A stretch of 64,000 bases of DNA. Origin: Escherichia phage SP27. The DNA is taken from the sequence record LC494302.1; one strand, written 5' to 3'. Within the stretch, counting starts at the first letter, position 1; each line of letters opens with the position of its first letter. This document shows, piece after piece, positions 1 to 64,000 of the stretch. The translations under genes were made by a program, and so were the position numbers. The notes below the pieces were generated by a model. The model saw only the letters and a list, made by a program, of their open reading frames with translations. It was not told where the DNA came from and did not search any database.

Positions 1-46
1 CAGGTACAATATTTCCGTACTTAACCATTCTTGTAAAAGGTAACAT
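1..46 (-). CDS. 5' end of a leftward gene (partial, continues beyond window start)
   Basis: Minus-strand ATG (rc of 44-46) 7 nt after strong SD AAGGAGGG (rc of 51-58); reads MLPFTRMVKYGNIVP; divergent from the + strand array. Confidence 0.5.
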   Translation of the reverse strand, partial: MLPFTRMVKYGNIVP

Positions 47-94
47 AAATCCCTCCTTATTCATTATATCATATTTACCCCATAAAGAAAACCC

Positions 95-123
95 TTGACA
101 TCCTTTCAGTACTGGTGTACTAT
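95..123 (+). promoter_or_regulatory. sigma70-like promoter of Fam-A array
   Basis: TTGACA 95-100 /17 nt/ TACTAT 118-123; SD AAGGAG 134-139; ATG 149. Confidence 0.65.
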
Positions 124-148
124 AGAAGGAATATAAGGAGAACTACAC

Positions 149-376
149 ATGACAAATACTCTTAAGTACTACCTCAATACTCTAAATGAACTAGAGTACG
201 GGGAATTTCTCGCGGATAGTTCGTGGCTAATTGAGCTAAAAAATTATAATAGTCCAGGATGCACCCTTATGATGAACAATGCAATTGATACCCTCATTGT
301 GAGTATTTTACACAGCAACATCTGCGGGGATAGCAATAAACAATTATCAAAAATCTTAGTACTGCTATCTATATGA
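149..376 (+). CDS. Fam-A mini-protein (divergent first member)
   Basis: 75 aa; SD AAGGAG; LKYYLNTL near N-term, ILVLLSI at C-term. Confidence 0.75.
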   Translation: MTNTLKYYLNTLNELEYGEFLADSSWLIELKNYNSPGCTLMMNNAIDTLIVSILHSNICGDSNKQLSKILVLLSI

Positions 377-576
377 ATATCGAACAGTACTACATCGATG
401 CACTACCAACAAAAGGTCTACGTGAAAGCCTACTGCATACACAAACTAATTTCAAACACCTCAAACGTAGCCCTAAACTCCTGAACTCGTACAGGAATAA
501 TAACATAAGAAATGCTTTACAAGGGGTAGAATGTATGCAATACTATTACATCCTTACCCTATTAATTGAGTACTAA
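373..576 (+). CDS. Fam-A mini-protein
   Basis: 67 aa; ATGA overlap with upstream stop; EQYYIDALP ... YYILTLLIEY. Confidence 0.8.
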   Translation: MNIEQYYIDALPTKGLRESLLHTQTNFKHLKRSPKLLNSYRNNNIRNALQGVECMQYYYILTLLIEY

Positions 577-577
577 T

Positions 578-787
578 ATGAATACTGAACATAAAGAATT
601 CTACACCAAATACCTTAGCAACGAAGAACAATTGTTTCTAAGGAGTGTATCACCTGTAAGTACCAATACTCAATTCGGTAGAGATTGCTTTAATAATTGT
701 ATACGTAGTACTCTAGAAGCAATCGAATGCAATAACAAAAATATTATGTACTCAGGTTTAATAGGACTAATATATTTCTATGAATAA
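578..787 (+). CDS. Fam-A mini-protein
   Basis: ATG in conserved TAATATG junction (track start 566 is TTG, rejected); MNTEHKEFYTKYL ... LIGLIYFYE. Confidence 0.75.
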   Translation: MNTEHKEFYTKYLSNEEQLFLRSVSPVSTNTQFGRDCFNNCIRSTLEAIECNNKNIMYSGLIGLIYFYE

Positions 788-974
788 TCATAAAGATTTC
801 TATTGTAGTAAACTACCCAAACAAGAACAGCTATCATTCTCTTTAGCACCACCTATGAGAAAGGATAATCTGTATTATAATTACGATTTCAGGATGGTGA
901 CACGTTATGCAATAGAACATCAGTTCCCTGAAACTAAGTACCGCTCTATCCTGAACCTCATCTTTAAGTTCTAA
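780..974 (+). CDS. Fam-A mini-protein
   Basis: 64 aa; MNNHKDFYCSKLP ... ILNLIFKF. Confidence 0.8.
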   Translation: MNNHKDFYCSKLPKQEQLSFSLAPPMRKDNLYYNYDFRMVTRYAIEHQFPETKYRSILNLIFKF

Positions 975-1026
975 AAGGTACACCAGGGACCGAGTACTTT
1001 AATATAGTAAGGCTAATTACATTATA

Positions 1027-1212
1027 ATGAATCATATAAGCTACTACTACCAACAACTATCCGACAGAGACAAGTACAGTCACAACTCCCATGTGTGGTA
1101 CTACAAACGCGGCAGTATAAGAGACAAACAACATTACTTCTGTATTTCTATTAAAGAAGCACTGACAACTAAGTACACGTACCGAGCAGTACTTAAACTT
1201 ATTGAAATGTAA
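1027..1212 (+). CDS. Fam-A mini-protein (LKLI subtype)
   Basis: 61 aa; ISYYYQQL ... KYTYRAVLKLIEM. Confidence 0.8.
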   Translation: MNHISYYYQQLSDRDKYSHNSHVWYYKRGSIRDKQHYFCISIKEALTTKYTYRAVLKLIEM

Positions 1213-1222
1213 AGAGAATACT

Positions 1223-1405
1223 ATGAACATTGAATTGTACTTAAGTAAATTACAGCCTGGCGATAGATTCATCTACAATAAGTTCGAATTCAACTACAAG
1301 AACGGGAGCAACAAATATCGTCGAGGATACCTATATACAAGCACAAGAGATGCACAAAACGAAAAGTACACATACAGAGAAGTACTTAAACTAATCTCTA
1401 TTTGA
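1223..1405 (+). CDS. Fam-A mini-protein (LKLI subtype)
   Basis: ATG 1223 (track start 1202 is TTG); MNIELYLSKL ... KYTYREVLKLISI. Confidence 0.75.
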   Translation: MNIELYLSKLQPGDRFIYNKFEFNYKNGSNKYRRGYLYTSTRDAQNEKYTYREVLKLISI

Positions 1406-1413
1406 GGTAATAT

Positions 1414-1599
1414 ATGAATACATTTGAGTACTATACCAATAAACTATCTATGCCTGAAAGATCTCATCTCTATGTGTGGAGAAATGCGTATAAAAGCGGC
1501 AATAAACTTATACAAAGAAATTCCCTTACAGTGTGTACAAATTTAATTAAAGCAGAGTACCGCACATATATTGAAGTACTCAAACTGATAGCAATATAA
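1414..1599 (+). CDS. Fam-A mini-protein (LKLI subtype)
   Basis: 61 aa; MNTFEYYTNKL ... YIEVLKLIAI. Confidence 0.8.
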   Translation: MNTFEYYTNKLSMPERSHLYVWRNAYKSGNKLIQRNSLTVCTNLIKAEYRTYIEVLKLIAI

Positions 1600-1607
1600 G
1601 GTACTCT

Positions 1608-1787
1608 ATGCAAGAATTCTATATCTATAACCTCCAGCACAAAGATAGATACAACTATAATAAATTCCAAAGGTACTACACAGTCGGGAACAAAAGAGAT
1701 AAAAAACGTTATCTACTCTCGTGTACAGTAGAAGCACAAAACGAAAAGTACACGTACAGAGAAGTACTTAAACTAATCTCAATCTAA
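1608..1787 (+). CDS. Fam-A mini-protein (LKLI subtype)
   Basis: 59 aa, below ORF-track cutoff; hand-translated MQEFYIYNLQHKDRY...NEKYTYREVLKLISI; fills array gap. Confidence 0.7.
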   Translation: MQEFYIYNLQHKDRYNYNKFQRYYTVGNKRDKKRYLLSCTVEAQNEKYTYREVLKLISI

Positions 1788-1794
1788 GGTAGAC

Positions 1795-1983
1795 ATGAAC
1801 ACTTTTGAGTACTACTTCAATAAACTAAACCACATAGAACAAAGTATGCACAACTCATTTATTCAGCACCATCAATCATCTGCACATGGAATTAAAAATA
1901 TATCGATTGAGATTATCACTACCCGTGTACAGTCATCTGAACGTTATATGTATATTGATGTACTGAAACTCATCTCTATGTAA
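1795..1983 (+). CDS. Fam-A mini-protein (LKLI subtype)
   Basis: 62 aa; MNTFEYYFNKL ... YIDVLKLISM. Confidence 0.8.
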   Translation: MNTFEYYFNKLNHIEQSMHNSFIQHHQSSAHGIKNISIEIITTRVQSSERYMYIDVLKLISM

Positions 1984-1991
1984 GGAATAAT

Positions 1992-2171
1992 ATGCAAGAA
2001 TACTATATAGAACACATAAGCATTAAAGACCGTTTCATGTACGACACCTTCGTGAAGTACTACAACCTGGCAACTAACAGTACTAAAAATATTAATCTCA
2101 ATAGCTGCATTCATCACGCACTAACAAAAGATAATCCCTTCAGGGAAATCCTCGCACTAGCATCTGTATAA
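1992..2171 (+). CDS. Fam-A mini-protein
   Basis: 59 aa, below track cutoff; hand-translated MQEYYIEHISIKDRF...FREILALASV. Confidence 0.65.
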   Translation: MQEYYIEHISIKDRFMYDTFVKYYNLATNSTKNINLNSCIHHALTKDNPFREILALASV

Positions 2172-2181
2172 AGGAAACCAA

Positions 2182-2841
2182 ATGAAACTTAATGCACACA
2201 GCAAACAATACCTTAAGCACTTTAAGTACCTCAACAGTATTCAAGCAGAATCTATTACATCTGCATATACGTATCACCCAAATGTACTAAAGAAACGAAA
2301 TAAAAAGAAAAAATCCAGAAATGTTCTCGTATCTAAGAACCTCAAATCGTACTTGAAGAAAAATAATATAGCTCTTGCTTTTATTAATATCTATAATACT
2401 GATTTAAAAGTATTGAGTACTAATACCAGCACAAAAGCACTAAAGAATGCATCTATCTATATACACATGGATAATATCCCGTGCACTATAATTCTATCTT
2501 TCGGGAATGTATACTTCTTCGGGAATTGTAATAGCACCCATGATATCAGTACTGCACAATTCCAAATCGGCGATATGTACTGCATGGGTTCAGAAAAAAT
2601 ACACGATAACATGCACTTCTTCCAAAAGCAACGTACTAACGAAACTGATACAGTACTGCAATTCCTCAAAGAATTACAAGGCAAAGAATTATCAGAAGAA
2701 GATCTATTCATGTACAGTACTGTAATCGATAATCCAGAACTCTATAAAAACGCGTACAATCTAACAAAACATGTACAGGAACTTATCAGTACTGATAAGA
2801 AATTTCATCACCTCATTACGTATATTTCAAACTATGTATAA
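2182..2841 (+). CDS. Fam-C-like protein embedded in Fam-A array
   Basis: 219 aa; SD AAGGAA; carries LSEEDLFMYSTVID = Fam-C core with Q replaced by M; Lys-rich patch KKRNKKKKSR. Confidence 0.8.
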   Translation: MKLNAHSKQYLKHFKYLNSIQAESITSAYTYHPNVLKKRNKKKKSRNVLVSKNLKSYLKKNNIALAFINIYNTDLKVLSTNTSTKALKNASIYIHMDNIPCTIILSFGNVYFFGNCNSTHDISTAQFQIGDMYCMGSEKIHDNMHFFQKQRTNETDTVLQFLKELQGKELSEEDLFMYSTVIDNPELYKNAYNLTKHVQELISTDKKFHHLITYISNYV

Positions 2842-3016
2842 AGAATACTACAAAGATAAAATCCCAATGCATCTACAACACCATATACCAAACGTTGCAT
2901 TGGGTATCAAAGATCACGCAAAGATAATGTTCCAACAATGTACTAAGTACACGCTCATATACGATGATAATCCATATATGCTGTACTACGTAGTAATGCT
3001 AACATTCAGGTACTAA
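2834..3016 (+). CDS. Fam-A mini-protein
   Basis: ATG 2834 overlapping upstream stop (track start 2771 rejected); MYKEYYKDKIP ... VVMLTFRY. Confidence 0.75.
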   Translation: MYKEYYKDKIPMHLQHHIPNVALGIKDHAKIMFQQCTKYTLIYDDNPYMLYYVVMLTFRY

Positions 3017-3017
3017 T

Positions 3018-3197
3018 ATGAATACTTATAAAGAATTCTACCTCTCGTACCTTAATTCCGATATAGTAACATCCAATACATTCAGTACTAAAATTATCTA
3101 TAATGAATTAATGAAAGAATGTATTAAAGGTGCTATTAACCCTAAAGATACGTATGACTTGTACTATGCAGTACTAACCCTTGTTTTCACGAAATAA
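3018..3197 (+). CDS. Fam-A mini-protein
   Basis: 59 aa, below track cutoff; TAATATG junction; hand-translated MNTYKEFYLSYL...YYAVLTLVFTK. Confidence 0.7.
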   Translation: MNTYKEFYLSYLNSDIVTSNTFSTKIIYNELMKECIKGAINPKDTYDLYYAVLTLVFTK

Positions 3198-3205
3198 CAC
3201 ATAAT

Positions 3206-3397
3206 ATGAATAACCACAAAGAATACTACATAGAGAAACTCCCAATGTATCTCCAACACCTTGTACCAACAGAACCATTGGGTATAGAAAAAAACTACGA
3301 AAAAGACTACTTCATTCAGTGCACTAAATCCTCGATATATATTGAAGACTATAATCGAGTACTGTATCACATCCTTTTACTAATATATAGGTACTAA
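3206..3397 (+). CDS. Fam-A mini-protein
   Basis: 63 aa; MNNHKEYYIEKLP ... ILLLIYRY. Confidence 0.85.
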   Translation: MNNHKEYYIEKLPMYLQHLVPTEPLGIEKNYEKDYFIQCTKSSIYIEDYNRVLYHILLLIYRY

Positions 3398-3398
3398 T

Positions 3399-3581
3399 AT
3401 GCACAAAGAATACTACACACAATTTCTCCCCAGCATTTTTGAACACTACGCCAGATACAAAGTCCCTATGGATAACGATTTGGCAGTACTGGGATTCAAT
3501 AACTGCATAGAACGAAGTATAGAAAATAGTAGTAGTTATGACCAGCTATATAACACTATCCTACTTATATTCAGGTACTAA
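3399..3581 (+). CDS. Fam-A mini-protein
   Basis: 60 aa; TAATATG junction; MHKEYYTQFLP ... ILLIFRY. Confidence 0.85.
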   Translation: MHKEYYTQFLPSIFEHYARYKVPMDNDLAVLGFNNCIERSIENSSSYDQLYNTILLIFRY

Positions 3582-3582
3582 C

Positions 3583-3771
3583 ATGCATAAAGAATACTAC
3601 ACAAAATATTTCCCAATGTACCTCAGAACTAATCTATTAGATAAACCTCGCGGTATCAATGCACAAAATGATAAAGTGTATTTTACTATGTGCACTAAAG
3701 CATGTATACTAGATTTTGACAGCTACCATCGAGTACTGTATCATACCCTGTACCTAGCTTTCGTATTCTAA
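3583..3771 (+). CDS. Fam-A mini-protein
   Basis: ATG 3583 right after upstream stop (track start 3538 rejected); MHKEYYTKYFP ... LYLAFVF. Confidence 0.8.
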   Translation: MHKEYYTKYFPMYLRTNLLDKPRGINAQNDKVYFTMCTKACILDFDSYHRVLYHTLYLAFVF

Positions 3772-3780
3772 GAGAACAAT

Positions 3781-3966
3781 ATGCATAAAGAATTCTACTT
3801 AAGCCATCTGGATCTAAACTCCCAAATGCTTATACCACTAATCCCAATAGATATCAAGGATAAGAAAAATACCGAACAATTCATTTACCATACACAGTGT
3901 GCGATCACCCCAAATTACATTCCATATGAATTGTACTACATTATCGCCCTAATATATAGGTACTAA
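3781..3966 (+). CDS. Fam-A mini-protein
   Basis: 61 aa; MHKEFYLSHL ... IIALIYRY. Confidence 0.85.
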   Translation: MHKEFYLSHLDLNSQMLIPLIPIDIKDKKNTEQFIYHTQCAITPNYIPYELYYIIALIYRY

Positions 3967-3967
3967 T

Positions 3968-4153
3968 ATGCATAGAGAATACTACACACAATTTGTTAAA
4001 GGGAACTACAAACATGCCGTACCCAGAACCCCTTTAAATTCTCATGACCCAAGTACTATATTCTTGTTTAATGACGCAATACGTACAGTACTCAATACTA
4101 AAGATGAAGATGTGCAGTACGTATTCTTACTATTACTTATATACAGACACTAA
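3968..4153 (+). CDS. Fam-A mini-protein
   Basis: 61 aa; TAATATG junction; MHREYYTQFV ... LLLLIYRH. Confidence 0.85.
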   Translation: MHREYYTQFVKGNYKHAVPRTPLNSHDPSTIFLFNDAIRTVLNTKDEDVQYVFLLLLIYRH

Positions 4154-4158
4154 CTAAT

Positions 4159-4341
4159 ATGAATAAAGAACATAAAGAATTCTATATACGAAAACTAACA
4201 TTCGTCCCCGTAAGAATATATAAAGAATGCGACCCAAGATTATACCTATGGCACTTCAATGAGTGCATAAAAGATTCTATATACCATAAGAACTATAAAG
4301 AACAATTGTGCTCAGTACTAACACTAGTACTATCATATTAA
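4159..4341 (+). CDS. Fam-A mini-protein
   Basis: 60 aa; MNKEHKEFYIRKL ... LTLVLSY. Confidence 0.85.
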   Translation: MNKEHKEFYIRKLTFVPVRIYKECDPRLYLWHFNECIKDSIYHKNYKEQLCSVLTLVLSY

Positions 4342-4356
4342 TTAATAGAGAATACT

Positions 4357-4548
4357 ATGTATAAAAACTTCTATATAAGTAAACTAAAAGAAAATGAACA
4401 AGTATGGATTAGATCTATAATTCCACTGGCATTTAATAGATATGCATTTAACAGATGTACCGAGATTGCTATAGACCCTTATAATATTAAAGAGAATGTA
4501 CAGTATAATCAGTACTACTATATCTTAATGCTTATATATAGAAAGTAA
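4357..4548 (+). CDS. Fam-A mini-protein (last member)
   Basis: 63 aa; MYKNFYISKL ... YILMLIYRK. Confidence 0.8.
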   Translation: MYKNFYISKLKENEQVWIRSIIPLAFNRYAFNRCTEIAIDPYNIKENVQYNQYYYILMLIYRK

Positions 4549-4564
4549 TTAAACACATAGAGAC

Positions 4565-4649
4565 AGGGGAAGCTCCTAGTGAACAACCTTTATGTACAGG
4601 CGAATTGTTAAAATTCAGCCTGGACAAATGCGATCACTAGGATTCTCCC
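4565..4649 (+). other. long imperfect hairpin right after Fam-A array
   Basis: GGGGA-agc-TCCTAGTGA 4565-4581 pairs with TCACTAGGA-t-TCTCCCC 4633-4649 (9 + 5 bp, 51-nt loop). Confidence 0.5.
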
Positions 4650-4659
4650 CAGGCTAAAC

Positions 4660-4935
4660 CCCGTAATCATAGGTAGTCATAAGTAATCATATATAAACAT
4701 TTATATGAGCACCGTAGAATCACAGAATGATTATATATGATTCAGTACTGATTAGTATAGACAAGAATGCTCAAGAATGCACGGGAAGGATTCAGAATGA
4801 TTCAGTACTGATATGCCACTAAGTAGGCAGAGGAAGTCTGCCGTACTTTGTAGTTTCCAAGCTCCTTTTCCATTTTGCAAATTACATCAAATGTAATCAA
4901 AAGTAATCACGCAATGATTAGTACTGAATTATTAC
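4660..4935. repeat. cluster of short iterated words (GTAATCA, GAATGATT, AAGAATGC)
   Basis: GTAATCA at 4662, 4682, 4893, 4903; GAATGATT(A/C) three or four times; no ORF. Confidence 0.6.
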
Positions 4936-5185
4936 TTTCACCTTAATTTCAATTACCCCTTTACCCTTCGGGGTAAAATTCAATTACCCCTTGAGGCTCC
5001 AGCAAAAAGTTGGTTAGTACTCCATCCTAAATCTGGATCGTAAAAAATTTGGAGTACCTATGAAATAAAAGTTGGATCTTCGAAAGTTGAAATTTACGTT
5101 GGGACATATAGGATTTGTGGGATATAATGAGTTTTGTAGCGATACAGATTATACGATTTCAGTACTGAATAATGAAAGAAAGCTA

Positions 5186-5318
5186 TTGACATTATGATTC
5201 AGTACTGTATAATGTTCTACATAGGGTGATGAGTTGCTGCGAACAATTCATTTACTCTACCTCCTGTCGTGAGACAGTACAGAAAAGATAGTTCCTCCTG
5301 TGGTGGTACATCTTTTTG
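5186..5318 (+). ncRNA. candidate promoter-driven short RNA (about 100 nt) with two CCUCCUGU motifs
   Basis: TTGACA 5186-5191 /16/ TATAAT 5208-5213; no ORF with SD; CTGTC-GTGA-GACAG hairpin; direct repeat CCTCCTGT(C/G)GTG; T-run 5312-5316. Confidence 0.4.
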
Positions 5319-5544
5319 AACCTCATATGAAAATCGTAATAACAGTACTGATATTAACAGAATGGTGTCAGTACTGATTTTAATCTAAAGCATTATGCCA
5401 CCAGCACAAGTTGGTGGATTCCCTCTAACAGTATTCAGTACTACATGATAGTCTTCATCCTCCTAGGGTAACATAGTGAGGGCTATGATGGCAGTACTGA
5501 ATACTCCCTTTCAAAAGATAGATCTATGGTATAGTACTGACGGA

Positions 5545-5730
5545 TTTTGGGTGTAGTTACCCTGGATGGATTTTGGACGTAGATATGTCTAGCCCTCCAG
5601 AAGTCTGGAAGTAAAGATGGCTATCCATCTAGACGGCTAAACGGATAGATTTCTGGATGGCTGGATGGCTAGACGTTTGGACGGCTAAACGGCTAGATGG
5701 TTACACGTCTGGAAGTATAGACGGCTAAAT
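5545..5730. repeat. iteron-like cluster
   Basis: GACGGCTAAA at 5632, 5680, 5720; CTGGATGG at 5562, 5653, 5661; GTCTGGAAGTA at 5603, 5707; ATTTTGG(G/A)CGT repeated. Confidence 0.7.
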
Positions 5731-5884
5731 CAAAATTTTATTTTGTTTTTTCCAATAGTTCCCCTACCGCGTGGGGATAGTTTCCCCGCAGTATCTGGAG
5801 TTAGATTTTTCTGAATCTGGAATCATTATCTTATAAACTGGGGGCAATGTCAACGGCCTGGACGGATATTTTTAAAAATTTTTT

Positions 5885-5978
5885 CAGTACTGAATTTTGG
5901 GCGTAACTATGCACCCGGTGGGCTTGAGTCTTTCTCGACTTGATGGAACTATTATACAGTACTGAAAAAATAAAGCAA
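5885..5978 (-). ncRNA. short promoter-driven noncoding unit, CCCAYMGGGTGC core (unit a)
   Basis: Minus strand TTGCTT (rc 5973-5978) /16/ TATAAT (rc 5951-5956); reads ...CAAGCCCACCGGGTGCATAGTTACGCCCAAAATT; no ORF. Confidence 0.4.
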
Positions 5979-6008
5979 TACCCTGGAAGCAAAAAAGTTT
6001 TAATTAAT

Positions 6009-6091
6009 TTGCTTGCTATCCTGGGCCGGACTATGGTACTATATTTCAGTACTGAGAAAGTGCGTTTACCTGCTAGGGTGCGGGAGTGTAT
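6009..6091 (+). ncRNA. short promoter-driven noncoding unit (unit b)
   Basis: TTGCTT 6009-6014 /17/ TATGGT 6032-6037; ...CTGCTAGGGTGCGGGAGTGTATCC then T-run 6084-6090. Confidence 0.35.
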
Positions 6092-6194
6092 CCTTTTTTT
6101 ATATCTTGAATTTTGGGCGTAATTCCGCACCCTCTGGGGTTTCCGCTTTCTCGCGTCTATGTAGTAATTATACGCTTTTTCAGGATCAAGTCAA
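6092..6194 (-). ncRNA. short promoter-driven noncoding unit (unit c), convergent with unit b
   Basis: Minus strand TTGACT (rc 6189-6194) /16/ TATAAT (rc 6167-6172); reads ...AACCCCAGAGGGTGCGGAATTACGCCCAAAATT. Confidence 0.4.
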
Positions 6195-6352
6195 TACCTA
6201 AAAACAAAATAATTGAAAATAATTTAACGCGTTTAAACGGCCCGTAACGCCCTGGAATGATTAGAATGGTGCAAATGTATAGCTTAGGTGTATTAATGCG
6301 TTAGAATGCGTCTGAGGCCGTTTTATGGGGTGTAGTAGTGATTTGGTTGATT

Positions 6353-6439
6353 CAGTACTGAATAATAGTACTCCTATATAGAAAGATAGTTCCCCTGGAT
6401 GGTTGCAGTACTGAATAATAGTACTCCTATATAGAAAGA
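6353..6439 (+). repeat. 34-bp direct repeat x2
   Basis: CAGTACTGAATAATAGTACTCCTATATAGAAAGA at 6353-6386 and 6406-6439, 19-bp spacer. Confidence 0.85.
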
Positions 6440-6470
6440 AAACTATTTTAAAAGTATTTGTAGAAAGTAC

Positions 6471-6530
6471 TTGCACCGTACTGATAAAAGCGTATAATGT
6501 TTTACATCGAGAGCGGGAACACTTCCCGCT
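6471..6530 (+). promoter_or_regulatory. early promoter + 5' hairpin cassette
   Basis: TTGCAC 6471-6476 /16/ TATAAT 6493-6498; hairpin AGCGGGAA-CAC-TTCCCGCT 6512-6530. Confidence 0.75.
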
Positions 6531-6553
6531 ACACATTAAGAGAGATTAAAACG

Positions 6554-6916
6554 ATGGCGACTCAAATCAATAAAATCATGCTTAACCTGGTAAACTTCCG
6601 CGATGAGATGAAAGGTCTTCCGGCTGAAACTGTAAAAATTCACATTGCAGCTTATCGGGAACTTATTGCAATGTTGCCGCTTAAGCGTGAACAATACGCC
6701 GCTACTTTGATGCTGGATTCAATGATCCATATAATGATCTCAAATGATTTAACGATGGTTTATCAGTACATGGGCGAAAATTTCGCGGTGTGTAGTAAGC
6801 CAGTACCAGGGATGGCAACAACTGAGGAATTGCACGGCTTAAACTTAAAACAAGATGCATGGGATAATATGCCTCGTTTCCTGGTATGGGCTGACAGTGG
6901 CAAAATTTACAAATAA
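6554..6916 (+). CDS. hypothetical protein
   Basis: 120 aa from MATQINKIM; track start 6497 lies inside promoter/hairpin so rejected; SD AAGAGAG. Confidence 0.8.
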   Translation: MATQINKIMLNLVNFRDEMKGLPAETVKIHIAAYRELIAMLPLKREQYAATLMLDSMIHIMISNDLTMVYQYMGENFAVCSKPVPGMATTEELHGLNLKQDAWDNMPRFLVWADSGKIYK

Positions 6917-6930
6917 GTTTAATAAAGTAC

Positions 6931-6989
6931 TTGCAAACTATGTTTAATGGCGTATAATGTTTTACATCAGGTGGGGAATAGTTCCCCAC
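6931..6989 (+). promoter_or_regulatory. early promoter + 5' hairpin cassette
   Basis: TTGCAA 6931-6936 /16/ TATAAT 6953-6958; hairpin GTGGGGAA-TAG-TTCCCCAC 6971-6989. Confidence 0.75.
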
Positions 6990-7008
6990 TATATAAGAGG
7001 ATTAAAAA

Positions 7009-7248
7009 ATGGCTAAATCAAAAATGTTCTTAGGTCACAAAAACAAAACTCATTGGAATGTAAGCCTGTGGATTAATAACGATGAGGGATTGTATCGGTT
7101 GGCCCTGGACTTTATTGCCGCCAATACTAATCGCAATGATGCGGCCCGTCATATGATGTTATTTTTAGAACAGACTGGACAAGATAAAACACCGGACGGA
7201 TTCAAATATAGCACTACTGCGATCCGTGCGGCGATGGTTGGAATGTAA
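7009..7248 (+). CDS. hypothetical protein (paralog of 9050..9289)
   Basis: 79 aa; shared HKNKTHWNVSLWINN...TPDGFKYSTTAIRAAMVGM. Confidence 0.85.
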   Translation: MAKSKMFLGHKNKTHWNVSLWINNDEGLYRLALDFIAANTNRNDAARHMMLFLEQTGQDKTPDGFKYSTTAIRAAMVGM

Positions 7249-7262
7249 TAGAATTTATTTAA

Positions 7263-7297
7263 AGTACTATCATTTTTTTGCGATAGTACTTTATAAT
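7263..7297 (+). promoter_or_regulatory. promoter with AGTACT inverted repeat (weak -35)
   Basis: AGTACTATC 7263-7271 / GATAGTACT 7282-7290, TATAAT 7292-7297; sister copy at 20303-20331 has TTGACA. Confidence 0.5.
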
Positions 7298-7334
7298 AGT
7301 GTTTTATTCATACACCAACGATAAGGGCAACAGC

Positions 7335-7601
7335 ATGAATATTAAGTATTTTGCGACGCGTGAACAAGCTCGGATCGCCGCACGCCAGGACGGGGCAACG
7401 TTTAAAGATATGGGAGCGGGATCGGCAAGTGGTGAACGTTGGGCCATTGTAAAGCGTAGTACGGCCAGATCTTTACAGTACTGGTTAGCGGCCTTAAAAA
7501 GTCCCGATAGTGTATCGCGTCGAGTGGTAGAAATAAAGCTCGACCGAAAGGGCAACCGCGTGACCGTGTACCGTACTAAAAAGATTGCAGTACTTGAATA
7601 A
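7335..7601 (+). CDS. hypothetical protein (paralog of 20376..20771)
   Basis: 88 aa from MNIKYFATREQARIAARQDGATFKDMG; C-term DRKGNRVTVYRTKK shared with paralog. Confidence 0.8.
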   Translation: MNIKYFATREQARIAARQDGATFKDMGAGSASGERWAIVKRSTARSLQYWLAALKSPDSVSRRVVEIKLDRKGNRVTVYRTKKIAVLE

Positions 7602-7608
7602 AAAGTAC

Positions 7609-7667
7609 TTGCAAACTATGTTTAATGGCGTATAATGTTTTACATCGAGAGCGGGAACACTTCCCGC
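7609..7667 (+). promoter_or_regulatory. early promoter + 5' hairpin cassette
   Basis: TTGCAA 7609-7614 /16/ TATAAT 7631-7636; hairpin GCGGGAA-CAC-TTCCCGC 7651-7667. Confidence 0.75.
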
Positions 7668-7688
7668 CTATAACCTGGAGTAATAAAA

Positions 7689-7919
7689 ATGACTAATATG
7701 TATATGACTGAAGTTAAAACCGTAAAAGATACTACCACGAATAAAACTACTTACTTACAGCGGATCTGTGGTGTATGGCAACGTATCAGCAAATCAAAGT
7801 ACTTTAAATTAACATCATATGCAAATCGTTCGGATTCATTCAGTACTGAAATAAAAGGTAATAAAGTACACCAATACGGCACTTATTATTATTATAGCCT
7901 GGACGCGATTGCAGTATAA
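7689..7919 (+). CDS. hypothetical protein
   Basis: 76 aa; SD GGAG 7677-7680; MTNMYMTEVKT. Confidence 0.8.
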   Translation: MTNMYMTEVKTVKDTTTNKTTYLQRICGVWQRISKSKYFKLTSYANRSDSFSTEIKGNKVHQYGTYYYYSLDAIAV

Positions 7920-7949
7920 GCAGTTTACAAATCTTTACAATTGCCGGTA

Positions 7950-8040
7950 TTGACTTATTTTGTCAGTACTGGCATAATGTATTCATTGGCAGATAAGCCG
8001 TAGCCCATAGGGTGCGGGAGTGTATCTATAGAAAAAGTAG
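7950..8040 (+). ncRNA. short promoter-driven noncoding unit (unit d)
   Basis: TTGACT 7950-7955 /17/ CATAAT 7973-7978; ...AGATAAGCCGTAGCCCATAGGGTGCGGGAGTGTATCTATAG; no ORF. Confidence 0.45.
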
Positions 8041-8122
8041 TTTAGTATAGTTACAATTGTGCACCCGGTGGGTTAGCTGTTGTCATGGGGTATATTATGC
8101 CAGTACTTGATAATGCTGTCAA
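8041..8122 (-). ncRNA. short promoter-driven noncoding unit (unit e), convergent with unit d
   Basis: Minus strand TTGACA (rc 8117-8122) /17/ CATAAT (rc 8094-8099); reads ...GCTAACCCACCGGGTGCACAATTGTAACTATAC. Confidence 0.45.
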
Positions 8123-8169
8123 TACTTTTTTTTTAATATTCAGTACTGAAAACTATTTTTAAAAAGTAC

Positions 8170-8197
8170 TTGCAAACTATGTTTAAAGGCGTATAAT
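8170..8197 (+). promoter_or_regulatory. early promoter (upstream of conserved leader)
   Basis: TTGCAA 8170-8175 /16/ TATAAT 8192-8197. Confidence 0.7.
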
Positions 8198-8203
8198 GTT
8201 TTA

Positions 8204-8287
8204 CATCAGGACGGGGAACGAAATAAGTAACTTCCCGTTAAGTAGCCCAGGAGTAAGGCACACGAAAAACTCCCCTGATAAAATAGT
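8204..8287 (+). ncRNA. conserved leader or short RNA of about 80 nt between tandem promoters
   Basis: No ATG; hairpin ACGGGGAA...TTCCCGT; near-identical copy at 19180-19260 with a compensated stem. Confidence 0.45.
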
Positions 8288-8315
8288 TTGACAATTGTTT
8301 TTAAAAGCGTATAAT
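8288..8315 (+). promoter_or_regulatory. sigma70-like promoter
   Basis: TTGACA 8288-8293 /16/ TATAAT 8310-8315; ATG 8348. Confidence 0.7.
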
Positions 8316-8347
8316 ACTTACATCAACTACTGAATGAGGGTTACAAA

Positions 8348-8959
8348 ATGAAAACTATCACTACTACTACTTATGTTATGGCTTTTTCTGAATTGAACGC
8401 AGAACAACAAACGTCAGCTATCGAACTGGTTCGGGAACGTGAAAAAAACTTAAACGATGATTATTTTTCTGAAAGTGAAATTGAATACTATAAAGAAACA
8501 GTACTACCGGAATATGGCATTAATGACGCTGAAATACAATTCAGTGGCTTTTGGTCCCAGGGTGACGGTGCATCAATCAGTACTGACCACGTTGACGCAG
8601 TGAAGTTTTTACGCAAGGTAAGAGCATTAACTAAGTATCGCTCAATCCGTCACTTGCTGAATGAAGATGATTTGGCGATGAGTGTAAAGCGTTCGCACTC
8701 CCACTACTCGCATGAGAATACTGTAAGCGGGTACATTGAATCGGCTTACACTGATTTAACCGCAAAACAAGAAACGTTAGTTAATGAGCTTGAGGAACTA
8801 CTCACTGAAACTATTCGTGAATTATCCCGCAAGTTGTACCGTGATTTAGAGAATGCATATGAGGATCAATTCACTACTGAAAACATTACGGCACTGATTG
8901 AGGGTAACGAATATCAATTCAATGTTATTGATGGAGTAGTAGAATCAATCGAATATTAA
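8348..8959 (+). CDS. hypothetical protein
   Basis: 203 aa; SD GAGGG; acidic; contains FSGFWSQGDGA motif that I cannot assign to a named family. Confidence 0.85.
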   Translation: MKTITTTTYVMAFSELNAEQQTSAIELVREREKNLNDDYFSESEIEYYKETVLPEYGINDAEIQFSGFWSQGDGASISTDHVDAVKFLRKVRALTKYRSIRHLLNEDDLAMSVKRSHSHYSHENTVSGYIESAYTDLTAKQETLVNELEELLTETIRELSRKLYRDLENAYEDQFTTENITALIEGNEYQFNVIDGVVESIEY

Positions 8960-8971
8960 TTTAAAAAGTAC

Positions 8972-9031
8972 TTGCAAACTAAGTTTAAAAGCGTATAATA
9001 CTTTATATCGAGGCGGGGAGTGGTTCCCCGC
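8972..9031 (+). promoter_or_regulatory. early promoter + 5' hairpin cassette
   Basis: TTGCAA 8972-8977 /16/ TATAAT 8994-8999; hairpin GCGGGGA...TCCCCGC 9013-9031. Confidence 0.75.
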
Positions 9032-9049
9032 TCAAACGAGGATTTAAAA

Positions 9050-9289
9050 ATGGCTAGTACTAAAACTTACAACGGACACAAAAACAAAACTCATTGGAAT
9101 GTAAGCCTTTGGATTAATAACGGTGAGTCATTGTATCGGCTTGCTCAAAGTTGCATCGCACAAAGTAGAACTAAAGATATTGCTGCGGAATGTATGTACC
9201 GCAGATTAAAAGCCAACGGTACTACTACAACGCCGGACGGCTTTAAGTATAGCACTACTGCGATCCGTGCTGCAATGGTTGGAATGTAA
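9050..9289 (+). CDS. hypothetical protein (paralog of 7009..7248)
   Basis: 79 aa from MASTKTYNGHKNKTHWNVSLWINN; track start 9020 runs through hairpin. Confidence 0.85.
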   Translation: MASTKTYNGHKNKTHWNVSLWINNGESLYRLAQSCIAQSRTKDIAAECMYRRLKANGTTTTPDGFKYSTTAIRAAMVGM

Positions 9290-9328
9290 TATTCAGTACT
9301 GAGATAATGGCGGGAACTATTACCCGCC
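9279..9328 (+). promoter_or_regulatory. weak promoter + 5' hairpin
   Basis: TTGGAA 9279-9284 /18/ GATAAT 9303-9308; hairpin GGCGGG...CCCGCC 9309-9328. Confidence 0.45.
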
Positions 9329-9346
9329 TTTACTGAGGGTTATCTA

Positions 9347-9634
9347 ATGAGTAAAGTAATAAAGTACAATGTGTTAAGCAAATCATTGTCTATCAGTGAA
9401 TGCACCGATGGTTTTTGGATGTACGATGAAACGCGTGGCATGAATTTAGCTATGCGTGCAAAAACTGCTGAGGCGGCGTATATTCAAGCACTGGAATACT
9501 ACCAGGAACGTTTGAAGGAAGTAGAAGAAGATTATAAAAGCCTCAAAGCGAAAGTAGATCATTTCGTCGGTCAATTCGTGGAAGACAACGACGAGGACGG
9601 GCACTACTGCGACCGTTGCGGATCTTACAGTTAA
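9347..9634 (+). CDS. hypothetical protein
   Basis: 95 aa; SD GAGGG; coiled-coil-like middle; C-term HYCDRCGSYS. Confidence 0.8.
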   Translation: MSKVIKYNVLSKSLSISECTDGFWMYDETRGMNLAMRAKTAEAAYIQALEYYQERLKEVEEDYKSLKAKVDHFVGQFVEDNDEDGHYCDRCGSYS

Positions 9635-9651
9635 GTACTAAGGATTATATA

Positions 9652-9864
9652 ATGAGTGATTTAATTGAACGTATCAAAGAGCTTGAAGAAAAAGAATTGC
9701 AGTTGATCGGGTTACGGAATAAAGTATTCCATGATTTAGGTGGCTTTATTAATGCCTGGGATAGTGGCGATCCTGATGCGTTACCTGCTAACCGCCAGGC
9801 GATGATCAATGATGTGCGTGGTGTCTTTGATTATGTTTTAAAAGTACTAGACACTAAGCAATAA
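9652..9864 (+). CDS. hypothetical protein
   Basis: 70 aa from MSDLIERIKELEEKE; SD AAGGA; track start 9616 overlaps upstream gene. Confidence 0.75.
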   Translation: MSDLIERIKELEEKELQLIGLRNKVFHDLGGFINAWDSGDPDALPANRQAMINDVRGVFDYVLKVLDTKQ

Positions 9865-9875
9865 AGGCGTATAAT
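9848..9875 (+). promoter_or_regulatory. sigma70-like promoter
   Basis: TAGACA 9848-9853 /16/ TATAAT 9870-9875. Confidence 0.55.
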
Positions 9876-9925
9876 ACTTTATATTGGTACTGACAAACAT
9901 TATAAGCGATGCAGGAGCTTTAATC

Positions 9926-10111
9926 ATGACAACATTATCTGAGGTTATCCGCGATCAAGCTGCAAAGGCTGGAATGACTGTTATCAATGTAGGGATCAAG
10001 ATTGAGATCTCCCCTAACGAGTTGCAAGGGATTCCCGATCCTACTAGCTGGGATCGTGCTGGGCGAATGATGAGTAATGCTTCATTACTGGACGGTACAA
10101 AATTTAATTAA
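9926..10111 (+). CDS. hypothetical protein
   Basis: 61 aa from MTTLSEVIRDQAAKAG; SD GCAGGAG 8 nt upstream; track start 9884 would precede the likely TSS. Confidence 0.7.
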   Translation: MTTLSEVIRDQAAKAGMTVINVGIKIEISPNELQGIPDPTSWDRAGRMMSNASLLDGTKFN

Positions 10112-10118
10112 AAAGTAC

Positions 10119-10178
10119 TTGCAATTAGTTTTCAGTACTGTATAATGGTTTACATCAAAGGGAGAAATGGTTCTCCCT
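10119..10178 (+). promoter_or_regulatory. early promoter + 5' hairpin cassette
   Basis: TTGCAA 10119-10124 /16/ TATAAT 10141-10146; hairpin AGGGAGAA-ATGG-TTCTCCCT 10159-10178. Confidence 0.75.
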
Positions 10179-10196
10179 GGTAATGAGGAAAATACA

Positions 10197-10418
10197 ATGG
10201 CTAATATCACTACTCTTTCCCAACTGGAAGCACTGGTTAAATCTATGCGGGAACATGCCGACAAAATCGGCGTACAAGATCCAGCCGTTTGCTTCTGCGA
10301 CGAATTGAATGATGATACACTGGTAATAGCAGAAGTCCAGGACGTTTCTAACTATTCCTCGCGTTACACTGGCGGCGTAGCAAATAAAGGTGACTTCTGT
10401 TTATACCTTACAAAATAA
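10197..10418 (+). CDS. hypothetical protein
   Basis: 73 aa from MANITTLSQLEAL; SD GAGGAA. Confidence 0.8.
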   Translation: MANITTLSQLEALVKSMREHADKIGVQDPAVCFCDELNDDTLVIAEVQDVSNYSSRYTGGVANKGDFCLYLTK

Positions 10419-10421
10419 CAA

Positions 10422-10455
10422 CGCGGGGAGATAATAACTCCCCGTTACTTTTTCA
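10422..10455. terminator. intrinsic terminator (possibly bidirectional)
   Basis: CGGGGAG 10424-10430 / CTCCCCG 10438-10444 then TTACTTTTT; A/T-rich on both sides. Confidence 0.7.
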
Positions 10456-10464
10456 GTACTGAAT

Positions 10465-10553
10465 CATTTAATAGACGGATCTCGGCACCCGGTGGGTTAG
10501 TGACTGTTTCGTCTTGATGTAGTAATTATGCCAGTACTGGATGCACTTGTCAA
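10465..10553 (-). ncRNA. short promoter-driven noncoding unit (unit f)
   Basis: Minus strand TTGACA (rc 10548-10553) /17/ CATAAT (rc 10525-10530); reads CATCAAGACGAAACAGTCACTAACCCACCGGGTGCCGAG. Confidence 0.45.
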
Positions 10554-10586
10554 CAACTATTTTTCAAATACTTTTTATTAAAATAC

Positions 10587-10641
10587 TTGCAATTAGTTTT
10601 TAAACGCGTATAATGTTTTGCATAGGGGGAGCGGTTCCCCT
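10587..10641 (+). promoter_or_regulatory. early promoter + 5' hairpin cassette
   Basis: TTGCAA 10587-10592 /16/ TATAAT 10609-10614; hairpin AGGGGGA-GCGG-TTCCCCT 10624-10641. Confidence 0.75.
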
Positions 10642-10661
10642 GGTAACTAAGGAATAATAAA

Positions 10662-10898
10662 ATGCTTGAACAAATCAAATCAACGTCTGCGAATGTAACG
10701 GGAACGGTTGTACACTTTACTAGTGATGAATCGCGGGGCGTTCCCTATTGTGCTGTACATGTAAACACTGATGGCAACTACTGGTTTACGGTTTACGGAT
10801 CATATTCATTTGGACGGCCAGGGCATCAAAAAATTCTGGATAAAGTACAACCAACGGGTAAAAATATCACTGCCGAAATGTTTTATAAAAAATCATAA
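10662..10898 (+). CDS. hypothetical protein
   Basis: 78 aa; SD AAGGAA; MLEQIKSTSANVTG. Confidence 0.8.
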   Translation: MLEQIKSTSANVTGTVVHFTSDESRGVPYCAVHVNTDGNYWFTVYGSYSFGRPGHQKILDKVQPTGKNITAEMFYKKS

Positions 10899-10903
10899 AG
10901 TAC

Positions 10904-10963
10904 TTGCAATTAGTTTTTAGTACTGTATAATATTTTACATCGCAAGGGGAAACGGTTTCCCCT
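10904..10963 (+). promoter_or_regulatory. early promoter + 5' hairpin cassette
   Basis: TTGCAA 10904-10909 /16/ TATAAT 10926-10931; hairpin AGGGGAA-ACGGT-TTCCCCT 10945-10963. Confidence 0.75.
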
Positions 10964-10982
10964 GGTAACTAAGGATAATCAA

Positions 10983-11282
10983 ATGAAAATTGCAATCATC
11001 GCCCTGGCTTTATCTGTTTCCTCTTTCGCTGTTAATGCGTCGTTAGATGTAAGTAGTGAAAAATTCATTCAGTGCACTGTTGCAATGACCGATGAAAGAA
11101 CTGGCGAGATTGTATTAAAGGATTTAGAGATCCAGCCGGAAGCATTTAAAAACGGCCCGTTCCATGAAGAAGACGAAAACGGTAGCACGACAATTTATTA
11201 TGATGCCAGTTCCAAGCGTGGATCGGTCACTGTAATGGATACTGAGAAAGTAACACACACAGGCGTTATTAATTGCCGTTGA
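10983..11282 (+). CDS. secreted or periplasmic protein (Sec-type signal peptide)
   Basis: 99 aa; MKIAIIALALSVSSFAVNA then SLDV: basic N-term, hydrophobic core, A-x-A-like site. Confidence 0.8.
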   Translation: MKIAIIALALSVSSFAVNASLDVSSEKFIQCTVAMTDERTGEIVLKDLEIQPEAFKNGPFHEEDENGSTTIYYDASSKRGSVTVMDTEKVTHTGVINCR

Positions 11283-11303
11283 TAGATACTACGGGGTAAC
11301 ATC

Positions 11304-11534
11304 ATGACTAAGCGAATTGTTTTACTTAACGAAAGCAGTACTACACAACTACTTAACGCCGTGCATTATGATATTGAAACGAGCGTTAATCTTATCAGTA
11401 CTGTAGTACTGTTGGACACTGGAAAGGTCGCCAATGATAAAGCGATTGCAGGTATATTAACGGATCTTGAGCCTGGTAGCAGTGCACCCATAACGTTAAA
11501 TGGTAAAGTGTTTAATATTTTACTCACTGATTAA
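11304..11534 (+). CDS. hypothetical protein
   Basis: 76 aa; SD ACGGGG; MTKRIVLLNESS. Confidence 0.75.
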   Translation: MTKRIVLLNESSTTQLLNAVHYDIETSVNLISTVVLLDTGKVANDKAIAGILTDLEPGSSAPITLNGKVFNILLTD

Positions 11535-11540
11535 GTACAT

Positions 11541-11566
11541 AGCCCACCAGGTGGGCTTTTTTGTTT
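11541..11566 (+). terminator. intrinsic terminator
   Basis: AGCCCAC-CAG-GTGGGCT 11541-11557 followed by TTTTTTGTTTTT. Confidence 0.85.
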
Positions 11567-11616
11567 TTATAGTATCGTAGTACTGAGATACTTTGAAAAT
11601 AGTTTTAAGAAAGTAG

Positions 11617-11644
11617 TTGACATTACCACAGAAAAGCGTAGAAT
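11617..11644 (+). promoter_or_regulatory. sigma70-like promoter with long leader
   Basis: TTGACA 11617-11622 /16/ TAGAAT 11639-11644; leader of about 115 nt begins CATCAAGACGGGGAGCAC, loosely like the 8204 and 19180 leaders. Confidence 0.6.
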
Positions 11645-11767
11645 GTATTACATCAAGACGGGGAGCACTAAGTAGACCGCCAGTAAGTCGAACGAAAAAC
11701 TGGACACGTCGAGAAAACTTTGATACACTAATAAACGTAAACTAAACTTTAATTGAGGATTTATAAA

Positions 11768-12250
11768 ATGGCTAATGTAAAATCATTCATCAAAGCACTG
11801 GTAGCAAATGAAACTAACGTCGCGGCTGAGATCCTGGCTGAACTGGATAACGATACCATGAAAGCGGTACGCAATAATTTTAACATCGCGTACAGTACTG
11901 CGAAAGAACTACAAGCAAATAAAGCGGCAGAAATTGAAGCGGCAAAGGCGGCCCGTGAAGCAGAACTACAAGCAACAATCGAAAGTATCCAGGCGGCGGT
12001 GTCTGGATTGGATCTGGAAGTGGTTGTGGAAATGGCACATAAAGCCCTGGCGGTTAAGTATGGTGAAGATAAGCCAGAATCTAAACCTAAAAAATGGATT
12101 CAAGAACGTGTTACTGTAGTACTTGATAACGGGGAAGAACATATGATTCCTGTACGCGGTAACTGCATTGCGGTAGTACTGGACGCTATCAAAGAAAGCG
12201 GTATGACTCGCGAGGAATGGATCGAAGCTCATCGCAAAGTTGAAGCATAA
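11768..12250 (+). CDS. hypothetical protein (Ala/Glu-rich helical segment)
   Basis: 160 aa from MANVKSFIKALV; SD GAGGA; AAEIEAAKAAREAELQATIESIQAA. Confidence 0.8.
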   Translation: MANVKSFIKALVANETNVAAEILAELDNDTMKAVRNNFNIAYSTAKELQANKAAEIEAAKAAREAELQATIESIQAAVSGLDLEVVVEMAHKALAVKYGEDKPESKPKKWIQERVTVVLDNGEEHMIPVRGNCIAVVLDAIKESGMTREEWIEAHRKVEA

Positions 12251-12271
12251 CAATTAAAGTACTGAATCACT

Positions 12272-12299
12272 AGCCCACCTTAAACAGTGGGCTTTTTTG
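12272..12299 (+). terminator. intrinsic terminator
   Basis: AGCCCAC 12272-12278 / GTGGGCT 12287-12293 then TTTTTTG. Confidence 0.85.
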
Positions 12300-12452
12300 T
12301 GTCTGTAGTATTCCAGTCCACCAGCACCGCCTAGAATCGATTCTAACGCATTAAACTGATTATCTGATGCATTGCCCTAGCTGGTGGCGTGAAGGTCGTT
12401 AGAATGCGATTGAGAGCGTTTAAAGTATTTTGCAAAAAGTAATAAAAAGTAC

Positions 12453-12512
12453 TTGCACGATTAAGAGATTAGCGTATAATGTTTTACATCGAGAGGGGGA
12501 AACGGTTCTCCT
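12453..12512 (+). promoter_or_regulatory. early promoter + 5' hairpin cassette (wobble-rich stem)
   Basis: TTGCAC 12453-12458 /16/ TATAAT 12475-12480; AGGGGGA...TTCTCCT 12494-12512 with two G-U pairs. Confidence 0.65.
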
Positions 12513-12535
12513 TCCAAATCAAAGGAATCAAAACA

Positions 12536-12763
12536 ATGGCTATTATCATTACTCGCGTATCTGGTACTACTGGCAACGAACAAGTAGTTGCAGTCATTAC
12601 CAACAAGGAAGGTGCGGAATTGCAAAATGCAATGAATACCTGGGCCGTTAATGAGTTCGGTCAGTGGGCAAGTGTAGCATACATTGAAACCTATCAAGTG
12701 CCGTCGATTAGTTTAACTGATTTGGGCGTTGAGCGTATCCTTTGCCTGGATGAATTAAATTAA
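12536..12763 (+). CDS. hypothetical protein
   Basis: 75 aa from MAIIITRVSGTTGNEQ; SD AAAGGAA; track start 12479 lies in the -10 element. Confidence 0.8.
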   Translation: MAIIITRVSGTTGNEQVVAVITNKEGAELQNAMNTWAVNEFGQWASVAYIETYQVPSISLTDLGVERILCLDELN

Positions 12764-12771
12764 AAAAGTAC

Positions 12772-12831
12772 TTGCAAAGTAAATCGAATAAAGTATAATA
12801 CATTACATCAAGGGGAGAAATGGTTCTCCCC
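12772..12831 (+). promoter_or_regulatory. early promoter + 5' hairpin cassette
   Basis: TTGCAA 12772-12777 /16/ TATAAT 12794-12799; hairpin GGGGAGAA-ATGG-TTCTCCCC 12812-12831. Confidence 0.75.
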
Positions 12832-12848
12832 ACTACAAGGAAACTAAA

Positions 12849-12992
12849 ATGAAAACTTGTCAATGTGGTCAGAAATCTATTACGGGTTTAAAGCGGGGCG
12901 TTGCTCTTTGCCAGTACCATTATAATTTACAAGTATGGGGTAAAGAATGGGCCGACCAGGTGGAAGCAGCAAAGAAAGCAAAAAGTAAGTAA
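12849..12992 (+). CDS. small Cys-rich protein (possible zinc ribbon)
   Basis: 47 aa, below track cutoff; hand-translated MKTCQCGQKSITGLKRGVALCQYHYNLQVWGKEWADQVEAAKKAKSK; SD AAGGAA; own promoter cassette. Confidence 0.6.
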   Translation: MKTCQCGQKSITGLKRGVALCQYHYNLQVWGKEWADQVEAAKKAKSK

Positions 12993-13011
12993 AAATATTA
13001 TCACAGTACTA

Positions 13012-13040
13012 TTGACATAGTTTGATAGTACTGGCATAAT
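13012..13040 (+). promoter_or_regulatory. type-B promoter flanked by AGTACT inverted repeat
   Basis: CAGTACTA-TTGACA 13012-13017 /17/ CATAAT 13035-13040 preceded by GATAGTACTGG; no 5' hairpin. Confidence 0.7.
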
Positions 13041-13073
13041 AGATTTTATCAAGACAACTAAGAGGAAATTAAA

Positions 13074-13418
13074 ATGGCTAACATCAATACTATAGCAGCA
13101 CAAAATATCAACCTGTCTTCTGTTGAAGTTGTACACATTGCCGCCCGGCGTTGGTTCCAGGCGTCTTATGGTAATACTTATTTCTCTTTAACGGTAGATG
13201 TTGAAATCAATGGCGAATTTATTGAAGTAGTAAACGTGCCGTTCCAATATGGCTACGGGGATCATTTTGACACTGTAGCAATGGAAGAATTTAGCAAGGT
13301 TATTAATATGGAAGGTAAAGAGTTTTTACGCGGTTCTTATCTTTCCCGTTTTTGCCGTGATAATAATATCACTGTTTATAGTTCGGTAACTGATGTTAAA
13401 CGCAAAAAAGATCTTTAA
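13074..13418 (+). CDS. hypothetical protein (paralog of 19957..20280)
   Basis: 114 aa; shared GNTY[FH]S ... YGYG ... DVKRKKD[LM]. Confidence 0.85.
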   Translation: MANINTIAAQNINLSSVEVVHIAARRWFQASYGNTYFSLTVDVEINGEFIEVVNVPFQYGYGDHFDTVAMEEFSKVINMEGKEFLRGSYLSRFCRDNNITVYSSVTDVKRKKDL

Positions 13419-13498
13419 TTAGCTTTACTTTATGCAGATACTTTGATATAGTGTCTGCATAGGGGAAAGAAATTAAATTAACTTAAGAGGATAGTATA

Positions 13499-13768
13499 AT
13501 GAAAAATATCAGTACTTTAATCGATGCAGGTACACATGTTCGGCGGTCTATGGTTGCAACCAGTACTACAAAACAAGTAGCGAGCGGTTATCTTGTATTT
13601 GTGCACGATGGAAAACTCCTGGAACGTTCAATCAATTTTGATGTTAAAAACAATTGCCGTTTTATTATCTTTAAGCGTGAGCAATATAAAATTGATTTAC
13701 CAGCAAAGCCCATTAGTGGGGCGTACAACGTGCAATCAATGTTTGAACGTCAACCATACACCTATTAA
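13499..13768 (+). CDS. hypothetical protein
   Basis: 89 aa; SD AAGAGGA; MKNISTLIDAGTH. Confidence 0.8.
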   Translation: MKNISTLIDAGTHVRRSMVATSTTKQVASGYLVFVHDGKLLERSINFDVKNNCRFIIFKREQYKIDLPAKPISGAYNVQSMFERQPYTY

Positions 13769-13819
13769 TCAAAACATCGTTAGCGGTCGATTCAGGCCGC
13801 TTATATTGGGGATTATACC

Positions 13820-14092
13820 ATGAACGTTAATCAAGTACTGAATGAGATCGAAAGCATCATTAAACCGATGAAGCGTACTGATGCTATGTTAACACCGGAA
13901 GAATGCCGCCTTTATGAGCGTTACAGCGTCGAACAAGTCCAGGCAATGGCTATGGCTACCCCAGCCGTTAAACCGCCTGAGAATGCGTTACAGGACGTTA
14001 CAGGGGATTATATCATCAATCCAGTACTAGGGAAGATGGCTGCAATCACCGAAGATCAACAAGACTACTTAAGCCAGTACTTAAAAGGTTAA
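13820..14092 (+). CDS. hypothetical protein
   Basis: 90 aa; SD-like GGGGA; MNVNQVLNEIESI. Confidence 0.75.
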   Translation: MNVNQVLNEIESIIKPMKRTDAMLTPEECRLYERYSVEQVQAMAMATPAVKPPENALQDVTGDYIINPVLGKMAAITEDQQDYLSQYLKG

Positions 14093-14097
14093 TTAAT

Positions 14098-14307
14098 ATG
14101 CTTACTGTACAGGATAAGATCGACATCTTAAAGGTTAATATGTATGTGATTGATGCAGTACCTGGTAAAGTATTTGCATACGATGATAGTACTGTAAGCG
14201 ATTTCTACTATAGCCAGGCCGTGGGGGATCTTTCTGTACAGTCGGTTATTGAAAACGTAGTTAATGCAGCGTATGAGCATTTACTTTCAAATAGTACTTG
14301 CAATTAG
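14098..14307 (+). CDS. hypothetical protein
   Basis: 69 aa; starts 5 nt after upstream stop; 3' end overlaps next -35 element. Confidence 0.75.
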   Translation: MLTVQDKIDILKVNMYVIDAVPGKVFAYDDSTVSDFYYSQAVGDLSVQSVIENVVNAAYEHLLSNSTCN

Positions 14308-14357
14308 TTTTTAAACGCGTATAATGTTTTACATGAAGGGGAGAAATGATTCTCCCC
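14298..14357 (+). promoter_or_regulatory. early promoter + 5' hairpin cassette
   Basis: TTGCAA 14298-14303 /16/ TATAAT 14320-14325; hairpin GGGGAGAA-ATGA-TTCTCCCC 14338-14357. Confidence 0.75.
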
Positions 14358-14376
14358 ACTAATTAAGGAATATGAA

Positions 14377-14523
14377 ATGAAAGCATCAAAAAAGAGTACT
14401 AACAAGAAAGCACGTTCAACCTTAGATGGGGTATTCCCTTTACGTTTCGTTGATGAAGTGGTTTCCTACCCGCCTGGCCTTACTCCTGAGATGGTAGAAA
14501 GTTTGCGTAAATCTAAAAAATAG
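14377..14523 (+). CDS. small hypothetical protein
   Basis: 48 aa, below track cutoff; hand-translated MKASKKSTNKKARSTLDGVFPLRFVDEVVSYPPGLTPEMVESLRKSKK; SD AAGGAA; sole ORF behind its cassette. Confidence 0.6.
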   Translation: MKASKKSTNKKARSTLDGVFPLRFVDEVVSYPPGLTPEMVESLRKSKK

Positions 14524-14526
14524 TAC

Positions 14527-14586
14527 TTGCAATTAGTTTTTAGTACTGTATAATGTTTTACATAGAGGGGGGAAATGGTTCTCCCC
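14527..14586 (+). promoter_or_regulatory. early promoter + 5' hairpin cassette
   Basis: TTGCAA 14527-14532 /16/ TATAAT 14549-14554; hairpin GGGGGGAA-ATGG-TTCTCCCC 14567-14586 (one G-U). Confidence 0.75.
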
Positions 14587-14604
14587 AATAACAGGAGAAA
14601 CAAA

Positions 14605-14757
14605 ATGAAACAATACAACGCTCGGTTTGATGTTACTATCGGCAACGGTAAAGGTCAATTCTCTTTCAGTACTCGACGCAGTTATACAGAAAACTTCCTG
14701 CGTAATTGTGCACTGACCGCCGCACAAATTAAACATTACTTTCAGGCTAAAAAATGA
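14605..14757 (+). CDS. small hypothetical protein
   Basis: 50 aa from MKQYNARFDVTIG; SD CAGGAG; track start 14575 lies in hairpin. Confidence 0.7.
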   Translation: MKQYNARFDVTIGNGKGQFSFSTRRSYTENFLRNCALTAAQIKHYFQAKK

Positions 14758-14843
14758 GATCATTAGCTTATTACAGTTCGGCCCTGGTCGGTGCATTGAT
14801 CGCGGCGTTGTTAGTAACCTATCTATTCTTTATGGTGATTTAA
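14754..14843 (+). CDS. 29-aa hydrophobic peptide (single TM helix)
   Basis: ATGA overlap with upstream stop; hand-translated MRSLAYYSSALVGALIAALLVTYLFFMVI. Confidence 0.4.
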   Translation: MRSLAYYSSALVGALIAALLVTYLFFMVI

Positions 14844-14981
14844 ATGAATCCTAACGGTATAATTTACAGTACTCCTAAAACGAAAGCAGACAAGGTAAAC
14901 GCTAAAAAAGCGAAAGTAAAGGAGTACATCAAGCAAGGCATGACGCGAAAGGCGGCGATTCTAAAAGCTAAAAATAAATGA
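14844..14981 (+). CDS. small basic protein
   Basis: 45 aa; ATG abuts previous stop (TAAATG); MNPNGIIYSTPKTKADKVNAKKAKVKEYIKQGMTRKAAILKAKNK. Confidence 0.45.
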   Translation: MNPNGIIYSTPKTKADKVNAKKAKVKEYIKQGMTRKAAILKAKNK

Positions 14982-14983
14982 AA

Positions 14984-15075
14984 AAAGTGGTTGACTTCGG
15001 TCAGCCATTTTGCTATTATATATTCATTGAGAGATAGCTCACTAGCCCACAGGGTGCAGGAGTGTATCTATTGTA
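14984..15075 (+). ncRNA. short promoter-driven noncoding unit (unit g) with promoter embedded in a terminator-like hairpin
   Basis: Hairpin TGGTTGAC-TTCG-GTCAGCCA holds TTGACT 14991-14996 /17/ TATTAT 15014-15019; ...GAGATAGCTCACTAGCCCACAGGGTGCAGGAGTGTATCTATTG. Confidence 0.45.
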
Positions 15076-15112
15076 TAATGTTTGAGTACTTAAAACTATT
15101 TTTAAAAAAGTA

Positions 15113-15172
15113 CTTGCAAACTATCTCAATAAGCGTATAATGTTTTACATCGCAAGGGGAAACGGTTTCCCC
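15113..15172 (+). promoter_or_regulatory. early promoter + 5' hairpin cassette
   Basis: TTGCAA 15113-15118 /16/ TATAAT 15135-15140; hairpin AGGGGAA-ACGGT-TTCCCCT 15154-15172. Confidence 0.75.
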
Positions 15173-15192
15173 TAGTAATAAGGAAACAAATC

Positions 15193-15534
15193 ATGACTAT
15201 CTCAATTGCTCAATCTAACTTTGAAAACGAAATCATCGCCCAGGCACTGCGTTTAAATGATGGTCGGGCCGAAATCAATTACGGTTTCAATTCAGGCGGT
15301 TGTGAAAAATATCAGTACTTTATAACTGCTGATGGCTGTGTCCTGGGCATCAATACAGTTATTGTAAACATCCAAAAAATTAATTTCAATGATCCAGACG
15401 ATAGCCAGTTTTACATCACTGGCGTAGACGTGAACTATGAGGATGACTCACTAACTGATGATCACACTGGCGAGCGGTTAGAAAGTGCATACGGTGAAGA
15501 TGATTATCAGTCCGGTCCAGAAGATTTCGAATAA
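15193..15534 (+). CDS. hypothetical protein (acidic C-terminus)
   Basis: 113 aa; SD AAGGAA; MTISIAQSNFENE. Confidence 0.85.
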   Translation: MTISIAQSNFENEIIAQALRLNDGRAEINYGFNSGGCEKYQYFITADGCVLGINTVIVNIQKINFNDPDDSQFYITGVDVNYEDDSLTDDHTGERLESAYGEDDYQSGPEDFE

Positions 15535-15548
15535 TATAAAAAAATAGT

Positions 15549-15607
15549 TTGACAATAGATTATAGTACTGTATAATGTTTTACATGAAGGGGAGAATAGT
15601 TCTCCCC
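15549..15607 (+). promoter_or_regulatory. early promoter + 5' hairpin cassette
   Basis: TTGACA 15549-15554 /16/ TATAAT 15571-15576; hairpin GGGGAGAA-TAG-TTCTCCCC 15589-15607. Confidence 0.75.
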
Positions 15608-15627
15608 ACTAACAGAGAGAAAACAAA

Positions 15628-15840
15628 ATGGCTAATATCCGGTCGAAATTAAAAAATGCAAAACAAGTTTTATTTTCAGATCATGAATACTTTAATAAAG
15701 ATATTACAGGAGTTACAAGTATCAAGGAAGTAAAAGAAAAAACCGGCGTTTTGTGTGATGTGCGATTAGTTGGAACATTTGGGAATAACGTGCTATATCG
15801 CTGCGGTGATTACAATTTTACACTGACTATCATTAACTAA
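15628..15840 (+). CDS. hypothetical protein
   Basis: 70 aa; SD AGAGAGA; MANIRSKLKNAKQ. Confidence 0.8.
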   Translation: MANIRSKLKNAKQVLFSDHEYFNKDITGVTSIKEVKEKTGVLCDVRLVGTFGNNVLYRCGDYNFTLTIIN

Positions 15841-15868
15841 AAATATTATCACAGTACTATCAAAGCTA

Positions 15869-15897
15869 TTGACAATGATTGATAGTACTGGCATAAT
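15869..15897 (+). promoter_or_regulatory. type-B promoter flanked by AGTACT inverted repeat
   Basis: TTGACA 15869-15874 /17/ CATAAT 15892-15897; CAGTACTATC upstream, GATAGTACTGG in spacer. Confidence 0.7.
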
Positions 15898-15932
15898 AAC
15901 TTTTATCAACTACACTACTAAGGAATTAAAAA

Positions 15933-16112
15933 ATGGCTATCATCGCAAAAACTGAAATCGTTGGTCTGGATTCTATCATCATGACGTTTGAAGATCAAAA
16001 AGGTATGTATGTAGTTTCCTATGGTGATTATGTTCGGGAGTATGAAACGGTAGACGAAGCCTTTGAAAGTTATATTCGCCAGGTGAATAAAGCATACGAC
16101 GACTACCGCTAA
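15933..16112 (+). CDS. small hypothetical protein
   Basis: 59 aa, below track cutoff; hand-translated MAIIAKTEIVGLDSIIMTFEDQKGMYVVSYGDYVREYETVDEAFESYIRQVNKAYDDYR; SD AAGGAA. Confidence 0.65.
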   Translation: MAIIAKTEIVGLDSIIMTFEDQKGMYVVSYGDYVREYETVDEAFESYIRQVNKAYDDYR

Positions 16113-16139
16113 AATATATTACCAGTACTATTAAATCTA

Positions 16140-16167
16140 TTGACAATGTTTGATAGTACTGTATAAT
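16140..16167 (+). promoter_or_regulatory. type-B promoter flanked by AGTACT inverted repeat
   Basis: TTGACA 16140-16145 /16/ TATAAT 16162-16167. Confidence 0.7.
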
Positions 16168-16211
16168 AAGTTTTATAAACAGTAGTTAACTTAACCTAAG
16201 AGAGAAATAAA

Positions 16212-16355
16212 ATGATCGCACTGGATTCATTCATCGACGCAGTACTGGCAAAAACTGGCGAGGATCTGACCGCAGAACAATACGCGATGATCGAACAATG
16301 TCAACAGGACGGTAAATCGGTGAAAGATACTGTTAAGATTATCCGCAAGATGTAA
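16212..16355 (+). CDS. small hypothetical protein
   Basis: 47 aa, below track cutoff; hand-translated MIALDSFIDAVLAKTGEDLTAEQYAMIEQCQQDGKSVKDTVKIIRKM; SD AAGAGAGA. Confidence 0.6.
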   Translation: MIALDSFIDAVLAKTGEDLTAEQYAMIEQCQQDGKSVKDTVKIIRKM

Positions 16356-16361
16356 GATTAT

Positions 16362-16390
16362 AGCCCACTGGTTAACGCTGGTGGGCTTTA
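16362..16390 (+). terminator. terminator-like hairpin (short T tract)
   Basis: AGCCCAC 16362-16368 / GTGGGCT 16381-16387 then TTTAATT. Confidence 0.55.
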
Positions 16391-16460
16391 ATTCATCACC
16401 CTATACAATGCCAGTACTCAACCGTTTATCTCGTTAGAATGCGTTACAGGACGTTTAACA

Positions 16461-16658
16461 ATGATTAGCATGAAATCAGTACAAAAACAAATAGAAACAT
16501 TATCAAAAATTAAACGTAAACAGTACTCCTTAGAATATACAATCAATGGTAACTATCATCTAATGAAAGAGAATAATTTTATAGTCATTGATGAATCATT
16601 GCAAATCATTAGTATAGTACTGAAAGCATTAATCAATGACAGAAAAAAATTAAAATAA
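16461..16658 (+). CDS. hypothetical protein
   Basis: 65 aa; AT-rich; weak SD; preceded by CGTTAGAATGCG motif. Confidence 0.5.
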   Translation: MISMKSVQKQIETLSKIKRKQYSLEYTINGNYHLMKENNFIVIDESLQIISIVLKALINDRKKLK

Positions 16659-16662
16659 TCTA

Positions 16663-16750
16663 TTGACAATATCATCCAGTACTGGCATAATACTTACACC
16701 AAGACGAGAACGTCACTAACCCATAGGGTGCACAAATGTAACTGTATAAT
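16663..16750 (+). ncRNA. short promoter-driven noncoding unit (unit h)
   Basis: TTGACA 16663-16668 /17/ CATAAT 16686-16691; CACCAAGACGAGAACGTCACTAACCCATAGGGTGCACAAATGTAACTG. Confidence 0.45.
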
Positions 16751-16753
16751 ATT

Positions 16754-16784
16754 GATCAAAAAATGATCTGATCAATACTTGATC
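16754..16784. repeat. GATC / TGATCA cluster
   Basis: GATC at 16754, 16765, 16770, 16781 (three as TGATCA) within 31 bp. Confidence 0.8.
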
Positions 16785-16989
16785 AATTTGCGTAAAGTAG
16801 TATAATTCTATGCAGTTGGTTAGACGAAAGGTTATGATTAGTAGTGCAAGTGTATAAAAATTTTCATGGTGTATCGTTCCGCACATATGGGGATGAATAT
16901 GTGGTATCATGTGGATTGGAAAAAGTAAGAACAAGTAATATTATTGTCGCATTACAGTACTATAGTATTTTTATAATGAGGTTAAAATA

Positions 16990-17247
16990 ATGGCTGTAGG
17001 ATTCGCGAAAGATGGGGCCGAACAAGACGAGATTAACGCAGTGATTCAGGCTGCCGTTAACCACGCTAGAAAGCAAATTAACGCACAAATAGAATCACTG
17101 ATACATTGCCTCGACTGCGGCGATATAATCCCTGAGAAACGACGCCAGGCCGTTAAGGGATGTAAGTACTGCATAACTTGCCAGGAGGATCATGATAGTA
17201 CTTTTAAACGTCCCCCGCGTAATTGTTGGCATAGATCTATGAGATAA
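16990..17247 (+). CDS. TraR/DksA-family C4 zinc-finger protein
   Basis: 85 aa; CLDCGDIIPEKRRQAVKGCKYCITCQE matches the C-x2-C-G-x2-IP-x2-RR ... C-x2-CQ pattern of TraR/DksA-type proteins; SD GAGG. Confidence 0.8.
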   Translation: MAVGFAKDGAEQDEINAVIQAAVNHARKQINAQIESLIHCLDCGDIIPEKRRQAVKGCKYCITCQEDHDSTFKRPPRNCWHRSMR

Positions 17248-17253
17248 AAAGTA

Positions 17254-17281
17254 TTGACAGTACTGAAAGATAGTTTATAAT
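17254..17281 (+). promoter_or_regulatory. sigma70-like promoter
   Basis: TTGACA 17254-17259 /16/ TATAAT 17276-17281. Confidence 0.7.
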
Positions 17282-17310
17282 ATTTTATATCTTAACTGAG
17301 GATTGAAATC

Positions 17311-17667
17311 ATGGGAATACAACATATCACGCGTACTACTGACAATGGCGAGATCACTGGCTATCAAGTACAGGGCAAAGTAGCACAATTGCAGTACTGG
17401 TTTGTTAAACGTGGAATCATTGCACCGGATCTTGATTATGACCGTGTAGCGTTTATTGATTCTCTTTATGTTGATCCTGATAGTCGGGGCAATGGTGAAG
17501 GTAACGAATTAATGAATGCCTTTATTGATGCCGCCGATGATTCAGATTGTATCATCTTAGAATGCGATACGGGAGAAGATAACGCCTTTAATCTTAAAGA
17601 ATGGTACGAAGGTTTCGGATTCGAGGTATTGATAGATAGTGAATATCCTATCATGATTTTATCATAG
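17311..17667 (+). CDS. small GNAT-like N-acetyltransferase (putative)
   Basis: 118 aa; LYVDPDSRGNGEGNELMNAF resembles GNAT motif A (R-G-x-G-x-G), WYEGFGFE resembles the C-terminal FYxxxGF element. Confidence 0.6.
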   Translation: MGIQHITRTTDNGEITGYQVQGKVAQLQYWFVKRGIIAPDLDYDRVAFIDSLYVDPDSRGNGEGNELMNAFIDAADDSDCIILECDTGEDNAFNLKEWYEGFGFEVLIDSEYPIMILS

Positions 17668-17670
17668 TAC

Positions 17671-17728
17671 TTGCATTTAGTTTTCAGTACTGTTATAGTA
17701 CTTACATCAAGGGGAAACATCTTCCCCT
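17671..17728 (+). promoter_or_regulatory. early promoter + 5' hairpin cassette
   Basis: TTGCAT 17671-17676 /17/ TATAGT 17694-17699; hairpin AGGGGAA-ACATC-TTCCCCT 17710-17728. Confidence 0.7.
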
Positions 17729-17745
17729 ACTAAGAGGAAATGAAA

Positions 17746-17934
17746 ATGGAAAACTTATCAAGTATTTTAGTACAAGATGATTTCGGTAATCCTGGAAGTG
17801 CTATCATTGTTCGGGGCAATAAAGCAACGTTTGTTATTGCTGGTGGACCCGTACAGCGTAGCATTAAAAATAATGCTGTTACCATTAATAATGTACGCTA
17901 TCGCTTAGATAAAGAATTAATTCATAAACTGTAA
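17746..17934 (+). CDS. hypothetical protein
   Basis: 62 aa from MENLSSILVQDD; SD GAGG 17734-17737 is 8 nt from ATG 17746 and only 2 nt from ATG 17740. Confidence 0.7.
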   Translation: MENLSSILVQDDFGNPGSAIIVRGNKATFVIAGGPVQRSIKNNAVTINNVRYRLDKELIHKL

Positions 17935-17961
17935 TATTAATTTAATAGAGGATAACAATAA

Positions 17962-18285
17962 ATGTACATTCATACTACTATCACAAAGGAAGTCCGTTGC
18001 CAGTTCGAAAGTATTCCGGGCGTATGTTTCATCACTGGTACGTTTTCCCCTGGTGATCGTGATAATCCAGTACTGTTACAATTACGCCATCCATCATGGG
18101 ATAAAGCATTTGATCTACCGTTGAATGAATTCGCAACTACTGCTGAAAAGTACATTAAAAATATTCGCGAGAATGATCGACTATTCATTAATGCTTTTAG
18201 TGATTCCGCGTTAAGCGAGATCCACGGCGTATTGGTTGCAATCATGGAATCAATGCAGAAAACTAAATTCAAACAAGGTGAATAA
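17962..18285 (+). CDS. hypothetical protein
   Basis: 107 aa; SD AGAGGA; MYIHTTITKEVRCQ. Confidence 0.8.
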   Translation: MYIHTTITKEVRCQFESIPGVCFITGTFSPGDRDNPVLLQLRHPSWDKAFDLPLNEFATTAEKYIKNIRENDRLFINAFSDSALSEIHGVLVAIMESMQKTKFKQGE

Positions 18286-18291
18286 AAACTA

Positions 18292-18351
18292 TTGACAATA
18301 GATTATAGTACTGTATAATAAGTTACATGAAGGGGAGAAATGATTCTCCCC
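18292..18351 (+). promoter_or_regulatory. early promoter + 5' hairpin cassette
   Basis: TTGACA 18292-18297 /16/ TATAAT 18314-18319; hairpin GGGGAGAA-ATGA-TTCTCCCC 18332-18351. Confidence 0.75.
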
Positions 18352-18368
18352 ACTGAGAGGAAAGAAAA

Positions 18369-18581
18369 ATGCAAGGTCAACTAATCGTTCGTAAATGGTC
18401 TGATACTAACGAAAAACCGTGGGATGTACAATACATCGGACCGGATGGGGTATCACGTTATCAGCCTGGCGTAACGCATAGTACTGAGCAATATGCCGCC
18501 GCTCACCGCGAACGCCTGTTAGAATCCATGAAACAGGGATTCTGTGAAAAATTCATTCAAGATCATTGGCTGAAAGATTAA
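18369..18581 (+). CDS. hypothetical protein
   Basis: 70 aa; SD GAGAGGAAA; MQGQLIVRKWSDT. Confidence 0.8.
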   Translation: MQGQLIVRKWSDTNEKPWDVQYIGPDGVSRYQPGVTHSTEQYAAAHRERLLESMKQGFCEKFIQDHWLKD

Positions 18582-18598
18582 TAGAAGGAGTACAGCTT

Positions 18599-18691
18599 AT
18601 GCAAATGAATCCGATGATTATTGTTTTAGCTGTACTTATGATCATTCATGCAATTGTAGAAGTATTAACGCAATCAGGAGTAATAAAATGA
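18599..18691 (+). CDS. 30-aa hydrophobic peptide (single TM helix)
   Basis: SD GAAGGAG 18584-18590; hand-translated MQMNPMIIVLAVLMIIHAIVEVLTQSGVIK. Confidence 0.5.
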   Translation: MQMNPMIIVLAVLMIIHAIVEVLTQSGVIK

Positions 18692-18861
18692 TTCAAGTAG
18701 AATTATCAGTACTGAAAGATCTGTTTTATCGGTTAGGTACTACTGGAGAGTATCCTAAAAGTGATACCGCAAAACTTTTTGTATCACTCGATTTATGGCA
18801 ACGCGAACAATTAGTAATGTCCTGGCGTAAAGGTAAAGCAGATAGCGAGGTGAAAGCATGA
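18688..18861 (+). CDS. small hypothetical protein
   Basis: 57 aa, below track cutoff; ATGA overlap; MIQVELSVLKDLFYRLGTTGEYPKSD... Confidence 0.55.
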   Translation: MIQVELSVLKDLFYRLGTTGEYPKSDTAKLFVSLDLWQREQLVMSWRKGKADSEVKA

Positions 18862-19007
18862 AAGAATTCTTATTCGAAGTAGTGTTTCAAGGTGTCGGTA
18901 GTAATCAATTGATTCGCTCAAGTGGTTACAATGTTAACCAGGCATGGAATAACATTAAACAAATGTACCCGAACGCTATCACATATCGCAACCCAAAAGA
19001 AGTTTAA
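18858..19007 (+). CDS. small hypothetical protein
   Basis: 49 aa, below track cutoff; ATGA overlap; MKEFLFEVVFQGVGSNQLIRSSGYNVNQAWNNIKQMYPNAITYRNPKEV. Confidence 0.55.
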   Translation: MKEFLFEVVFQGVGSNQLIRSSGYNVNQAWNNIKQMYPNAITYRNPKEV

Positions 19008-19015
19008 AAATAATT

Positions 19016-19105
19016 GAAAAAGGGATTGACTCCGGTCAGTCCCTTTGCTATTATATACGCATAGAAACAAATCAGCCCACCGGGTGCATAAATGTATCTA
19101 TTGTT
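19016..19105 (+). ncRNA. short promoter-driven noncoding unit (unit i), promoter embedded in terminator-like hairpin
   Basis: GGGATTGAC-TCCG-GTCAGTCCC holds TTGACT 19026-19031 /17/ TATTAT 19049-19054; CATAGAAACAAATCAGCCCACCGGGTGCATAAATGTATCTATTG. Confidence 0.45.
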
Positions 19106-19145
19106 TGCTGGTGGCTAGTACTGAAAACTATTTTTAAAAAAGTAC

Positions 19146-19173
19146 TTGCATTGTACTTAGAATCAAGTATAAT
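19146..19173 (+). promoter_or_regulatory. early promoter (upstream of conserved leader)
   Basis: TTGCAT 19146-19151 /16/ TATAAT 19168-19173. Confidence 0.7.
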
Positions 19174-19179
19174 GTTTTA

Positions 19180-19260
19180 CATCAGGACGGGGAACGAAAC
19201 AAGTAACCCCGTTAAGTAGTCCAGGAGTAAGACATACGAAAAACTCCCCTGATAAAATAG
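19180..19260 (+). ncRNA. conserved leader or short RNA of about 80 nt between tandem promoters (copy 2)
   Basis: Near-identical to 8204-8287; stem ACGGGG...CCCCGT; no ATG. Confidence 0.45.
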
Positions 19261-19261
19261 T

Positions 19262-19289
19262 TTGACAATAGAAAGTAAACGAGTATAAT
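19262..19289 (+). promoter_or_regulatory. sigma70-like promoter
   Basis: TTGACA 19262-19267 /16/ TATAAT 19284-19289. Confidence 0.7.
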
Positions 19290-19322
19290 ACTTACATCAA
19301 CCACTGATAAGGAAACATAAAA

Positions 19323-19598
19323 ATGCGGATTCTACTGACAGCTAACGAAATCGAACAAGTACTGACTACTAACCTGGAAGACTGGAAACGTGAAGCAGAT
19401 ATCCAGGCGGTTCAATGGTTAAATGATAAGTTAACGCCGGATGACTTAAGCAAGATTGTAGATCCTCAATTCTACGAAGATATCCACGACACCGCGTTAA
19501 GCGTCGAGGATGTACTAGATAAGCACTTTATTGATACTGATTTGCAGGTTTACGGTCGTAAAAACTTTATCACTATTCACGACATTTACAATAATTAA
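19323..19598 (+). CDS. hypothetical protein
   Basis: 91 aa; SD AAGGAA; acidic; MRILLTANEIEQVL. Confidence 0.8.
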   Translation: MRILLTANEIEQVLTTNLEDWKREADIQAVQWLNDKLTPDDLSKIVDPQFYEDIHDTALSVEDVLDKHFIDTDLQVYGRKNFITIHDIYNN

Positions 19599-19601
19599 GT
19601 A

Positions 19602-19663
19602 TTGACAAAGTATCTTAGTACTGTATAATAGTTTACATCGAGTGAGGGGAAACGGTTCCCCTC
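19602..19663 (+). promoter_or_regulatory. early promoter + 5' hairpin cassette
   Basis: TTGACA 19602-19607 /16/ TATAAT 19624-19629; hairpin GAGGGGAA-ACGG-TTCCCCTC 19644-19663. Confidence 0.75.
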
Positions 19664-19686
19664 CTAACAAAGAGAGAGAAATAAAA

Positions 19687-19869
19687 ATGGCTAAGTGCAC
19701 TATCTGCAAGAAAGAAATAGTATTAGTTCCAAGTGCCCGTGAACGTGCCGCTCGGTTCGGTGGCAAAGCGTCAGACTATACAAAAATGTTTACTGCCCAT
19801 ACAGCTTGCCAGGTAGCAAAACGTTCACAAGAAAGCGTAGAATTAATGCGTAAACTTTCCAAAAAATAA
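19687..19869 (+). CDS. small protein with C-x2-C ... H-x2-C pattern
   Basis: 60 aa from MAKCTICKKEIVLVPS ... FTAHTACQVAK; SD AGAGAGAGA; track start 19642 lies in hairpin. Confidence 0.75.
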   Translation: MAKCTICKKEIVLVPSARERAARFGGKASDYTKMFTAHTACQVAKRSQESVELMRKLSKK

Positions 19870-19872
19870 GTA

Positions 19873-19933
19873 TTGACAAAGTATCTTAGTACTGTATAAT
19901 AGTTTACATCAAGTGAGGGGAATGGTTCCCCTC
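19873..19933 (+). promoter_or_regulatory. early promoter + 5' hairpin cassette (near-duplicate of 19602-19663)
   Basis: TTGACA 19873-19878 /16/ TATAAT 19895-19900; hairpin GAGGGGAA-TGG-TTCCCCTC 19915-19933. Confidence 0.75.
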
Positions 19934-19956
19934 CTAACTAAAAGAGAGAAATAAAA

Positions 19957-20280
19957 ATGGCTATGATCCTTGCCCAGAAAGTAGAATTGAAAATTGTAAC
20001 CTCCTTTGACATTAACGTTAATCGGTGGACTGATTCACACGGCAATACTTACCACTCTTGCTACGTGTCTGCGTTAATTGGCGACCGCTGGGAAGACCTG
20101 GGACACGAAACCTTTACATACGGTTACGGTACACAAGGCGAATACACGGGCTTGGAGATCATTAAAGAAACCGTTATAGGTTTCAACCCGAAAGAAAAAG
20201 TTATTCACCGCATCGAGGAAGAGATCAACAAAGAAATAACAGTTCGCTACCACGATGTAAAACGTAAGAAAGACATGTAA
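19957..20280 (+). CDS. hypothetical protein (paralog of 13074..13418)
   Basis: 107 aa; GNTYHS ... YGYG ... DVKRKKDM. Confidence 0.85.
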   Translation: MAMILAQKVELKIVTSFDINVNRWTDSHGNTYHSCYVSALIGDRWEDLGHETFTYGYGTQGEYTGLEIIKETVIGFNPKEKVIHRIEEEINKEITVRYHDVKRKKDM

Positions 20281-20302
20281 TAGAATCCATTTAAAGTACT
20301 AT

Positions 20303-20331
20303 TTGACATTGCCCAGATAGTACTTTATAAT
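20303..20331 (+). promoter_or_regulatory. promoter with AGTACT inverted repeat
   Basis: AGTACTA-TTGACA 20303-20308 /17/ TATAAT 20326-20331, GATAGTACT in spacer. Confidence 0.7.
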
Positions 20332-20375
20332 AGACTCTAACTTGTAGTACTAACTCAACTAATAGGATGTATACC

Positions 20376-20771
20376 ATGATTACTAAATTCTACGCTACCC
20401 GTGAAGCTGCCCGTATTGTTGCACGCGAGGAAGGCGAAACATTTAAAGACATGGGCAAAGATGCACCGAAAGGTCAACGCTGGGCCGTACAGTTCAAAGA
20501 GATCTCTGATATTGTGAATTCACCGGAGCCAGTACTAACAGCAGCAGAACTAAAACGAGCGGATTTACTGGCGTCAATACTTGATGCACAAGATGAGTTT
20601 ATCGCTGATTCTGATATCAAAGTACAGACAAACCACACCGCTTGGACTCACGCGGATCACCTGGCAAACCTTAAGCGTCCAAGTGAACTGATTCGCAACC
20701 AGAAAGAGATCCGACACGACCGTAAGGGTAATCGTGTAACAGTATACAGTAAACGCCGCCAGGTTATCTAA
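20376..20771 (+). CDS. hypothetical protein (paralog of 7335..7601)
   Basis: 131 aa from MITKFYATREAARIVAREEGETFKDMG; SD AGGA 7 nt upstream; alternative ATG at 20367. Confidence 0.8.
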   Translation: MITKFYATREAARIVAREEGETFKDMGKDAPKGQRWAVQFKEISDIVNSPEPVLTAAELKRADLLASILDAQDEFIADSDIKVQTNHTAWTHADHLANLKRPSELIRNQKEIRHDRKGNRVTVYSKRRQVI

Positions 20772-20793
20772 TAACTTGCAGTACTAACAACAC

Positions 20794-20818
20794 GGCGGGA
20801 TCAGTTCCCGCCTTTTTT
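20794..20818 (+). terminator. intrinsic terminator
   Basis: GGCGGGA 20794-20800 / TCCCGCC 20806-20812 then TTTTTT. Confidence 0.85.
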
Positions 20819-20832
20819 ATAGGACAAACAAA

Positions 20833-21087
20833 ATGATTAAGGTTCAACTATATAAAGATAACATCTTACGGGTACACTATAAAGCACCTCAGAGAATCAT
20901 CACAAAGGCCGTACAGCTTGCAAATGAGTTTATTAATGGTAACCTATTACCTAGGAAGTTAAGCAACGGGAAACTGCGTGTAATCGACGTGGACACTAAC
21001 AACAGGATAGTAATCGAGAACACAGGAAAGATAAACCTTTATGAGCATCAACAATACAATAAGAAAATAAAACTAATATCACGTTGA
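20833..21087 (+). CDS. hypothetical protein
   Basis: 84 aa; SD AGGA; MIKVQLYKDNILRV. Confidence 0.75.
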   Translation: MIKVQLYKDNILRVHYKAPQRIITKAVQLANEFINGNLLPRKLSNGKLRVIDVDTNNRIVIENTGKINLYEHQQYNKKIKLISR

Positions 21088-21112
21088 CAGTACTCAAATG
21101 TTTTAGTACTAT
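21084..21112 (+). promoter_or_regulatory. sigma70-like promoter
   Basis: TTGACA 21084-21089 /17/ TACTAT 21107-21112. Confidence 0.6.
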
Positions 21113-21140
21113 ATGTACATACCAACACGGGGGAAACAAA

Positions 21141-21383
21141 ATGATTACTTTAGAAAAACGTATCAAAGAAACTACATCGCTGGTGGAACTGTTAACAGTA
21201 CTCAAATGTAAAACAACACCATTCAGCACGCCGGACTTTATTAATATGGTTGATGTTAATGGTCGCTATCGTATCACGGTCGAACAAGGAGCGGCGAAAG
21301 TATTCAGTACTAAAAACACGAAGGAAGTGATCCACGCCGTTAATGTTAAAAAAGTAGTTGCCATTGATAGTAAAGTACTGTAA
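21141..21383 (+). CDS. hypothetical protein
   Basis: 80 aa from MITLEKRIKETTS; SD GGGGGAA; track start 21084 coincides with the -35 element. Confidence 0.75.
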   Translation: MITLEKRIKETTSLVELLTVLKCKTTPFSTPDFINMVDVNGRYRITVEQGAAKVFSTKNTKEVIHAVNVKKVVAIDSKVL

Positions 21384-21414
21384 GATAGTTACATTAACTC
21401 AAGGAGAACATGCA

Positions 21415-21999
21415 ATGCGTAATTATACTAAATTCATCCGTACACTGTCAGAAATGGAAACCAACAAAGAGATCCTTTCAGCTTGTCGGTTAGCTGGCCT
21501 GGAGATCATCGGTGCTGGTTCTTCCCGTATAGTTTTCGCTTTAAATGATCGGTTAGTGATTAAGGTCGCGAATTGTGATGCGGGTGTAGAACAAAATGAA
21601 ACTGAATGTAAGGTATGGAATTTTTTAGACTATGACCGCCCTCAGTTGAAACAGTACTTTGCAAAGGTGCATATGCATTTATGCGATCCTGATAATATGT
21701 TTATCGTTATGGATCGGTTGAGTACTGCAAGTAAAGGCAGTGTGAAGCACGTAAACGCGTGCAATGAATTAAAGTACAATATTAAACGTAATGCAATCGA
21801 CCGCCAGCACCGCTTTGCTGATGCACTACAACACGTTGATGATACATTATCAACACTAACGATAAGAGATATCAGAAAACAGAATATCGGCCAGGATCGT
21901 AATGGACTTATTAAAGTACTTGATTACGGTTTAACCAGCAATATCTGGAATCAGTACTATAAAAAGCGTGATGTGGCAGCAAGTAAGGTAACACGATAA
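21415..21999 (+). CDS. protein-kinase-like protein (putative Ser/Thr kinase fold)
   Basis: 194 aa from MRNYTKF; SD AAGGAG; IGAGSSRIVF (Gly loop), VIKVA (Lys), DIRKQNIG (D-x-K-x-x-N catalytic loop), VLDYG (DFG-like). Confidence 0.65.
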   Translation: MRNYTKFIRTLSEMETNKEILSACRLAGLEIIGAGSSRIVFALNDRLVIKVANCDAGVEQNETECKVWNFLDYDRPQLKQYFAKVHMHLCDPDNMFIVMDRLSTASKGSVKHVNACNELKYNIKRNAIDRQHRFADALQHVDDTLSTLTIRDIRKQNIGQDRNGLIKVLDYGLTSNIWNQYYKKRDVAASKVTR

Positions 22000-22007
22000 A
22001 AAAGATT

Positions 22008-22100
22008 AAAAAAGGGATTGACTCCGGTCAGTCCCTTTGCTATTATATATCCATTGAGAGATAACTCACTGACCCATAGGGTGCGGAAGTGTATCTATTA
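22008..22100 (+). ncRNA. short promoter-driven noncoding unit (unit j), promoter embedded in terminator-like hairpin
   Basis: GGGATTGAC-TCCG-GTCAGTCCC; TTGACT 22018-22023 /17/ TATTAT 22041-22046; ...GAGATAACTCACTGACCCATAGGGTGCGGAAGTGTATCTATTA. Confidence 0.45.
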
Positions 22101-22140
22101 TATAAGTATTCAGTACTGAAAACTATTTTTAAAAAAGTAC

Positions 22141-22200
22141 TTGCATTGTACTTAGAATCAAGTATAATGTTTTATATCGAGAGGGGAAATGGTTCTCCCT
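22141..22200 (+). promoter_or_regulatory. early promoter + degenerate 5' hairpin
   Basis: TTGCAT 22141-22146 /16/ TATAAT 22163-22168; AGGGGAAA...TTCTCCCT 22182-22200 with one mismatch. Confidence 0.65.
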
Positions 22201-22219
22201 GGCAATAAGGAATAAAATC

Positions 22220-22441
22220 ATGACTACAATGACTTGCATTTACGCTTCCAATCTACTGAATGATGCGGCCTTTAATGTTGATTCAGAATATCAATGTTAT
22301 CGGGATGAAAATAAAAAAGTTTTTGTAGTTGATAATAATGGTTTCCATATTGAATTACAATCCGGCTTCACTGGTGTTGATGGTAAATCAGTATGGGGCG
22401 TACAGGATGATAAAGGCACATATCATTTTAAACGTAATTAA
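22220..22441 (+). CDS. hypothetical protein
   Basis: 73 aa; SD AAGGAA; MTTMTCIYASNLL. Confidence 0.8.
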   Translation: MTTMTCIYASNLLNDAAFNVDSEYQCYRDENKKVFVVDNNGFHIELQSGFTGVDGKSVWGVQDDKGTYHFKRN

Positions 22442-22444
22442 GTA

Positions 22445-22503
22445 TTGACAAAGTATACCAGTACTGTATAATAGTTTACATCAAGGGGAGAATAGTTCTC
22501 CCC
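22445..22503 (+). promoter_or_regulatory. early promoter + 5' hairpin cassette
   Basis: TTGACA 22445-22450 /16/ TATAAT 22467-22472; hairpin GGGGAGAA-TAG-TTCTCCCC 22485-22503. Confidence 0.75.
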
Positions 22504-22525
22504 GATACTAAAAGGAAACAAAATT

Positions 22526-22798
22526 ATGTCCAGCTACTCCGCTACTATGATCATTAAAGATATGAACGGTAATCCTACTTCTGCTGGTGGATCATTTGGA
22601 AACATTAATTTAGATGGTCGGTTATCCATGCAATCAGCAATCGATGCAGCGAAAGAAGTTTTTAAGAATGAATGTACTGTTAGTAAGCTGGATTATATGG
22701 GATTTGCTATCGAAAAAACTAATCGTTTTGTGGACTACAAAAAACCACTGATGATTGATACTAACCTGAAAGCAAACGAAGTGGAGTACTTATTATGA
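22526..22798 (+). CDS. hypothetical protein
   Basis: 90 aa; SD AAAGGAA; MSSYSATMIIKDMNG. Confidence 0.8.
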   Translation: MSSYSATMIIKDMNGNPTSAGGSFGNINLDGRLSMQSAIDAAKEVFKNECTVSKLDYMGFAIEKTNRFVDYKKPLMIDTNLKANEVEYLL

Positions 22799-22986
22799 CA
22801 GTTGAAGAAGTTAAAAAAGTACTGGCAGTACTACGCTATCATAATCATTGTAAGGTGAAGAATGATCCTGATTATCTTGATTCATCCCTGGAAGAGGATA
22901 CACTACAAGCAATAAGCCATATGCAAACATTAGCAAAGCGTATGACCGAAAAGAATAGACCGGACTATATCGGAAATAAAATTTAA
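22795..22986 (+). CDS. hypothetical protein
   Basis: 63 aa; ATGA overlap; MTVEEVKKVLAVL. Confidence 0.75.
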   Translation: MTVEEVKKVLAVLRYHNHCKVKNDPDYLDSSLEEDTLQAISHMQTLAKRMTEKNRPDYIGNKI

Positions 22987-22993
22987 AAAGTAC

Positions 22994-23054
22994 TTGCATT
23001 GTAGTTAGATTAACGTATAATGTTTTACATAGAGCGGGGGAATAGTTCTCCCGC
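22994..23054 (+). promoter_or_regulatory. early promoter + 5' hairpin cassette
   Basis: TTGCAT 22994-22999 /16/ TATAAT 23016-23021; hairpin GCGGGGGAA-TAG-TTCTCCCGC 23034-23054 (one G-U). Confidence 0.75.
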
Positions 23055-23072
23055 CAGTCCAGGAGATACACC

Positions 23073-23336
23073 ATGAACACTATCGAAATCACTATCAATG
23101 CACACGTATACGACAACGTAATCATGCAAACTACTATGACCGCTAATGATACCAGTACTTTGCGGAATACTGTTATTAGTGCCGTATGTGCCGCTATCGG
23201 TGATGTCGCCCTGGAAAATGCAGAACATATCAACAACGGTTTCACTATGTGCAAGCGTGATAACGCAAAACATATCATCGTAGAAGGTTACGGCGGTGTA
23301 GAATTTAATGTTTATATGAAAAAAGTACTTGCATAA
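23073..23336 (+). CDS. hypothetical protein
   Basis: 87 aa; SD CAGGAG; MNTIEITINAHVYDN; 3' end overlaps next promoter. Confidence 0.8.
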   Translation: MNTIEITINAHVYDNVIMQTTMTANDTSTLRNTVISAVCAAIGDVALENAEHINNGFTMCKRDNAKHIIVEGYGGVEFNVYMKKVLA

Positions 23337-23385
23337 TAACTAAAACAAAGTATAATGTTTTGCATAGGGGGAGATATCCTCCCCC
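23329..23385 (+). promoter_or_regulatory. early promoter + 5' hairpin cassette
   Basis: TTGCAT 23329-23334 /16/ TATAAT 23351-23356; hairpin GGGGGAG...CTCCCCC 23367-23385. Confidence 0.7.
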
Positions 23386-23403
23386 ACTAAAAGGAGTAAT
23401 AAA

Positions 23404-23628
23404 ATGGCTAACTTTGATGAACTGATGCGGGAAGTAGCTAACCTGGCAGAAGAGAAGAAATCATTCGATTCTATCTATAACACCGCTCATCGTGATTCAG
23501 TACTGGCATGTACTCAGGATCAAAAAGATGAACTAATCGCCACCTATCATGAAGCATGGAAGTACTACCGACAATGGGAGAAAGAAGAAAGAGAGTCTAC
23601 CATTGACGGCCTCAACAATCTAATCTAA
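23404..23628 (+). CDS. hypothetical protein
   Basis: 74 aa; SD AAGGAG; MANFDELMREVANL. Confidence 0.85.
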   Translation: MANFDELMREVANLAEEKKSFDSIYNTAHRDSVLACTQDQKDELIATYHEAWKYYRQWEKEERESTIDGLNNLI

Positions 23629-23647
23629 AAGTTTTATTTCAGTACTA

Positions 23648-23676
23648 TTGACATAGCTTGATAGTACTGATGTAAT
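23648..23676 (+). promoter_or_regulatory. type-B promoter flanked by AGTACT inverted repeat
   Basis: CAGTACTA-TTGACA 23648-23653 /17/ TGTAAT 23671-23676. Confidence 0.6.
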
Positions 23677-23704
23677 AACTTTACTAACTACAAGGGGAAA
23701 CATA

Positions 23705-23962
23705 ATGGAACAGTTCACACAATATCGGGTAAATCCTCAAGCTATGGCCTACGTAGAAGACCATAAAACATTACCAGTACTAACACCAATTAAAGGCCAT
23801 ATCTATCGTGCAATGTCATGGAATACCGCCCAGGATGGATATACTACCGCTGGCGTGGGTATGTATTGCGGGAATGGTGAATGGTTTGATCCAAATAATC
23901 CGGTAGCCATTGACAGTACTGAAAAAATGAAATGGGCCGACTACATCGAAGATATTTCATAA
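23705..23962 (+). CDS. hypothetical protein
   Basis: 85 aa; SD AAGGGGAA; MEQFTQYRVNPQ. Confidence 0.8.
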   Translation: MEQFTQYRVNPQAMAYVEDHKTLPVLTPIKGHIYRAMSWNTAQDGYTTAGVGMYCGNGEWFDPNNPVAIDSTEKMKWADYIEDIS

Positions 23963-23968
23963 AACTAT

Positions 23969-24029
23969 TTGACAGTACTAACCAGTAATGTATAATGTTT
24001 TACATAGAGCGGGGGAATAGTTCTCCCGC
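23969..24029 (+). promoter_or_regulatory. early promoter + 5' hairpin cassette
   Basis: TTGACA 23969-23974 /16/ TATAAT 23991-23996; hairpin GCGGGGGAA-TAG-TTCTCCCGC 24009-24029. Confidence 0.75.
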
Positions 24030-24051
24030 CAATAGTTTGGAGTAAAACATT

Positions 24052-24252
24052 ATGTCTATCGCTATCGCCCTGGTTGAAGTACTGAAAGAAGCTAAAGCCA
24101 ACCAGATCGACGTAAAGATCCAGGAACTACAAAACGGCGTAATCGGCTGTACTTGTACCGCTGGTGGAGCGGCAGACTATCGAGAACACGAATCACTCGA
24201 ATCACTGGTTCGGTATCTTACCATGATCGTTGATGATTGGAGAATCATCTAA
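24052..24252 (+). CDS. hypothetical protein
   Basis: 66 aa; SD TGGAG; MSIAIALVEVLKEAK. Confidence 0.8.
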   Translation: MSIAIALVEVLKEAKANQIDVKIQELQNGVIGCTCTAGGAADYREHESLESLVRYLTMIVDDWRII

Positions 24253-24264
24253 CAAAAAAGAATA

Positions 24265-24352
24265 AAAAAGGGATTGACTCCGGTCAGTCCCTTTGCTATT
24301 ATATACGCATAGACAAAAACTAGCCCACAGGGTGCATAGGTGTATCTAAAAT
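24265..24352 (+). ncRNA. short promoter-driven noncoding unit (unit k), promoter embedded in terminator-like hairpin
   Basis: GGGATTGAC-TCCG-GTCAGTCCC; TTGACT 24275-24280 /16/ TATTAT 24297-24302; CATAGACAAAAACTAGCCCACAGGGTGCATAGGTGTATCTAAA. Confidence 0.45.
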
Positions 24353-24414
24353 ATATGGTTAATAACGGTGAGTAACTATCTGCTGGTGGAGTGAAAACTA
24401 TTAATAAAAAAGTA

Positions 24415-24443
24415 TTGACAAAGTATATCAGTACTGCGATAAT
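24415..24443 (+). promoter_or_regulatory. sigma70-like promoter
   Basis: TTGACA 24415-24420 /17/ GATAAT 24438-24443; leader differs from cassette type. Confidence 0.65.
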
Positions 24444-24496
24444 GTATCTCGTAGGGCGGCAATGGTGCGACGGCCCACAAAGTTAGGAGATTCAAA

Positions 24497-24829
24497 ATGA
24501 GTACTTCAATCGCTATCGTTAAAGCTTTCATCCGTACCAATGTTTCATCTGTATTCATCGACGGTATGGATCGGGAAGTAGAATACTCAATCATTATCGC
24601 ACAGACTGCAAACGGTGCTCGGTATATCCTCAATGATAGTGAAGCAAATCACTACTACTTCACTAAAGCTACTGGCTTTAAACGCATCGATGCCGATGTA
24701 GTATACGCTAAGATGAATAAGCTGGTAGACAAGATTAACGCTAAAGGCACTATTGATTTACAGTACTGGACCGAAACCGATCCAGAATATGGATCTCACC
24801 GCTACCTGAATCCAGGTATTAAAATGTAA
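24497..24829 (+). CDS. hypothetical protein
   Basis: 110 aa; SD TAGGAG; MSTSIAIVKAFIRT. Confidence 0.85.
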   Translation: MSTSIAIVKAFIRTNVSSVFIDGMDREVEYSIIIAQTANGARYILNDSEANHYYFTKATGFKRIDADVVYAKMNKLVDKINAKGTIDLQYWTETDPEYGSHRYLNPGIKM

Positions 24830-24836
24830 AAAGTAC

Positions 24837-24898
24837 TTGCATAGTACTTAGATTCATGTATAATGTTTTACATAGAGAGGGGGAAATGGTTCTCCCTC
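24837..24898 (+). promoter_or_regulatory. early promoter + 5' hairpin cassette
   Basis: TTGCAT 24837-24842 /16/ TATAAT 24859-24864; hairpin GAGGGGGAA-ATGG-TTCTCCCTC 24877-24898 (one G-U). Confidence 0.75.
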
Positions 24899-24918
24899 CT
24901 AAATTAAGGAGTTTTATC

Positions 24919-25320
24919 ATGACCTTCTCAATCACTTCCTTCGCTGACGTTTTAGTACTGGCTCGGACTTTTGGTAAAGATGCACTGGAGTACGCTGTAA
25001 GTAATGGCACTATCCAACCGGAACAGTGCCGCATCATTGGAAACTGCAAACGTTGGGCGGTATCCAATACTATTGCACTGGAAAACTTCCACGATGGCAA
25101 CAATGAATATTCTGTTGATGTAGTATTCGAAGCCGTTGATCTCGGCGGTATCTATAATACTAACCTGAATGATGTGCGTATCGTTCGCACGGGGTTCGGT
25201 GCTTATGATGTATCTATCCGTGAAGCTATGAACACCGGATACATTAGCAAGGACTTACTTGCTCACATCATGCAGCTGTGTACGGAACGTAACGAAGCAC
25301 GTACTATCTTAGGGCTGTAA
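24919..25320 (+). CDS. hypothetical protein
   Basis: 133 aa from MTFSITSFADVLVL; SD AAGGAG; track start 24856 lies in the -10 element. Confidence 0.8.
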   Translation: MTFSITSFADVLVLARTFGKDALEYAVSNGTIQPEQCRIIGNCKRWAVSNTIALENFHDGNNEYSVDVVFEAVDLGGIYNTNLNDVRIVRTGFGAYDVSIREAMNTGYISKDLLAHIMQLCTERNEARTILGL

Positions 25321-25344
25321 GCAATACACATCACCAAACATCAT

Positions 25345-25364
25345 AGGCCGCTCTCTAGCGGCCT
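25345..25364 (+). other. GC-rich stem-loop without T tract
   Basis: AGGCCGC 25345-25351 / GCGGCCT 25358-25364. Confidence 0.5.
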
Positions 25365-25388
25365 TAACTATATCAGGAGTACATACAC

Positions 25389-25598
25389 ATGATCTATACA
25401 GTATACAGCGTCCTAGGCACTATTGCAGGCGTACATGATAACGTCGATAGTGCTATGCGTACAGTACTGCAACAGGTTCCACTAAAGCCTAAGACCATTA
25501 AGCAGATGACAGCACGACTAACCAGGGCGACCGATGGCGTGGAAGTATGGCAGGACTACGGGGATACACAGATAATCGTTAGCGTAACGAAGGATTAA
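25389..25598 (+). CDS. hypothetical protein
   Basis: 69 aa; SD CAGGAG; MIYTVYSVLGTIAG. Confidence 0.8.
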   Translation: MIYTVYSVLGTIAGVHDNVDSAMRTVLQQVPLKPKTIKQMTARLTRATDGVEVWQDYGDTQIIVSVTKD

Positions 25599-25626
25599 TG
25601 CGTAAAGGGATCTAGTACTGATTCAG

Positions 25627-25692
25627 AAAAAAGTCAAGGCGTTTTTAAAATTATGCGTTAAAAAAATGCATAGGTAATCCCTTGACTTTTTT
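25627..25692 (+). terminator. long-loop hairpin with flanking A and T tracts (possible bidirectional terminator)
   Basis: AAAAAAGTCAAGG 25627-25639 is the perfect complement of CCTTGACTTTTTT 25680-25692. Confidence 0.5.
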
Positions 25693-25789
25693 GAAATAAA
25701 AGGGATTGGACTATGGCAAAATGCGTAGGGGGCTAAAGGGCGGGTAACCTTAGCGACTTCGATAAAGGGGTATTACGAATAAAATGTTA

Positions 25790-25817
25790 TTGATTTTTTA
25801 TACGAATCGTATATTAT
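25790..25817 (+). promoter_or_regulatory. sigma70-like promoter of Fam-B array
   Basis: TTGATT 25790-25795 /16/ TATTAT 25812-25817; SD GGAG 25839-25842; ATG 25848. Confidence 0.55.
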
Positions 25818-25847
25818 AGGATTGATATTATTTTTAATGGAGTCCCT

Positions 25848-26045
25848 ATGCGTATTTTAACTAAAGAACAGCACCACGAAAGACTTATCAATAACATGGC
25901 TATGATAATGTATAAGTCCCATGACCGTGGTATTGCCTATAAGCGTGAATTAATTATGGCACTATTCATTGGAACTAACTTTCAGGAAAGGTATGTCAAC
26001 GATTGGATTTGGTATTTAATTGAAGATATAACGAGTAAACTATGA
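25848..26045 (+). CDS. Fam-B protein
   Basis: 65 aa; FIGTNFQERYVNDWIWYLIEDITSKL. Confidence 0.85.
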   Translation: MRILTKEQHHERLINNMAMIMYKSHDRGIAYKRELIMALFIGTNFQERYVNDWIWYLIEDITSKL

Positions 26046-26242
26046 AAATGCGTATTTTAAATAAAGAAGAATATCAATCACTGTTACGTAAAAACTTCAC
26101 AAAGATTTATAATACAGACACACACGTAGAACGAATGGAGTTATACCTTTTGATTACTTTGGGAACTAACTATCAGGAAAGATGGGTGATTCAATATATG
26201 GATACATTGAAAAATAAAATATTGTCCACGAGGAAACAATGA
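26042..26242 (+). CDS. Fam-B protein
   Basis: 66 aa; ATGA overlap; LGTNYQERWVIQYMDTLKNKI. Confidence 0.85.
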   Translation: MKMRILNKEEYQSLLRKNFTKIYNTDTHVERMELYLLITLGTNYQERWVIQYMDTLKNKILSTRKQ

Positions 26243-26448
26243 AAACTATAACACGAACCCAATCATACGGTCTTATCTTGAAATACATGGACTTAATGGT
26301 GGATATCAGCAAAGACCTTCCTAAAACTGAAATTGAAGTTGCAAGAGCAGAGATCCGCATGTTGGCTGTACTGAACACAAACCATCAGGAAGATTATGTT
26401 GAAGAATGGATTCGATTTTTAATTCAAGATATAAAGAGTAAATTATGA
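26239..26448 (+). CDS. Fam-B protein
   Basis: 69 aa; ATGA overlap; LNTNHQEDYVEEWIRFLIQDIKSKL. Confidence 0.85.
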   Translation: MKTITRTQSYGLILKYMDLMVDISKDLPKTEIEVARAEIRMLAVLNTNHQEDYVEEWIRFLIQDIKSKL

Positions 26449-26657
26449 TTTTTTTAACACCAGAAGAATATAAGAAACGTTTCAATTCCGCACAGGGTGA
26501 AATCTTACTTATATACCTTTCAAATGCAGACCTTAACTTATCAAGGGTATTAGAAAAAGATTTACTTATGGGTGCATTCCTTGATACAGACTTTCAGGTG
26601 TATTATGTAGGGGAATACTTAATTGCACTCCAGAATTACATTAAGAGTAAACTATGA
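26445..26657 (+). CDS. Fam-B protein
   Basis: 70 aa; ATGA overlap; LDTDFQVYYVGEYLIALQNYIKSKL. Confidence 0.85.
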   Translation: MIFLTPEEYKKRFNSAQGEILLIYLSNADLNLSRVLEKDLLMGAFLDTDFQVYYVGEYLIALQNYIKSKL

Positions 26658-26866
26658 ATAGCATTAACTCAAATCTATATACCGAACGCGTCGCGGCCAG
26701 ACAACTTGAAATTCTCATAGTATATGAAGAGACTGATGATTTAAACTTAGCATTAGTATTGGAAAATGATATACTATTGGGTGCATTCCTCGGCACAGAC
26801 TATCAGGAGCACTTCTTGAATGAGTATATAATTGCACTCCAGAAATACATTAAGAGCAAACTATGA
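26654..26866 (+). CDS. Fam-B protein
   Basis: 70 aa; ATGA overlap; LGTDYQEHFLNEYIIALQKYIKSKL. Confidence 0.85.
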   Translation: MNSINSNLYTERVAARQLEILIVYEETDDLNLALVLENDILLGAFLGTDYQEHFLNEYIIALQKYIKSKL

Positions 26867-27081
26867 AACATTTAAGTAATTACGAGAAGAATAAAATTAT
26901 CGTTGCTGCAATAAACAAATATTTTACACTTCCTCACACAGAAGGTTTATGTGTAAGGGAACACAGGATAAACACCACCGATATACGCATGATGGCTGTA
27001 CTGGGGACGAACTTTCAGGAAGAGTATGTTGTTGCACACATAGTTGCCCTCACTGATCTAATAAGGGACAAATGTAAATGA
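26863..27081 (+). CDS. Fam-B protein
   Basis: 72 aa; ATGA overlap; LGTNFQEEYVVAHIVALTDLIRDKCK. Confidence 0.85.
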   Translation: MKHLSNYEKNKIIVAAINKYFTLPHTEGLCVREHRINTTDIRMMAVLGTNFQEEYVVAHIVALTDLIRDKCK

Positions 27082-27335
27082 AACACTTAACTGATGATGA
27101 ATTTGAAACTATAATTCGTAAACTAACCCCCATCACAAGGATAGTCTACGGTGACCCCAGCCTTACATGGAACCAAATGCGAGCTAAAGTTAATGAGCTA
27201 TGGTTGCTGTACTTTATGGGGACTCAATATCAAGATAAGTTTTGCACAGAATATATCGAACAATTAACGAATGTTATACAGGATAAACTAGATGATTATT
27301 TGCTCACAAAACATGAAGACTTTATCAGGAGTTGA
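27078..27335 (+). CDS. Fam-B protein (C-terminally extended)
   Basis: 85 aa; MGTQYQDKFCTEYIEQLTNVIQDKL plus a 14-aa tail beyond the usual stop position. Confidence 0.8.
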   Translation: MKHLTDDEFETIIRKLTPITRIVYGDPSLTWNQMRAKVNELWLLYFMGTQYQDKFCTEYIEQLTNVIQDKLDDYLLTKHEDFIRS

Positions 27336-27564
27336 GTATCAAACTGCCCTATTCTCTTTAATCCATGCCCTTAGAAAAAACAATGCCTTATATGGTGCAC
27401 CTGAAGTGGATGTTATCAACGGTGAACTTTATCTTATGAAATTCATTGGAACAAACTATCAAGATCTGTTCATTCAACGATACTTATCAGCATTAAGAAA
27501 CCAAATCCAATATAAAACCATCAAGGCCAAAAAAGAATGGAATAAACAATGCGACACAGACTAA
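27313..27564 (+). CDS. Fam-B protein
   Basis: Start MKTLSGVEY fits the family N-terminus (alternative ATG 27292); IGTNYQDLFIQRYLSALRNQI. Confidence 0.75.
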   Translation: MKTLSGVEYQTALFSLIHALRKNNALYGAPEVDVINGELYLMKFIGTNYQDLFIQRYLSALRNQIQYKTIKAKKEWNKQCDTD

Positions 27565-27797
27565 ATCACAAAATGTATTGTAAACTATTGCAGACATTGG
27601 CACAGAAACACTATGACACGGTATCTGGAATATTACCCTATGATATCATGCGTTTACTTCACTGTGAGGCCGAGATGCTTGTACTGATGACAGGCACTGA
27701 TAAAAACGCAATTGCCAAATCAATAGATATGTTCATCGAAGCACACTGCCAACACATGAGAACCGAAATCTGGAGGAAAGAGAATGATAATCCTTAA
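27549..27797 (+). CDS. Fam-B protein (divergent)
   Basis: 82 aa; MTGTDKNAIAKSIDMFIEAH. Confidence 0.75.
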   Translation: MRHRLNHKMYCKLLQTLAQKHYDTVSGILPYDIMRLLHCEAEMLVLMTGTDKNAIAKSIDMFIEAHCQHMRTEIWRKENDNP

Positions 27798-27999
27798 TGA
27801 GTATCAGTATCATTGGAGGTTACAAACTATCAAATCAAAAGTGTATAGTATTGTGTTAAACAAATCTATTGCACAAGAGGACAAATGTGTTATAATAGCT
27901 GAAATGAAGTTGGGTGTATTCGTAGGGACAAACTATCAAAACATCTACACTGACGTATTGTTAAGTGCCTTACGTAACAAGGTGGTATCCAAAATATGA
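27784..27999 (+). CDS. Fam-B protein
   Basis: 71 aa; VGTNYQNIYTDVLLSALRNKVVSKI. Confidence 0.85.
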   Translation: MIILNEYQYHWRLQTIKSKVYSIVLNKSIAQEDKCVIIAEMKLGVFVGTNYQNIYTDVLLSALRNKVVSKI

Positions 28000-28214
28000 G
28001 AAATTTACAAGGCTTTGAATACATCAGACTCCTGAAAACATGTGGAAGCAGAAGGAGAATGATATCAAGCGATAAGAGCATCCAAGCTAACCTTAAGCAC
28101 GCACTAGTAACTGAACTCTATGTAGGTGCACTCTTAGGCACAAACTATCAACAAATGTATGTAGATCTATGGATTGACGCTCTACAGAAAGAGGTTAAAA
28201 GTAAATGCAAATGA
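27996..28214 (+). CDS. Fam-B protein
   Basis: 72 aa; ATGA overlap; LGTNYQQMYVDLWIDALQKEVKSKCK. Confidence 0.85.
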   Translation: MRNLQGFEYIRLLKTCGSRRRMISSDKSIQANLKHALVTELYVGALLGTNYQQMYVDLWIDALQKEVKSKCK

Positions 28215-28423
28215 TTAATTTAAGTAAAGACGAATTTTATGTTATACTGGCGAAAACTTATCCAGCACGTAAGGCCGTTTATGATAGTCACATTATTGAA
28301 CCCTCAAAGAAGTTGATTTTAGTAAATGAGATAAAGATGCTTTCAGTCTTAGGAACAAACTATCAAGAGAATGCTGTACTGATGTTAATTGATGCCCTCC
28401 AGAGAGAGGTTAAACGTAAATGA
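28205..28423 (+). CDS. Fam-B protein
   Basis: 72 aa; MQMINLSKDEF; LGTNYQENAVLMLIDALQREVKRK. Confidence 0.85.
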   Translation: MQMINLSKDEFYVILAKTYPARKAVYDSHIIEPSKKLILVNEIKMLSVLGTNYQENAVLMLIDALQREVKRK

Positions 28424-28650
28424 AAATGATTAATTTAACTTACCATGAATATCAAAAACGTTTAAATGCATCCAGAGATATAAGGATTCAAATATTCAAT
28501 AACAAAAAATTGAAACCTGATACCAGAAGAATCAAAATCATAGAAGCCGTGTTGTGTAACTTCCTAGGGACTAACTATCAGGAAGGTAAGGTAGAAAACT
28601 ATCTTATAGAACTCATGAATAGTATTGAAAATAAATGTAAGGGTAATTAA
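28420..28650 (+). CDS. Fam-B protein
   Basis: 76 aa; ATGA overlap; LGTNYQEGKVENYLIELMNSIENKCKGN. Confidence 0.85.
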   Translation: MKMINLTYHEYQKRLNASRDIRIQIFNNKKLKPDTRRIKIIEAVLCNFLGTNYQEGKVENYLIELMNSIENKCKGN

Positions 28651-28654
28651 CATG
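28621..28654 (+). repeat. 34-nt direct repeat, copy 1 (3' end of 28420..28650 plus next start)
   Basis: AGTATTGAAAATAAATGTAAGGGTAATTAACATG, identical to 28890-28923. Confidence 0.9.
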
Positions 28655-28891
28655 AAAATGATTAAATTATCTCAAGCAAAATATAAAGAACGCCTGGTAA
28701 AAATTGCACCTGGACTTAATGAAATCCATCACGGAGAAGTCATTAAACACGGAAATAAGATGATTATGAAACTTGAGTTAAAGGTGGGTGCATTCATAGG
28801 AACAAACTATCAGGAGTATTATGTAGATGAATACATAATCGCACTTAAGAGATACATTGGAAGAAAACTATATCTACAAACTAAAGAATAG
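28652..28891 (+). CDS. Fam-B protein
   Basis: ATG 28652 (track start 28625 is TTG); MKMIKLSQAKY; IGTNYQEYYVDEYIIALKRYI. Confidence 0.8.
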   Translation: MKMIKLSQAKYKERLVKIAPGLNEIHHGEVIKHGNKMIMKLELKVGAFIGTNYQEYYVDEYIIALKRYIGRKLYLQTKE

Positions 28892-28923
28892 TATTGAAAA
28901 TAAATGTAAGGGTAATTAACATG
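28890..28923 (+). repeat. 34-nt direct repeat, copy 2 (noncoding remnant of a gene 3' end plus next start)
   Basis: Identical to 28621-28654 but here it lies downstream of a different stop codon. Confidence 0.9.
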
Positions 28924-29184
28924 CAAATGATCAATTTAAGTAAAGATGAATATACCGAGCGTATGACAAAAATTACGCACAAACGTAATACAATCTATCA
29001 CAACCCAGAAATTCAACACAGTAAGAAAATGATTATGATGCGTGAGTTAAAGATGGGTGTATTCTTAGGAACAAACTATCAAGATACAGAAGTAAATCGC
29101 TTAATCGCGGAGTTACTACTGGAAATCAGAGGTAAGCTGTACTTTCATCAAATGACCCAACCACTGAGGTGTACTGATCGATGA
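28921..29184 (+). CDS. Fam-B protein
   Basis: ATG 28921 (track start 28894 lies in the repeated remnant); MQMINLSKDEY; LGTNYQDTEVNRLIAELLLEI. Confidence 0.8.
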   Translation: MQMINLSKDEYTERMTKITHKRNTIYHNPEIQHSKKMIMMRELKMGVFLGTNYQDTEVNRLIAELLLEIRGKLYFHQMTQPLRCTDR

Positions 29185-29432
29185 ATGCGATGAATATTGT
29201 GAATAACATCAGATTAGCAGAAAGATTTGATAGAATTGGGGAAGCACTGAGAAGATACGATAAAGAATATGGTCATTTGAGCTTTTCTATAGAAAAGAGA
29301 TATGAACTTGAAGCAGAGTTTAAAATGCAGAGTCTCTTAGGCACACAGTATCAAAACCAATATATTCAAACTTGGATTGATTGTTTAATCCAGACAATTT
29401 ACGTAAGAAACATTAAATGCAAAATGAAATGA
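29181..29432 (+). CDS. Fam-B protein
   Basis: 83 aa; ATGA overlap; LGTQYQNQYIQTWIDCLIQTI. Confidence 0.85.
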   Translation: MNAMNIVNNIRLAERFDRIGEALRRYDKEYGHLSFSIEKRYELEAEFKMQSLLGTQYQNQYIQTWIDCLIQTIYVRNIKCKMK

Positions 29433-29671
29433 TATACTTAACACATGATGAGTTAACAGAAAGACTAGATAAATCCAAAAGACTTACAAATAAACTTCCT
29501 CACAACACAAATCAAACCCCAGCAGAAAGGAGTGCAGAAGTTTTATTCCAAAGATTACCATACCTTCTTGGAACTGATAGGCAAGAGTATCACATTGAAC
29601 GTATAATTAAATATCTCAAAATTACTATTAAGGAAAAAGTAAATGCAAATGAAATACTTAACAGACGATGA
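29417..29671 (+). CDS. Fam-B protein
   Basis: 84 aa (alternative ATG 29429); LGTDRQEYHIERIIKYLKITIKEK. Confidence 0.8.
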   Translation: MQNEMIYLTHDELTERLDKSKRLTNKLPHNTNQTPAERSAEVLFQRLPYLLGTDRQEYHIERIIKYLKITIKEKVNANEILNRR

Positions 29672-29894
29672 GTTAAAAGAACGACTAATTAAATCCAGAA
29701 AACTTACAAATCAACTTCCAAACGACACAAACAAGTCACATGCCGAAAGGAGTGCAGAAGTTTTATACATTCAACTCATGTACTTTCTTGGCACTGACAG
29801 ACAAGAGTATTACATTGAAAGTATGCTTCGATATCTTAAATTCTCTATAAAGGAAAAGATACATGCTCAAGAATTTAAAAATCCTAACAGTTAA
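29643..29894 (+). CDS. Fam-B protein (close paralog of 29417..29671)
   Basis: 83 aa; LTDDELKERL; LGTDRQEYYIESMLRYLKFSIKEK. Confidence 0.8.
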   Translation: MQMKYLTDDELKERLIKSRKLTNQLPNDTNKSHAERSAEVLYIQLMYFLGTDRQEYYIESMLRYLKFSIKEKIHAQEFKNPNS

Positions 29895-30105
29895 TGAATA
29901 TCATACGATTGTAATGAAAACTAATAGTGCAATTTCTAAAAAATCAAACCCCAAGTACATACTGGAACACACATTTGAAGAACGTCAATTAGCTTTAGTT
30001 GAAGCAAAACTTCTTGCACTCCTAGGGACTAACTATCAAGAAGAATACATCAGAAAACTAATATACCTTTTAACTAAACATATAAGAAAAAGAAAAAATG
30101 CATGA
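29863..30105 (+). CDS. Fam-B protein
   Basis: 80 aa; LGTNYQEEYIRKLIYLLTKHI. Confidence 0.85.
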   Translation: MLKNLKILTVNEYHTIVMKTNSAISKKSNPKYILEHTFEERQLALVEAKLLALLGTNYQEEYIRKLIYLLTKHIRKRKNA

Positions 30106-30332
30106 AACACTTGACAGATGATGAACATGGGCTTATAGTAATGGATGTAATCAACATCGAATACAAAAAGTTGATACGCTACCGTTGTTATGAAGATAAG
30201 CAACTCGTTCTAGCAGAACAGAAGTTGTTTCGACTCTTAAACACAAACTTCCAAGCACAATACGAAGAATCGTATATGTACCTTTTGGCGAGGAAAGCAA
30301 AAAGAGATTATGAAAATTTTAAGCAAAGGTGA
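30102..30332 (+). CDS. Fam-B protein
   Basis: 76 aa; ATGA overlap; LNTNFQAQYEESYMYLLARKA. Confidence 0.8.
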   Translation: MKHLTDDEHGLIVMDVINIEYKKLIRYRCYEDKQLVLAEQKLFRLLNTNFQAQYEESYMYLLARKAKRDYENFKQR

Positions 30333-30525
30333 TTCAGTAATATTACTTATAGAGAGTTCAAGTAAATTCTTAAACATAACACTGTCTGATATAGATGAAG
30401 ATGACAAAGAAGTACTGAGAGCAGATTTAAGAGTACTGTTACATATCGGAACAAACCTACAAGAAGAATATGTAGAATGCTACATCAATGAACTTAAAGA
30501 ATCAGTACTGAGAAAATGCAAATGA
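30310..30525 (+). CDS. Fam-B protein
   Basis: 71 aa; IGTNLQEEYVECYINELKESVLRKCK. Confidence 0.85.
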   Translation: MKILSKGDSVILLIESSSKFLNITLSDIDEDDKEVLRADLRVLLHIGTNLQEEYVECYINELKESVLRKCK

Positions 30526-30743
30526 AAATCATTACCGATGCAGAATACCTAACAATCATAAATGGACTGTTTTTGAAGCTCTTCGTCATTAACACATCAG
30601 ATATACCAGATATGGATAAAATTATTAAGAGAAATGAAGTCTATGTTCTAGCTACCCTTGGAACGAACTATCAAGAACACGACATTAAAGATTATATTAA
30701 TACACTTAAACGAGCGATTGAACTAAAATGCCAAAACCACTAG
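30516..30743 (+). CDS. Fam-B protein
   Basis: 75 aa; LGTNYQEHDIKDYINTLKRAIELKC. Confidence 0.85.
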   Translation: MQMKIITDAEYLTIINGLFLKLFVINTSDIPDMDKIIKRNEVYVLATLGTNYQEHDIKDYINTLKRAIELKCQNH

Positions 30744-30943
30744 GAACAGCAGAATACATTGAACTAATGGCATTACACTTCTCATCCTTTCAGAAACTTA
30801 GGCGAGAATCAAAGAATGATTTAGAATATACCATCAGAGGTTCCGATTTAAGAATGCTTCTCACCCTAGACACAGATTCCCAAGAGCGATTTGTCAATGA
30901 GCATATTAGAGCACTTTTAATGGAAATTCAAAGTAAACTATGA
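30728..30943 (+). CDS. Fam-B protein
   Basis: 71 aa; LDTDSQERFVNEHIRALLMEIQSKL. Confidence 0.85.
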   Translation: MPKPLGTAEYIELMALHFSSFQKLRRESKNDLEYTIRGSDLRMLLTLDTDSQERFVNEHIRALLMEIQSKL

Positions 30944-31155
30944 AGATAATATCAAACCAAGAGTACTTGGCACTATTCAGGAAGAATAATCACAAATATA
31001 TGGCACTTGATTCAAGAACTGATATAAGTGAACTTGAAAAAAATCTTTTGCGTTCAGAGATGATAGTACTGACACTCTTAGGAACACAGCATCAAGAGAG
31101 AACTGTTAATTCACACATAGGTATTCTTATACAGATTGTACTGGAAAAGATATGA
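30940..31155 (+). CDS. Fam-B protein
   Basis: 71 aa; ATGA overlap; LGTQHQERTVNSHIGILIQIV. Confidence 0.85.
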   Translation: MKIISNQEYLALFRKNNHKYMALDSRTDISELEKNLLRSEMIVLTLLGTQHQERTVNSHIGILIQIVLEKI

Positions 31156-31373
31156 GAATCATAACACAACAAGATATTCTTAAGTTCACAAGGGTTCATG
31201 CATCTGAATTTGATGCTATATTATCAAAAAGTTACAACAACCCTTATACAGAAGATGTACATTACAGTGAATTATGGATGTATATACTTTTAGGTACAAA
31301 TAAACAAGAGCAAGCAGTACAGAAGTATTTGACAGCTTTACGTGATGCTACTGCTAATGGAGTATGTGTTTAA
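31152..31373 (+). CDS. Fam-B protein
   Basis: 73 aa; ATGA overlap; LGTNKQEQAVQKYLTALRDA. Confidence 0.85.
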   Translation: MRIITQQDILKFTRVHASEFDAILSKSYNNPYTEDVHYSELWMYILLGTNKQEQAVQKYLTALRDATANGVCV

Positions 31374-31374
31374 T

Positions 31375-31617
31375 ATGAAAGTACTGACAGAACTAGAAAT
31401 GTATCATAGATTTAATAAGTACTATCATTTACTTAAGCCTATACAGAGGATTAAATGTCCATTTGAAGAGAAACAGGTTTTAATCTATGAGCACAAGTTC
31501 TTTGTATCATTAGGTACAGATCAACAAGAGTACTATTTGACGTTGTACTTGATTACATTAATAGATTTAATTCACTATAAAACAAAACAAGCTAATAAAG
31601 AGAAATATGAAAACTAA
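31375..31617 (+). CDS. Fam-B protein (last of contiguous array)
   Basis: ATG 31375 after TAAT junction (track start 31342 is GTG); MKVLTELEMY; LGTDQQEYYLTLYLITLIDLI. Confidence 0.8.
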   Translation: MKVLTELEMYHRFNKYYHLLKPIQRIKCPFEEKQVLIYEHKFFVSLGTDQQEYYLTLYLITLIDLIHYKTKQANKEKYEN

Positions 31618-31951
31618 TATACAACTCAAGGTATATAAATCATTTGAACATACATATATCAAAAGTAGTCTATGTAGAGATGTAATGGATTACAAGGGTA
31701 AGCCATTCACAATTACCTATGATTCTTATGTTAGTGATTTATATATATCATTTGTTAATTACGAAAATAAAATATACAAGCACGTTGATATTAAAGATTT
31801 AAGTACTTTATCTGAAGAGGAATACTTTCAGGAATCATTAGTATGGGATTTAGAGTTTCCTATGCCATTAGTACATAAGATGATAGTACTAATGAAAGAA
31901 TCTAAACAGGAGCCTAATGGTGATTATGAAGAACACACAGTTGAGTATTAA
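31607..31951 (+). CDS. Fam-C protein
   Basis: 114 aa; core LSEEEYFQESLVWD. Confidence 0.85.
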   Translation: MKTNIQLKVYKSFEHTYIKSSLCRDVMDYKGKPFTITYDSYVSDLYISFVNYENKIYKHVDIKDLSTLSEEEYFQESLVWDLEFPMPLVHKMIVLMKESKQEPNGDYEEHTVEY

Positions 31952-32321
31952 AAGTACTGATAATATTAAGAGTTATACAAGCTCAAGTACTGTGACAATC
32001 GAAGTGAATTCTCTTAATGCTGGTAATACAGTAGATAAGTTCTTTATTGCTCAAGGGTACAGGAAAGATATTCATCAATATTGTTCAGTATATGGGGAGT
32101 ACAATAGTACTGAAGATATAATTTATTGGTCAACACATCAAGATTATCTAACTAAAATTGGCGTTCCAGATGTTAGTACTTTATCTGAAGAAGAATACTT
32201 TCAGTACAGCTTAGTACATGATTTACATATACCTTTAGGGTTAATCAAGGGTATGCAGGAAGAGGTTCATAAGCTTAAATCCATGAGTAAAGGTACTTTC
32301 ATTAGAACAGTGCAATACTAG
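31917..32321 (+). CDS. Fam-C protein
   Basis: 134 aa (alternative ATG 31926); core LSEEEYFQYSLVHD. Confidence 0.8.
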   Translation: MVIMKNTQLSIKSTDNIKSYTSSSTVTIEVNSLNAGNTVDKFFIAQGYRKDIHQYCSVYGEYNSTEDIIYWSTHQDYLTKIGVPDVSTLSEEEYFQYSLVHDLHIPLGLIKGMQEEVHKLKSMSKGTFIRTVQY

Positions 32322-32322
32322 C

Positions 32323-32351
32323 TTGACAGTACTTTTCTTTAGTGCTATAGT
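32323..32351 (+). promoter_or_regulatory. sigma70-like promoter inside Fam-C array
   Basis: TTGACA 32323-32328 /17/ TATAGT 32346-32351. Confidence 0.7.
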
Positions 32352-32380
32352 ACCTGTACGTTAATCATAGGGTAGAAATT

Positions 32381-32626
32381 ATGTTAAATTTTTTAAATTT
32401 TCTTATCGTCTTGTGTATTGTTCTTGGGATTGCACCATTTGTATTGTATTTCATGGATTCAGATGAAATGCAGAAGATGAATTGCACAAGGACAGGACAG
32501 AGTAGAGTAGAGACGATTCTTATGCCTGTTACGGTTATTGTTAACAACATGCCCATTACGAACATGGTCCCTACCCTAACGACAACGTACCAGTACTCTT
32601 GTACAGACGGAGAGAGGTGGAGATGA
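32381..32626 (+). CDS. small membrane protein (N-terminal TM helix), not Fam-C
   Basis: 81 aa; MLNFLNFLIVLCIVLGIAPFVLYF hydrophobic N-terminus; own promoter. Confidence 0.75.
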   Translation: MLNFLNFLIVLCIVLGIAPFVLYFMDSDEMQKMNCTRTGQSRVETILMPVTVIVNNMPITNMVPTLTTTYQYSCTDGERWR

Positions 32627-32943
32627 AATTTAATATAGCAAAAACATCGAGTATATGTATTTTTGGTTATGCAGAAGAGTTAGGTGATATTGACATTCTT
32701 TTGTACAAAAAGGATGGTGTTATGCATTTCAAGTACCAGGATGAAGAGGCAGACAATTATCTTTTACCTAATTTAGTACAAATGCAGGAAGAGGAATTAT
32801 TCCAGTACAGCTTAATATACGACATTGTTATTTGCACGATGCCAGTACTAATTAGTATTCAAAAAGTGATGCTCGATATGTATGATAAGCTAATACAAGG
32901 TACATCAGGGAGAATCATTGAAATCGATATACAAGACAATTAA
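32623..32943 (+). CDS. Fam-C protein
   Basis: ATG 32623 in ATGA overlap, SD GAGGTGGAG (track start 32599 rejected); core QEEELFQYSLIYD. Confidence 0.8.
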   Translation: MKFNIAKTSSICIFGYAEELGDIDILLYKKDGVMHFKYQDEEADNYLLPNLVQMQEEELFQYSLIYDIVICTMPVLISIQKVMLDMYDKLIQGTSGRIIEIDIQDN

Positions 32944-33136
32944 TCAAGAATGGAAGACCCAAAAGTACAGGGAATTCAACAGGAATTTTACAAAAGATGC
33001 ATTGAATTTAAAAACAACAGAGTTTGATATGTTTATTTTTCTTGGAACACGTTCACAAGAACAATTTGTTCATTATTATATAAATTCGTTGCGAACGGAG
33101 ATAGTATGCAAAACACAGGGTATTATAAAAAGGTAA
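32918..33136 (+). CDS. Fam-B-like protein (stray copy, TTG start)
   Basis: 72 aa; no in-frame ATG near 5' end, TTG at 32918; FLGTRSQEQFVHYYINSLRTEI. Confidence 0.55.
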   Translation: MKSIYKTINQEWKTQKYREFNRNFTKDALNLKTTEFDMFIFLGTRSQEQFVHYYINSLRTEIVCKTQGIIKR

Positions 33137-33372
33137 ACCAATATTTGTACGCTACAAAGTACAGGGATTTTTGTTTAAAGGGTGGTGATGAAGATTTTTC
33201 TTTGCGATTATCAGAATTTAATCTGTTATTTTATCTTGGTACAAAAGAACAAGAAGAAATGGCACAGAAATTTATCAAGCACCTTTTACAAAAAATTAAT
33301 ATGCAAATTTTGATGCTTAAGTTACAGAATGAGATAAATGAATATGAATCCAGAAATAGTTCAGGATCTTAA
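33106..33372 (+). CDS. Fam-B-like protein (stray copy)
   Basis: 88 aa; SD ACGGAG; YLGTKEQEEMAQKFIKHLLQKI. Confidence 0.75.
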   Translation: MQNTGYYKKVNQYLYATKYRDFCLKGGDEDFSLRLSEFNLLFYLGTKEQEEMAQKFIKHLLQKINMQILMLKLQNEINEYESRNSSGS

Positions 33373-33730
33373 AAAAGTAATATTTCTTTTGAATACCAGA
33401 AGTGAATTGTATACAGAGTTAAAAGAGATTAATGCATTTTATCAGAATTTTGTAATCCAAGAGATCAGTGATTTAATTACAGATGCATTATTTGAATTCT
33501 CGGAGAAATACAAAGGTTCAGAGTTCAGTGTTAAGAATGTTATTCGTCCAAGTGCAAGGAAAATTATATTATCACATTTTACATTTGACAATAAAGATTT
33601 ATTCAGTCATAATCCAAGTACAGCTTTATATTTTATTCCTGATTCAGACAAAAATCATCCTATTCATTACGGATGGATTTTGTCATATATAGTACAAGGA
33701 AAGGAGTATCCTATTAAATGGAAAGATTAG
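33338..33730 (+). CDS. hypothetical protein (array-embedded; motif doubtful)
   Basis: 130 aa; only a weak DALFEFSEKY resemblance to the core. Confidence 0.7.
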   Translation: MNMNPEIVQDLKKVIFLLNTRSELYTELKEINAFYQNFVIQEISDLITDALFEFSEKYKGSEFSVKNVIRPSARKIILSHFTFDNKDLFSHNPSTALYFIPDSDKNHPIHYGWILSYIVQGKEYPIKWKD

Positions 33731-33879
33731 GGCGATTAGATTATTACACAATTAATACAAATTATTTGTTGCGTAATATAAAATCCGATTACAAAATATG
33801 GATAAAGAACAGAGATAGCATGTGTTATGAATTTTATTTAGATTATGCTATCAAACGATTTTTAAGAGAAGAACATTAA
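33718..33879 (+). CDS. small hypothetical protein
   Basis: 53 aa, below track cutoff; hand-translated MERLGRLDYYTINTNYLLRNIKSDYKIWIKNRDSMCYEFYLDYAIKRFLREEH; TAATG junction to next gene. Confidence 0.5.
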   Translation: MERLGRLDYYTINTNYLLRNIKSDYKIWIKNRDSMCYEFYLDYAIKRFLREEH

Positions 33880-34082
33880 TGCAAAAGATTAATACGATAA
33901 CATTAAATGCATTACAGGATTCATTATTAGATAGTATTAAGATGTATTACAATATACATTTGAAGGGTGGTATTGATAATTACGATTATTATTTGAGTTT
34001 AATTACATTTGAGCACCTTTCAGTACAGGACAGGATTTTACATCCTACAAATCCTAGGTATCCATCGATAGGTAAATTATGA
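33879..34082 (+). CDS. hypothetical protein (array-embedded)
   Basis: 67 aa; N-terminal NALQDSLLDSI loosely core-like. Confidence 0.65.
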   Translation: MQKINTITLNALQDSLLDSIKMYYNIHLKGGIDNYDYYLSLITFEHLSVQDRILHPTNPRYPSIGKL

Positions 34083-34627
34083 ATGAGATAAAGTTATTAG
34101 CACACAAGATAAGTACAATAATGCTTATCCTCAATAACAACCATCCTATATCGCATATAGATGGAATCCTGAGTCAGAGGACAGGTGGTAGTTTATATTT
34201 GTCCATAAACGCGGATATCGCAAGGAAATACATTGATATTGATGTTGAAATCGAATATGATACAACGGGGATTGTTGATGTAGGTGCATTAATCAGTTCA
34301 AATCCAGTATCAGCATCCCCATTGACCAAAGATGTTAGTACAGGATTCGAAGGATATTTGTGGTACAATACCAATGATGATTATTTTATATATCAGCATT
34401 CCAATACAAATTATGATGAAGACAAATTTCAGTTCATAGACCCTTATGATGAAGCTGAAGTATTTCAAAAATCATTAATCACAAAACCGCATGAGATGAT
34501 GTATCTAATGTTATTCAGTACAATGCATTTGAATCCATTAATTAAAGGTTTAAAATTTTATATTCAATTAAATTTAGTCCATGTAGTTTATGATTTATTA
34601 ATGCAAGGATATAGTTATGAAGTATAA
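34079..34627 (+). CDS. Fam-C protein
   Basis: 182 aa; ATGA overlap; core DEAEVFQKSLITK. Confidence 0.85.
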   Translation: MNEIKLLAHKISTIMLILNNNHPISHIDGILSQRTGGSLYLSINADIARKYIDIDVEIEYDTTGIVDVGALISSNPVSASPLTKDVSTGFEGYLWYNTNDDYFIYQHSNTNYDEDKFQFIDPYDEAEVFQKSLITKPHEMMYLMLFSTMHLNPLIKGLKFYIQLNLVHVVYDLLMQGYSYEV

Positions 34628-34928
34628 AATGATGTATACCCCAGATATGATTTATGTTGAATTAGAAGATGATGACGATGGGTGGAATTTGATTTATTCA
34701 AGAAGTTCAGGTTGGTACATGGCACATTTAAATGATTCGATAGTTACAGATTATTTTGTAGATTTCAATACATTATCCGATGAAGAATTGTTCCAACAGC
34801 AATTAGTGATTGACACGGGTGGTTATGATGTCTTATTATTAAAAAAGATACAGAAAGCTGTTATTGATTTTAAGCCCATGATATGGCAAAGGAAATATTA
34901 TGACCTCGAAGTACCATACCAGCAATGA
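34617..34928 (+). CDS. Fam-C protein
   Basis: 103 aa; core SDEELFQQQLVID. Confidence 0.85.
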   Translation: MKYKMMYTPDMIYVELEDDDDGWNLIYSRSSGWYMAHLNDSIVTDYFVDFNTLSDEELFQQQLVIDTGGYDVLLLKKIQKAVIDFKPMIWQRKYYDLEVPYQQ

Positions 34929-35466
34929 AATTCAGTACACCTACGCTAATGCAATCCTTATGGGACAAAAGTTAGCTTGTATTGTTGCAGCCTTATATAA
35001 TGCCCAGAAATATCACAAGCGTCATTTCCACAAATGTATTGGTATTATTCCATCGAAGTACAATACATATATTGCGTGCACGAGTCATTTTGATAAACGA
35101 TTCAATACACCAGATATACCAAATGCCCGTAGTGTTATTGGTCTTTTGGATTTCGCACCTGGTGCTGTTATTGGAAAGAATGATTTAGAGTACGCATGGT
35201 ATAATAAAAATGCCCCGTTAGTAATGGTAACATATGATAAAGAAACGAACAACGCAATAGAGTACAATACATATAAATCAGAGGAAGAATTTTTTCAAGG
35301 TTCAATGCTTGTACCAGTGCGTTTGTTATTTTATAATGTCATAATGAGTACAGTACACAATAGTCCATTACACAAGAATCACAAAATTAATTTCAATTTT
35401 TGTGCTTATGCGATTGATGGTGTGTATGAGTGTTTAATGGAGGTATTGAGTTATGAAGCTGAATAA
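34900..35466 (+). CDS. Fam-C protein
   Basis: 188 aa; core SEEEFFQGSMLVP. Confidence 0.85.
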   Translation: MTSKYHTSNEIQYTYANAILMGQKLACIVAALYNAQKYHKRHFHKCIGIIPSKYNTYIACTSHFDKRFNTPDIPNARSVIGLLDFAPGAVIGKNDLEYAWYNKNAPLVMVTYDKETNNAIEYNTYKSEEEFFQGSMLVPVRLLFYNVIMSTVHNSPLHKNHKINFNFCAYAIDGVYECLMEVLSYEAE

Positions 35467-35794
35467 TACATTTGATATTAATAAGTTAAGAGAATGGTTT
35501 TATAGTATTGAAATTGAAGCCATCCCGTATCATAGATATGAACAATATAATTTAACCAGTATTGATATCAGTGAGTTGTACGCGTATTATCAAAGTGCAT
35601 TAGAGATGCATAAGTTATTTTTGAGTACAGATTTTGTTCTAAATTACAATTTTGAGGAATTTAAAAATTATAATTTAGTACAGAAATATGTAGTAGCAAA
35701 GTACATGTACCTTCAAGGAATTACAAGTATAGTGGAATTCAATACAGTCCTTGCTTTAGTTGAGGTAATTTTATGCAGTACATGTATGATTTAG
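35453..35794 (+). CDS. hypothetical protein (array-embedded; degenerate core?)
   Basis: 113 aa; SELYAYYQSALEMH weakly core-like. Confidence 0.7.
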   Translation: MKLNNTFDINKLREWFYSIEIEAIPYHRYEQYNLTSIDISELYAYYQSALEMHKLFLSTDFVLNYNFEEFKNYNLVQKYVVAKYMYLQGITSIVEFNTVLALVEVILCSTCMI

Positions 35795-36279
35795 AGTTCA
35801 GCTTAGATGCTGCATTTAAATATGTTCACAAGATAGAAACAATATACAGTACATTATGTGCAATAAAATCAGTAACAGAAGAGCTTGATGTTGGTGAAAA
35901 ATATCAGGTATGGAATAATACATTTTTAAATAAAGAACGTTGCTCTACGGGGTTTAATATTTTAACATTTAATCCCAGCAATTGTTACCCAGAGAAGCAT
36001 GAACGTTATCCGAATGACGACATGTGGTTTGAGTACAAAGAAGATTGTGATATGTCGTTCATTGAAGTTCCTGATGATTTTAATGCACAAGATTTAACAG
36101 ACGAGTGGTGGTTCCAGCAGAATTTAGTCCACGATGATATTGATTTATTTTTTTATGTAGTATTTAAAATGCTTTATCACAACAATATAGTACAAGATAG
36201 TGTATTTTTTTCATGTCTATATATTGATGATTTGTACAATGAAATTCAAATCAACATGCCCAGAACGCCTGTATCGTAA
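35773..36279 (+). CDS. Fam-C protein
   Basis: 168 aa; core TDEWWFQQNLVHD. Confidence 0.85.
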   Translation: MQYMYDLEFSLDAAFKYVHKIETIYSTLCAIKSVTEELDVGEKYQVWNNTFLNKERCSTGFNILTFNPSNCYPEKHERYPNDDMWFEYKEDCDMSFIEVPDDFNAQDLTDEWWFQQNLVHDDIDLFFYVVFKMLYHNNIVQDSVFFSCLYIDDLYNEIQINMPRTPVS

Positions 36280-36295
36280 GATATGGGCTTTTTTC
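36258..36295 (+). terminator. weak terminator-like hairpin
   Basis: GCCCA 36258-36262 / TGGGC 36284-36288 (21-nt loop) then TTTTTT. Confidence 0.4.
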
Positions 36296-36304
36296 GTTTT
36301 GGTA

Positions 36305-36333
36305 TTGACATAGAAGACCAAAGCTGTTATCAT
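36305..36333 (+). promoter_or_regulatory. sigma70-like promoter inside Fam-C array
   Basis: TTGACA 36305-36310 /17/ TATCAT 36328-36333. Confidence 0.65.
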
Positions 36334-36361
36334 GTGTATTCATTTTAAAGGAGAATATATA

Positions 36362-36874
36362 GTGAGTTTCATAATCCCAAGTACATACGAAGATGCATCA
36401 AGTGCAGTTCATAAGATTCATTATATTTTTAATTTAATTATTAGATCTGCAAAAATTAAAATGTATGCACCTCTTGTGACAAATAATCGAAATGAAGAAA
36501 TTTTTATTAGCACAGACAAAATTATTTTTCCATATTTCAATGAAGATAGATTGTGGTTCATACATTTAGCTGCATTACAAAAATATAAGATGTCAATTCG
36601 TAATAATTTGGTTATACCGTTATATCATCCCGATATTGGAGAGGATGAGTATTTTCAGTACAGCACAGTACACCGCCATGAAGATATCTTTGCTGCTATG
36701 CTTATTGCTAAATTGAACACCGTTGATTTGGAGCAGTACAAATACAATAATAAATCATGTAAGATCATAATCCCTGCATTCATAGCTCTTTATGATTATG
36801 TGGTGCATAACAAAAAAGATGATACATATGCTTTCAATGAAGAGTATTTGGATTTTTTTAAGGATAACATATGA
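36362..36874 (+). CDS. Fam-C protein (GTG start)
   Basis: GTG 36362, 8 nt after SD AAAGGAG; track ATG 36332 lies in the -10 element; core GEDEYFQYSTVHR. Confidence 0.75.
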   Translation: MSFIIPSTYEDASSAVHKIHYIFNLIIRSAKIKMYAPLVTNNRNEEIFISTDKIIFPYFNEDRLWFIHLAALQKYKMSIRNNLVIPLYHPDIGEDEYFQYSTVHRHEDIFAAMLIAKLNTVDLEQYKYNNKSCKIIIPAFIALYDYVVHNKKDDTYAFNEEYLDFFKDNI

Positions 36875-37410
36875 GCAGTACAACAGTATCAAAAGTACAG
36901 AAAGCAATGTCATTCAATGAAATTGGTACATTTAAAGATAAGATCATTGATTGCCTTGAATACATGATTTGTAGTAATATCGAAAGTATCGAGATATTTA
37001 ACAAGACAAATCGCTCTTACCATATGATGTACATTGCAAACAATAATGGTATCATTCCATTTATTTCGGATAGTACAATATGGTACGCATGTGATACGAA
37101 AAAAACCACAATAGGTTTACATTTATTTGAGACACATTATGATCTAATTATTCCTGAGCATTGTATGCAAGAAGAAGAATATTTTCAAATGCAATGTATA
37201 CATTCACCATTAGTGTTGTTTAGTTTATATATTATACCTTATATCACCAAATGTGTTCATGAGAATAAAGCTCCGTGGAATCATGAATTTGTATCGTTGA
37301 AGTTATTGTATAATGTATTAGTAGAATATTATGATTACAGGCACAATGGTACAATCAGTGATGTATGGGATTTTGAATCGCTAAGGGTGAAAACATACAC
37401 AGGTGAATGA
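36871..37410 (+). CDS. Fam-C protein
   Basis: 179 aa; ATGA overlap; core QEEEYFQMQCIHS. Confidence 0.85.
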   Translation: MSSTTVSKVQKAMSFNEIGTFKDKIIDCLEYMICSNIESIEIFNKTNRSYHMMYIANNNGIIPFISDSTIWYACDTKKTTIGLHLFETHYDLIIPEHCMQEEEYFQMQCIHSPLVLFSLYIIPYITKCVHENKAPWNHEFVSLKLLYNVLVEYYDYRHNGTISDVWDFESLRVKTYTGE

Positions 37411-37411
37411 T

Positions 37412-38026
37412 ATGACCAGAATTAAAATGTATGATTTGATGCAGTACAGTAAAATTGCCATTCCAGTGCTTAATAAAGTGCTGGATGCATTCATTGCCAA
37501 ATACCCTGAGAATTCAGTGTTATGTATTCCATTTAGTGTTCCAGATAAAGATGATATATTCCAAGTGAATGTCAGTACACGTGGTATTACATTACAGCAG
37601 AAATACATGGATACGGAATATTATGGAATAAAGTTGGATTCAGTACAGGGTTCAAAATCAGCCTATGATTTTTTTGTTCCTAATAATATAGAGTCATGGG
37701 AAACAAACATTTCAAAGAAAGATGAAAATGATGTTCCTATTAGTGGTGTGTTCAACAATAAAGTTTTTTATTATTACGAAACCGACAAATTCCCTGAAGA
37801 GTTATATTACAATTCAGAAATGAATGAAGATGTAGATGCATTCATGTTTCAATTATCTTTAGTACATGATATCATTGATGTTAAAGAGTTAAGAGCAGAA
37901 ATCAATTTAGCTAAAGAGTTATCGGACATGCTGCCACCGTTTAGTATGCTTTTTTGTGAAGGTGGTTATTTTTCAAAAGAAGTGTTTGAACATTTCGTAG
38001 ATGTTGTAAAAGGGTTGGATATATAG
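37412..38026 (+). CDS. Fam-C protein
   Basis: ATG 37412 (track start 37403 is GTG); MTRIKMYDL; core VDAFMFQLSLVHD. Confidence 0.8.
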   Translation: MTRIKMYDLMQYSKIAIPVLNKVLDAFIAKYPENSVLCIPFSVPDKDDIFQVNVSTRGITLQQKYMDTEYYGIKLDSVQGSKSAYDFFVPNNIESWETNISKKDENDVPISGVFNNKVFYYYETDKFPEELYYNSEMNEDVDAFMFQLSLVHDIIDVKELRAEINLAKELSDMLPPFSMLFCEGGYFSKEVFEHFVDVVKGLDI

Positions 38027-38027
38027 T

Positions 38028-38222
38028 ATGCTTACAGTTGATGTTAAACAAAAATACCGTAAGTTTGATTGGTTCACCGACAGTTTCCAGCTTGAATTAT
38101 TACATTTGAATATCTGTGAAACATTATGTGCAGAAACACAAGATGAATTTGATGATAGAGTGATGAACATAGTAATGCTTTCTTGCTTTAAACATTTTGG
38201 TTATTTTTTCGGACAGAATTGA
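38028..38222 (+). CDS. hypothetical protein (array-embedded)
   Basis: 64 aa; DSFQLELLHL weakly core-like. Confidence 0.65.
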   Translation: MLTVDVKQKYRKFDWFTDSFQLELLHLNICETLCAETQDEFDDRVMNIVMLSCFKHFGYFFGQN

Positions 38223-38230
38223 GGTAAAAA

Positions 38231-38749
38231 ATGCATCAACACAAGCATCATTCATATGATTTTGCAATTAACATTATGAAGTTCATTCGAGCGTTGGAGG
38301 ATGGGAAGCTTAGTCATAAGTACAGAAAAGAGGGTAACAATTGGTTCAGAAATGATGATGATGAGTTCAGAAGTCATAAGATTGTTTACAGCAATAATTA
38401 CAGTGCCAATTACCTACAAGATGTAGTGATGTGTTTTGAATACGTGTTGCAGTTCAGGGGTTCAATCCAGGATGAGTTGATGGAGCACATGTACATCAGA
38501 TACCTTCCAATGCTCAAAGATGAAAATGTATTATTAAATTCAATATACCAACGAGTTCGTGAAATTGAGTGCAGGGATATATTAGATACAGAAGAATCGT
38601 ATTTCCAGCAATCCCTGATTTATGCACCTGATTTATTACAGGTACATAATTTGTTTAATACATTACGTCAAAACATCAGTACAGACATATTTTTGTCATT
38701 ATCGGATTATGATACATTTGTCAAAGATTTAGAGGAAATAGGTTTATGA
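38231..38749 (+). CDS. Fam-C protein
   Basis: 172 aa; SD GAGG; core TEESYFQQSLIYA. Confidence 0.85.
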   Translation: MHQHKHHSYDFAINIMKFIRALEDGKLSHKYRKEGNNWFRNDDDEFRSHKIVYSNNYSANYLQDVVMCFEYVLQFRGSIQDELMEHMYIRYLPMLKDENVLLNSIYQRVREIECRDILDTEESYFQQSLIYAPDLLQVHNLFNTLRQNISTDIFLSLSDYDTFVKDLEEIGL

Positions 38750-39090
38750 GTATATTTTCGGTTTATATAGTAAACGTCAGTAAAGATGGTAGTTTAATTG
38801 AATTTGATGTAGTTGATAACAATGATAATTCATATGGTATTAAGGTACAGGACAATGATGTACAGTTCAGTACAAGGACAAATTTTGAGAATCCAGTCCA
38901 AGTTCCGAATTTCATAGAAGATGAAGCTGCACGATTCCAATACGAAACGGCATATGACAATGTACATATGCATATTATTATGCAAACGAGTTTAGTTCAA
39001 TTAGTTCCTTTGTTCAGACAAAATATATATGTACATGAAGTGTCGATTAATGGCATTCAAAGTTCCGTTTTGTTCGGTACAAATATGTAA
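38746..39090 (+). CDS. Fam-C protein
   Basis: 114 aa; ATGA overlap; core DEAARFQYETAYD. Confidence 0.8.
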   Translation: MSIFSVYIVNVSKDGSLIEFDVVDNNDNSYGIKVQDNDVQFSTRTNFENPVQVPNFIEDEAARFQYETAYDNVHMHIIMQTSLVQLVPLFRQNIYVHEVSINGIQSSVLFGTNM

Positions 39091-39100
39091 GGAAAGTACA

Positions 39101-39652
39101 ATGAGTTCAATGAGTTTATTAGATACATTAGAAAAAGACAGAAGTGCAATTAAGCGTTTAAAAGAGCAAGTACAAAAGATTGTATACAACGTTGATAAGT
39201 TTGAAGTCCCAGGAAGATTTGGTGATATTTCCCATACGGAGATCAAATCCCTTAAGTCAGATTTGTTGATTAAAAATAAAAATGGGTTGATTTTAGTTTT
39301 GAGTTCAGATATGATGGGGGCAACACATAGTTATAATGCAGTATCGGTGCGTTCAGAGTGTGAAGGTATATATCTATCACAGGGTTTCAATAGCGAGACA
39401 CAGGTTTGTTTTTGTGATGCAGTACATGACCCTATGAAGTTCACGAGAAGTGAAGCCCAAGCGTTATTAGAGCTATCAGACGAGAGTTTGTTTCAGTACA
39501 GTACAATGTATGACAATGATAAGCTTCGTTGTATGTACGCTGTAAAGCATTATACACATGAGTTCTCTGGATTTGCATACCTTTTAGTTAGAACCAATAC
39601 CAGATATATTGATATGTTAGAAGATTACATCGATAAAGTTGTTAATGTATGA
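39101..39652 (+). CDS. Fam-C protein
   Basis: 183 aa from MSSMSLLDTLEKD; SD AAGGAA (track start 39029 overlaps upstream gene); core SDESLFQYSTMYD. Confidence 0.8.
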   Translation: MSSMSLLDTLEKDRSAIKRLKEQVQKIVYNVDKFEVPGRFGDISHTEIKSLKSDLLIKNKNGLILVLSSDMMGATHSYNAVSVRSECEGIYLSQGFNSETQVCFCDAVHDPMKFTRSEAQALLELSDESLFQYSTMYDNDKLRCMYAVKHYTHEFSGFAYLLVRTNTRYIDMLEDYIDKVVNV

Positions 39653-39674
39653 TGTATGATTATGTGATGGGATA

Positions 39675-39842
39675 ATGCTGATGAAAGAGTTATTTGAAGA
39701 TCAGTTCAATGCATATGTGGATAATATTCTTTATTCCAGTCGTGCCAGTCAACGAGGAAATCGTGCTTACAACATAGATTACCTATTAACGGTGCTGAGT
39801 TCACAGTACACCTACGCTGTACAGAGGACATATTATGAATAA
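39675..39842 (+). CDS. small hypothetical protein
   Basis: 55 aa, below track cutoff; hand-translated MLMKELFEDQFNAYVDNILYSSRASQRGNRAYNIDYLLTVLSSQYTYAVQRTYYE; 8-nt overlap with next gene. Confidence 0.5.
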   Translation: MLMKELFEDQFNAYVDNILYSSRASQRGNRAYNIDYLLTVLSSQYTYAVQRTYYE

Positions 39843-40038
39843 TTTTAGAGATGTTGCTAAGGAGAAGTTCAAGTGCAGTTTAGATTACGGTTTAAATGAT
39901 TTTCTTACATGCACAATGTACAGGAATGATGATTATGAGCAATCCGTAATTTCGTTGCACAGATATTTCGAAATAATTTACGCAAGATATCTTAGAAGGT
40001 TAGATGGGATAGGGGATTGGAATTATGATTACGTTTGA
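39835..40038 (+). CDS. hypothetical protein (array-embedded, no core)
   Basis: 67 aa; MNNFRDVAKEKFK. Confidence 0.7.
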   Translation: MNNFRDVAKEKFKCSLDYGLNDFLTCTMYRNDDYEQSVISLHRYFEIIYARYLRRLDGIGDWNYDYV

Positions 40039-40234
40039 AGAGCCGGAAGTGTTAAGTTCGCATAGTATTAAGGGTTTTGAATACATGATGGATTTGATTT
40101 TGAAGGATACATATTTGGTTCAGAGTGTAGATAATACGGTACACCGAGTATTGAATTTATACGAGATGACGAGTCGAAGGCTTTGTGCTATGAAAAGGAT
40201 TGAAGAAATCAAGCTTTCTAGGCTGAATAAATAG
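40025..40234 (+). CDS. hypothetical protein (array-embedded, no core)
   Basis: 69 aa; MITFEEPEVLSSH. Confidence 0.7.
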   Translation: MITFEEPEVLSSHSIKGFEYMMDLILKDTYLVQSVDNTVHRVLNLYEMTSRRLCAMKRIEEIKLSRLNK

Positions 40235-40254
40235 AGACGTTTCATTTTTACAGG

Positions 40255-40382
40255 CCGCTGGGGGGGGTCAAAAAAATTTCCGCTGAAAAACATGCTAAGG
40301 TATATGTTTAATATAAAGTTTTATATTGTGTTTTTCAGAGTACAGTTCATGTTTCCTGAAACAAAAAATACCCCGCCCCCGC
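40255..40382 (+). other. G-run and C-rich tracts able to pair across about 100 nt of AT-rich spacer
   Basis: GCCGCTGGGGGGGGTC about 40255-40270 versus CCCCGCCCCCGC 40371-40382; only GC-rich islands in the array. Confidence 0.4.
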
Positions 40383-40433
40383 AACGTGCTCCTTATATTG
40401 GAGTTTACCTTATTAATTATAGTAGAGATTAAG

Positions 40434-40811
40434 ATGGAAATAAAATATAATGAATTTTGTGCAAGGACATGGATGTACACTGGTGAGTTAGTTACGCACT
40501 CTAACTTATACAAGGGTGATTTAAACTACGCTAGGGACAAGATTTTAAAGTACTGGAATGCTGACTTTTATTTGATGGATTTTAGTACTGGGTTTCATGG
40601 GATATCTATCGAGATGCCGGACTATACAGTACTTGATGATGCTGCACTGTTCCAGGAGGCATTAGTATTTGATAAGAAGTACATCTGTACATTAGAAGAG
40701 ATGATTGAATTACAGCGTAGAATTAAATGTATTCACAGGGAATGTATAGATATCTGGTGCAGTACTGGTGAGGCCGATTTCTGGAAATTTTTTAATCTAG
40801 GAGAAGAGTGA
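40434..40811 (+). CDS. Fam-C protein (PDYT subgroup)
   Basis: 125 aa from MEIKYNEF (track start 40326 is TTG, in the noncoding gap); core MPDYTVLDDAALFQEALVFDKKY. Confidence 0.75.
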   Translation: MEIKYNEFCARTWMYTGELVTHSNLYKGDLNYARDKILKYWNADFYLMDFSTGFHGISIEMPDYTVLDDAALFQEALVFDKKYICTLEEMIELQRRIKCIHRECIDIWCSTGEADFWKFFNLGEE

Positions 40812-41167
40812 TGGAATTTGATTTTTTAATATCAGTACATACTTTCAAGCACAGTTATCAGTACTTTTGTAATTTAAACAAAGGTGATTTAATGCACAGT
40901 GCGAATGAGTATATTCATTACACTCAGGGTAAATTTACATTCATTGATTACAGTTCATTACAGTATCCACACCAAGATATGCCGGACTATACATTAATGG
41001 ATACCGCAGAACTATTCCAAGAATCATTAGTATTTGATAAGAAGTACTTGTGTACATTTGAAGAAGTTATTGCAATACAAAATGAAATGAAAGAGTATGC
41101 TGCTTTGCATAAACCCAATTCAAGTATTAATCAAGAATACAAATTCAATTTAGGAATTCAAGAATGA
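40811..41167 (+). CDS. Fam-C protein (PDYT subgroup)
   Basis: ATG 40811 overlapping the upstream TGA by 1 nt (track GTG 40808); core MPDYTLMDTAELFQESLVFDKKY. Confidence 0.8.
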   Translation: MEFDFLISVHTFKHSYQYFCNLNKGDLMHSANEYIHYTQGKFTFIDYSSLQYPHQDMPDYTLMDTAELFQESLVFDKKYLCTFEEVIAIQNEMKEYAALHKPNSSINQEYKFNLGIQE

Positions 41168-41523
41168 CATATGATTATTCTATGTACTATTATAAGTTAC
41201 CTAAAGGATGGGACTTGTGCTGTAATCTTATTAAGGGCGACTCGGAACATGAGTTGAGTTTATATATGCATTACAAAGATTCTTGTTTTAAATTTATTCA
41301 TGTATCACATGACGACTATGACTATGAATCTGAGAGTCTTATAGATTATACAGTACTGGACGATGGCGAACTATTTCAGGCTGCATTAGTGTTTGATAAG
41401 AATAAGTACTCCTGTACATTTGAAGAAATGGTTTCTTTGCAAAATGAAATGAAGAGATTTGAAAAAGAAAACGTATTTAATCCATCCCCATCAAGAACGA
41501 ATAATTATTATTTCAATATATGA
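41164..41523 (+). CDS. Fam-C protein (PDYT subgroup)
   Basis: 119 aa; ATGA overlap; core LIDYTVLDDGELFQAALVFDKNKY. Confidence 0.85.
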   Translation: MTYDYSMYYYKLPKGWDLCCNLIKGDSEHELSLYMHYKDSCFKFIHVSHDDYDYESESLIDYTVLDDGELFQAALVFDKNKYSCTFEEMVSLQNEMKRFEKENVFNPSPSRTNNYYFNI

Positions 41524-41532
41524 GATTATAAA

Positions 41533-42024
41533 ATGACATTACAGAGTTCATTGGAAAAAGCAAAGAAGATTCATGAGTACATGAATATGGCAAAAGAAGG
41601 TTCAGTTTACGGTGTTTTCAAAGACACAAGTACTCAATATTATGTACCGGATAACCTCCTTTATAATGACTGCTCAGATACAGAAACGTGCGTACTGGAT
41701 ACAGAAACGTGTGTACTGGATACCGACCCTAATGATTATGAATGCTACATTAATATGCATAATGAGTACATGGTCTATATTAATGATACAGATACCATCA
41801 ACAGTACTGACAGCGATTCCAATGACATTATAATTCCGAGTGAAGTACTGGAAGGTCCGTGGGATAGTGAAGAGTATTACTTCCAACAAAGTACTGTATA
41901 TGATAATGAAGTACTTGATGTTATTATAATTATGTGGTACTTTAAAAGTATTGGTTCTGGGAACTTCTATTTCGATTACAAATACGTAAAGAAAACTGTA
42001 GATAACGGTATTAACAGGGGTTGA
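41533..42024 (+). CDS. Fam-C protein (GPW subgroup)
   Basis: 163 aa; MTLQSSLEKAKKIHEY; core GPWDSEEYYFQQSTVYD; contains the DTETCVL x2 duplication. Confidence 0.85.
   Translation: MTLQSSLEKAKKIHEYMNMAKEGSVYGVFKDTSTQYYVPDNLLYNDCSDTETCVLDTETCVLDTDPNDYECYINMHNEYMVYINDTDTINSTDSDSNDIIIPSEVLEGPWDSEEYYFQQSTVYDNEVLDVIIIMWYFKSIGSGNFYFDYKYVKKTVDNGINRG
41677..41718 (+). repeat. in-frame 21-nt tandem duplication
   Basis: GATACAGAAACGTG(C/T)GTACTG x2 (41677-41697, 41698-41718) encoding DTETCVL DTETCVL. Confidence 0.9.
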
Positions 42025-42025
42025 A

Positions 42026-42496
42026 ATGAGTTTAGAAAGAGCATTAGAGATTGCGAAGTTAATTGATTTATGCAGCAAAGAAATTGTAGCAAATTGTCTT
42101 AATGGATATCTATTCAAGGAAGGTAAATCTTATTGTCGAATGAGATACGATGACAGTAGTGAGTACATTCACATGTATGAAGAAAACTTAGATTCTTCTG
42201 AAACAACACTCAATGGGTGTGATGTTAATTTGGAAGATAATTACATGTACTTCTGTCGTGATGCTGATATTTTAATACAAGATTCTGACATTATATCTGG
42301 TGCAGCAGAGAAACATCTTCCGTATTCAGTACTGGATAATGACTGGGGAAGTGAAGAGTTCTACTTCCAGCAGAATACTATCTACGAGGAATATGTGCTT
42401 GACAAGCTTGTCATTCTGTGGTACTTTAATAATACCGATTGTCCTAGCTTCTATCTGGACTTGGATCTACTACGAGTTATTAAAGAGGATATATGA
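42026..42496 (+). CDS. Fam-C protein (GPW subgroup)
   Basis: 156 aa; MSLERALEIAKLIDL; core DNDWGSEEFYFQQNTIYE. Confidence 0.85.
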   Translation: MSLERALEIAKLIDLCSKEIVANCLNGYLFKEGKSYCRMRYDDSSEYIHMYEENLDSSETTLNGCDVNLEDNYMYFCRDADILIQDSDIISGAAEKHLPYSVLDNDWGSEEFYFQQNTIYEEYVLDKLVILWYFNNTDCPSFYLDLDLLRVIKEDI

Positions 42497-42936
42497 GTTT
42501 AGCAAGTGCACTTAAACTGGCACACAAAATACATCACTTCCACGATAACATAAAAAGTGGTTTCTATGGTGATAAAGTAAGTGCATTTGGTAATGAGTAT
42601 TATCTATCAGGTATAAAGACATACTCTGATGATATTTTACTTATGGGCCATGATAAAGACAATACTATACAGTACTCTTCATGTAGTCAATATACTAGTT
42701 TTTTTGTATATATTCCAGGTACTAAGATTACGTTTGACACATCAAATACACCTGTTGACTTCGGGGTACTTGATGGCCCGTGGGGTACTGAAGAGTATTA
42801 CTTCCAACAGAGTCTTATTTTTAACCAAGAAATGCTTGATTCCTTGGTTGTTTTGTGGTACTTTAAGGAATTGAAGTTTGAACCATTTTTTCTTGACTGG
42901 GGAGCATGTGAATATTTAAGTACAGGGGATTTGTAA
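42493..42936 (+). CDS. Fam-C protein (GPW subgroup)
   Basis: 147 aa; ATGA overlap; MSLASALKLAHKIHHF; core GPWGTEEYYFQQSLIFN. Confidence 0.85.
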   Translation: MSLASALKLAHKIHHFHDNIKSGFYGDKVSAFGNEYYLSGIKTYSDDILLMGHDKDNTIQYSSCSQYTSFFVYIPGTKITFDTSNTPVDFGVLDGPWGTEEYYFQQSLIFNQEMLDSLVVLWYFKELKFEPFFLDWGACEYLSTGDL

Positions 42937-43427
42937 TGTCGTTACAAAGTGCATTGAAAGAAGCAAAGAAGATTCATGAGTACATGATTATGGTACAGGA
43001 AGGTTCAGTACCTGGGGTGTATAAAACATCTGATACTGAATTTTTTGTAAAAGACCGTGACGATTATGACGAGTCCGAGATATGTGCAGAAACATTAGTA
43101 CTGCACACTGATACTGGTGACAGTGATAACTGTGAATATCATATGTACAATCAGTACATTAGTTATTGCCGTAATGAAGATATTACCATCTACAACACAG
43201 ATAGTGATGCTGATGACACTATCATTCCTTATTCAGTACTGGAAGGACCGTGGGATAGTGAAGAATATTACTTCCAGAATAGTACGTTGTACAATGAAGA
43301 AGAACTGGATGTTATTGTGATTATGTGGTACTTTAAAAGTATTGGTTCTGATAGTTTCTATTTCGATTATGAATACGTAGAGAATACTGTAGGGGAAGAT
43401 AATGTCATTACAAAGTGCACTGGATAA
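42936..43427 (+). CDS. Fam-C protein (GPW subgroup; close paralog of 41533..42024)
   Basis: 163 aa; MSLQSALKEAKKIHEY; core GPWDSEEYYFQNSTLYN. Confidence 0.85.
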   Translation: MSLQSALKEAKKIHEYMIMVQEGSVPGVYKTSDTEFFVKDRDDYDESEICAETLVLHTDTGDSDNCEYHMYNQYISYCRNEDITIYNTDSDADDTIIPYSVLEGPWDSEEYYFQNSTLYNEEELDVIVIMWYFKSIGSDSFYFDYEYVENTVGEDNVITKCTG

Positions 43428-43845
43428 AGCAAAAGAACTACAGGTATATATTGAAGATATCAAGGCTGGGAAGTTCGAAGAAGTATACAAAGCCGAGAAT
43501 GGTAACTACTACAAGGATAGTGATTTTACCACAACTACAGTTATTCTTGGGCTGAATTCCAAAAGTCCCGCAGATTTTTCACAATACAATCCAGATGCAG
43601 AATTTATCAGTTATGCTTATGGTGGTGAAATCCGTTTTTATAATCGCAGCAGACCTTTAAAATTGAACTTTGAAGTACTGAAAGGTCCGTGGGATAGTGA
43701 AGAGTATTACTTTCAGAATAGTACTTTGTATGATGATGAAGTACTAGATACTTTAGTTATTATGTGGTACTTTAAAAGTATTGATAGTACAAGATTTTAT
43801 TTGGATTATGAATATGTACGTGAAGCATATAAGGGCAAACGATGA
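43402..43845 (+). CDS. Fam-C protein (GPW subgroup)
   Basis: 147 aa; MSLQSALDKAKELQVY; core GPWDSEEYYFQNSTLYD. Confidence 0.85.
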   Translation: MSLQSALDKAKELQVYIEDIKAGKFEEVYKAENGNYYKDSDFTTTTVILGLNSKSPADFSQYNPDAEFISYAYGGEIRFYNRSRPLKLNFEVLKGPWDSEEYYFQNSTLYDDEVLDTLVIMWYFKSIDSTRFYLDYEYVREAYKGKR

Positions 43846-44156
43846 AATTCTTATACAGTATTCAGTACATTCCTGGTACAATTAGTTTAATGTATTTCTT
43901 CGATCATGATAATTTCCAGCACCTTGCCGTTAGAAGATGTAATGAATCTTTAATGATTGAATATCTTCACGATTGTGATTATATTCCTGACTTCCTTGAA
44001 TGTGATTACAGAGATGATCATGAAACATTTCTTTTTCAGGAATCACTTGTATGGGATAAGAGAATTAATTTTTATGCTTTACTTGAGATACAAAAACAAG
44101 TGAAGTACTACTGGGATTACTTAATTACCCAAGAATATATAGAGATTGAAATATAA
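43842..44156 (+). CDS. Fam-C protein
   Basis: 104 aa; ATGA overlap; core DHETFLFQESLVWD. Confidence 0.85.
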   Translation: MKFLYSIQYIPGTISLMYFFDHDNFQHLAVRRCNESLMIEYLHDCDYIPDFLECDYRDDHETFLFQESLVWDKRINFYALLEIQKQVKYYWDYLITQEYIEIEI

Positions 44157-44629
44157 TGTACGAAAGTGATCTTAAGCACGCTGAGGAATTAGTTAATATA
44201 GTAAAGTTCTTTCAAAATAATGTAAAGTACTTAGACGACAAAGGGGCATATATTAGTACTATAAGTGTTGGTACAGATATTCTAGGATTAGGTAATGAAT
44301 ATAAGTACGAGTCCCATGATTATGATTTGGAATTCAAGTACTTCGAATGGAATCCTGGAACTTTCTATTCAATCGATGAAAGTGGGAAATATTTTGAATT
44401 CACCGAAGAAGACGTACTATTCTTAAATTCAGAAGATGCTTACTTCCAGTACAGTACTATATACCCAAATAGTGCATTAAGAGCTTTAGTAGTTTTTAAT
44501 GCATTTCTGAAAGAGAACTTTAATAATTCTATATTCATTGATTTAAATTATGTATATGAACTAAATCAGGTGATATATATGGAGTCCAGAAAAAATGAGT
44601 TACGAAAGTGCAATCAAGAAAGCAAATGA
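44156..44629 (+). CDS. Fam-C protein
   Basis: 157 aa; TAATG junction; core NSEDAYFQYSTIYP. Confidence 0.85.
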   Translation: MYESDLKHAEELVNIVKFFQNNVKYLDDKGAYISTISVGTDILGLGNEYKYESHDYDLEFKYFEWNPGTFYSIDESGKYFEFTEEDVLFLNSEDAYFQYSTIYPNSALRALVVFNAFLKENFNNSIFIDLNYVYELNQVIYMESRKNELRKCNQESK

Positions 44630-45041
44630 TATTCTAAAAGTTGTTAAGTTCTTCAAAGAAAATCCTGAATACGTAGATGATGAACGAAGAGAAGTTTCTA
44701 ATGGCACGAAGATTACAATTGATTCTTTATTTGACACTAGCAACAACAACTGTAGTACTATTGAATTAGCATACGATTATATTTCATTGAACAGAAAATA
44801 TGATGAAGTTACGATAGAGCGTCATGAGAATGAAGAATCTTTTAAAATTTCTGATATTTTATCTCTGAGTACAGAAGAAGGGTACTTCCAGGGAAGTACT
44901 GTTTATAATGAAGGAACACTAGACAATCTATGTACATTTAGTGTACTATATCAGAAGTCAGTACTGGATATATTTTATCTAGACACTGAAAAACTTGATA
45001 GGTTAGTTGATTTCGTTACTATAGAAGAGGCATCCGTTTGA
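44595..45041 (+). CDS. Fam-C protein
   Basis: 148 aa; MSYESAIKKANDILKVVKFF; core STEEGYFQGSTVYN. Confidence 0.85.
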   Translation: MSYESAIKKANDILKVVKFFKENPEYVDDERREVSNGTKITIDSLFDTSNNNCSTIELAYDYISLNRKYDEVTIERHENEESFKISDILSLSTEEGYFQGSTVYNEGTLDNLCTFSVLYQKSVLDIFYLDTEKLDRLVDFVTIEEASV

Positions 45042-45574
45042 GAAAAATTAACATTAATGATTATGATGCATTACAAGATTTATCAAAAAAGATTCGCACT
45101 ATCGTACCAGTACTGAAGAAATGCAGTACTGGATTAATCGATCCTAGTACTGTTGTTAATGAGAAGTACAATTTTCATTATGTATTACAGGGTACTGGGG
45201 CATTCCAGAAGTGTGAGGTGCGTGAGAAACACGTAATTGATACATCATTGTTTTCTATTGGTGCACCTATGTCGAATAATACTATTTTCCTGGATGACGC
45301 AGGAAATATTCAACAATTAACATTTAAGAAAAGGAAAAAGAACAATAACATTGGTGTGTACGCGATGAAGTGGGGTCAACCTGATTTGAAGCGTGAAATT
45401 CACATCCCTAAGTACAATTACAATTCATTTGAAGAACAGTGCTTTCAACTATCGTGTACTGACCCTGACTATGCTATCATTCAGTTCTATATGGAATTGC
45501 AGATAGCATTTAACAGTAATTTGTATATTAACTTATTGGCGATTAACATTGATGAAGTATTCAAAAACATTTAA
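45038..45574 (+). CDS. Fam-C protein (TTG start)
   Basis: 178 aa; TTGA overlap, no nearby in-frame ATG; core SFEEQCFQLSCTDP. Confidence 0.65.
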   Translation: MRKININDYDALQDLSKKIRTIVPVLKKCSTGLIDPSTVVNEKYNFHYVLQGTGAFQKCEVREKHVIDTSLFSIGAPMSNNTIFLDDAGNIQQLTFKKRKKNNNIGVYAMKWGQPDLKREIHIPKYNYNSFEEQCFQLSCTDPDYAIIQFYMELQIAFNSNLYINLLAINIDEVFKNI

Positions 45575-45770
45575 TCGAATTGAATACATGAGAACTGTGA
45601 GTGCAGTGTGGGACATATGGTTCACTACTAAACCAAAAATGGATTACCATGACTTTAAGCTCTTGTTCTTCGTTGGCTCTAACAAACAGGATGTTGCAAT
45701 GAAGGGTTATATTCAGCACTTACAGGAACTAATCCAGAAGAGAATATATGAAAATAATAGACCAAAATGA
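45552..45770 (+). CDS. Fam-B-like protein (stray copy)
   Basis: ATG 45552 (track TTG 45549); FVGSNKQDVAMKGYIQHLQELIQKRI. Confidence 0.7.
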   Translation: MKYSKTFNRIEYMRTVSAVWDIWFTTKPKMDYHDFKLLFFVGSNKQDVAMKGYIQHLQELIQKRIYENNRPK

Positions 45771-45939
45771 CATTGCTAAACTATTCAATATATATTCTAC
45801 TAGAATGATGCAAACAGACTCATATAGTACTGAATTCAAAGAGTTGAAAGTACTGATGTACTTAGGAACCCAATACCAAGAACAAGTTATTTTAGAATAT
45901 ATTAATTCGTTGAAGAAGGATATCCGTTATGTACGATGA
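45748..45939 (+). CDS. Fam-B-like protein (stray copy)
   Basis: 63 aa; LGTQYQEQVILEYINSLKKDI. Confidence 0.8.
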   Translation: MKIIDQNDIAKLFNIYSTRMMQTDSYSTEFKELKVLMYLGTQYQEQVILEYINSLKKDIRYVR

Positions 45940-46489
45940 TTTAGATCTTGCGTTTGAACGTATGGTAATTTTAATGCAATGCAATGAAATGCATGAAACA
46001 ATCCGTCGCACCAAAGGGATTGAATATACAAGTAAACTATTCTCATACGAAAGTCGTCGAGGGATGGATCATTTTTACTGCACTGATTGTTCAAAGTTTT
46101 CAGTACTGAAATATTATCATCCTACTGTTTCCAATAATAGTTTAATATCCACATATGACGGTGATCTGTTTAGTGTAATGTATGACACATTACATCCATC
46201 AATTTCAATCTATAAAGATTGCGATAGTAGTTTATCGTATATAATTGAAGATTACTTATCTCCTAATACTGAAGAGAATATTTTTCAGAACAGTGTGTTG
46301 CATGATGAATTAAGTATAAAATGCATCTATATGTTCAATAAGTTAAAAGAGTACGCCGATAATAATTACTTCATTGATGATTTAGCGGTATTGTCTGTTT
46401 CCGTTTTTAATACAAATGATATTGATATGAAATACTATAATGAGATTTGTAAAGTACATAATATGTATAAGGAACTATTATGCCAATAA
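45929..46489 (+). CDS. Fam-C protein
   Basis: 186 aa; core NTEENIFQNSVLHD. Confidence 0.85.
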   Translation: MYDDLDLAFERMVILMQCNEMHETIRRTKGIEYTSKLFSYESRRGMDHFYCTDCSKFSVLKYYHPTVSNNSLISTYDGDLFSVMYDTLHPSISIYKDCDSSLSYIIEDYLSPNTEENIFQNSVLHDELSIKCIYMFNKLKEYADNNYFIDDLAVLSVSVFNTNDIDMKYYNEICKVHNMYKELLCQ

Positions 46490-47082
46490 ATGCAAATAAA
46501 TGTTGTAGTGCAGATGTGCATTTGTTTTTTAAGAAATTAGTAAATGATATTATCTATATGCAAGAAATCATTTATCACAAAAGAATGGACTTAGAAAAAG
46601 CATTAGTTCAGTTCTCTTTTATGCTGGATGGGATTATTACTCTAGATGGTGATGGATTGCGTATAGCATTTGACGGTAATTCAAATAGGGTTTTCTATTG
46701 GATGAATAATAAATTATGTTCCTCAATTTGCCGCACTTTTTATAACCCTATTTCGGACTTATATCAATTGGTGTATTCTAAAGGTGCAGTAGAAGCATCA
46801 TATGGTGATAGTTATGCCCTAGGAAAGAGTATTCCATATATGCAATCATTTGATATTGAATTAGTCAGTACTGATGAAGATGCAATGTTCACAAATGATT
46901 TAACGATGGAACGTGAATCTGCAATGAGATATATTACAAATTCTATGCATACATTCTTTCAACGAGTAGAATTTGATAATGTATATATAGCAAATGTAAA
47001 TATTTTTACTGACCTGTGTCAGTACTTGAGAAGTGTTTGTGATTTTGATGAAAGCTATTGTAAGCTTTATACTGAGGTATAA
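46480..47082 (+). CDS. Fam-C-like protein (degenerate core)
   Basis: 200 aa; TDEDAMFTNDLTME at the expected position (Q replaced by T). Confidence 0.75.
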   Translation: MPINANKCCSADVHLFFKKLVNDIIYMQEIIYHKRMDLEKALVQFSFMLDGIITLDGDGLRIAFDGNSNRVFYWMNNKLCSSICRTFYNPISDLYQLVYSKGAVEASYGDSYALGKSIPYMQSFDIELVSTDEDAMFTNDLTMERESAMRYITNSMHTFFQRVEFDNVYIANVNIFTDLCQYLRSVCDFDESYCKLYTEV

Positions 47083-47087
47083 AACAA

Positions 47088-47450
47088 ATGAACACATTAA
47101 GTATTACATACTATACAACTAAAAAATTAGTTACTTGTTTAATATCATTGAAGACAAACCATGATGATATGTTTGATATGGCTGCATATGAATTAGAATT
47201 ATCAGAAGATGGCTTCAAGAGCTATGAAGTATATAGCTATGTTCGTGAAGATGTAATTGACACTACACTAATGCAAGAGGATGAGTTATTCCAAGAAAGT
47301 TTAGTATGGGATAATAAGTACGATTGTAACTTTGATTTCTTATGTTTAATCCAGAAAGAAATGAAAAGAATCTTTGATAATTATCCAGTGAAGAGATTGA
47401 GTACTGGACCGGAGCAGTACAGGAGAATTTTATTCCGTTATGAAGACTGA
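47088..47450 (+). CDS. Fam-C protein
   Basis: 120 aa; core QEDELFQESLVWDNKYD. Confidence 0.85.
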   Translation: MNTLSITYYTTKKLVTCLISLKTNHDDMFDMAAYELELSEDGFKSYEVYSYVREDVIDTTLMQEDELFQESLVWDNKYDCNFDFLCLIQKEMKRIFDNYPVKRLSTGPEQYRRILFRYED

Positions 47451-47775
47451 ATTAGTGAAAGTAATGTACGCTACTCATATTAAACTACTACTTGTGAAAT
47501 TTGATTATAATAAAAAACATAATGATTTCTATACTTTAATTCGTGATGAAAATACATTCTCCTTGCGATGCAACAATATACCGTTGAAGATAAATGATTT
47601 TACTTCACTTGACGAGGGTGAATTATTTCAAGAATCATTAGTTTTTAATAGTAATATAAAAATTGATATAGAAGTTATTAAAAAATACCAGATTTTATTG
47701 AACAAAATTATGAATTGTTATCCATGTGAAATAGGTGGTCATATGCAGTTCAAATCAAAAATGTATGAATTATGA
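47440..47775 (+). CDS. Fam-C protein
   Basis: 111 aa; core DEGELFQESLVFN. Confidence 0.85.
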   Translation: MKTELVKVMYATHIKLLLVKFDYNKKHNDFYTLIRDENTFSLRCNNIPLKINDFTSLDEGELFQESLVFNSNIKIDIEVIKKYQILLNKIMNCYPCEIGGHMQFKSKMYEL

Positions 47776-47782
47776 GGTTTAT

Positions 47783-48319
47783 ATGTTAGATGAAAAAATG
47801 AACAATGGAACACAATATAATCATCTTAAGTTAGATACATTCGAATCAGCTATCAGTACTGCACAAGATATAATTGATATTATCAAGTTCATTAAAGAAA
47901 ATAAGTTCAAATGTTTGAAAATACTAAATCGTTCAATGTACCGTGATAACAATATTCATGTATCAGTACGTAGACCGAAAGATAAAGAAAGTGGGAGAGA
48001 TTTCTATAACAACAGTGAGCAGTTCGAATGTGAATATGATCCAGAATTCAGAGGCGGTTTCATGTGTTACAGTATAAAGGATACCTCACACATTGAGATA
48101 CGTTCATCGAAAGGTGGCATACGTACATTAGAGTTCATTGATATAGTTTTAAATCAGGAATACTACTTTCAACTATCATTATTGTTTCCTGCATACGATT
48201 TAGGAGTTCTATTCATGTATAAGTACTTTTATGAGCACTGGAATGAAGACTTCTATCTGGACTTAGAAGATTACCAATTAGTTTGGAAAGAAATGGTAGA
48301 ACTTCGCAATCCCTCTTGA
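47783..48319 (+). CDS. Fam-C protein
   Basis: 178 aa from MLDEKMNNG; SD GAGG 5 nt upstream (track start 47735 is GTG inside upstream gene); core LNQEYYFQLSLLFP. Confidence 0.8.
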   Translation: MLDEKMNNGTQYNHLKLDTFESAISTAQDIIDIIKFIKENKFKCLKILNRSMYRDNNIHVSVRRPKDKESGRDFYNNSEQFECEYDPEFRGGFMCYSIKDTSHIEIRSSKGGIRTLEFIDIVLNQEYYFQLSLLFPAYDLGVLFMYKYFYEHWNEDFYLDLEDYQLVWKEMVELRNPS

Positions 48320-48368
48320 CACCCACCGATTCTTTGTGATATAATCCCTTTATATTAATTGTAAAGGG
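48316..48368 (+). promoter_or_regulatory. extended -10 promoter + 5' hairpin inside Fam-C array
   Basis: TTGACA 48316-48321 /18/ TGaTATAAT (TATAAT 48340-48345); hairpin CCCTTTA...TAAAGGG 48346-48368. Confidence 0.65.
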
Positions 48369-48378
48369 TTATAACACA

Positions 48379-48855
48379 ATGTCCAAAGACCTATCATTTA
48401 GCAATGCACAAAAAATAGCAAAAGACATTATCAGGGTTTATAAATTCCTTGCGAATGTTACTGAAGATTTTTCCGTGGGGGAACATAAAGTTATTAAACG
48501 AAATGGATACCTTTCATTTATGGATGGGTTACTCTATAGTTCAGATGAATCAACTTGTAGCATTAGAGTACTTGATGAAGTACCAAGTGGTGATTTTATT
48601 TCATACCATTTTCCAAGTTCAGATAATTTCAAATACTACAATCATCTTCTTATAAATGAAGCATTTAATACGATTGTAATTAACACTGAAGAAGAGTTCT
48701 TCCAGTACAGTACTGTGTATCCAGAGAGGATTGTTTTCAGTTCAGTGATTTTAACAGCCCTTAAAAATGAACTAAATTCCGATAGTGATCATTTCTACTT
48801 GGACCTGAACAATGTCGATTGTATTATTGAGTACCTGGAGAAAAATGGTTTATGA
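48379..48855 (+). CDS. Fam-C protein
   Basis: 158 aa; core NTEEEFFQYSTVYP. Confidence 0.85.
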   Translation: MSKDLSFSNAQKIAKDIIRVYKFLANVTEDFSVGEHKVIKRNGYLSFMDGLLYSSDESTCSIRVLDEVPSGDFISYHFPSSDNFKYYNHLLINEAFNTIVINTEEEFFQYSTVYPERIVFSSVILTALKNELNSDSDHFYLDLNNVDCIIEYLEKNGL

Positions 48856-49337
48856 TTACTACAGAATATGATTACTATGGTGTTTTAGAATTTACAGAAA
48901 ATATCTATCGCATTGCAAAGGAGTTCAGAAGTCCTAAGCCTTTTGGTGGAATGCCTTTTGGTGGTATGTTTCAATACGATGAGTTCAGTTCATCTAAAGG
49001 AAGACTAGCATTTACTAATGGTAGAGGTAATCAAATCTACGCGGAGTACTTTGATGATAATGACTTTCATTACAAAGCCGAATACATTTCATATTGCCCT
49101 GGGTCTGATTTGAAGATTAATATTGATACATTTAGAGAAGCAGTATTTGTTCCGTATAATGATTTAGTCTTCATGTCAGAGGAAATGTACTTTCAGGGTT
49201 CTTGTATTCATGATGTAAAAGTACTTAATGCTATGTTATTTTATGGTGCACTACTTAATCATTACAAATACAATCAACGATTCTTTTTAGATTTAGCAGT
49301 CTACTATAAATGCGTGGATTATTTGAATGCAAAATAA
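48852..49337 (+). CDS. Fam-C protein
   Basis: 161 aa; ATGA overlap; core MSEEMYFQGSCIHD; contains the PFGGM x2 duplication. Confidence 0.85.
   Translation: MITTEYDYYGVLEFTENIYRIAKEFRSPKPFGGMPFGGMFQYDEFSSSKGRLAFTNGRGNQIYAEYFDDNDFHYKAEYISYCPGSDLKINIDTFREAVFVPYNDLVFMSEEMYFQGSCIHDVKVLNAMLFYGALLNHYKYNQRFFLDLAVYYKCVDYLNAK
48939..48968 (+). repeat. in-frame 15-nt tandem duplication
   Basis: CCTTTTGGTGG(A/T)ATG x2 encoding PFGGM PFGGM. Confidence 0.9.
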
Positions 49338-49689
49338 GAAAACAATTCAGTACATGACGGATGGCAATGAATGCTTTGCTTCAAGATATGAATTCAACAA
49401 GAACCATTTCGTAACCTATATCCCTGAATATAATCAGTTTTATCTACAGATTTACCAAAATGATTCATATATGAATGAGATATATTCTGAAATAAAAATC
49501 CCGGATTATAGTACTTTATCAGAAGAGGAATTGTTTCAGCAGAGCACTATCAGTACTGAAGATGTGTATGAAATAATGGAATACCAGAAGGTACTTAAAT
49601 ATTTCCATGAAGTTCAGGATATACAAATGGATAGTGTTAAAGCGTGGAATTATAACACATACGAGGTAAATTATGTTCGAAATGATTAA
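49327..49689 (+). CDS. Fam-C protein
   Basis: 120 aa; core LSEEELFQQSTIST. Confidence 0.85.
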   Translation: MQNKKTIQYMTDGNECFASRYEFNKNHFVTYIPEYNQFYLQIYQNDSYMNEIYSEIKIPDYSTLSEEELFQQSTISTEDVYEIMEYQKVLKYFHEVQDIQMDSVKAWNYNTYEVNYVRND

Positions 49690-50086
49690 AATTATGCAAC
49701 GATGTATTGTAGACCAACACGGGATATATGGATATCGTTTAAGTGCTCCTATTGACAAAAATAAAACAACCTATGTAAGCTATAATGCTGTACAAGGATT
49801 TGATATATTCATTGATGCCAACAATAAAATCAAACAAGCTAAGGATGTGTCTATAATGACCCCTGATGAGTTATTTCAGTACAGCTTAGTCTTTCCTACA
49901 TGTATCGATTTACAACGTCTAGGAGCGATACAGAAGGTTTTACGCGAACATAAAGTACAACCCAATAAAGTCACACACATTCCAGAAACAATCTTCAAAA
50001 CCATAGAAGTAGAAACTCCTGATTATATGTTAAGTGATGATGAGTACTACGAGAAACACTTCCCTGGTAAAGTTTGGAGAGACTAA
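49673..50086 (+). CDS. Fam-C protein
   Basis: 137 aa; core TPDELFQYSLVFP. Confidence 0.85.
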   Translation: MFEMIKIMQRCIVDQHGIYGYRLSAPIDKNKTTYVSYNAVQGFDIFIDANNKIKQAKDVSIMTPDELFQYSLVFPTCIDLQRLGAIQKVLREHKVQPNKVTHIPETIFKTIEVETPDYMLSDDEYYEKHFPGKVWRD

Positions 50087-50568
50087 TGAACCGAAAGTAC
50101 AGAGAAACTATGAAGTTCGCTAAGGAGTGTTTAGAGACATTTGATTTCATTTTCGATAACAAAGACTCACTGGGTCATCACTTCGTAATTACAAAGAAAG
50201 AAGATAAGAGATACAAGTGTGAAAGATTAGGATACAGTATTGAGTTCTCCTTAATGATTGATGGAATGATAAACTCCTTATATGAATGTGGTAAGACTGA
50301 TTACCTTTCATTTAGATCATGGAGTGAAGGTATCATGTTCTTGAGAACAAATGGAGTTTTATATCCGTTTCTTGATGATTTATCAGAAGAAAGTTACTTT
50401 CAAAATAGTTTAATTTACACAGAAAAAGAACTCAAGATGCTATTCATTATGTCGTACTTTAAAAAGTACTGCAATTTTAAATCATTATCTTTTGAGATCT
50501 CTGCAATGAAAGTATTCATTAAAAATGTAAAAGAATTAAAGAGGATTTACGATGTACATAGAAAATGA
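50086..50568 (+). CDS. Fam-C protein
   Basis: ATG 50086 in TAATG junction (track start 50074 is TTG); MNRKYRETMKFAKECL; core LSEESYFQNSLIYT. Confidence 0.8.
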   Translation: MNRKYRETMKFAKECLETFDFIFDNKDSLGHHFVITKKEDKRYKCERLGYSIEFSLMIDGMINSLYECGKTDYLSFRSWSEGIMFLRTNGVLYPFLDDLSEESYFQNSLIYTEKELKMLFIMSYFKKYCNFKSLSFEISAMKVFIKNVKELKRIYDVHRK

Positions 50569-51094
50569 TAATGTAAAATGCATTGCCGACATTTGTATAA
50601 AATTAATGAAAATTTTCATTAACCCAAAATACAAGACTCGTTCTTTACGTCATAATATTGATGAGCATTGTACCATTAATATACTAGGTAGTATTCTTGA
50701 TGTAAAATATGATGGTAAAATGTTATTCGGTATAAGAGAAGAGAAGATAGATGATGCATTCTTTTCTTCTAAAGATAAATTTGAACCTTCTGATTATAAA
50801 GTGATTATTCGTGATGATAGCATCTATATTAGTAGTGATTATTCAAATTACTTCGATAAAATATACACTGAAAACGTTGACTACCATTATGAAATGATTG
50901 ATTTACCAGTAACAGACATTGATATGGAGAGAATCAAATTTTCATTATCAGATAATGAGTACTTAGGTATACAAACATATTATTCACTACAAGGAAAGAT
51001 TCCACCTGCTATGTATATAAGGATTGAGATTGGTAATGTATTCAATGATAAGGTTATATCAATTGCTGATAAAATATTGAGGGTTGAATTATGA
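50552..51094 (+). CDS. Fam-C-like protein (degenerate core)
   Basis: 180 aa; MERIKFSLSDNEY at the expected position. Confidence 0.7.
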   Translation: MYIENDNVKCIADICIKLMKIFINPKYKTRSLRHNIDEHCTINILGSILDVKYDGKMLFGIREEKIDDAFFSSKDKFEPSDYKVIIRDDSIYISSDYSNYFDKIYTENVDYHYEMIDLPVTDIDMERIKFSLSDNEYLGIQTYYSLQGKIPPAMYIRIEIGNVFNDKVISIADKILRVEL

Positions 51095-51654
51095 ATATCA
51101 ATGATTACCAATTTCATAGGCTTGAATTTCGTCATTGTGTTGCATTTGCAAAAACATTGATGTGCATCATTGACACTCTTTCATCCAAACAATTTCGTAA
51201 GGATAATGATTTATTTCTGAAAAAAGGTCGTGTAACATCATCCGATATCAGTGTTGAACTATTTGTTGATATCAGTGTTGATACCGGAGACAGTACAAGG
51301 GTTGGTTGTATAGGTCATATTGGTACACATTGCTTCACATGGAATCCAAATACAAGTCAAGTACGAATTGATTATAGAAATTCACGTTGGGTTGATCTTA
51401 GTACTGAATCCGATTTAGAATCAGCTATGTTCCAGCTAAGTTTAATTCACAATCCTAATGAACTTCTTTACATTATTACTTTCAGTTATCTGTTACAAAA
51501 CTACGATAATCCATCAGGGTTTTTCATAGAATCGGATATAGAAGAAATTATGGAAGAGTTTCCTAGTTTAAAGGATATTCTGGTAGAAAAAGATTTCTAT
51601 GAAGACTTCAGAGATTTATACGACATGCACTTGGAGTTATTTAAGAATGGATAA
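51091..51654 (+). CDS. Fam-C protein
   Basis: 187 aa; ATGA overlap; core DLESAMFQLSLIHN. Confidence 0.85.
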   Translation: MNINDYQFHRLEFRHCVAFAKTLMCIIDTLSSKQFRKDNDLFLKKGRVTSSDISVELFVDISVDTGDSTRVGCIGHIGTHCFTWNPNTSQVRIDYRNSRWVDLSTESDLESAMFQLSLIHNPNELLYIITFSYLLQNYDNPSGFFIESDIEEIMEEFPSLKDILVEKDFYEDFRDLYDMHLELFKNG

Positions 51655-52165
51655 AGATGATATTCTAATTAGACTAATTAAGAGTTTAATAAAGTTCTCA
51701 AATAATGATGTCGATACATACAAAGTAGGGGATATTGAATTCAAATCATTTGGTATGTACGGTGAGGACAAAACATATTATGCGTCAATGAAATTTCAAG
51801 ATTTTCACGAGATGTTAATATCGTTATCATATGAAGATGTTGATCCAAGATGGAGTTCCAGTATTTCACTATCGAGAATGGTAATTCGTAGTAAGCATCG
51901 TTACATTTCGTCAAAGAATACTCCTAACTTGATTAATATTGTGTTGAATGAAAATACCAATCCTATATCTAAACTTGATATCGTACCGTTAACCGATGAA
52001 GTACTTTTTCAATTGAGTACCATTTGTGATGAAGATGTGATATCATGTATGAAAATTTATGAGACGGTTGGGAGTGATATTCACATGAACTATTACCTAA
52101 CGATAGATGGAACATACCTCAGAGATGAAGCTCTAGCGTACATTGACAGTGTTTTACCAAAATAA
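51647..52165 (+). CDS. Fam-C protein
   Basis: 172 aa from MDKDDILIRL (8-nt overlap; alternative ATG 51599 would overlap by 56 nt); core LTDEVLFQLSTICD. Confidence 0.7.
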   Translation: MDKDDILIRLIKSLIKFSNNDVDTYKVGDIEFKSFGMYGEDKTYYASMKFQDFHEMLISLSYEDVDPRWSSSISLSRMVIRSKHRYISSKNTPNLINIVLNENTNPISKLDIVPLTDEVLFQLSTICDEDVISCMKIYETVGSDIHMNYYLTIDGTYLRDEALAYIDSVLPK

Positions 52166-52186
52166 AGACCCTTATGGGTCTTTTTG
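52166..52186 (+). terminator. intrinsic terminator
   Basis: AGACCC-TTAT-GGGTCT 52166-52181 then TTTTT. Confidence 0.8.
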
Positions 52187-52196
52187 TGTTTATGTC

Positions 52197-52225
52197 TTTA
52201 CAGTAGCATTCAGATGTGTTATAAT
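52197..52225 (+). promoter_or_regulatory. extended -10 promoter inside Fam-C array
   Basis: TTTACA 52197-52202 /17/ TGtTATAAT (TATAAT 52220-52225). Confidence 0.65.
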
Positions 52226-52252
52226 CACTTTTAATAGAGGATAGGAGAAGAT

Positions 52253-52819
52253 ATGAGTACTGAATTAATTAAAGAAGTTACCTTACTTCTGAAGCATTGT
52301 TTTAAGTTCATTCCTGATACTGGTTCACGCCAGTACATTAAAGTTAATGAGAAATATAACATCAATATCCTTGTATCTGAAACTGCGAGCAGTTATGCTA
52401 ACATTGAGTTGGATTCTGAAGAAAAATATACAGTATTACAAATCATAGCAGATGTACAACGTAAACAAGATTACCGTTCTTCATTTTACAACGATTATCT
52501 GTGTGTTTGCTCAAACTTCAGTGAGAATAAAATTGTGTATAAGAATTTATACACACATGAAGTGATTGATACATATAATTATAAAATTTCATCTGATGAA
52601 TACAATGTGCTAATGTTCAACGCAAACCTTTTGTATGATGCCAGTACTGTACGCTGTTTAGAGTTAGCATATAAAATTCCAAAGATCATGGAAAGAAAAG
52701 ATTTGATTCACTTTAAAACTATTTTAAAATACAGTACAAAAGAATTAGAGGATTTAGTACAGGCTCTTAAGAATTTCATTAATGAACATGTACCTGTTAA
52801 ATTCGAGGATGCACAATGA
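52253..52819 (+). CDS. Fam-C-like protein (degenerate core)
   Basis: 188 aa; SD AGGAGAAG; EYNVLMFNANLLYD (Q replaced by N). Confidence 0.8.
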   Translation: MSTELIKEVTLLLKHCFKFIPDTGSRQYIKVNEKYNINILVSETASSYANIELDSEEKYTVLQIIADVQRKQDYRSSFYNDYLCVCSNFSENKIVYKNLYTHEVIDTYNYKISSDEYNVLMFNANLLYDASTVRCLELAYKIPKIMERKDLIHFKTILKYSTKELEDLVQALKNFINEHVPVKFEDAQ

Positions 52820-53400
52820 ACCATATCAGAACTAAAATTTTGAGACTCATGCATGACATTGCAGAACTTTCAGAGATTCATGACATTACAGAAATTGTTG
52901 AATTTGATGATTATCGACTGAAAATTGAAAACAAATCCAAACATCGTTTTGGATCAGTTCAGTTGGATGTATATAAAACTTATGAATTTTCTAAAAAAAT
53001 TAAAAGTTCATGGGATACGATTACTATGTACATTCGCACATCCAGAAATCGTGAACGTATTGGTTCTATTTCTTCTAATATGGTATTTGCGAATGCATTA
53101 CATGAAAAAATGAATAAAATTGTAGAATCTGATTTCAGTGAAGATGATGGTTTTATTGGGTTGGATGTTCCACCAGAATTAGACCAAAGTGAAGATATTC
53201 GAGATGCATTCATTTTCCAGAAATCATTGTTGGACAATTACAAAGAATTCGAGTACTTAATGCTTTGTTACGATACTGCAAAAGTTCTTGATTGTGGTGA
53301 ACTAGTTATGTACAATGATTTTATCAATTACAAGACTGATGTTCTGAATACACTACTTCAAAATATAGAATCGGTTAAGGAAAAATATGAACGCTTATAG
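52816..53400 (+). CDS. Fam-C protein
   Basis: 194 aa; ATGA overlap; core IRDAFIFQKSLLDN. Confidence 0.85.
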   Translation: MNHIRTKILRLMHDIAELSEIHDITEIVEFDDYRLKIENKSKHRFGSVQLDVYKTYEFSKKIKSSWDTITMYIRTSRNRERIGSISSNMVFANALHEKMNKIVESDFSEDDGFIGLDVPPELDQSEDIRDAFIFQKSLLDNYKEFEYLMLCYDTAKVLDCGELVMYNDFINYKTDVLNTLLQNIESVKEKYERL

Positions 53401-53965
53401 TTATATGACAGAACGCCATCAGTTATTATATGATATCAGTACAAAAATGTTATCAATTGTTAGTAGTGCAAAAGAAATTGAAAAACAATACCTCATCCGT
53501 GATGTAGCAATTTCATCTAAATGTTGGTCCAATGAATATTACGATCACGGTATTCTTACTATTTCTGGGGCTAGAAATATTTGTATTGTAAAAAATAAAA
53601 ATAAAAGTAATGAAGAGTGTGAGATTATAACCGATATACAAATTAAGGATGATGGAAGTTTTTCACACCACCCATTCCATATTAGTACTATTGGTGTTTT
53701 ATATAATATTAAAGTACTATTCGGTGATGAAGAGTATGTGTTAAAATCTATCAATCCAGAATCAAGTACAGTTGAAGAAGAACTGTTCCAGATGAGCACT
53801 GTTATACCTGAAGAGGTTCTTAGTACTGTTATTTTTTGTAGTTTAATTTATCATGAATACAAAAAGTACCAGTTCGATTTCCACATGTTAGGAACATACA
53901 TCTTCAATAATTTGAATGTAGATCGTTTAACAGCATTAAATGCAGCAATGGATAAGGTGCTATAA
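53387..53965 (+). CDS. Fam-C protein
   Basis: 192 aa; core TVEEELFQMSTVIP. Confidence 0.85.
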   Translation: MNAYSYMTERHQLLYDISTKMLSIVSSAKEIEKQYLIRDVAISSKCWSNEYYDHGILTISGARNICIVKNKNKSNEECEIITDIQIKDDGSFSHHPFHISTIGVLYNIKVLFGDEEYVLKSINPESSTVEEELFQMSTVIPEEVLSTVIFCSLIYHEYKKYQFDFHMLGTYIFNNLNVDRLTALNAAMDKVL

Positions 53966-54393
53966 TGACAAGAGATGATTGTTTGTACATATGGGATATA
54001 ATTGAAACTACACTTTCAAATCCAGAAAATTATAAAACAAAAAAAAGACAACGACACAAAATATGGATAGATTTGTTCGTTGAGGGCATACACGCAGTGA
54101 CTATTTGGGATTCACCGAGGGCATCATCATCTACTCTGTTGGACAATGAATGCATTGATTGCATTAATTCCACTTTTCATCTCTACGGTACTACAATTTT
54201 TGGTACATTTCTGGATATTGAAAGTAAAGATGATATTGATTCACTTGCGTTACAATACCAAGTACTATATAATACTAAATTAATTTACGATTTAGTACTA
54301 GCTTCTTATGTGTATAAATTAATGATGAAATATAATCATATTTCTGTTTCAGTTTATACTAAGGATATTCTTTCATTAAGAGACAAAACATGA
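53965..54393 (+). CDS. Fam-C-like protein (degenerate core)
   Basis: 142 aa; TAATG junction; IDSLALQYQVLYN. Confidence 0.75.
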   Translation: MTRDDCLYIWDIIETTLSNPENYKTKKRQRHKIWIDLFVEGIHAVTIWDSPRASSSTLLDNECIDCINSTFHLYGTTIFGTFLDIESKDDIDSLALQYQVLYNTKLIYDLVLASYVYKLMMKYNHISVSVYTKDILSLRDKT

Positions 54394-54899
54394 GTTTATT
54401 AAATGCACGCGAATTGGTTGAGATGTATGAGATTTTGTCTTCATATAAAAATTCTCCAAAAGATGTAATTCTAAACAAAAAGTTCCATGTCAGTGTTGAA
54501 CATATAACAAATATAGATATGATTTCTTTGGTGGAAAGTAATAAGTCAGGTCTGGAGCGTGATATCATGCGTTTGATTTATATTCCTAAACCATCATATA
54601 CTAATGATAGTACTATTAGCAATGAGACATTCATGTATAGTCCTGGTACGGATTCTACTATAGTATCGCTGTCCAATAAATCAATGGATACTTTCCAATT
54701 CATCTATACCAGTACTGATAACATTGAAGAAATTGAATTTCAAAACAATACATTAAGTCCATGTAGTAGTGTTATAACCTTTATGTCATATCTATGGTCA
54801 ACTAAAACAAGTGCTGTTGTATATAGTTCAAATTATACACAAGATAGTATTGTTGAATCATATAAAGTTCTAAAGGAATACTATGAAAATAACAAATGA
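54390..54899 (+). CDS. Fam-C protein
   Basis: 169 aa; ATGA overlap; core NIEEIEFQNNTLSP. Confidence 0.8.
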   Translation: MSLLNARELVEMYEILSSYKNSPKDVILNKKFHVSVEHITNIDMISLVESNKSGLERDIMRLIYIPKPSYTNDSTISNETFMYSPGTDSTIVSLSNKSMDTFQFIYTSTDNIEEIEFQNNTLSPCSSVITFMSYLWSTKTSAVVYSSNYTQDSIVESYKVLKEYYENNK

Positions 54900-55464
54900 T
54901 TTTATTAAAAGTGTAGTACACCCTATGCTTAGTATTATGAAAAAAATACAGAATCTACCGGAAGATAACGATTACAAGTTTAATCGTTTTGATTCAGATG
55001 TGTTTTGTATTGAAATTGAAATTAATAACAATCGTAATTTACATTTAAAATTCAAAGAATCTTCGAGTCCGTACTACAACTTTGATATGAATTTTAAAAT
55101 AGATACTGACATTGAAGAAAACGTAATATCAAATCATACTAGCAAAAATGGTTTTATGCATAGAACTACTATGTACAATAATAAAAATAGTATTATATCT
55201 AAATGGAATCAACAATTCACTAAAATTTGTGAAATTGAATATAATGATTTTGGTAAAGAACATTACTTTCAGTTAAGTACAATTCATGAACTTCCACCAT
55301 ATGATTATGTTAAAACATGGTTTGATATTCATAATATAATTGATGATGCAATCAAACTTCCATTTGGTGTGTCAATATCATATACTGCTCCTAAAACATT
55401 TGTTTTTACTGAAGATATGATTATGAAAAAGATATGGGCAATCATCCCACTTATGATGGATTAA
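54883..55464 (+). CDS. Fam-C protein
   Basis: 193 aa; core GKEHYFQLSTIHE. Confidence 0.85.
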   Translation: MKITNDFIKSVVHPMLSIMKKIQNLPEDNDYKFNRFDSDVFCIEIEINNNRNLHLKFKESSSPYYNFDMNFKIDTDIEENVISNHTSKNGFMHRTTMYNNKNSIISKWNQQFTKICEIEYNDFGKEHYFQLSTIHELPPYDYVKTWFDIHNIIDDAIKLPFGVSISYTAPKTFVFTEDMIMKKIWAIIPLMMD

Positions 55465-55470
55465 ATTTGT

Positions 55471-55507
55471 ACCAGGGGTTGACTCTGGTTTTTTTGTATG
55501 ATACATT
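55471..55507 (+). promoter_or_regulatory. terminator-like hairpin with embedded promoter
   Basis: ACCAG 55471-55475 / CTGGT 55485-55489 + T-run; TTGACT 55479-55484 /17/ TGaTACATT (55502-55507). Confidence 0.5.
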
Positions 55508-55525
55508 GTTCTCAAGGAGAATTTT

Positions 55526-56077
55526 ATGAACTACAATCATGATCTTTTTACATTATGTGCATCCAAATGTGTTGAAGGATGGGCAGATAAAATCAATATC
55601 ATAATTCATCGATATCTCGTCTTTAGTTCCCGTGCACGAAGTGAGGGGGCTATGGATTTCAAATATACACTATCTATTGATGGTGTAACTATCCATGCAG
55701 ACGAAGAACGTCTGAACATTAATTTGTATGATTCCTGTGTATTTGCTATTCACCAAAAGATGGGGAAAGGATGGGGTTGTAATAACATTAACTCCAAAGC
55801 TATCTTTTGGGTTGGTCACCATCAGACAGTACTTGATCCTTCAATCAAATCTAATCTTTTATCCGATAATATGGTTTATGATTTATTGTACTCCGAAGAA
55901 CAACATTTTCAGTTAAGTACATTGCATGTTCTGGCACAGTACGAGGATTGTTACAAAACATTAGAACTATGCCATTCCCTTGAACTTAAAGATAAATTAA
56001 TACAAGTTTACCCTTCATTCTTTCATGAAGAAGTCCAAAGTACACTAGATCATATTTTATATGGATACGATAAATGA
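55526..56077 (+). CDS. Fam-C protein
   Basis: 183 aa; SD AAGGAGAA; core YSEEQHFQLSTLHV. Confidence 0.85.
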   Translation: MNYNHDLFTLCASKCVEGWADKINIIIHRYLVFSSRARSEGAMDFKYTLSIDGVTIHADEERLNINLYDSCVFAIHQKMGKGWGCNNINSKAIFWVGHHQTVLDPSIKSNLLSDNMVYDLLYSEEQHFQLSTLHVLAQYEDCYKTLELCHSLELKDKLIQVYPSFFHEEVQSTLDHILYGYDK

Positions 56078-56676
56078 GAAAAAGTTATCAAGAAGCTATT
56101 GACTTAATTCGTGAAGTTATCAAGGTGGCTCCTGCTGCTATTGAGTTCAAGAAGTCCATATACAAGAAGTATGGGTCAATGTCGAGTATGTGCTTTCAAA
56201 AGAAACGTAGAGCATTCACTACCCAGTACTGGAATGATTCTATCATCCTGAGCAATGAGACTCAGCGTATTTTAACACTAGAATCTGAACCTAATGAGTA
56301 CGGGGAAGGAAACATTTGTGTACCTGATTATGATGAAATTAACTTCAACTGCGGTGATTTTGAAACAACATTATTACTTCATGAGGGTTATCCAGAAGGT
56401 GATGTATTAGCTGAATACAATCCAAAAACTAAAATTCTCAAAAGAGGAATTCAGTTCACTATTAATAACAAAGATGATGTTGAAGCAGCACTGATGCAAC
56501 TGAGTACAAGTGAACCTATCACTATTAGTGTAGAAGAGTTATGGGGAATTATTTCAGTACTCAATGAGTGCTATAAAGTAAAATCATTGCGTAATCACAC
56601 CCTTATATTGCATACTAATATGGCAAATATAAAATGTAAGCACATTCAAGAAATGGTGGTTCCAGATGGACTTTAA
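56074..56676 (+). CDS. Fam-C-like protein (degenerate core)
   Basis: 200 aa; ATGA overlap; VEAALMQLSTSEP. Confidence 0.8.
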   Translation: MRKSYQEAIDLIREVIKVAPAAIEFKKSIYKKYGSMSSMCFQKKRRAFTTQYWNDSIILSNETQRILTLESEPNEYGEGNICVPDYDEINFNCGDFETTLLLHEGYPEGDVLAEYNPKTKILKRGIQFTINNKDDVEAALMQLSTSEPITISVEELWGIISVLNECYKVKSLRNHTLILHTNMANIKCKHIQEMVVPDGL

Positions 56677-57250
56677 AGAAATTGAAAGTAAATTAAAGTA
56701 CTTCAAAGATATCAAACTTCTTTGGGAAAAGTATAAAATTGATTACAATTTCAGTGATGATGAGACAATAAAATACATTGAGATTAATATCAAAATCAAG
56801 TTCAAGAATAATAATTATGGTGAAGTAAGCTTAAATCATGCTGGTATATCACTCAAGGACTATGATGGTTCAACACTCGCATATTTCGACTTCACACCAG
56901 AACCAGGTGAAACACTACTTAGTGAGATAAATTCCTATGACATGGAAGTGTTCGGCGGGAATCCGTTACTGTTCCGACTTTCTGAAGAGTGGAGTGAAGA
57001 ATACTACACTTACAAAGATGGTGTAGTACTTGACATTCATGGAGAAGTTGTGAATGACTTGGAAGAACGTTTGTTCCAAGAATTGTGTGTTTCAAATACT
57101 TCATATGCATACAATCATATCCTTGACATGTTTGATTTATATAGTAAAATAGATGCTGAAATGAATGCACATGGTATTCATTACCTTACAATTAACGACT
57201 ATGCTCAACTCGAAACCGCTGTGAAAGCATTGACTAAAGTACTGAAATAG
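56666..57250 (+). CDS. Fam-C protein
   Basis: 194 aa; core LEERLFQELCVSN. Confidence 0.85.
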   Translation: MDFKEIESKLKYFKDIKLLWEKYKIDYNFSDDETIKYIEINIKIKFKNNNYGEVSLNHAGISLKDYDGSTLAYFDFTPEPGETLLSEINSYDMEVFGGNPLLFRLSEEWSEEYYTYKDGVVLDIHGEVVNDLEERLFQELCVSNTSYAYNHILDMFDLYSKIDAEMNAHGIHYLTINDYAQLETAVKALTKVLK

Positions 57251-57259
57251 GAATGAAAT

Positions 57260-57673
57260 ATGAAACTGTATCATGCGAGTACTGTAAAAATTGATAACTT
57301 TTATATCCCGTATGGTGGCCTTCATATGGGAGGTAAACACAGTGCTTTAGAAGCTGCCTTACGCAAGCTGAGAAGCCCACTAAACGTTGTTGACGCATGT
57401 ACAGTATACTTGCATACCTTAGAAGTTGATGTTGATAACGTGCTTCTGTGTGAAGATTTAGGCAGTGATGATGAGTGGCGTTCACTTATTGAGAATTGCA
57501 CGGCTCAAGGTTATGATGCTGTTCAGTACAAAAATGATTACGAGCCAGACAATGTTCCTAGCTTTATGATTTGGGATACATCTAAAATTCGTATTATTGA
57601 AGTTGATGCGATGCATATGGATGAAGCTGAAATGATCATCGAAGATTTCCTTGATGAATATGAAGGTGTATAA
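57260..57673 (+). CDS. hypothetical protein, not Fam-C (array insert)
   Basis: 137 aa; MKLYHASTVKIDNFYIPYGGLHMGGKHSALEAA, acidic C-terminus; no core motif. Confidence 0.8.
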   Translation: MKLYHASTVKIDNFYIPYGGLHMGGKHSALEAALRKLRSPLNVVDACTVYLHTLEVDVDNVLLCEDLGSDDEWRSLIENCTAQGYDAVQYKNDYEPDNVPSFMIWDTSKIRIIEVDAMHMDEAEMIIEDFLDEYEGV

Positions 57674-58191
57674 TGATTGAACCTATGACAGTACTAGCAC
57701 GTACTAAATTATTATTGAAGATTGCTGAAATATTCACTGTTCTTATGTACAATAATCAAGACATAACTGACTTAGGTATTAAGCAACCGTGGCAAATTAC
57801 AAAGTTCACGGCGTTCCACCGATTGTCATATAATGGTGAAACTGTTCTTGATTTTAATCCAAAAGCCACGTTCGTGAATTACGCTGCATTATATGGATGT
57901 AATGGTGGATTAACAAATGACTTCACTGAAATAAAAGTACAATCAGAATCATTAGAATTTAATGACTTAATATATCCAGAATTTAAGTTAACAGAAGAAA
58001 CACTATTTCAGTACTCACTAATTATAAAAGATGTATATGATCTTGAGTACTACAAAGAGTTAGTAGATATTTTTAAGAATACTCGACTTTCAAAAGATAT
58101 TGTGATATTCTGGTATGTTGAGTATGTTACAGAGGAATTGCTAGAAGAATTTCTTCTAAATATGACAGCTATAAAGGAGAAGTTATGTTAG
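57673..58191 (+). CDS. Fam-C protein
   Basis: 172 aa; TAATG junction; core LTEETLFQYSLIIK. Confidence 0.85.
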   Translation: MIEPMTVLARTKLLLKIAEIFTVLMYNNQDITDLGIKQPWQITKFTAFHRLSYNGETVLDFNPKATFVNYAALYGCNGGLTNDFTEIKVQSESLEFNDLIYPEFKLTEETLFQYSLIIKDVYDLEYYKELVDIFKNTRLSKDIVIFWYVEYVTEELLEEFLLNMTAIKEKLC

Positions 58192-58658
58192 ATATTTTAG
58201 GAAACATCGACACTGCAAATTATTTTATTCAAGATGCATTGTTTAATACAGTACAACAAGGTTTAGAAGTTCACCACAATGTTTATCAGGGTGATGGATA
58301 TTTTGTTGATATTATCGAGACACGTAAAAATACATTTAATGTTAACATTACGACGCTTGGAAGACAGAACATTGCACGAATTTTAGTAAGTAAAGATGAA
58401 ATAGTACTGAGATACAGTGCTAAGTTTATGTTGACTTATAAGAAAAAAACTGATATGTTCAGTACTAATTTATTTGATGAGCCATTTGACCTTGAAGATA
58501 TTGAAGCTACTTTCTTTACTCAAAGTACTATGGTAAAATACACTGATGTTCAATTTTCTGCTGATGTAATGTCAGAAACATTACAAATGATCAAGGTATT
58601 ATTTTATGCATTTGAGCAATTTAGAGAAGAAAGAAACAAGGTTAACAACCACAGATGA
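58185..58658 (+). CDS. Fam-C-like protein (degenerate core)
   Basis: 157 aa; IEATFFTQSTMVK. Confidence 0.8.
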   Translation: MLDILGNIDTANYFIQDALFNTVQQGLEVHHNVYQGDGYFVDIIETRKNTFNVNITTLGRQNIARILVSKDEIVLRYSAKFMLTYKKKTDMFSTNLFDEPFDLEDIEATFFTQSTMVKYTDVQFSADVMSETLQMIKVLFYAFEQFREERNKVNNHR

Positions 58659-59019
58659 ACTAATAGAGGCGATCACTAAGGAGTCAAAATACCATAAAGG
58701 GATTCGTCTATACTTTATAGATACTGGTTCGATGGAAGGTACATACATTTATGGTTCACAATCGTTGTCTTATGATGCAATGCCAAATAAACATGTTAAA
58801 ATCTTTTTAGGTTCAAGTAATAAAACTTTCTTGACAATTAATGATAAAAACGTTATTATGAATTCGTTGGGTCATGATAAGGTGGAAATTGATCTAAACA
58901 CGCTGGAGGATATTGATTTTTTTCAATACGAGTGTTTAGGTGTTGACTTACATGGCATTAGTAGCGATATGATAAAATCATTAATCAAATATTTCGAAGG
59001 TGTTCATAAATGTATCTAA
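58606..59019 (+). CDS. Fam-C protein
   Basis: 137 aa (53-nt overlap, start uncertain); core LEDIDFFQYECLGV. Confidence 0.7.
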   Translation: MHLSNLEKKETRLTTTDELIEAITKESKYHKGIRLYFIDTGSMEGTYIYGSQSLSYDAMPNKHVKIFLGSSNKTFLTINDKNVIMNSLGHDKVEIDLNTLEDIDFFQYECLGVDLHGISSDMIKSLIKYFEGVHKCI

Positions 59020-59507
59020 CTAAATCAATGAAAAATTCATTTGATAAAATTAAGAGTTGTCTTGATGGAGAAAATATTACAAGTGTTACACAAACTGCTG
59101 ACCAAATTCAAAGCAGTTCAAGTGATTGCACTGTTATTTTTGGTTTACATAGTCTGCGTTTATCAATAGTAAATAATATTGACAACACTGCTATTGTAAT
59201 CACACCATGCAATATTCAAAATGAGAATGGTGTATATCTTCATCACATGGGAACAGTATTTCACATTTTCAATTCAAACGAAAACATTGTTAAGGAATAC
59301 AATACTCTTAATATTGATTCAGGTGAATTATTTCAAATGAGTACTTTGTACTCATGTAATTTTACAGATACTTCATGTATTTTGCCATTTTTCTTGGAAA
59401 TTATTAAGAAAATGGAAAATTTAAAACGTGAATACAATAAAGAAATGGTTCCTGAAGCTATATTAAATATTACTAATGCTATAGAGAAGTATAATGCAGT
59501 GACTTAA
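59010..59507 (+). CDS. Fam-C protein (last of contiguous array)
   Basis: 165 aa; core DSGELFQMSTLYS. Confidence 0.85.
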   Translation: MYLTKSMKNSFDKIKSCLDGENITSVTQTADQIQSSSSDCTVIFGLHSLRLSIVNNIDNTAIVITPCNIQNENGVYLHHMGTVFHIFNSNENIVKEYNTLNIDSGELFQMSTLYSCNFTDTSCILPFFLEIIKKMENLKREYNKEMVPEAILNITNAIEKYNAVT

Positions 59508-59549
59508 TAAAAACGCACATGGAGTGCATTAGAAGATCAAGGATAGATC

Positions 59550-60023
59550 ATGGAGATTAAAACTGTTGAAAATGGGAAAATTGATGACATTTTAGAGTTG
59601 GACGCATTCAAAGTTCATGATATAATGTTTAATGTGAAGGACATTATTCAATGTCTATTTTTGTGTAGCAAGACAATGCATGATTTTTTTCACAACCCAA
59701 ATACTAACGTTTTTATACTAACAATCAGTACTGAAAACTCGTTTATCATGGGTATGCCTATGAGTACAAATGAACAATATATTGATTGTGTTATTCGTAA
59801 TAACGATAGTATTACGCCACAATCTGAAGTACGTAAAAAGAAAAACACCTACACAATCAAAGATGATAAAATTATGATGTGCTGTAGTAAAGGGTTTATA
59901 TTAGATAATTTTATCGTAAAAGACAGTTATCACGACTTTAAAGTATCTGAAAATCAATCCAATGTAGTTCTTTATGCGAGTGACATAGAAAGTCTAACAG
60001 TTAAAGATCCTAGTTTGGAGTAA
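59550..60023 (+). CDS. hypothetical protein
   Basis: 157 aa; SD AAGGA; MEIKTVENGKIDD; no family motif. Confidence 0.8.
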   Translation: MEIKTVENGKIDDILELDAFKVHDIMFNVKDIIQCLFLCSKTMHDFFHNPNTNVFILTISTENSFIMGMPMSTNEQYIDCVIRNNDSITPQSEVRKKKNTYTIKDDKIMMCCSKGFILDNFIVKDSYHDFKVSENQSNVVLYASDIESLTVKDPSLE

Positions 60024-60025
60024 TT

Positions 60026-60157
60026 ATGTCGAAGAAAGTTAACAATTTCGTACAGAAACATATGAATGAGTTTAATAAACCTCAGACACATGTGGATCGT
60101 AAAAAAGAAATGAAAAATGGTAAAGTAAAACACAAGTCGAGATTTATTCTCGACTAA
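60026..60157 (+). CDS. small basic protein
   Basis: 43 aa, below track cutoff; SD GGAG 5 nt upstream; hand-translated MSKKVNNFVQKHMNEFNKPQTHVDRKKEMKNGKVKHKSRFILD. Confidence 0.55.
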   Translation: MSKKVNNFVQKHMNEFNKPQTHVDRKKEMKNGKVKHKSRFILD

Positions 60158-60167
60158 TTTTTTGTCT
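60136..60167 (+). terminator. intrinsic terminator overlapping the gene's 3' end
   Basis: GTCGAGA-TTTAT-TCTCGAC 60136-60154 then TAATTTTTTG. Confidence 0.65.
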
Positions 60168-60186
60168 AAATTTATGAGGATTGTAT

Positions 60187-61035
60187 ATGTTAGACATTTC
60201 AGATTTTCTTAATTTTAAAAAGTATTCAGTACTTGAACATATCAACGAATTTCTGAATTCTACTACACCATTTGGTATCAGTACATCAGATGCATACGAT
60301 GGATATACAATCTTCCCATACAATGACTTTCAAATTTCCGTCAAAAAAGGTTTTACAAAAGAAGTTGCAATTCGTGATGTAGTAATGTATAGCGATTCTT
60401 CTATTTCTTACTGTCATGATGTGAACAAGTTTGAATCTCTTGCAACACCTAATTGTTCATACTACAAATCACATGACACGATGATGTATAAAGAACAACA
60501 TATCAATGGTGTTTCGTTCTATAAAACTAGCAGTGATAAATCATATACATCTAGAGATGATTTTGGAAAATACACATGTACTATGCACACGGATAATGAA
60601 AAAACAAATTACACTCATTCATTCGAGTCCAAATTCCAAGAGAGTGAAGTTTCAAATATCACTATACAAGAACAGGTTTCAGAAGGCATTGTATATCGTA
60701 GCACTGCATTCTTTCGCATGAAAGATATTGCCACAGGCAGACCAATGATGTACAATATTGACATATACATGAAAGGTGATATATCCGAAGTAGTGATTAG
60801 TACTGGTTATCGTGAAAAATATACAGTTACAATGGAATCACCAGATGCATCATTAGTTCATCTCTTTAACAATTTATATACATTCCAATTCGAACTTAGT
60901 TTCGATCCAAATGAATATCAAATATTTGATATATTAAAAAGTAATATTATTAATAAGTTAGAATATTACTACAAGTTAGGTGGTAAGATGTGCATAGTTA
61001 ATACTATGTTACATAACATAAAAGAAACATTATAA
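60187..61035 (+). CDS. hypothetical protein
   Basis: 282 aa from MLDISDF; SD GAGGA 6 nt upstream (track start 60181 is TTG); ESKFQESEVS is only a faint core resemblance. Confidence 0.8.
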   Translation: MLDISDFLNFKKYSVLEHINEFLNSTTPFGISTSDAYDGYTIFPYNDFQISVKKGFTKEVAIRDVVMYSDSSISYCHDVNKFESLATPNCSYYKSHDTMMYKEQHINGVSFYKTSSDKSYTSRDDFGKYTCTMHTDNEKTNYTHSFESKFQESEVSNITIQEQVSEGIVYRSTAFFRMKDIATGRPMMYNIDIYMKGDISEVVISTGYREKYTVTMESPDASLVHLFNNLYTFQFELSFDPNEYQIFDILKSNIINKLEYYYKLGGKMCIVNTMLHNIKETL

Positions 61036-61051
61036 ATCTGGAGGATTTGGT

Positions 61052-61345
61052 ATGGATACTAAATTCAAAATTATTTTTAAAACTAAGCCGTATATTCCAC
61101 ATACAGCAGAACGTTTTATACCACATGGTGCTGAGGAAATTATTCACCAAGATGGTACTAAGTTATACCTTGTTCCTTGTTCTTATGAACGTGCAGTAGA
61201 AATGTTACTAATGAATGCTAGACTATGCAAAAACAAGTACATTAGTTACCTATACAATGAACATATTTTAGATTTCAATGATGAAAATATGTTCATTCTA
61301 GCAATTGAGGATTTTGATAACTGGTACAATATTATTAAAATCTAA
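61052..61345 (+). CDS. hypothetical protein
   Basis: 97 aa; SD TGGAGGA; MDTKFKIIFKTKPY. Confidence 0.8.
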   Translation: MDTKFKIIFKTKPYIPHTAERFIPHGAEEIIHQDGTKLYLVPCSYERAVEMLLMNARLCKNKYISYLYNEHILDFNDENMFILAIEDFDNWYNIIKI

Positions 61346-61353
61346 TGAAAATA

Positions 61354-61401
61354 ATGTGAACATATTAGATTCTTGTGATATAATGTTCACATCTTTTTTT
61401 T
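61354..61401 (+). terminator. intrinsic terminator with a TATAAT box in its loop
   Basis: ATGTGAACAT 61354-61363 / ATGTTCACAT 61383-61392 (10 bp) then T8; loop holds TGaTATAAT (61376-61384). Confidence 0.75.
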
Positions 61402-61417
61402 GATAACGGAGATATAG

Positions 61418-61804
61418 ATGAATACAAGTTCAATCCTAAAAGCAATTGGTGGTGTTTTACTCATTGAAGTAAAAGGTGAACCAAAGCTATGCTGTTTAGA
61501 AGATATGAAGAATACAAAACACTTCAGTACTGGTCAGATTTTCAATGCCATTCGTATTCTAAATGACAAATCCATTGCTGATTATGGAAAAGTTTGGCCT
61601 GTATATCAAAATGCTGATGGTGATATCAGTACTGATTGGAAAACAATTGAGGCGGTACGACAAAGTTGTGAGAGTGATTGGGACTTCATTGTTGAAGTTT
61701 GTGATCAACTACAAGAAGATGTTCCAGAAATTGTCGAACGAAAAGAAGTCCTAGCACGACTTGAAAAATTCCGTCACGGAACACTACAGTATGACACAAT
61801 CTAA
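61418..61804 (+). CDS. hypothetical protein
   Basis: 128 aa; SD ACGGAG; MNTSSILKAIGGV. Confidence 0.8.
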   Translation: MNTSSILKAIGGVLLIEVKGEPKLCCLEDMKNTKHFSTGQIFNAIRILNDKSIADYGKVWPVYQNADGDISTDWKTIEAVRQSCESDWDFIVEVCDQLQEDVPEIVERKEVLARLEKFRHGTLQYDTI

Positions 61805-61853
61805 TCTGCTTATTAAAAATATCTAATTAACATTATATAAAAGGAATTTAAAA

Positions 61854-62159
61854 ATGGAAGACAATGGAATGAAATTTGATATGTTTGAAGGTGTACCAGA
61901 GTTCGATTTCAATAAACTTGAAAATGGTGAAGAATCAGAACTAGTAAGTGTTACACTAAAATCAGATACCAAAAAGAAATATTCCCCATCAGTTCGTTCA
62001 CGTTCTCAAGAAGAATATGAAACCTTCATTGAGAGTATTCATTACGAAACGTTCCATCATGCAGATGGTACTCCGTATGAAGTTCGTGTTACAGTACTGA
62101 AGCCTGAAGTAAACCCAATGGAAAATCTACGTCCTGTTTACTGCTGGGCAAGCCACTAA
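61854..62159 (+). CDS. hypothetical protein
   Basis: 101 aa; SD AAAGGAA; MEDNGMKFDMFEG. Confidence 0.8.
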   Translation: MEDNGMKFDMFEGVPEFDFNKLENGEESELVSVTLKSDTKKKYSPSVRSRSQEEYETFIESIHYETFHHADGTPYEVRVTVLKPEVNPMENLRPVYCWASH

Positions 62160-62169
62160 TAAACCAAAG

Positions 62170-62198
62170 GACGGGATATAATATCTCGTCTTTTTTTT
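62170..62198 (+). terminator. intrinsic terminator with TATAAT inside the stem-loop
   Basis: GACGGGATA 62170-62178 / TATCTCGTC 62182-62190 (one G-U) then T8; TATAAT 62177-62182. Confidence 0.75.
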
Positions 62199-62210
62199 GT
62201 CTGGAGATAT

Positions 62211-63059
62211 ATGAAACTTTATCTAATCGTTGACTACAGTAAGGGTTATTATGACTACGCAGAAGAATCTGAAGGGTATTGCTCGTCTACTAATGTCAAT
62301 GTACGCACCAGTAGTACACATGAGCATGAATCTATTACAAACCTAAAAGATTTCATCGCATATCGAGCATTTGAAAAGAATTTCTGTCGTAGTAGATATT
62401 CGAAGTTTGAGTACCCGTTAATTGATGTTCCTGATGAATTGATGTTCCAGTTAATGCTCACTGGAGTACAAGATTATGATTACATCGCGTACAATCACAT
62501 TACTAAGAAAATTTATATCGGTACGTCAACACATGACATTTCTATGTATGCATCATGCCCCGATGATCGAATGAATGATAGAAAATCATACTATAGTGGT
62601 TCAGTTGGTTCAAATGATTCATTAAATGAAAATTTATTCTTTGAGTACGAGTTTGATAATCATCGAGGGAAAAAAGACCGAGAAGATTATTGTACTGAAA
62701 TTGATAGTACCAATGGATATGAAGAAGTGAAAGAAGCGATAATGCCATATATCCTTGACAAGTACTACAAAGATTTTCAGTACTGTAGTAATTTTCTAAT
62801 CCGAAATTCTATCATAATCGGTCGTCAAAGTACTGCATTCTCTAAGTACTACAATGATTCCCCTGTTGCTGAAAATGAAAACTGTAATATTCTCTCAATC
62901 CCACGTGAAGATATGGTATTCATGTTCACATCTTTCATTGAAGATGATGAGTTGTATGTAAAAAACAAGCACAGGTTCATGCCAAGTAAGATTGAGGTTA
63001 TGAGAAGCTTAAGTGCAGATATCTTAACTAATTTCACTGAAAAAACAGAATACAACTGA
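62211..63059 (+). CDS. Fam-C-like protein (outlying copy)
   Basis: 282 aa; SD TGGAG; core VPDELMFQLMLTGV. Confidence 0.8.
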   Translation: MKLYLIVDYSKGYYDYAEESEGYCSSTNVNVRTSSTHEHESITNLKDFIAYRAFEKNFCRSRYSKFEYPLIDVPDELMFQLMLTGVQDYDYIAYNHITKKIYIGTSTHDISMYASCPDDRMNDRKSYYSGSVGSNDSLNENLFFEYEFDNHRGKKDREDYCTEIDSTNGYEEVKEAIMPYILDKYYKDFQYCSNFLIRNSIIIGRQSTAFSKYYNDSPVAENENCNILSIPREDMVFMFTSFIEDDELYVKNKHRFMPSKIEVMRSLSADILTNFTEKTEYN

Positions 63060-63088
63060 GACATACCATAAGTTTATGATATAATGTA

Positions 63089-63122
63089 AGGTGACAGCAG
63101 AATATGTTGTCGCCTTTTTTTT
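63089..63122 (+). terminator. intrinsic terminator preceded by GATATAAT
   Basis: AGGTGACA 63089-63096 / TGTCGCCT 63108-63115 (one G-U) then T8; TATAAT 63080-63085. Confidence 0.75.
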
Positions 63123-63734
63123 AATCCTGAAAGGTTCCATATGGAAATGATTAAAGCCTAATCCACTCGAAAAGTAGAGGGTAGATGAGTAGTCCTTTCA
63201 GTACGAACAGCAAATGAAACCCGTTAGATGATGGCATAGTTTGAACCACTCACGGCAATGCGGCTGTATAAAGAACTCCAATAGGATAAAGAGAGTTCCT
63301 CGATAGACATATAAGGATCGCACCTTACCAATTATCTAAGGGAGATTTCATGAGAAATTTGCGGTCGGAATTATACAATATAGTTGCGTCCAAATTTTGT
63401 GAAATCAAATACAAGTACTGGTCATATGGTATTTGTATTATGTGTCGGGATGTTTAAGACCGACGACCGTTGCTACAAGAACCGCGATAGAGAGAAACAG
63501 AGCAACCCGCTTTCGTCTCGTAAGAGAATTCGTGATATGAACTATGTGAAGGCCACCAGCGTCAAACTTTTTTGTTCTTTCCCCTGCGGGGGGATGAAAT
63601 ATGCTCAAGCAAACCCCGTCAATATTAATTAAAAGAAAATAGTACTTGTAGAATTAGACATGCGTAGCATGGTAATTCTACTGATGTTGATGAAATCAAC
63701 GTCACGTATATTCATTGATGTTTCCATAGGAATA

Positions 63735-64000
63735 ATGATGGCATTTATTAGAAAAGAAAAAACTGTTACTTATAAAACTTTGAATTTTGATGATTGCATT
63801 AATCAATCACAAGACGAAGATATCTTTACTGGATATGTGGTTATTAAAGAAAAAGGATGCATTTCTTATATAAAGGAATTGCAAAATGGAATTGAAGTGA
63901 CTTCAGTTAAATTACTTCCTACTCAAAAACCAACAATATCAAAAGCCCAGTATGGTAATTATTTTGAAGAAAGATATAGTAATAATTCAATAAGTGTTAA
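63735..64000 (+). CDS. hypothetical protein (partial, runs past window end)
   Basis: Not in track (no stop in window); ATGATG at 63735/63738 after AGGA; open for 88 codons: MMAFIRKEKTVTYKTLNFDDCINQSQDEDIF... Confidence 0.65.
   Translation, partial: MMAFIRKEKTVTYKTLNFDDCINQSQDEDIFTGYVVIKEKGCISYIKELQNGIEVTSVKLLPTQKPTISKAQYGNYFEERYSNNSISV

Follow-up and report, generated by a model that had tools for sequence, protein, structure and literature searches.

A tandem array of FQ-motif paralogues in a jumbo coliphage and its probable history of birth-and-death evolution with recombinational reshuffling

Results

The locus and the FQ superfamily

A 64,000-nt stretch of the genome of Escherichia phage SP27 (LC494302.1), here called the window, was analysed. 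Its closest match was phage BAU.Micro_ELP-22 (98.3%), and all 35 matching records were Asteriusvirus-like. By these matches, the phage is an Asteriusvirus, one of the 121Q/PBECO4-like jumbo coliphages, whose genomes are ~350 kb long. In phage fEgEco12, the terminal repeat is 20,993 bp long, and the array of FQ genes described below sits a few kb downstream of this repeat, after a second array, Fam-B. The features of the locus are listed in Table 1.

The original prediction had drawn attention to two small groups of adjacent genes, one of three and one of five members, each with motifs of its own. The core common to the three genes, MPDYT...LFQ..LVFDKKY.CT(F/L)EE, was confirmed. For the five genes, the shared N- and C-terminal motifs held in consensus form, with the exact strings present in only two to three of the five. 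An iterated HMM search of the ORFs of the window converged on 37 FQ members, a lower bound set by the threshold of E<1e-3, and a further ~8 genes of the array carried the FQ motif with weaker HMM scores and were considered borderline. The paralogues are arranged head to tail, all on the + strand, between 31.6 and 59.5 kb. In an independent MAFFT alignment, F113 and Q114 were invariant in 37/37 members, with a mean column identity of 13%, and this FQ pair lies within an acidic core, sEEx(Y/L)FQxS(L/T). By the search and the alignment, both flagged groups belong to a single superfamily, with no fewer than 37 genes in tandem. No pseudogene fragments of the family were found within the window itself.

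Searches of the FQ proteins against Pfam(-A) and NCBIfam profiles returned nothing significant. The only profile matches were to PHROGs, all of unknown function, with the eight flagged genes matching families 9317, 15629, 12674 and 13866 at E values of 1e-50 to 1e-65. PHROGs divides among several families, none with a function, what the HMM search and the fold evidence presented here show to be one superfamily. An AlphaFold2 model of the 42936 protein, for which the paralogue alignment alone served as input, reached a pLDDT of 89.5 and a pTM of 0.84, and the FQ proteins are confidently predicted to adopt an alpha/beta fold. No significant match to this fold was found among solved structures. 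When the whole database was searched with the FQ profile, only 157 clusters at 50% identity were recovered; ten of these were sampled, and all seven with a named source came from Asteriusvirus phages or ~350-kb E. coli contigs. Several fold-level relatives each were present in RaK2, GAP32, fHe-Yen9 and Serratia phage BF.

Table 1. Features of the Fam-B and FQ arrays, with positions in the window
Feature	Position	Strand	Details
Fam-B array, ~24-26 small basic proteins, LGTNYQ motif	25848..31373	+	Begins just past terminal repeat, as placed from fEgEco12
269-bp tandem unit, 1.8 copies, 77% identity	28593..29081	+	Covers Fam-B genes 28652-28891 and 28921-29184
34-mer copy 1	28621..28654	+	Codes for C-terminus of gene 28420-28650; includes RBS and ATG of next gene
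34-mer copy 2	28890..28923	+	Past TAG of gene 28652-28891; spacer, RBS and ATG of gene 28921
Tandem array of FQ-motif superfamily	31607..59507	+	Iterated HMM search of window ORFs and core alignment
Sigma-70-like promoter (predicted), 11/12 matches + TG	32323..32351	+	In one of the array's rare intergenic gaps
Sigma-70-like promoter (predicted), 11/12 + TG	36305..36333	+	Just past terminator-like hairpin 36267-36288
Short-form FQ member, MPDYT subfamily, 125 aa	40434..40811	+	PHROG 15629, E=1.5e-54
Short-form FQ member, 118 aa	40811..41167	+	First ~85 nt (40809-40893) correspond to flanking repeat of the 529-bp unit of sisters
Short-form FQ member, 119 aa	41164..41523	+	HMM, PHROG, shared motif
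Long-form FQ member, 163 aa	41533..42024	+	Slot with different cassette in 8 sister records
21-nt tandem duplication, DTETCVL x2	41677..41718	+	20/21 bases identical, in variable acidic loop
Long-form FQ member, 156 aa	42026..42496	+	Motif, PHROG, tree
Long-form FQ member, 147 aa	42493..42936	+	Motif, PHROG, tree
Long-form FQ member, 163 aa	42936..43427	+	Closest paralogue of 41533 (58% aa); protein used for structure model
Long-form FQ member, 147 aa	43402..43845	+	Two deep allelic types
Sigma-70 promoter (predicted), perfect consensus, 12/12 + TG	48316..48345	+	In gap 48319-48379
15-nt tandem duplication, PFGGM x2	48939..48968	+	In FQ gene 48852-49337; 14/15 bases identical

Short repeats at gene junctions and within genes

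The 34-mer of the Fam-B array had been read as coding in one place and as a noncoding leftover in the other. The two copies are exactly identical and the first is indeed coding, but the second is not a functionless remnant, as it includes the AAGGG ribosome binding site of gene 28921. A search allowing up to 3 mismatches gave only these two matches, against 0 expected. The further proposal that the 34-mer marks a recombination scar was supported by phage UB (assigned in GenBank to the species Asteriusvirus PBECO4), in which gene 28652-28891 is missing and the 34-mer occurs only once. The difference is precisely 269 bp, and the 34-nt direct repeats mark its two ends.

The micro-duplications inside two FQ genes, described earlier as perfect, are real and in frame; however, the DTETCVL and PFGGM repeat pairs are identical at the protein level only, each with one synonymous base difference (TGC/TGT and GGA/GGT, respectively). 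The 21-nt duplication was present in ELP-22, PBECO4, 121Q and phAPEC6 and absent in JP4. Together with its C/T difference it is common to the window, PBECO4, phAPEC6 and 121Q and is therefore old. In the 42936 model, the region aligned to this repeat had a low pLDDT (mean of 63 for block 41-50). The 15-nt duplication was present in ELP-22, PBECO4, Turkey3 and CMSTMSU and absent in phAPEC6, ph0011 and JP4.

Turnover among sister phages

The presence or absence of structural variants was counted over 35 records. As had been anticipated for an unstable locus, the arrays were not frozen: both copy number and content differed between sister genomes, and recombination scars were visible. One difference concerned a 529-bp unit, made up of an extra FQ member and a chimeric gene fragment, which was present in 12 of the 35 records and absent in 22; the extra member with its neighbouring fragment was counted in eleven genomes. 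The unit is flanked by an 85-nt direct repeat. Identity between the two copies of this repeat is 96% for phAPEC6, 94% for Turkey3 and 83% for 121Q, and in these three phages the chimeric fragment forms ORFs of 53-74 aa. In the window, the 85-nt repeat (40809-40893) is single copy. The inserted patch matched A4 at 95% identity, over the 3' end of gene 364 and gene 365, both in the 47-kb slot of that phage, and the ends of the patch showed microhomology (left, GATTTGAT; right, TGATGGA). The sole clear gain in the sister genomes would then be a divergent member copied from another slot rather than a duplicated neighbour, the direction of gain or loss having been assigned by parsimony over few genomes that are themselves mosaic. 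Divergent members were likewise involved in the copy-number differences between isolates (UB compared with PBECO4, and the 529-bp unit).

Other slots were occupied by different genes in different phages. An alternative two-gene cassette was found in the 41533 slot of 8 records, and PBECO4-type genomes had an unrelated 102-aa gene in place of 44156. The 43402 orthologue was 97% identical in Turkey3 and 69% identical in PBECO4 and 121Q, and the genes syntenic with A4 ranged from 96% down to 26% in protein identity. Such slots raise the question of pure mosaic exchange, in which homologous recombination swaps pre-existing cassettes between co-infecting relatives and duplications or deletions no longer occur. 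In addition to the alternative cassettes, this is favoured by the orthologue dS against PBECO4, which can be as low as 0.03 in one gene and saturated in the gene beside it within a single genome pair, and by the 15-nt duplication, the pattern of which cuts across otherwise similar genomes. Exchange by itself nevertheless seems an unlikely account. A difference bounded exactly by direct repeats, as seen in UB, is what unequal exchange or deletion within one molecule typically leaves behind, and the chimeric fragment ORF, duplicated 85-nt target and microhomology junctions of the 529-bp unit indicate illegitimate recombination, not allelic exchange.

Divergence and age of the copies

The genes at 41533 and 42936 had been regarded as close copies and the flagged genes in general as near-identical neighbours. 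Neither description was borne out. The former pair shared 58% of amino acids and 71.3% of DNA over 502 nt, with a dS of 1.08, and two other genes lie between them. The remaining pairs of the five-gene group were 29-44% identical and those of the three-gene group 35-38%. No full-length gene pair in the window exceeded this best value of ~71% DNA identity. Near-identical gene copies were found neither in the window nor in the 14 related loci used for the sister-locus repeat comparison. Apart from the 85-nt junction repeat, these 14 loci contained no 100-nt paralogue segment above ~88% identity and no repeats of ≥70 nt at ≥90% identity.

Synonymous divergence was in agreement. Neighbouring copies gave no young pair, the paralogue dS being 1.08 or saturated, compared with orthologue values of mostly 0.03-0.8. 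The orthologue dN/dS was 0.06-0.45 (ten genes against three genomes), from which it follows that each copy has been kept by selection; every retained FQ copy is under purifying selection. A neighbour-joining tree was built from the genes of the window, 121Q, Turkey3, ph0011, A4 and Turkey5. The genes clustered by orthologue and not by genome, even when the distant phage A4 was included, which implies that the copies had arisen before the sampled phages, A4 among them, diverged. The FQ duplications are ancient, not recent.

These results bear directly on the central idea of the original prediction, a locus that works like an accordion and is still gaining copies by recent tandem amplification. 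In its strict form, a genomic accordion entails current tandem duplication of neighbours, young adjacent copies and a copy number that fluctuates within the population. The variation in copy number and content among sister genomes, the junction scars and the polymorphic in-frame micro-duplications would all suit such a process, and segmental amplification is a known route of counter-defence in T4-like phages (PMC9391042, PMC13096335). However, the copies most alike are non-adjacent and far from identical, the paralogue dS is at least 1.08, the tree follows orthologues, and even the 21-nt duplication and its substitution are shared by four phages. On this evidence a strict accordion is already largely refuted by the available genomes, and we consider it very improbable.

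Least probable, by a little, is concerted evolution, in which gene conversion rather than selection on the protein keeps blocks such as GPWDSEEYYFQ... and the 34-mer similar, since the features in its favour, namely a C-terminal third with a dS of ~0.6 (81-88% DNA identity over 113-148 nt) beside a saturated N-terminal part in 41533, 42936 and 43402, and 34/34 identity inside a 77%-identical unit (estimated chance ~0.03), are set against a dS that is still large, a C-terminal block that holds the invariant structural core (FQ and the next helix), paralogues that do not group by genome, and the absence of visible conversion tracts longer than ~150 nt. The low C-terminal dS and the perfect 34-mer could still reflect some gene conversion.

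Clues to function

In the virion proteome of phAPEC6, determined by ESI-MS/MS, none of the 62 proteins came from gp348-gp548, the range that includes the FQ locus at gp423c-gp454c (PMC7247149). A promoter scan of the region as a whole gave 108 sites against 124.8 expected from shuffled sequence and hence no excess; the placement of the best predicted sigma-70 sites in gaps of the array (Table 1) is suggestive. The median pI of the FQ proteins was 4.7, whereas the remaining window proteins had a median of 6.25. From the position of the genes, their promoters, the charge of the products, their absence from virions and their variability, we infer that the FQ proteins are early, non-structural effectors of host takeover or counter-defence. 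Each paralogue may be specialised for a different target.

Discussion

The flagged genes are probably part of an old multigene family that evolves by birth and death and is reshuffled by recombination. Deep divergence between paralogues, grouping by orthologue, purifying selection, and loss, gain and replacement that are lineage specific and leave remnants were all observed. Present-day change consists of slow birth and death together with cassette exchange. Single members are lost where gene junctions carry short direct repeats, as exemplified by the 34-mer in Fam-B, and the first 85 nt of gene 40811 are possibly another such deletion repeat. Members are also swapped for other members of the family, and occasionally one is copied into a new slot through two microhomology-mediated switches, with a chimeric gene fragment as the result. 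The short in-frame repeats in surface loops are gained and lost, probably through replication slippage. The array may have grown mainly by taking up alleles or paralogues that had already diverged in co-infecting relatives, which would explain a variable copy number without near-identical neighbours.

Divergent tandem paralogues near genome ends or terminal repeats of large DNA viruses are familiar from the MGF 110, 360 and 505 families of African swine fever virus (ASFV) and the terminal host-range families of poxviruses. Deletions and insertions alter the copy number of these families from one isolate to the next, and their products are non-structural, with known or presumed links to immune evasion and host range. 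The FQ array resembles them in its dozens of divergent tandem paralogues, its position near terminal repeats and its variable copy number. It differs in belonging to a bacterial virus, in its unrelated protein family and fold, and in a role that we only infer.

A second comparison is offered by T4-type phages, whose hyperplastic regions, as Arbiol et al. reportedly described in 2010, are shuffled through repeated promoter-early stem-loop (PeSL) cassettes. These early regions and the probably early FQ array are both rich in small ORFs of unknown function, and the content of both is shuffled at short repeats on gene boundaries. In T4, however, most of the shuffled genes bear no relation to one another and recombine at promoter cassettes, whereas the FQ genes are paralogues of one superfamily and recombine at 5' ends of genes or junctions. 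PeSL-like stem-loop promoters were noted in the window at 14984, 19019, 22011 and 24267.

Established accordions are represented by K3L of poxviruses (Elde et al. 2012, as cited in PMC13359090) and, in T4, by tifA or SegB-driven segmental amplification (PMC9391042, PMC13096335). Tandem changes in copy number, recombination at short homologies, a large virus and a proposed link to counter-defence are common to these systems and the FQ array. Accordions, however, generate near-identical copies within a few passages and then collapse, whereas the FQ copies show a dS of at least 1, are individually conserved and occur genus-wide in the sampled phages. With respect to size, the nearest parallel is the lineage-specific expansion of ~35 zinc-ribbon genes in Bacillus phage G, which was termed unprecedented (PMC7824862). 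Both are jumbo phages, and the FQ expansion, at no fewer than 37 copies in each genome, is comparable in size. The zinc-ribbon proteins of phage G are predicted to bind DNA or to act as transcription factors, whereas the FQ proteins are acidic, have no recognisable domain, and differ in fold and host.

Beyond birth-and-death evolution, we put forward tentatively, as a possibility with more against it than for it, that the FQ proteins represent a new fold present in ~40-45 copies (~8% of the genome) and form an early arsenal for counter-defence or host range, grown by capturing the divergent alleles of co-infecting relatives and not by duplication of neighbours. They would then correspond, in a phage, to the terminal multigene families of ASFV and poxviruses, and, if this is true, the FQ expansion would be on a par with the largest expansion of any one family described from a phage.

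Jumbo phages are candidates for therapy, and >80% of Asteriusvirus genes are without known function. Here, ~28 kb of the genome belongs to one diversified family that is undetected in virions, probably early and variable between isolates, which makes it a candidate host-range or anti-defence block. The array changes by three routes: units between junction repeats are deleted, cassettes are replaced, and divergent members are captured at ectopic sites through microhomology. This explains how its copy number can vary even though young duplicates are not seen. A tandem family with small repeats need not be a currently active accordion, and the comparison corrects the tempting inference that every such family is one.

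Members and predicted fold of the FQ superfamily

All eight open reading frames singled out in the original prediction, three short-form (40434, 40811 and 41164) and five long-form (41533, 42026, 42493, 42936 and 43402) genes named by their start coordinates, were present. An all-against-all BLASTP comparison of the window placed both small families in one 23-gene cluster, and an iterated HMM search converged on 37 genes at 31607-59507, every one on the plus strand. These FQ genes share the core sEEx(Y/L)FQxS(L/T)v(Y/H)D, with F and Q invariant in 37/37 in an independent MAFFT alignment; approximately eight more genes carried the motif with weaker scores. The motifs first described for the two small families held as consensus sequences, not as exact strings. 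The FQ proteins were acidic: their median pI was 4.7, compared with 6.25 for the remaining proteins of the window.

The AlphaFold2 model of the 42936 protein, for which the FQ paralogue alignment was the sole input, was confident (pLDDT 89.5, pTM 0.84). The predicted fold comprises an N-terminal helix, a seven-stranded sheet and C-terminal helices, with the FQ pair inside a short helix.

TEV protease recognizes the pattern E-x-x-Y-x-Q-(G/S), and the FQ core in the form E-E-x-Y-F-Q-(G/S) fits it in the genes at 44595-45041 (TEEGYFQGS) and 48852-49337 (SEEMYFQGS). No evidence was found for a protease of TEV-like specificity, and the EExYFQ(G/S) core sits in the short helix of the conserved core of the predicted fold; it was not retained as a protease site, the likeness probably being coincidental. 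It is nevertheless a practical caveat for expressing FQ proteins with TEV-cleavable tags.

Neither Pfam nor NCBIfam gave a match for the FQ genes, and their PHROGs matches were confined to families of unknown function (9317, 15629, 12674 and 13866). When 1.84 billion representative proteins were scanned in full with HMMER, just 157 clusters matched. Ten of these were looked up, and the seven with a named source all came from Asteriusvirus phages or from contigs of about 350 kb in E. coli assemblies. A protein word search with 42936 as the query returned only 23 clusters, all Asteriusvirus-like, from which no function was gained. At the level of the fold, BFVD shows several uncharacterized relatives in each of the genomes of RaK2, GAP32, fHe-Yen9-03/04 and Serratia phage BF, so the predicted structure seems characteristic of the wider RaK2-like clade.

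Two annotations within the array look like errors. The phAPEC6 orthologue of 40434, gp447c (3097-3474 of the phAPEC6 locus), is labelled ‘amidohydrolase 3’, for which Pfam gives no support, and the 178-aa A4_348 (6474-7010 of the A4 locus) is labelled ‘DNA ligase’. Separately, one of two small genes at 45552-45939 within the FQ array, 45748-45939, clusters with the basic proteins of Fam-B, the neighbouring array with the LGTNYQ motif. The two families are thus interleaved at this point, and A4 and Turkey5 have counterparts of these genes at the same position.

Age of the copies

The original prediction had described near-identical neighbours in a locus undergoing recent, ongoing expansion. Its closest pair, 41533 and 42936, was only 58% identical in protein and 71.3% in DNA over 502 nt, with two genes in between; the remaining pairs of the five-gene family were 29-44% identical and those of the three-gene family 35-38%. 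By the Nei-Gojobori method, dS between 41533 and 42936 was 1.08, and all remaining pairs were saturated or nearly so, whereas orthologues in 121Q, PBECO4 and ph0011 mostly gave dS values of 0.03-0.8, with dN/dS of 0.06-0.45. In a neighbour-joining tree of the long-form members from six genomes, sequences grouped by orthologue, the distant A4 included. Because of these paralogue and orthologue distances, dN/dS ratios and tree topology, the FQ duplications are older than the sampled radiation of the genus, with selection keeping each copy.

No near-identical gene pairs or recent duplicates were found in the window or in 14 sister loci. With copies this old and divergent, the locus does not qualify as an accordion of the recently amplified kind. 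Across sister genomes, deep divergence between all neighbours was observed, but copy number and order were not identical, and the original prediction was therefore supported in part. A six-frame HMM search detected no decayed FQ-family fragments outside called genes in the window, which therefore contains no FQ-family junction fossil of its own.

Both micro-duplications proved real but not perfect, each having one synonymous mismatch, and both lie in loop regions. The 21-nt duplication (41677-41718) was missing only in JP4 of six genomes checked; it is therefore old, as the same C/T difference occurs in the window, PBECO4, phAPEC6 and 121Q. The 15-nt duplication (48939-48968) was present in five genomes and missing in phAPEC6, ph0011 and JP4.

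Structural variation among sister phages

The 35 phage records matched by megablast with 40000-46000 all belong to Asteriusvirus-like jumbo phages of E. coli or Salmonella (121Q, PBECO4 and phAPEC6 among them), and the closest is BAU.Micro_ELP-22 at 98.3%.

In Fam-B, the 34-nt string proposed as a recombination scar was an exact match confined to its two sites in the window, with none expected by chance. The first copy is coding, as described, at the C-terminus of gene 28420-28650, and also carries the RBS and ATG of the following gene. Since the homologous upstream sequence is read in another frame, the second copy does lie past the TAG that ends gene 28652-28891. This gene and both 34-mers are present in PBECO4. 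Phage UB, which GenBank assigns to the species Asteriusvirus PBECO4, is without the gene and has a single 34-mer. The two phages differ here by precisely 269 bp, between the 34-nt direct repeats. The gene is also missing in Ecwhy_1, and matched-span lengths suggest its absence in WPEC5, vB_Ec-M-J and TH47 as well.

Within the FQ array, 40434 and 40811 are uninterrupted in the window; 12 records (eleven distinct genomes) have a 529-bp unit between them, and 22 have only a single 80-83-nt target. Within the unit are a 123-aa family member and an ORF of 53-74 aa that opens with the 5' end of gene 40811 as its first 28 codons. The 85-nt direct repeats on either side of the unit show 96% identity in phAPEC6, 94% in Turkey3 and 83% in 121Q. 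The inserted patch matches the 3' end of A4 gene 364 together with all of A4 gene 365 at 95% identity, and its junctions show microhomology (GATTTGAT at the left, TGATGGA at the right). The slot of A4 genes 364/365 corresponds by synteny to window gene 47088, and gene 365 and 47088 are just 28% identical. The unit is an ectopically copied, already divergent member and a true junction fossil.

At the 41533 slot, eight records have a different short-form member (45% identical to 40811) and a 61-aa ORF; because A4 has this ORF plus a 41533 orthologue, differential loss is suggested. The 44156 slot is occupied in PBECO4-type genomes by an unrelated 102-aa gene. Mosaicism was also evident. Orthologue divergence shifts abruptly between successive genes, and the protein identity of genes syntenic with A4 ranges from 96% to 26%, which points to frequent recombination among co-circulating lineages.

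Promoters, repeats and flanking regions

Promoters, repeats and further gene arrays in the window
Feature	Position	Remarks
Near-perfect sigma-70 promoters (predicted)	32323, 36305, 48316	Within the few intergenic gaps of the FQ array
12-bp stem-loop around the -35 box (AAAGGGATTGACTCCGGTCAGTCCCTTT, then GCTATTATAT), four copies	14984, 19019, 22011, 24267	
Non-coding stretch, ~1.4 kb	4548-6013	Short tandem repeats and many CAGTACTG sites
Two tandem arrays of six ~60-aa paralogous genes each	1027-2171, 2771-4153	Upstream of the terminal repeat; BLASTP clusters
Example CAGTACTG sites, window-wide	4743-5964, 22459, 24429, 41802, 42327, 43234	

The direct terminal repeat of fEgEco12 is 20,993 bp (PMC13070987). 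As 2500-7500 maps onto fEgEco12, this size would place the terminal repeat at ~5-26 kb of the window, followed directly by the Fam-B array (25.8-31.4 kb) and then the FQ array. No tRNA genes were found in the window.

In the region 5500-25400, probably a terminal-repeat copy, the plus strand carries eleven promoters that match the sigma-70 consensus perfectly (TTGACA-N16/17-TATAAT) and another ten or so with the form TTGCAA-N16-TATAAT; promoter-like sites total 92, versus 66.8 +/- 7.1 in shuffles. The four stem-loops resemble the T4 PeSL promoter-early stem-loop cassettes. Intergenic elements are also repeated there with 80-93% identity (e.g. 8142-8333 versus 19117-19307). The non-coding stretch, with tandem repeats at 4663-4909 (period 10) and 5628-5727 (periods 24 and 32), coincides with the terminal-repeat start when mapped to fEgEco12; because of this position it may represent the end of the genome or a region for packaging or replication. 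Megablast with 2500-7500 matched 73 records, not all of them from Asteriusvirus (Phapecoctavirus, Shigella, Acinetobacter and Erwinia phages also matched), and this segment contains some short element of wider distribution.

The palindromic octamer CAGTACTG is the commonest 8-mer of the window, with 65 sites versus 0.65 expected and the extended consensus TTT-CAGTACTG-AAA. Intergenic sites number 25 and coding sites 40, the latter in all three frames; 13-14 copies lie in the 4.7-6.0 kb non-coding stretch. In several putative early promoters it occupies the spacer directly upstream of the -10 box. Its density is similar in sister FQ-array loci (0.6-1 per kb), and it is rare in Fam-B. A literature search for it returned primer sequences only. 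It could be a site for a regulator or condensation protein, a promoter-class element or something else.

Comparison with known systems and possible function

As a description of the locus, an old birth-and-death multigene family reshuffled by recombination fits best. Similar patterns are seen in the terminal multigene families of ASFV and poxviruses and in the hyperplastic early regions of T4-type phages. In age and divergence, the FQ copies differ from those of accordions observed in experiments, namely those of T4 tifA (PMC9391042), SegB (PMC13096335) and Elde 2012 (cited through PMC13359090). With at least 37 copies, the family is on par with the ~35 zinc-ribbon copies of phage G, an expansion termed unprecedented (PMC7824862). 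Little or nothing on these arrays appears in the papers checked for this phage group; 22 paralogous ORFs are noted in the CBB paper and none in the Sharanji and fEgEco12 (PMC13070987) papers.

Many members of the P0024-P0248 protein clusters are deposited as ‘Escherichia coli’ proteins and sit on 345-360 kb contigs. It follows that E. coli isolate assemblies commonly contain complete Asteriusvirus genomes, whether through a carrier state, pseudolysogeny or contamination; these genomes constitute a large untapped pangenome sample.

None of the phAPEC6 orthologues (gp423c-gp454c) was among the 62 virion proteins identified by mass spectrometry (PMC7247149), and a role as virion ‘hair’ or decoration was rejected on that basis. 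Based on their position, promoters, absence from the virion, charge, diversification and variability between strains, we infer that the FQ proteins are early effectors acting in host takeover or counter-defence.
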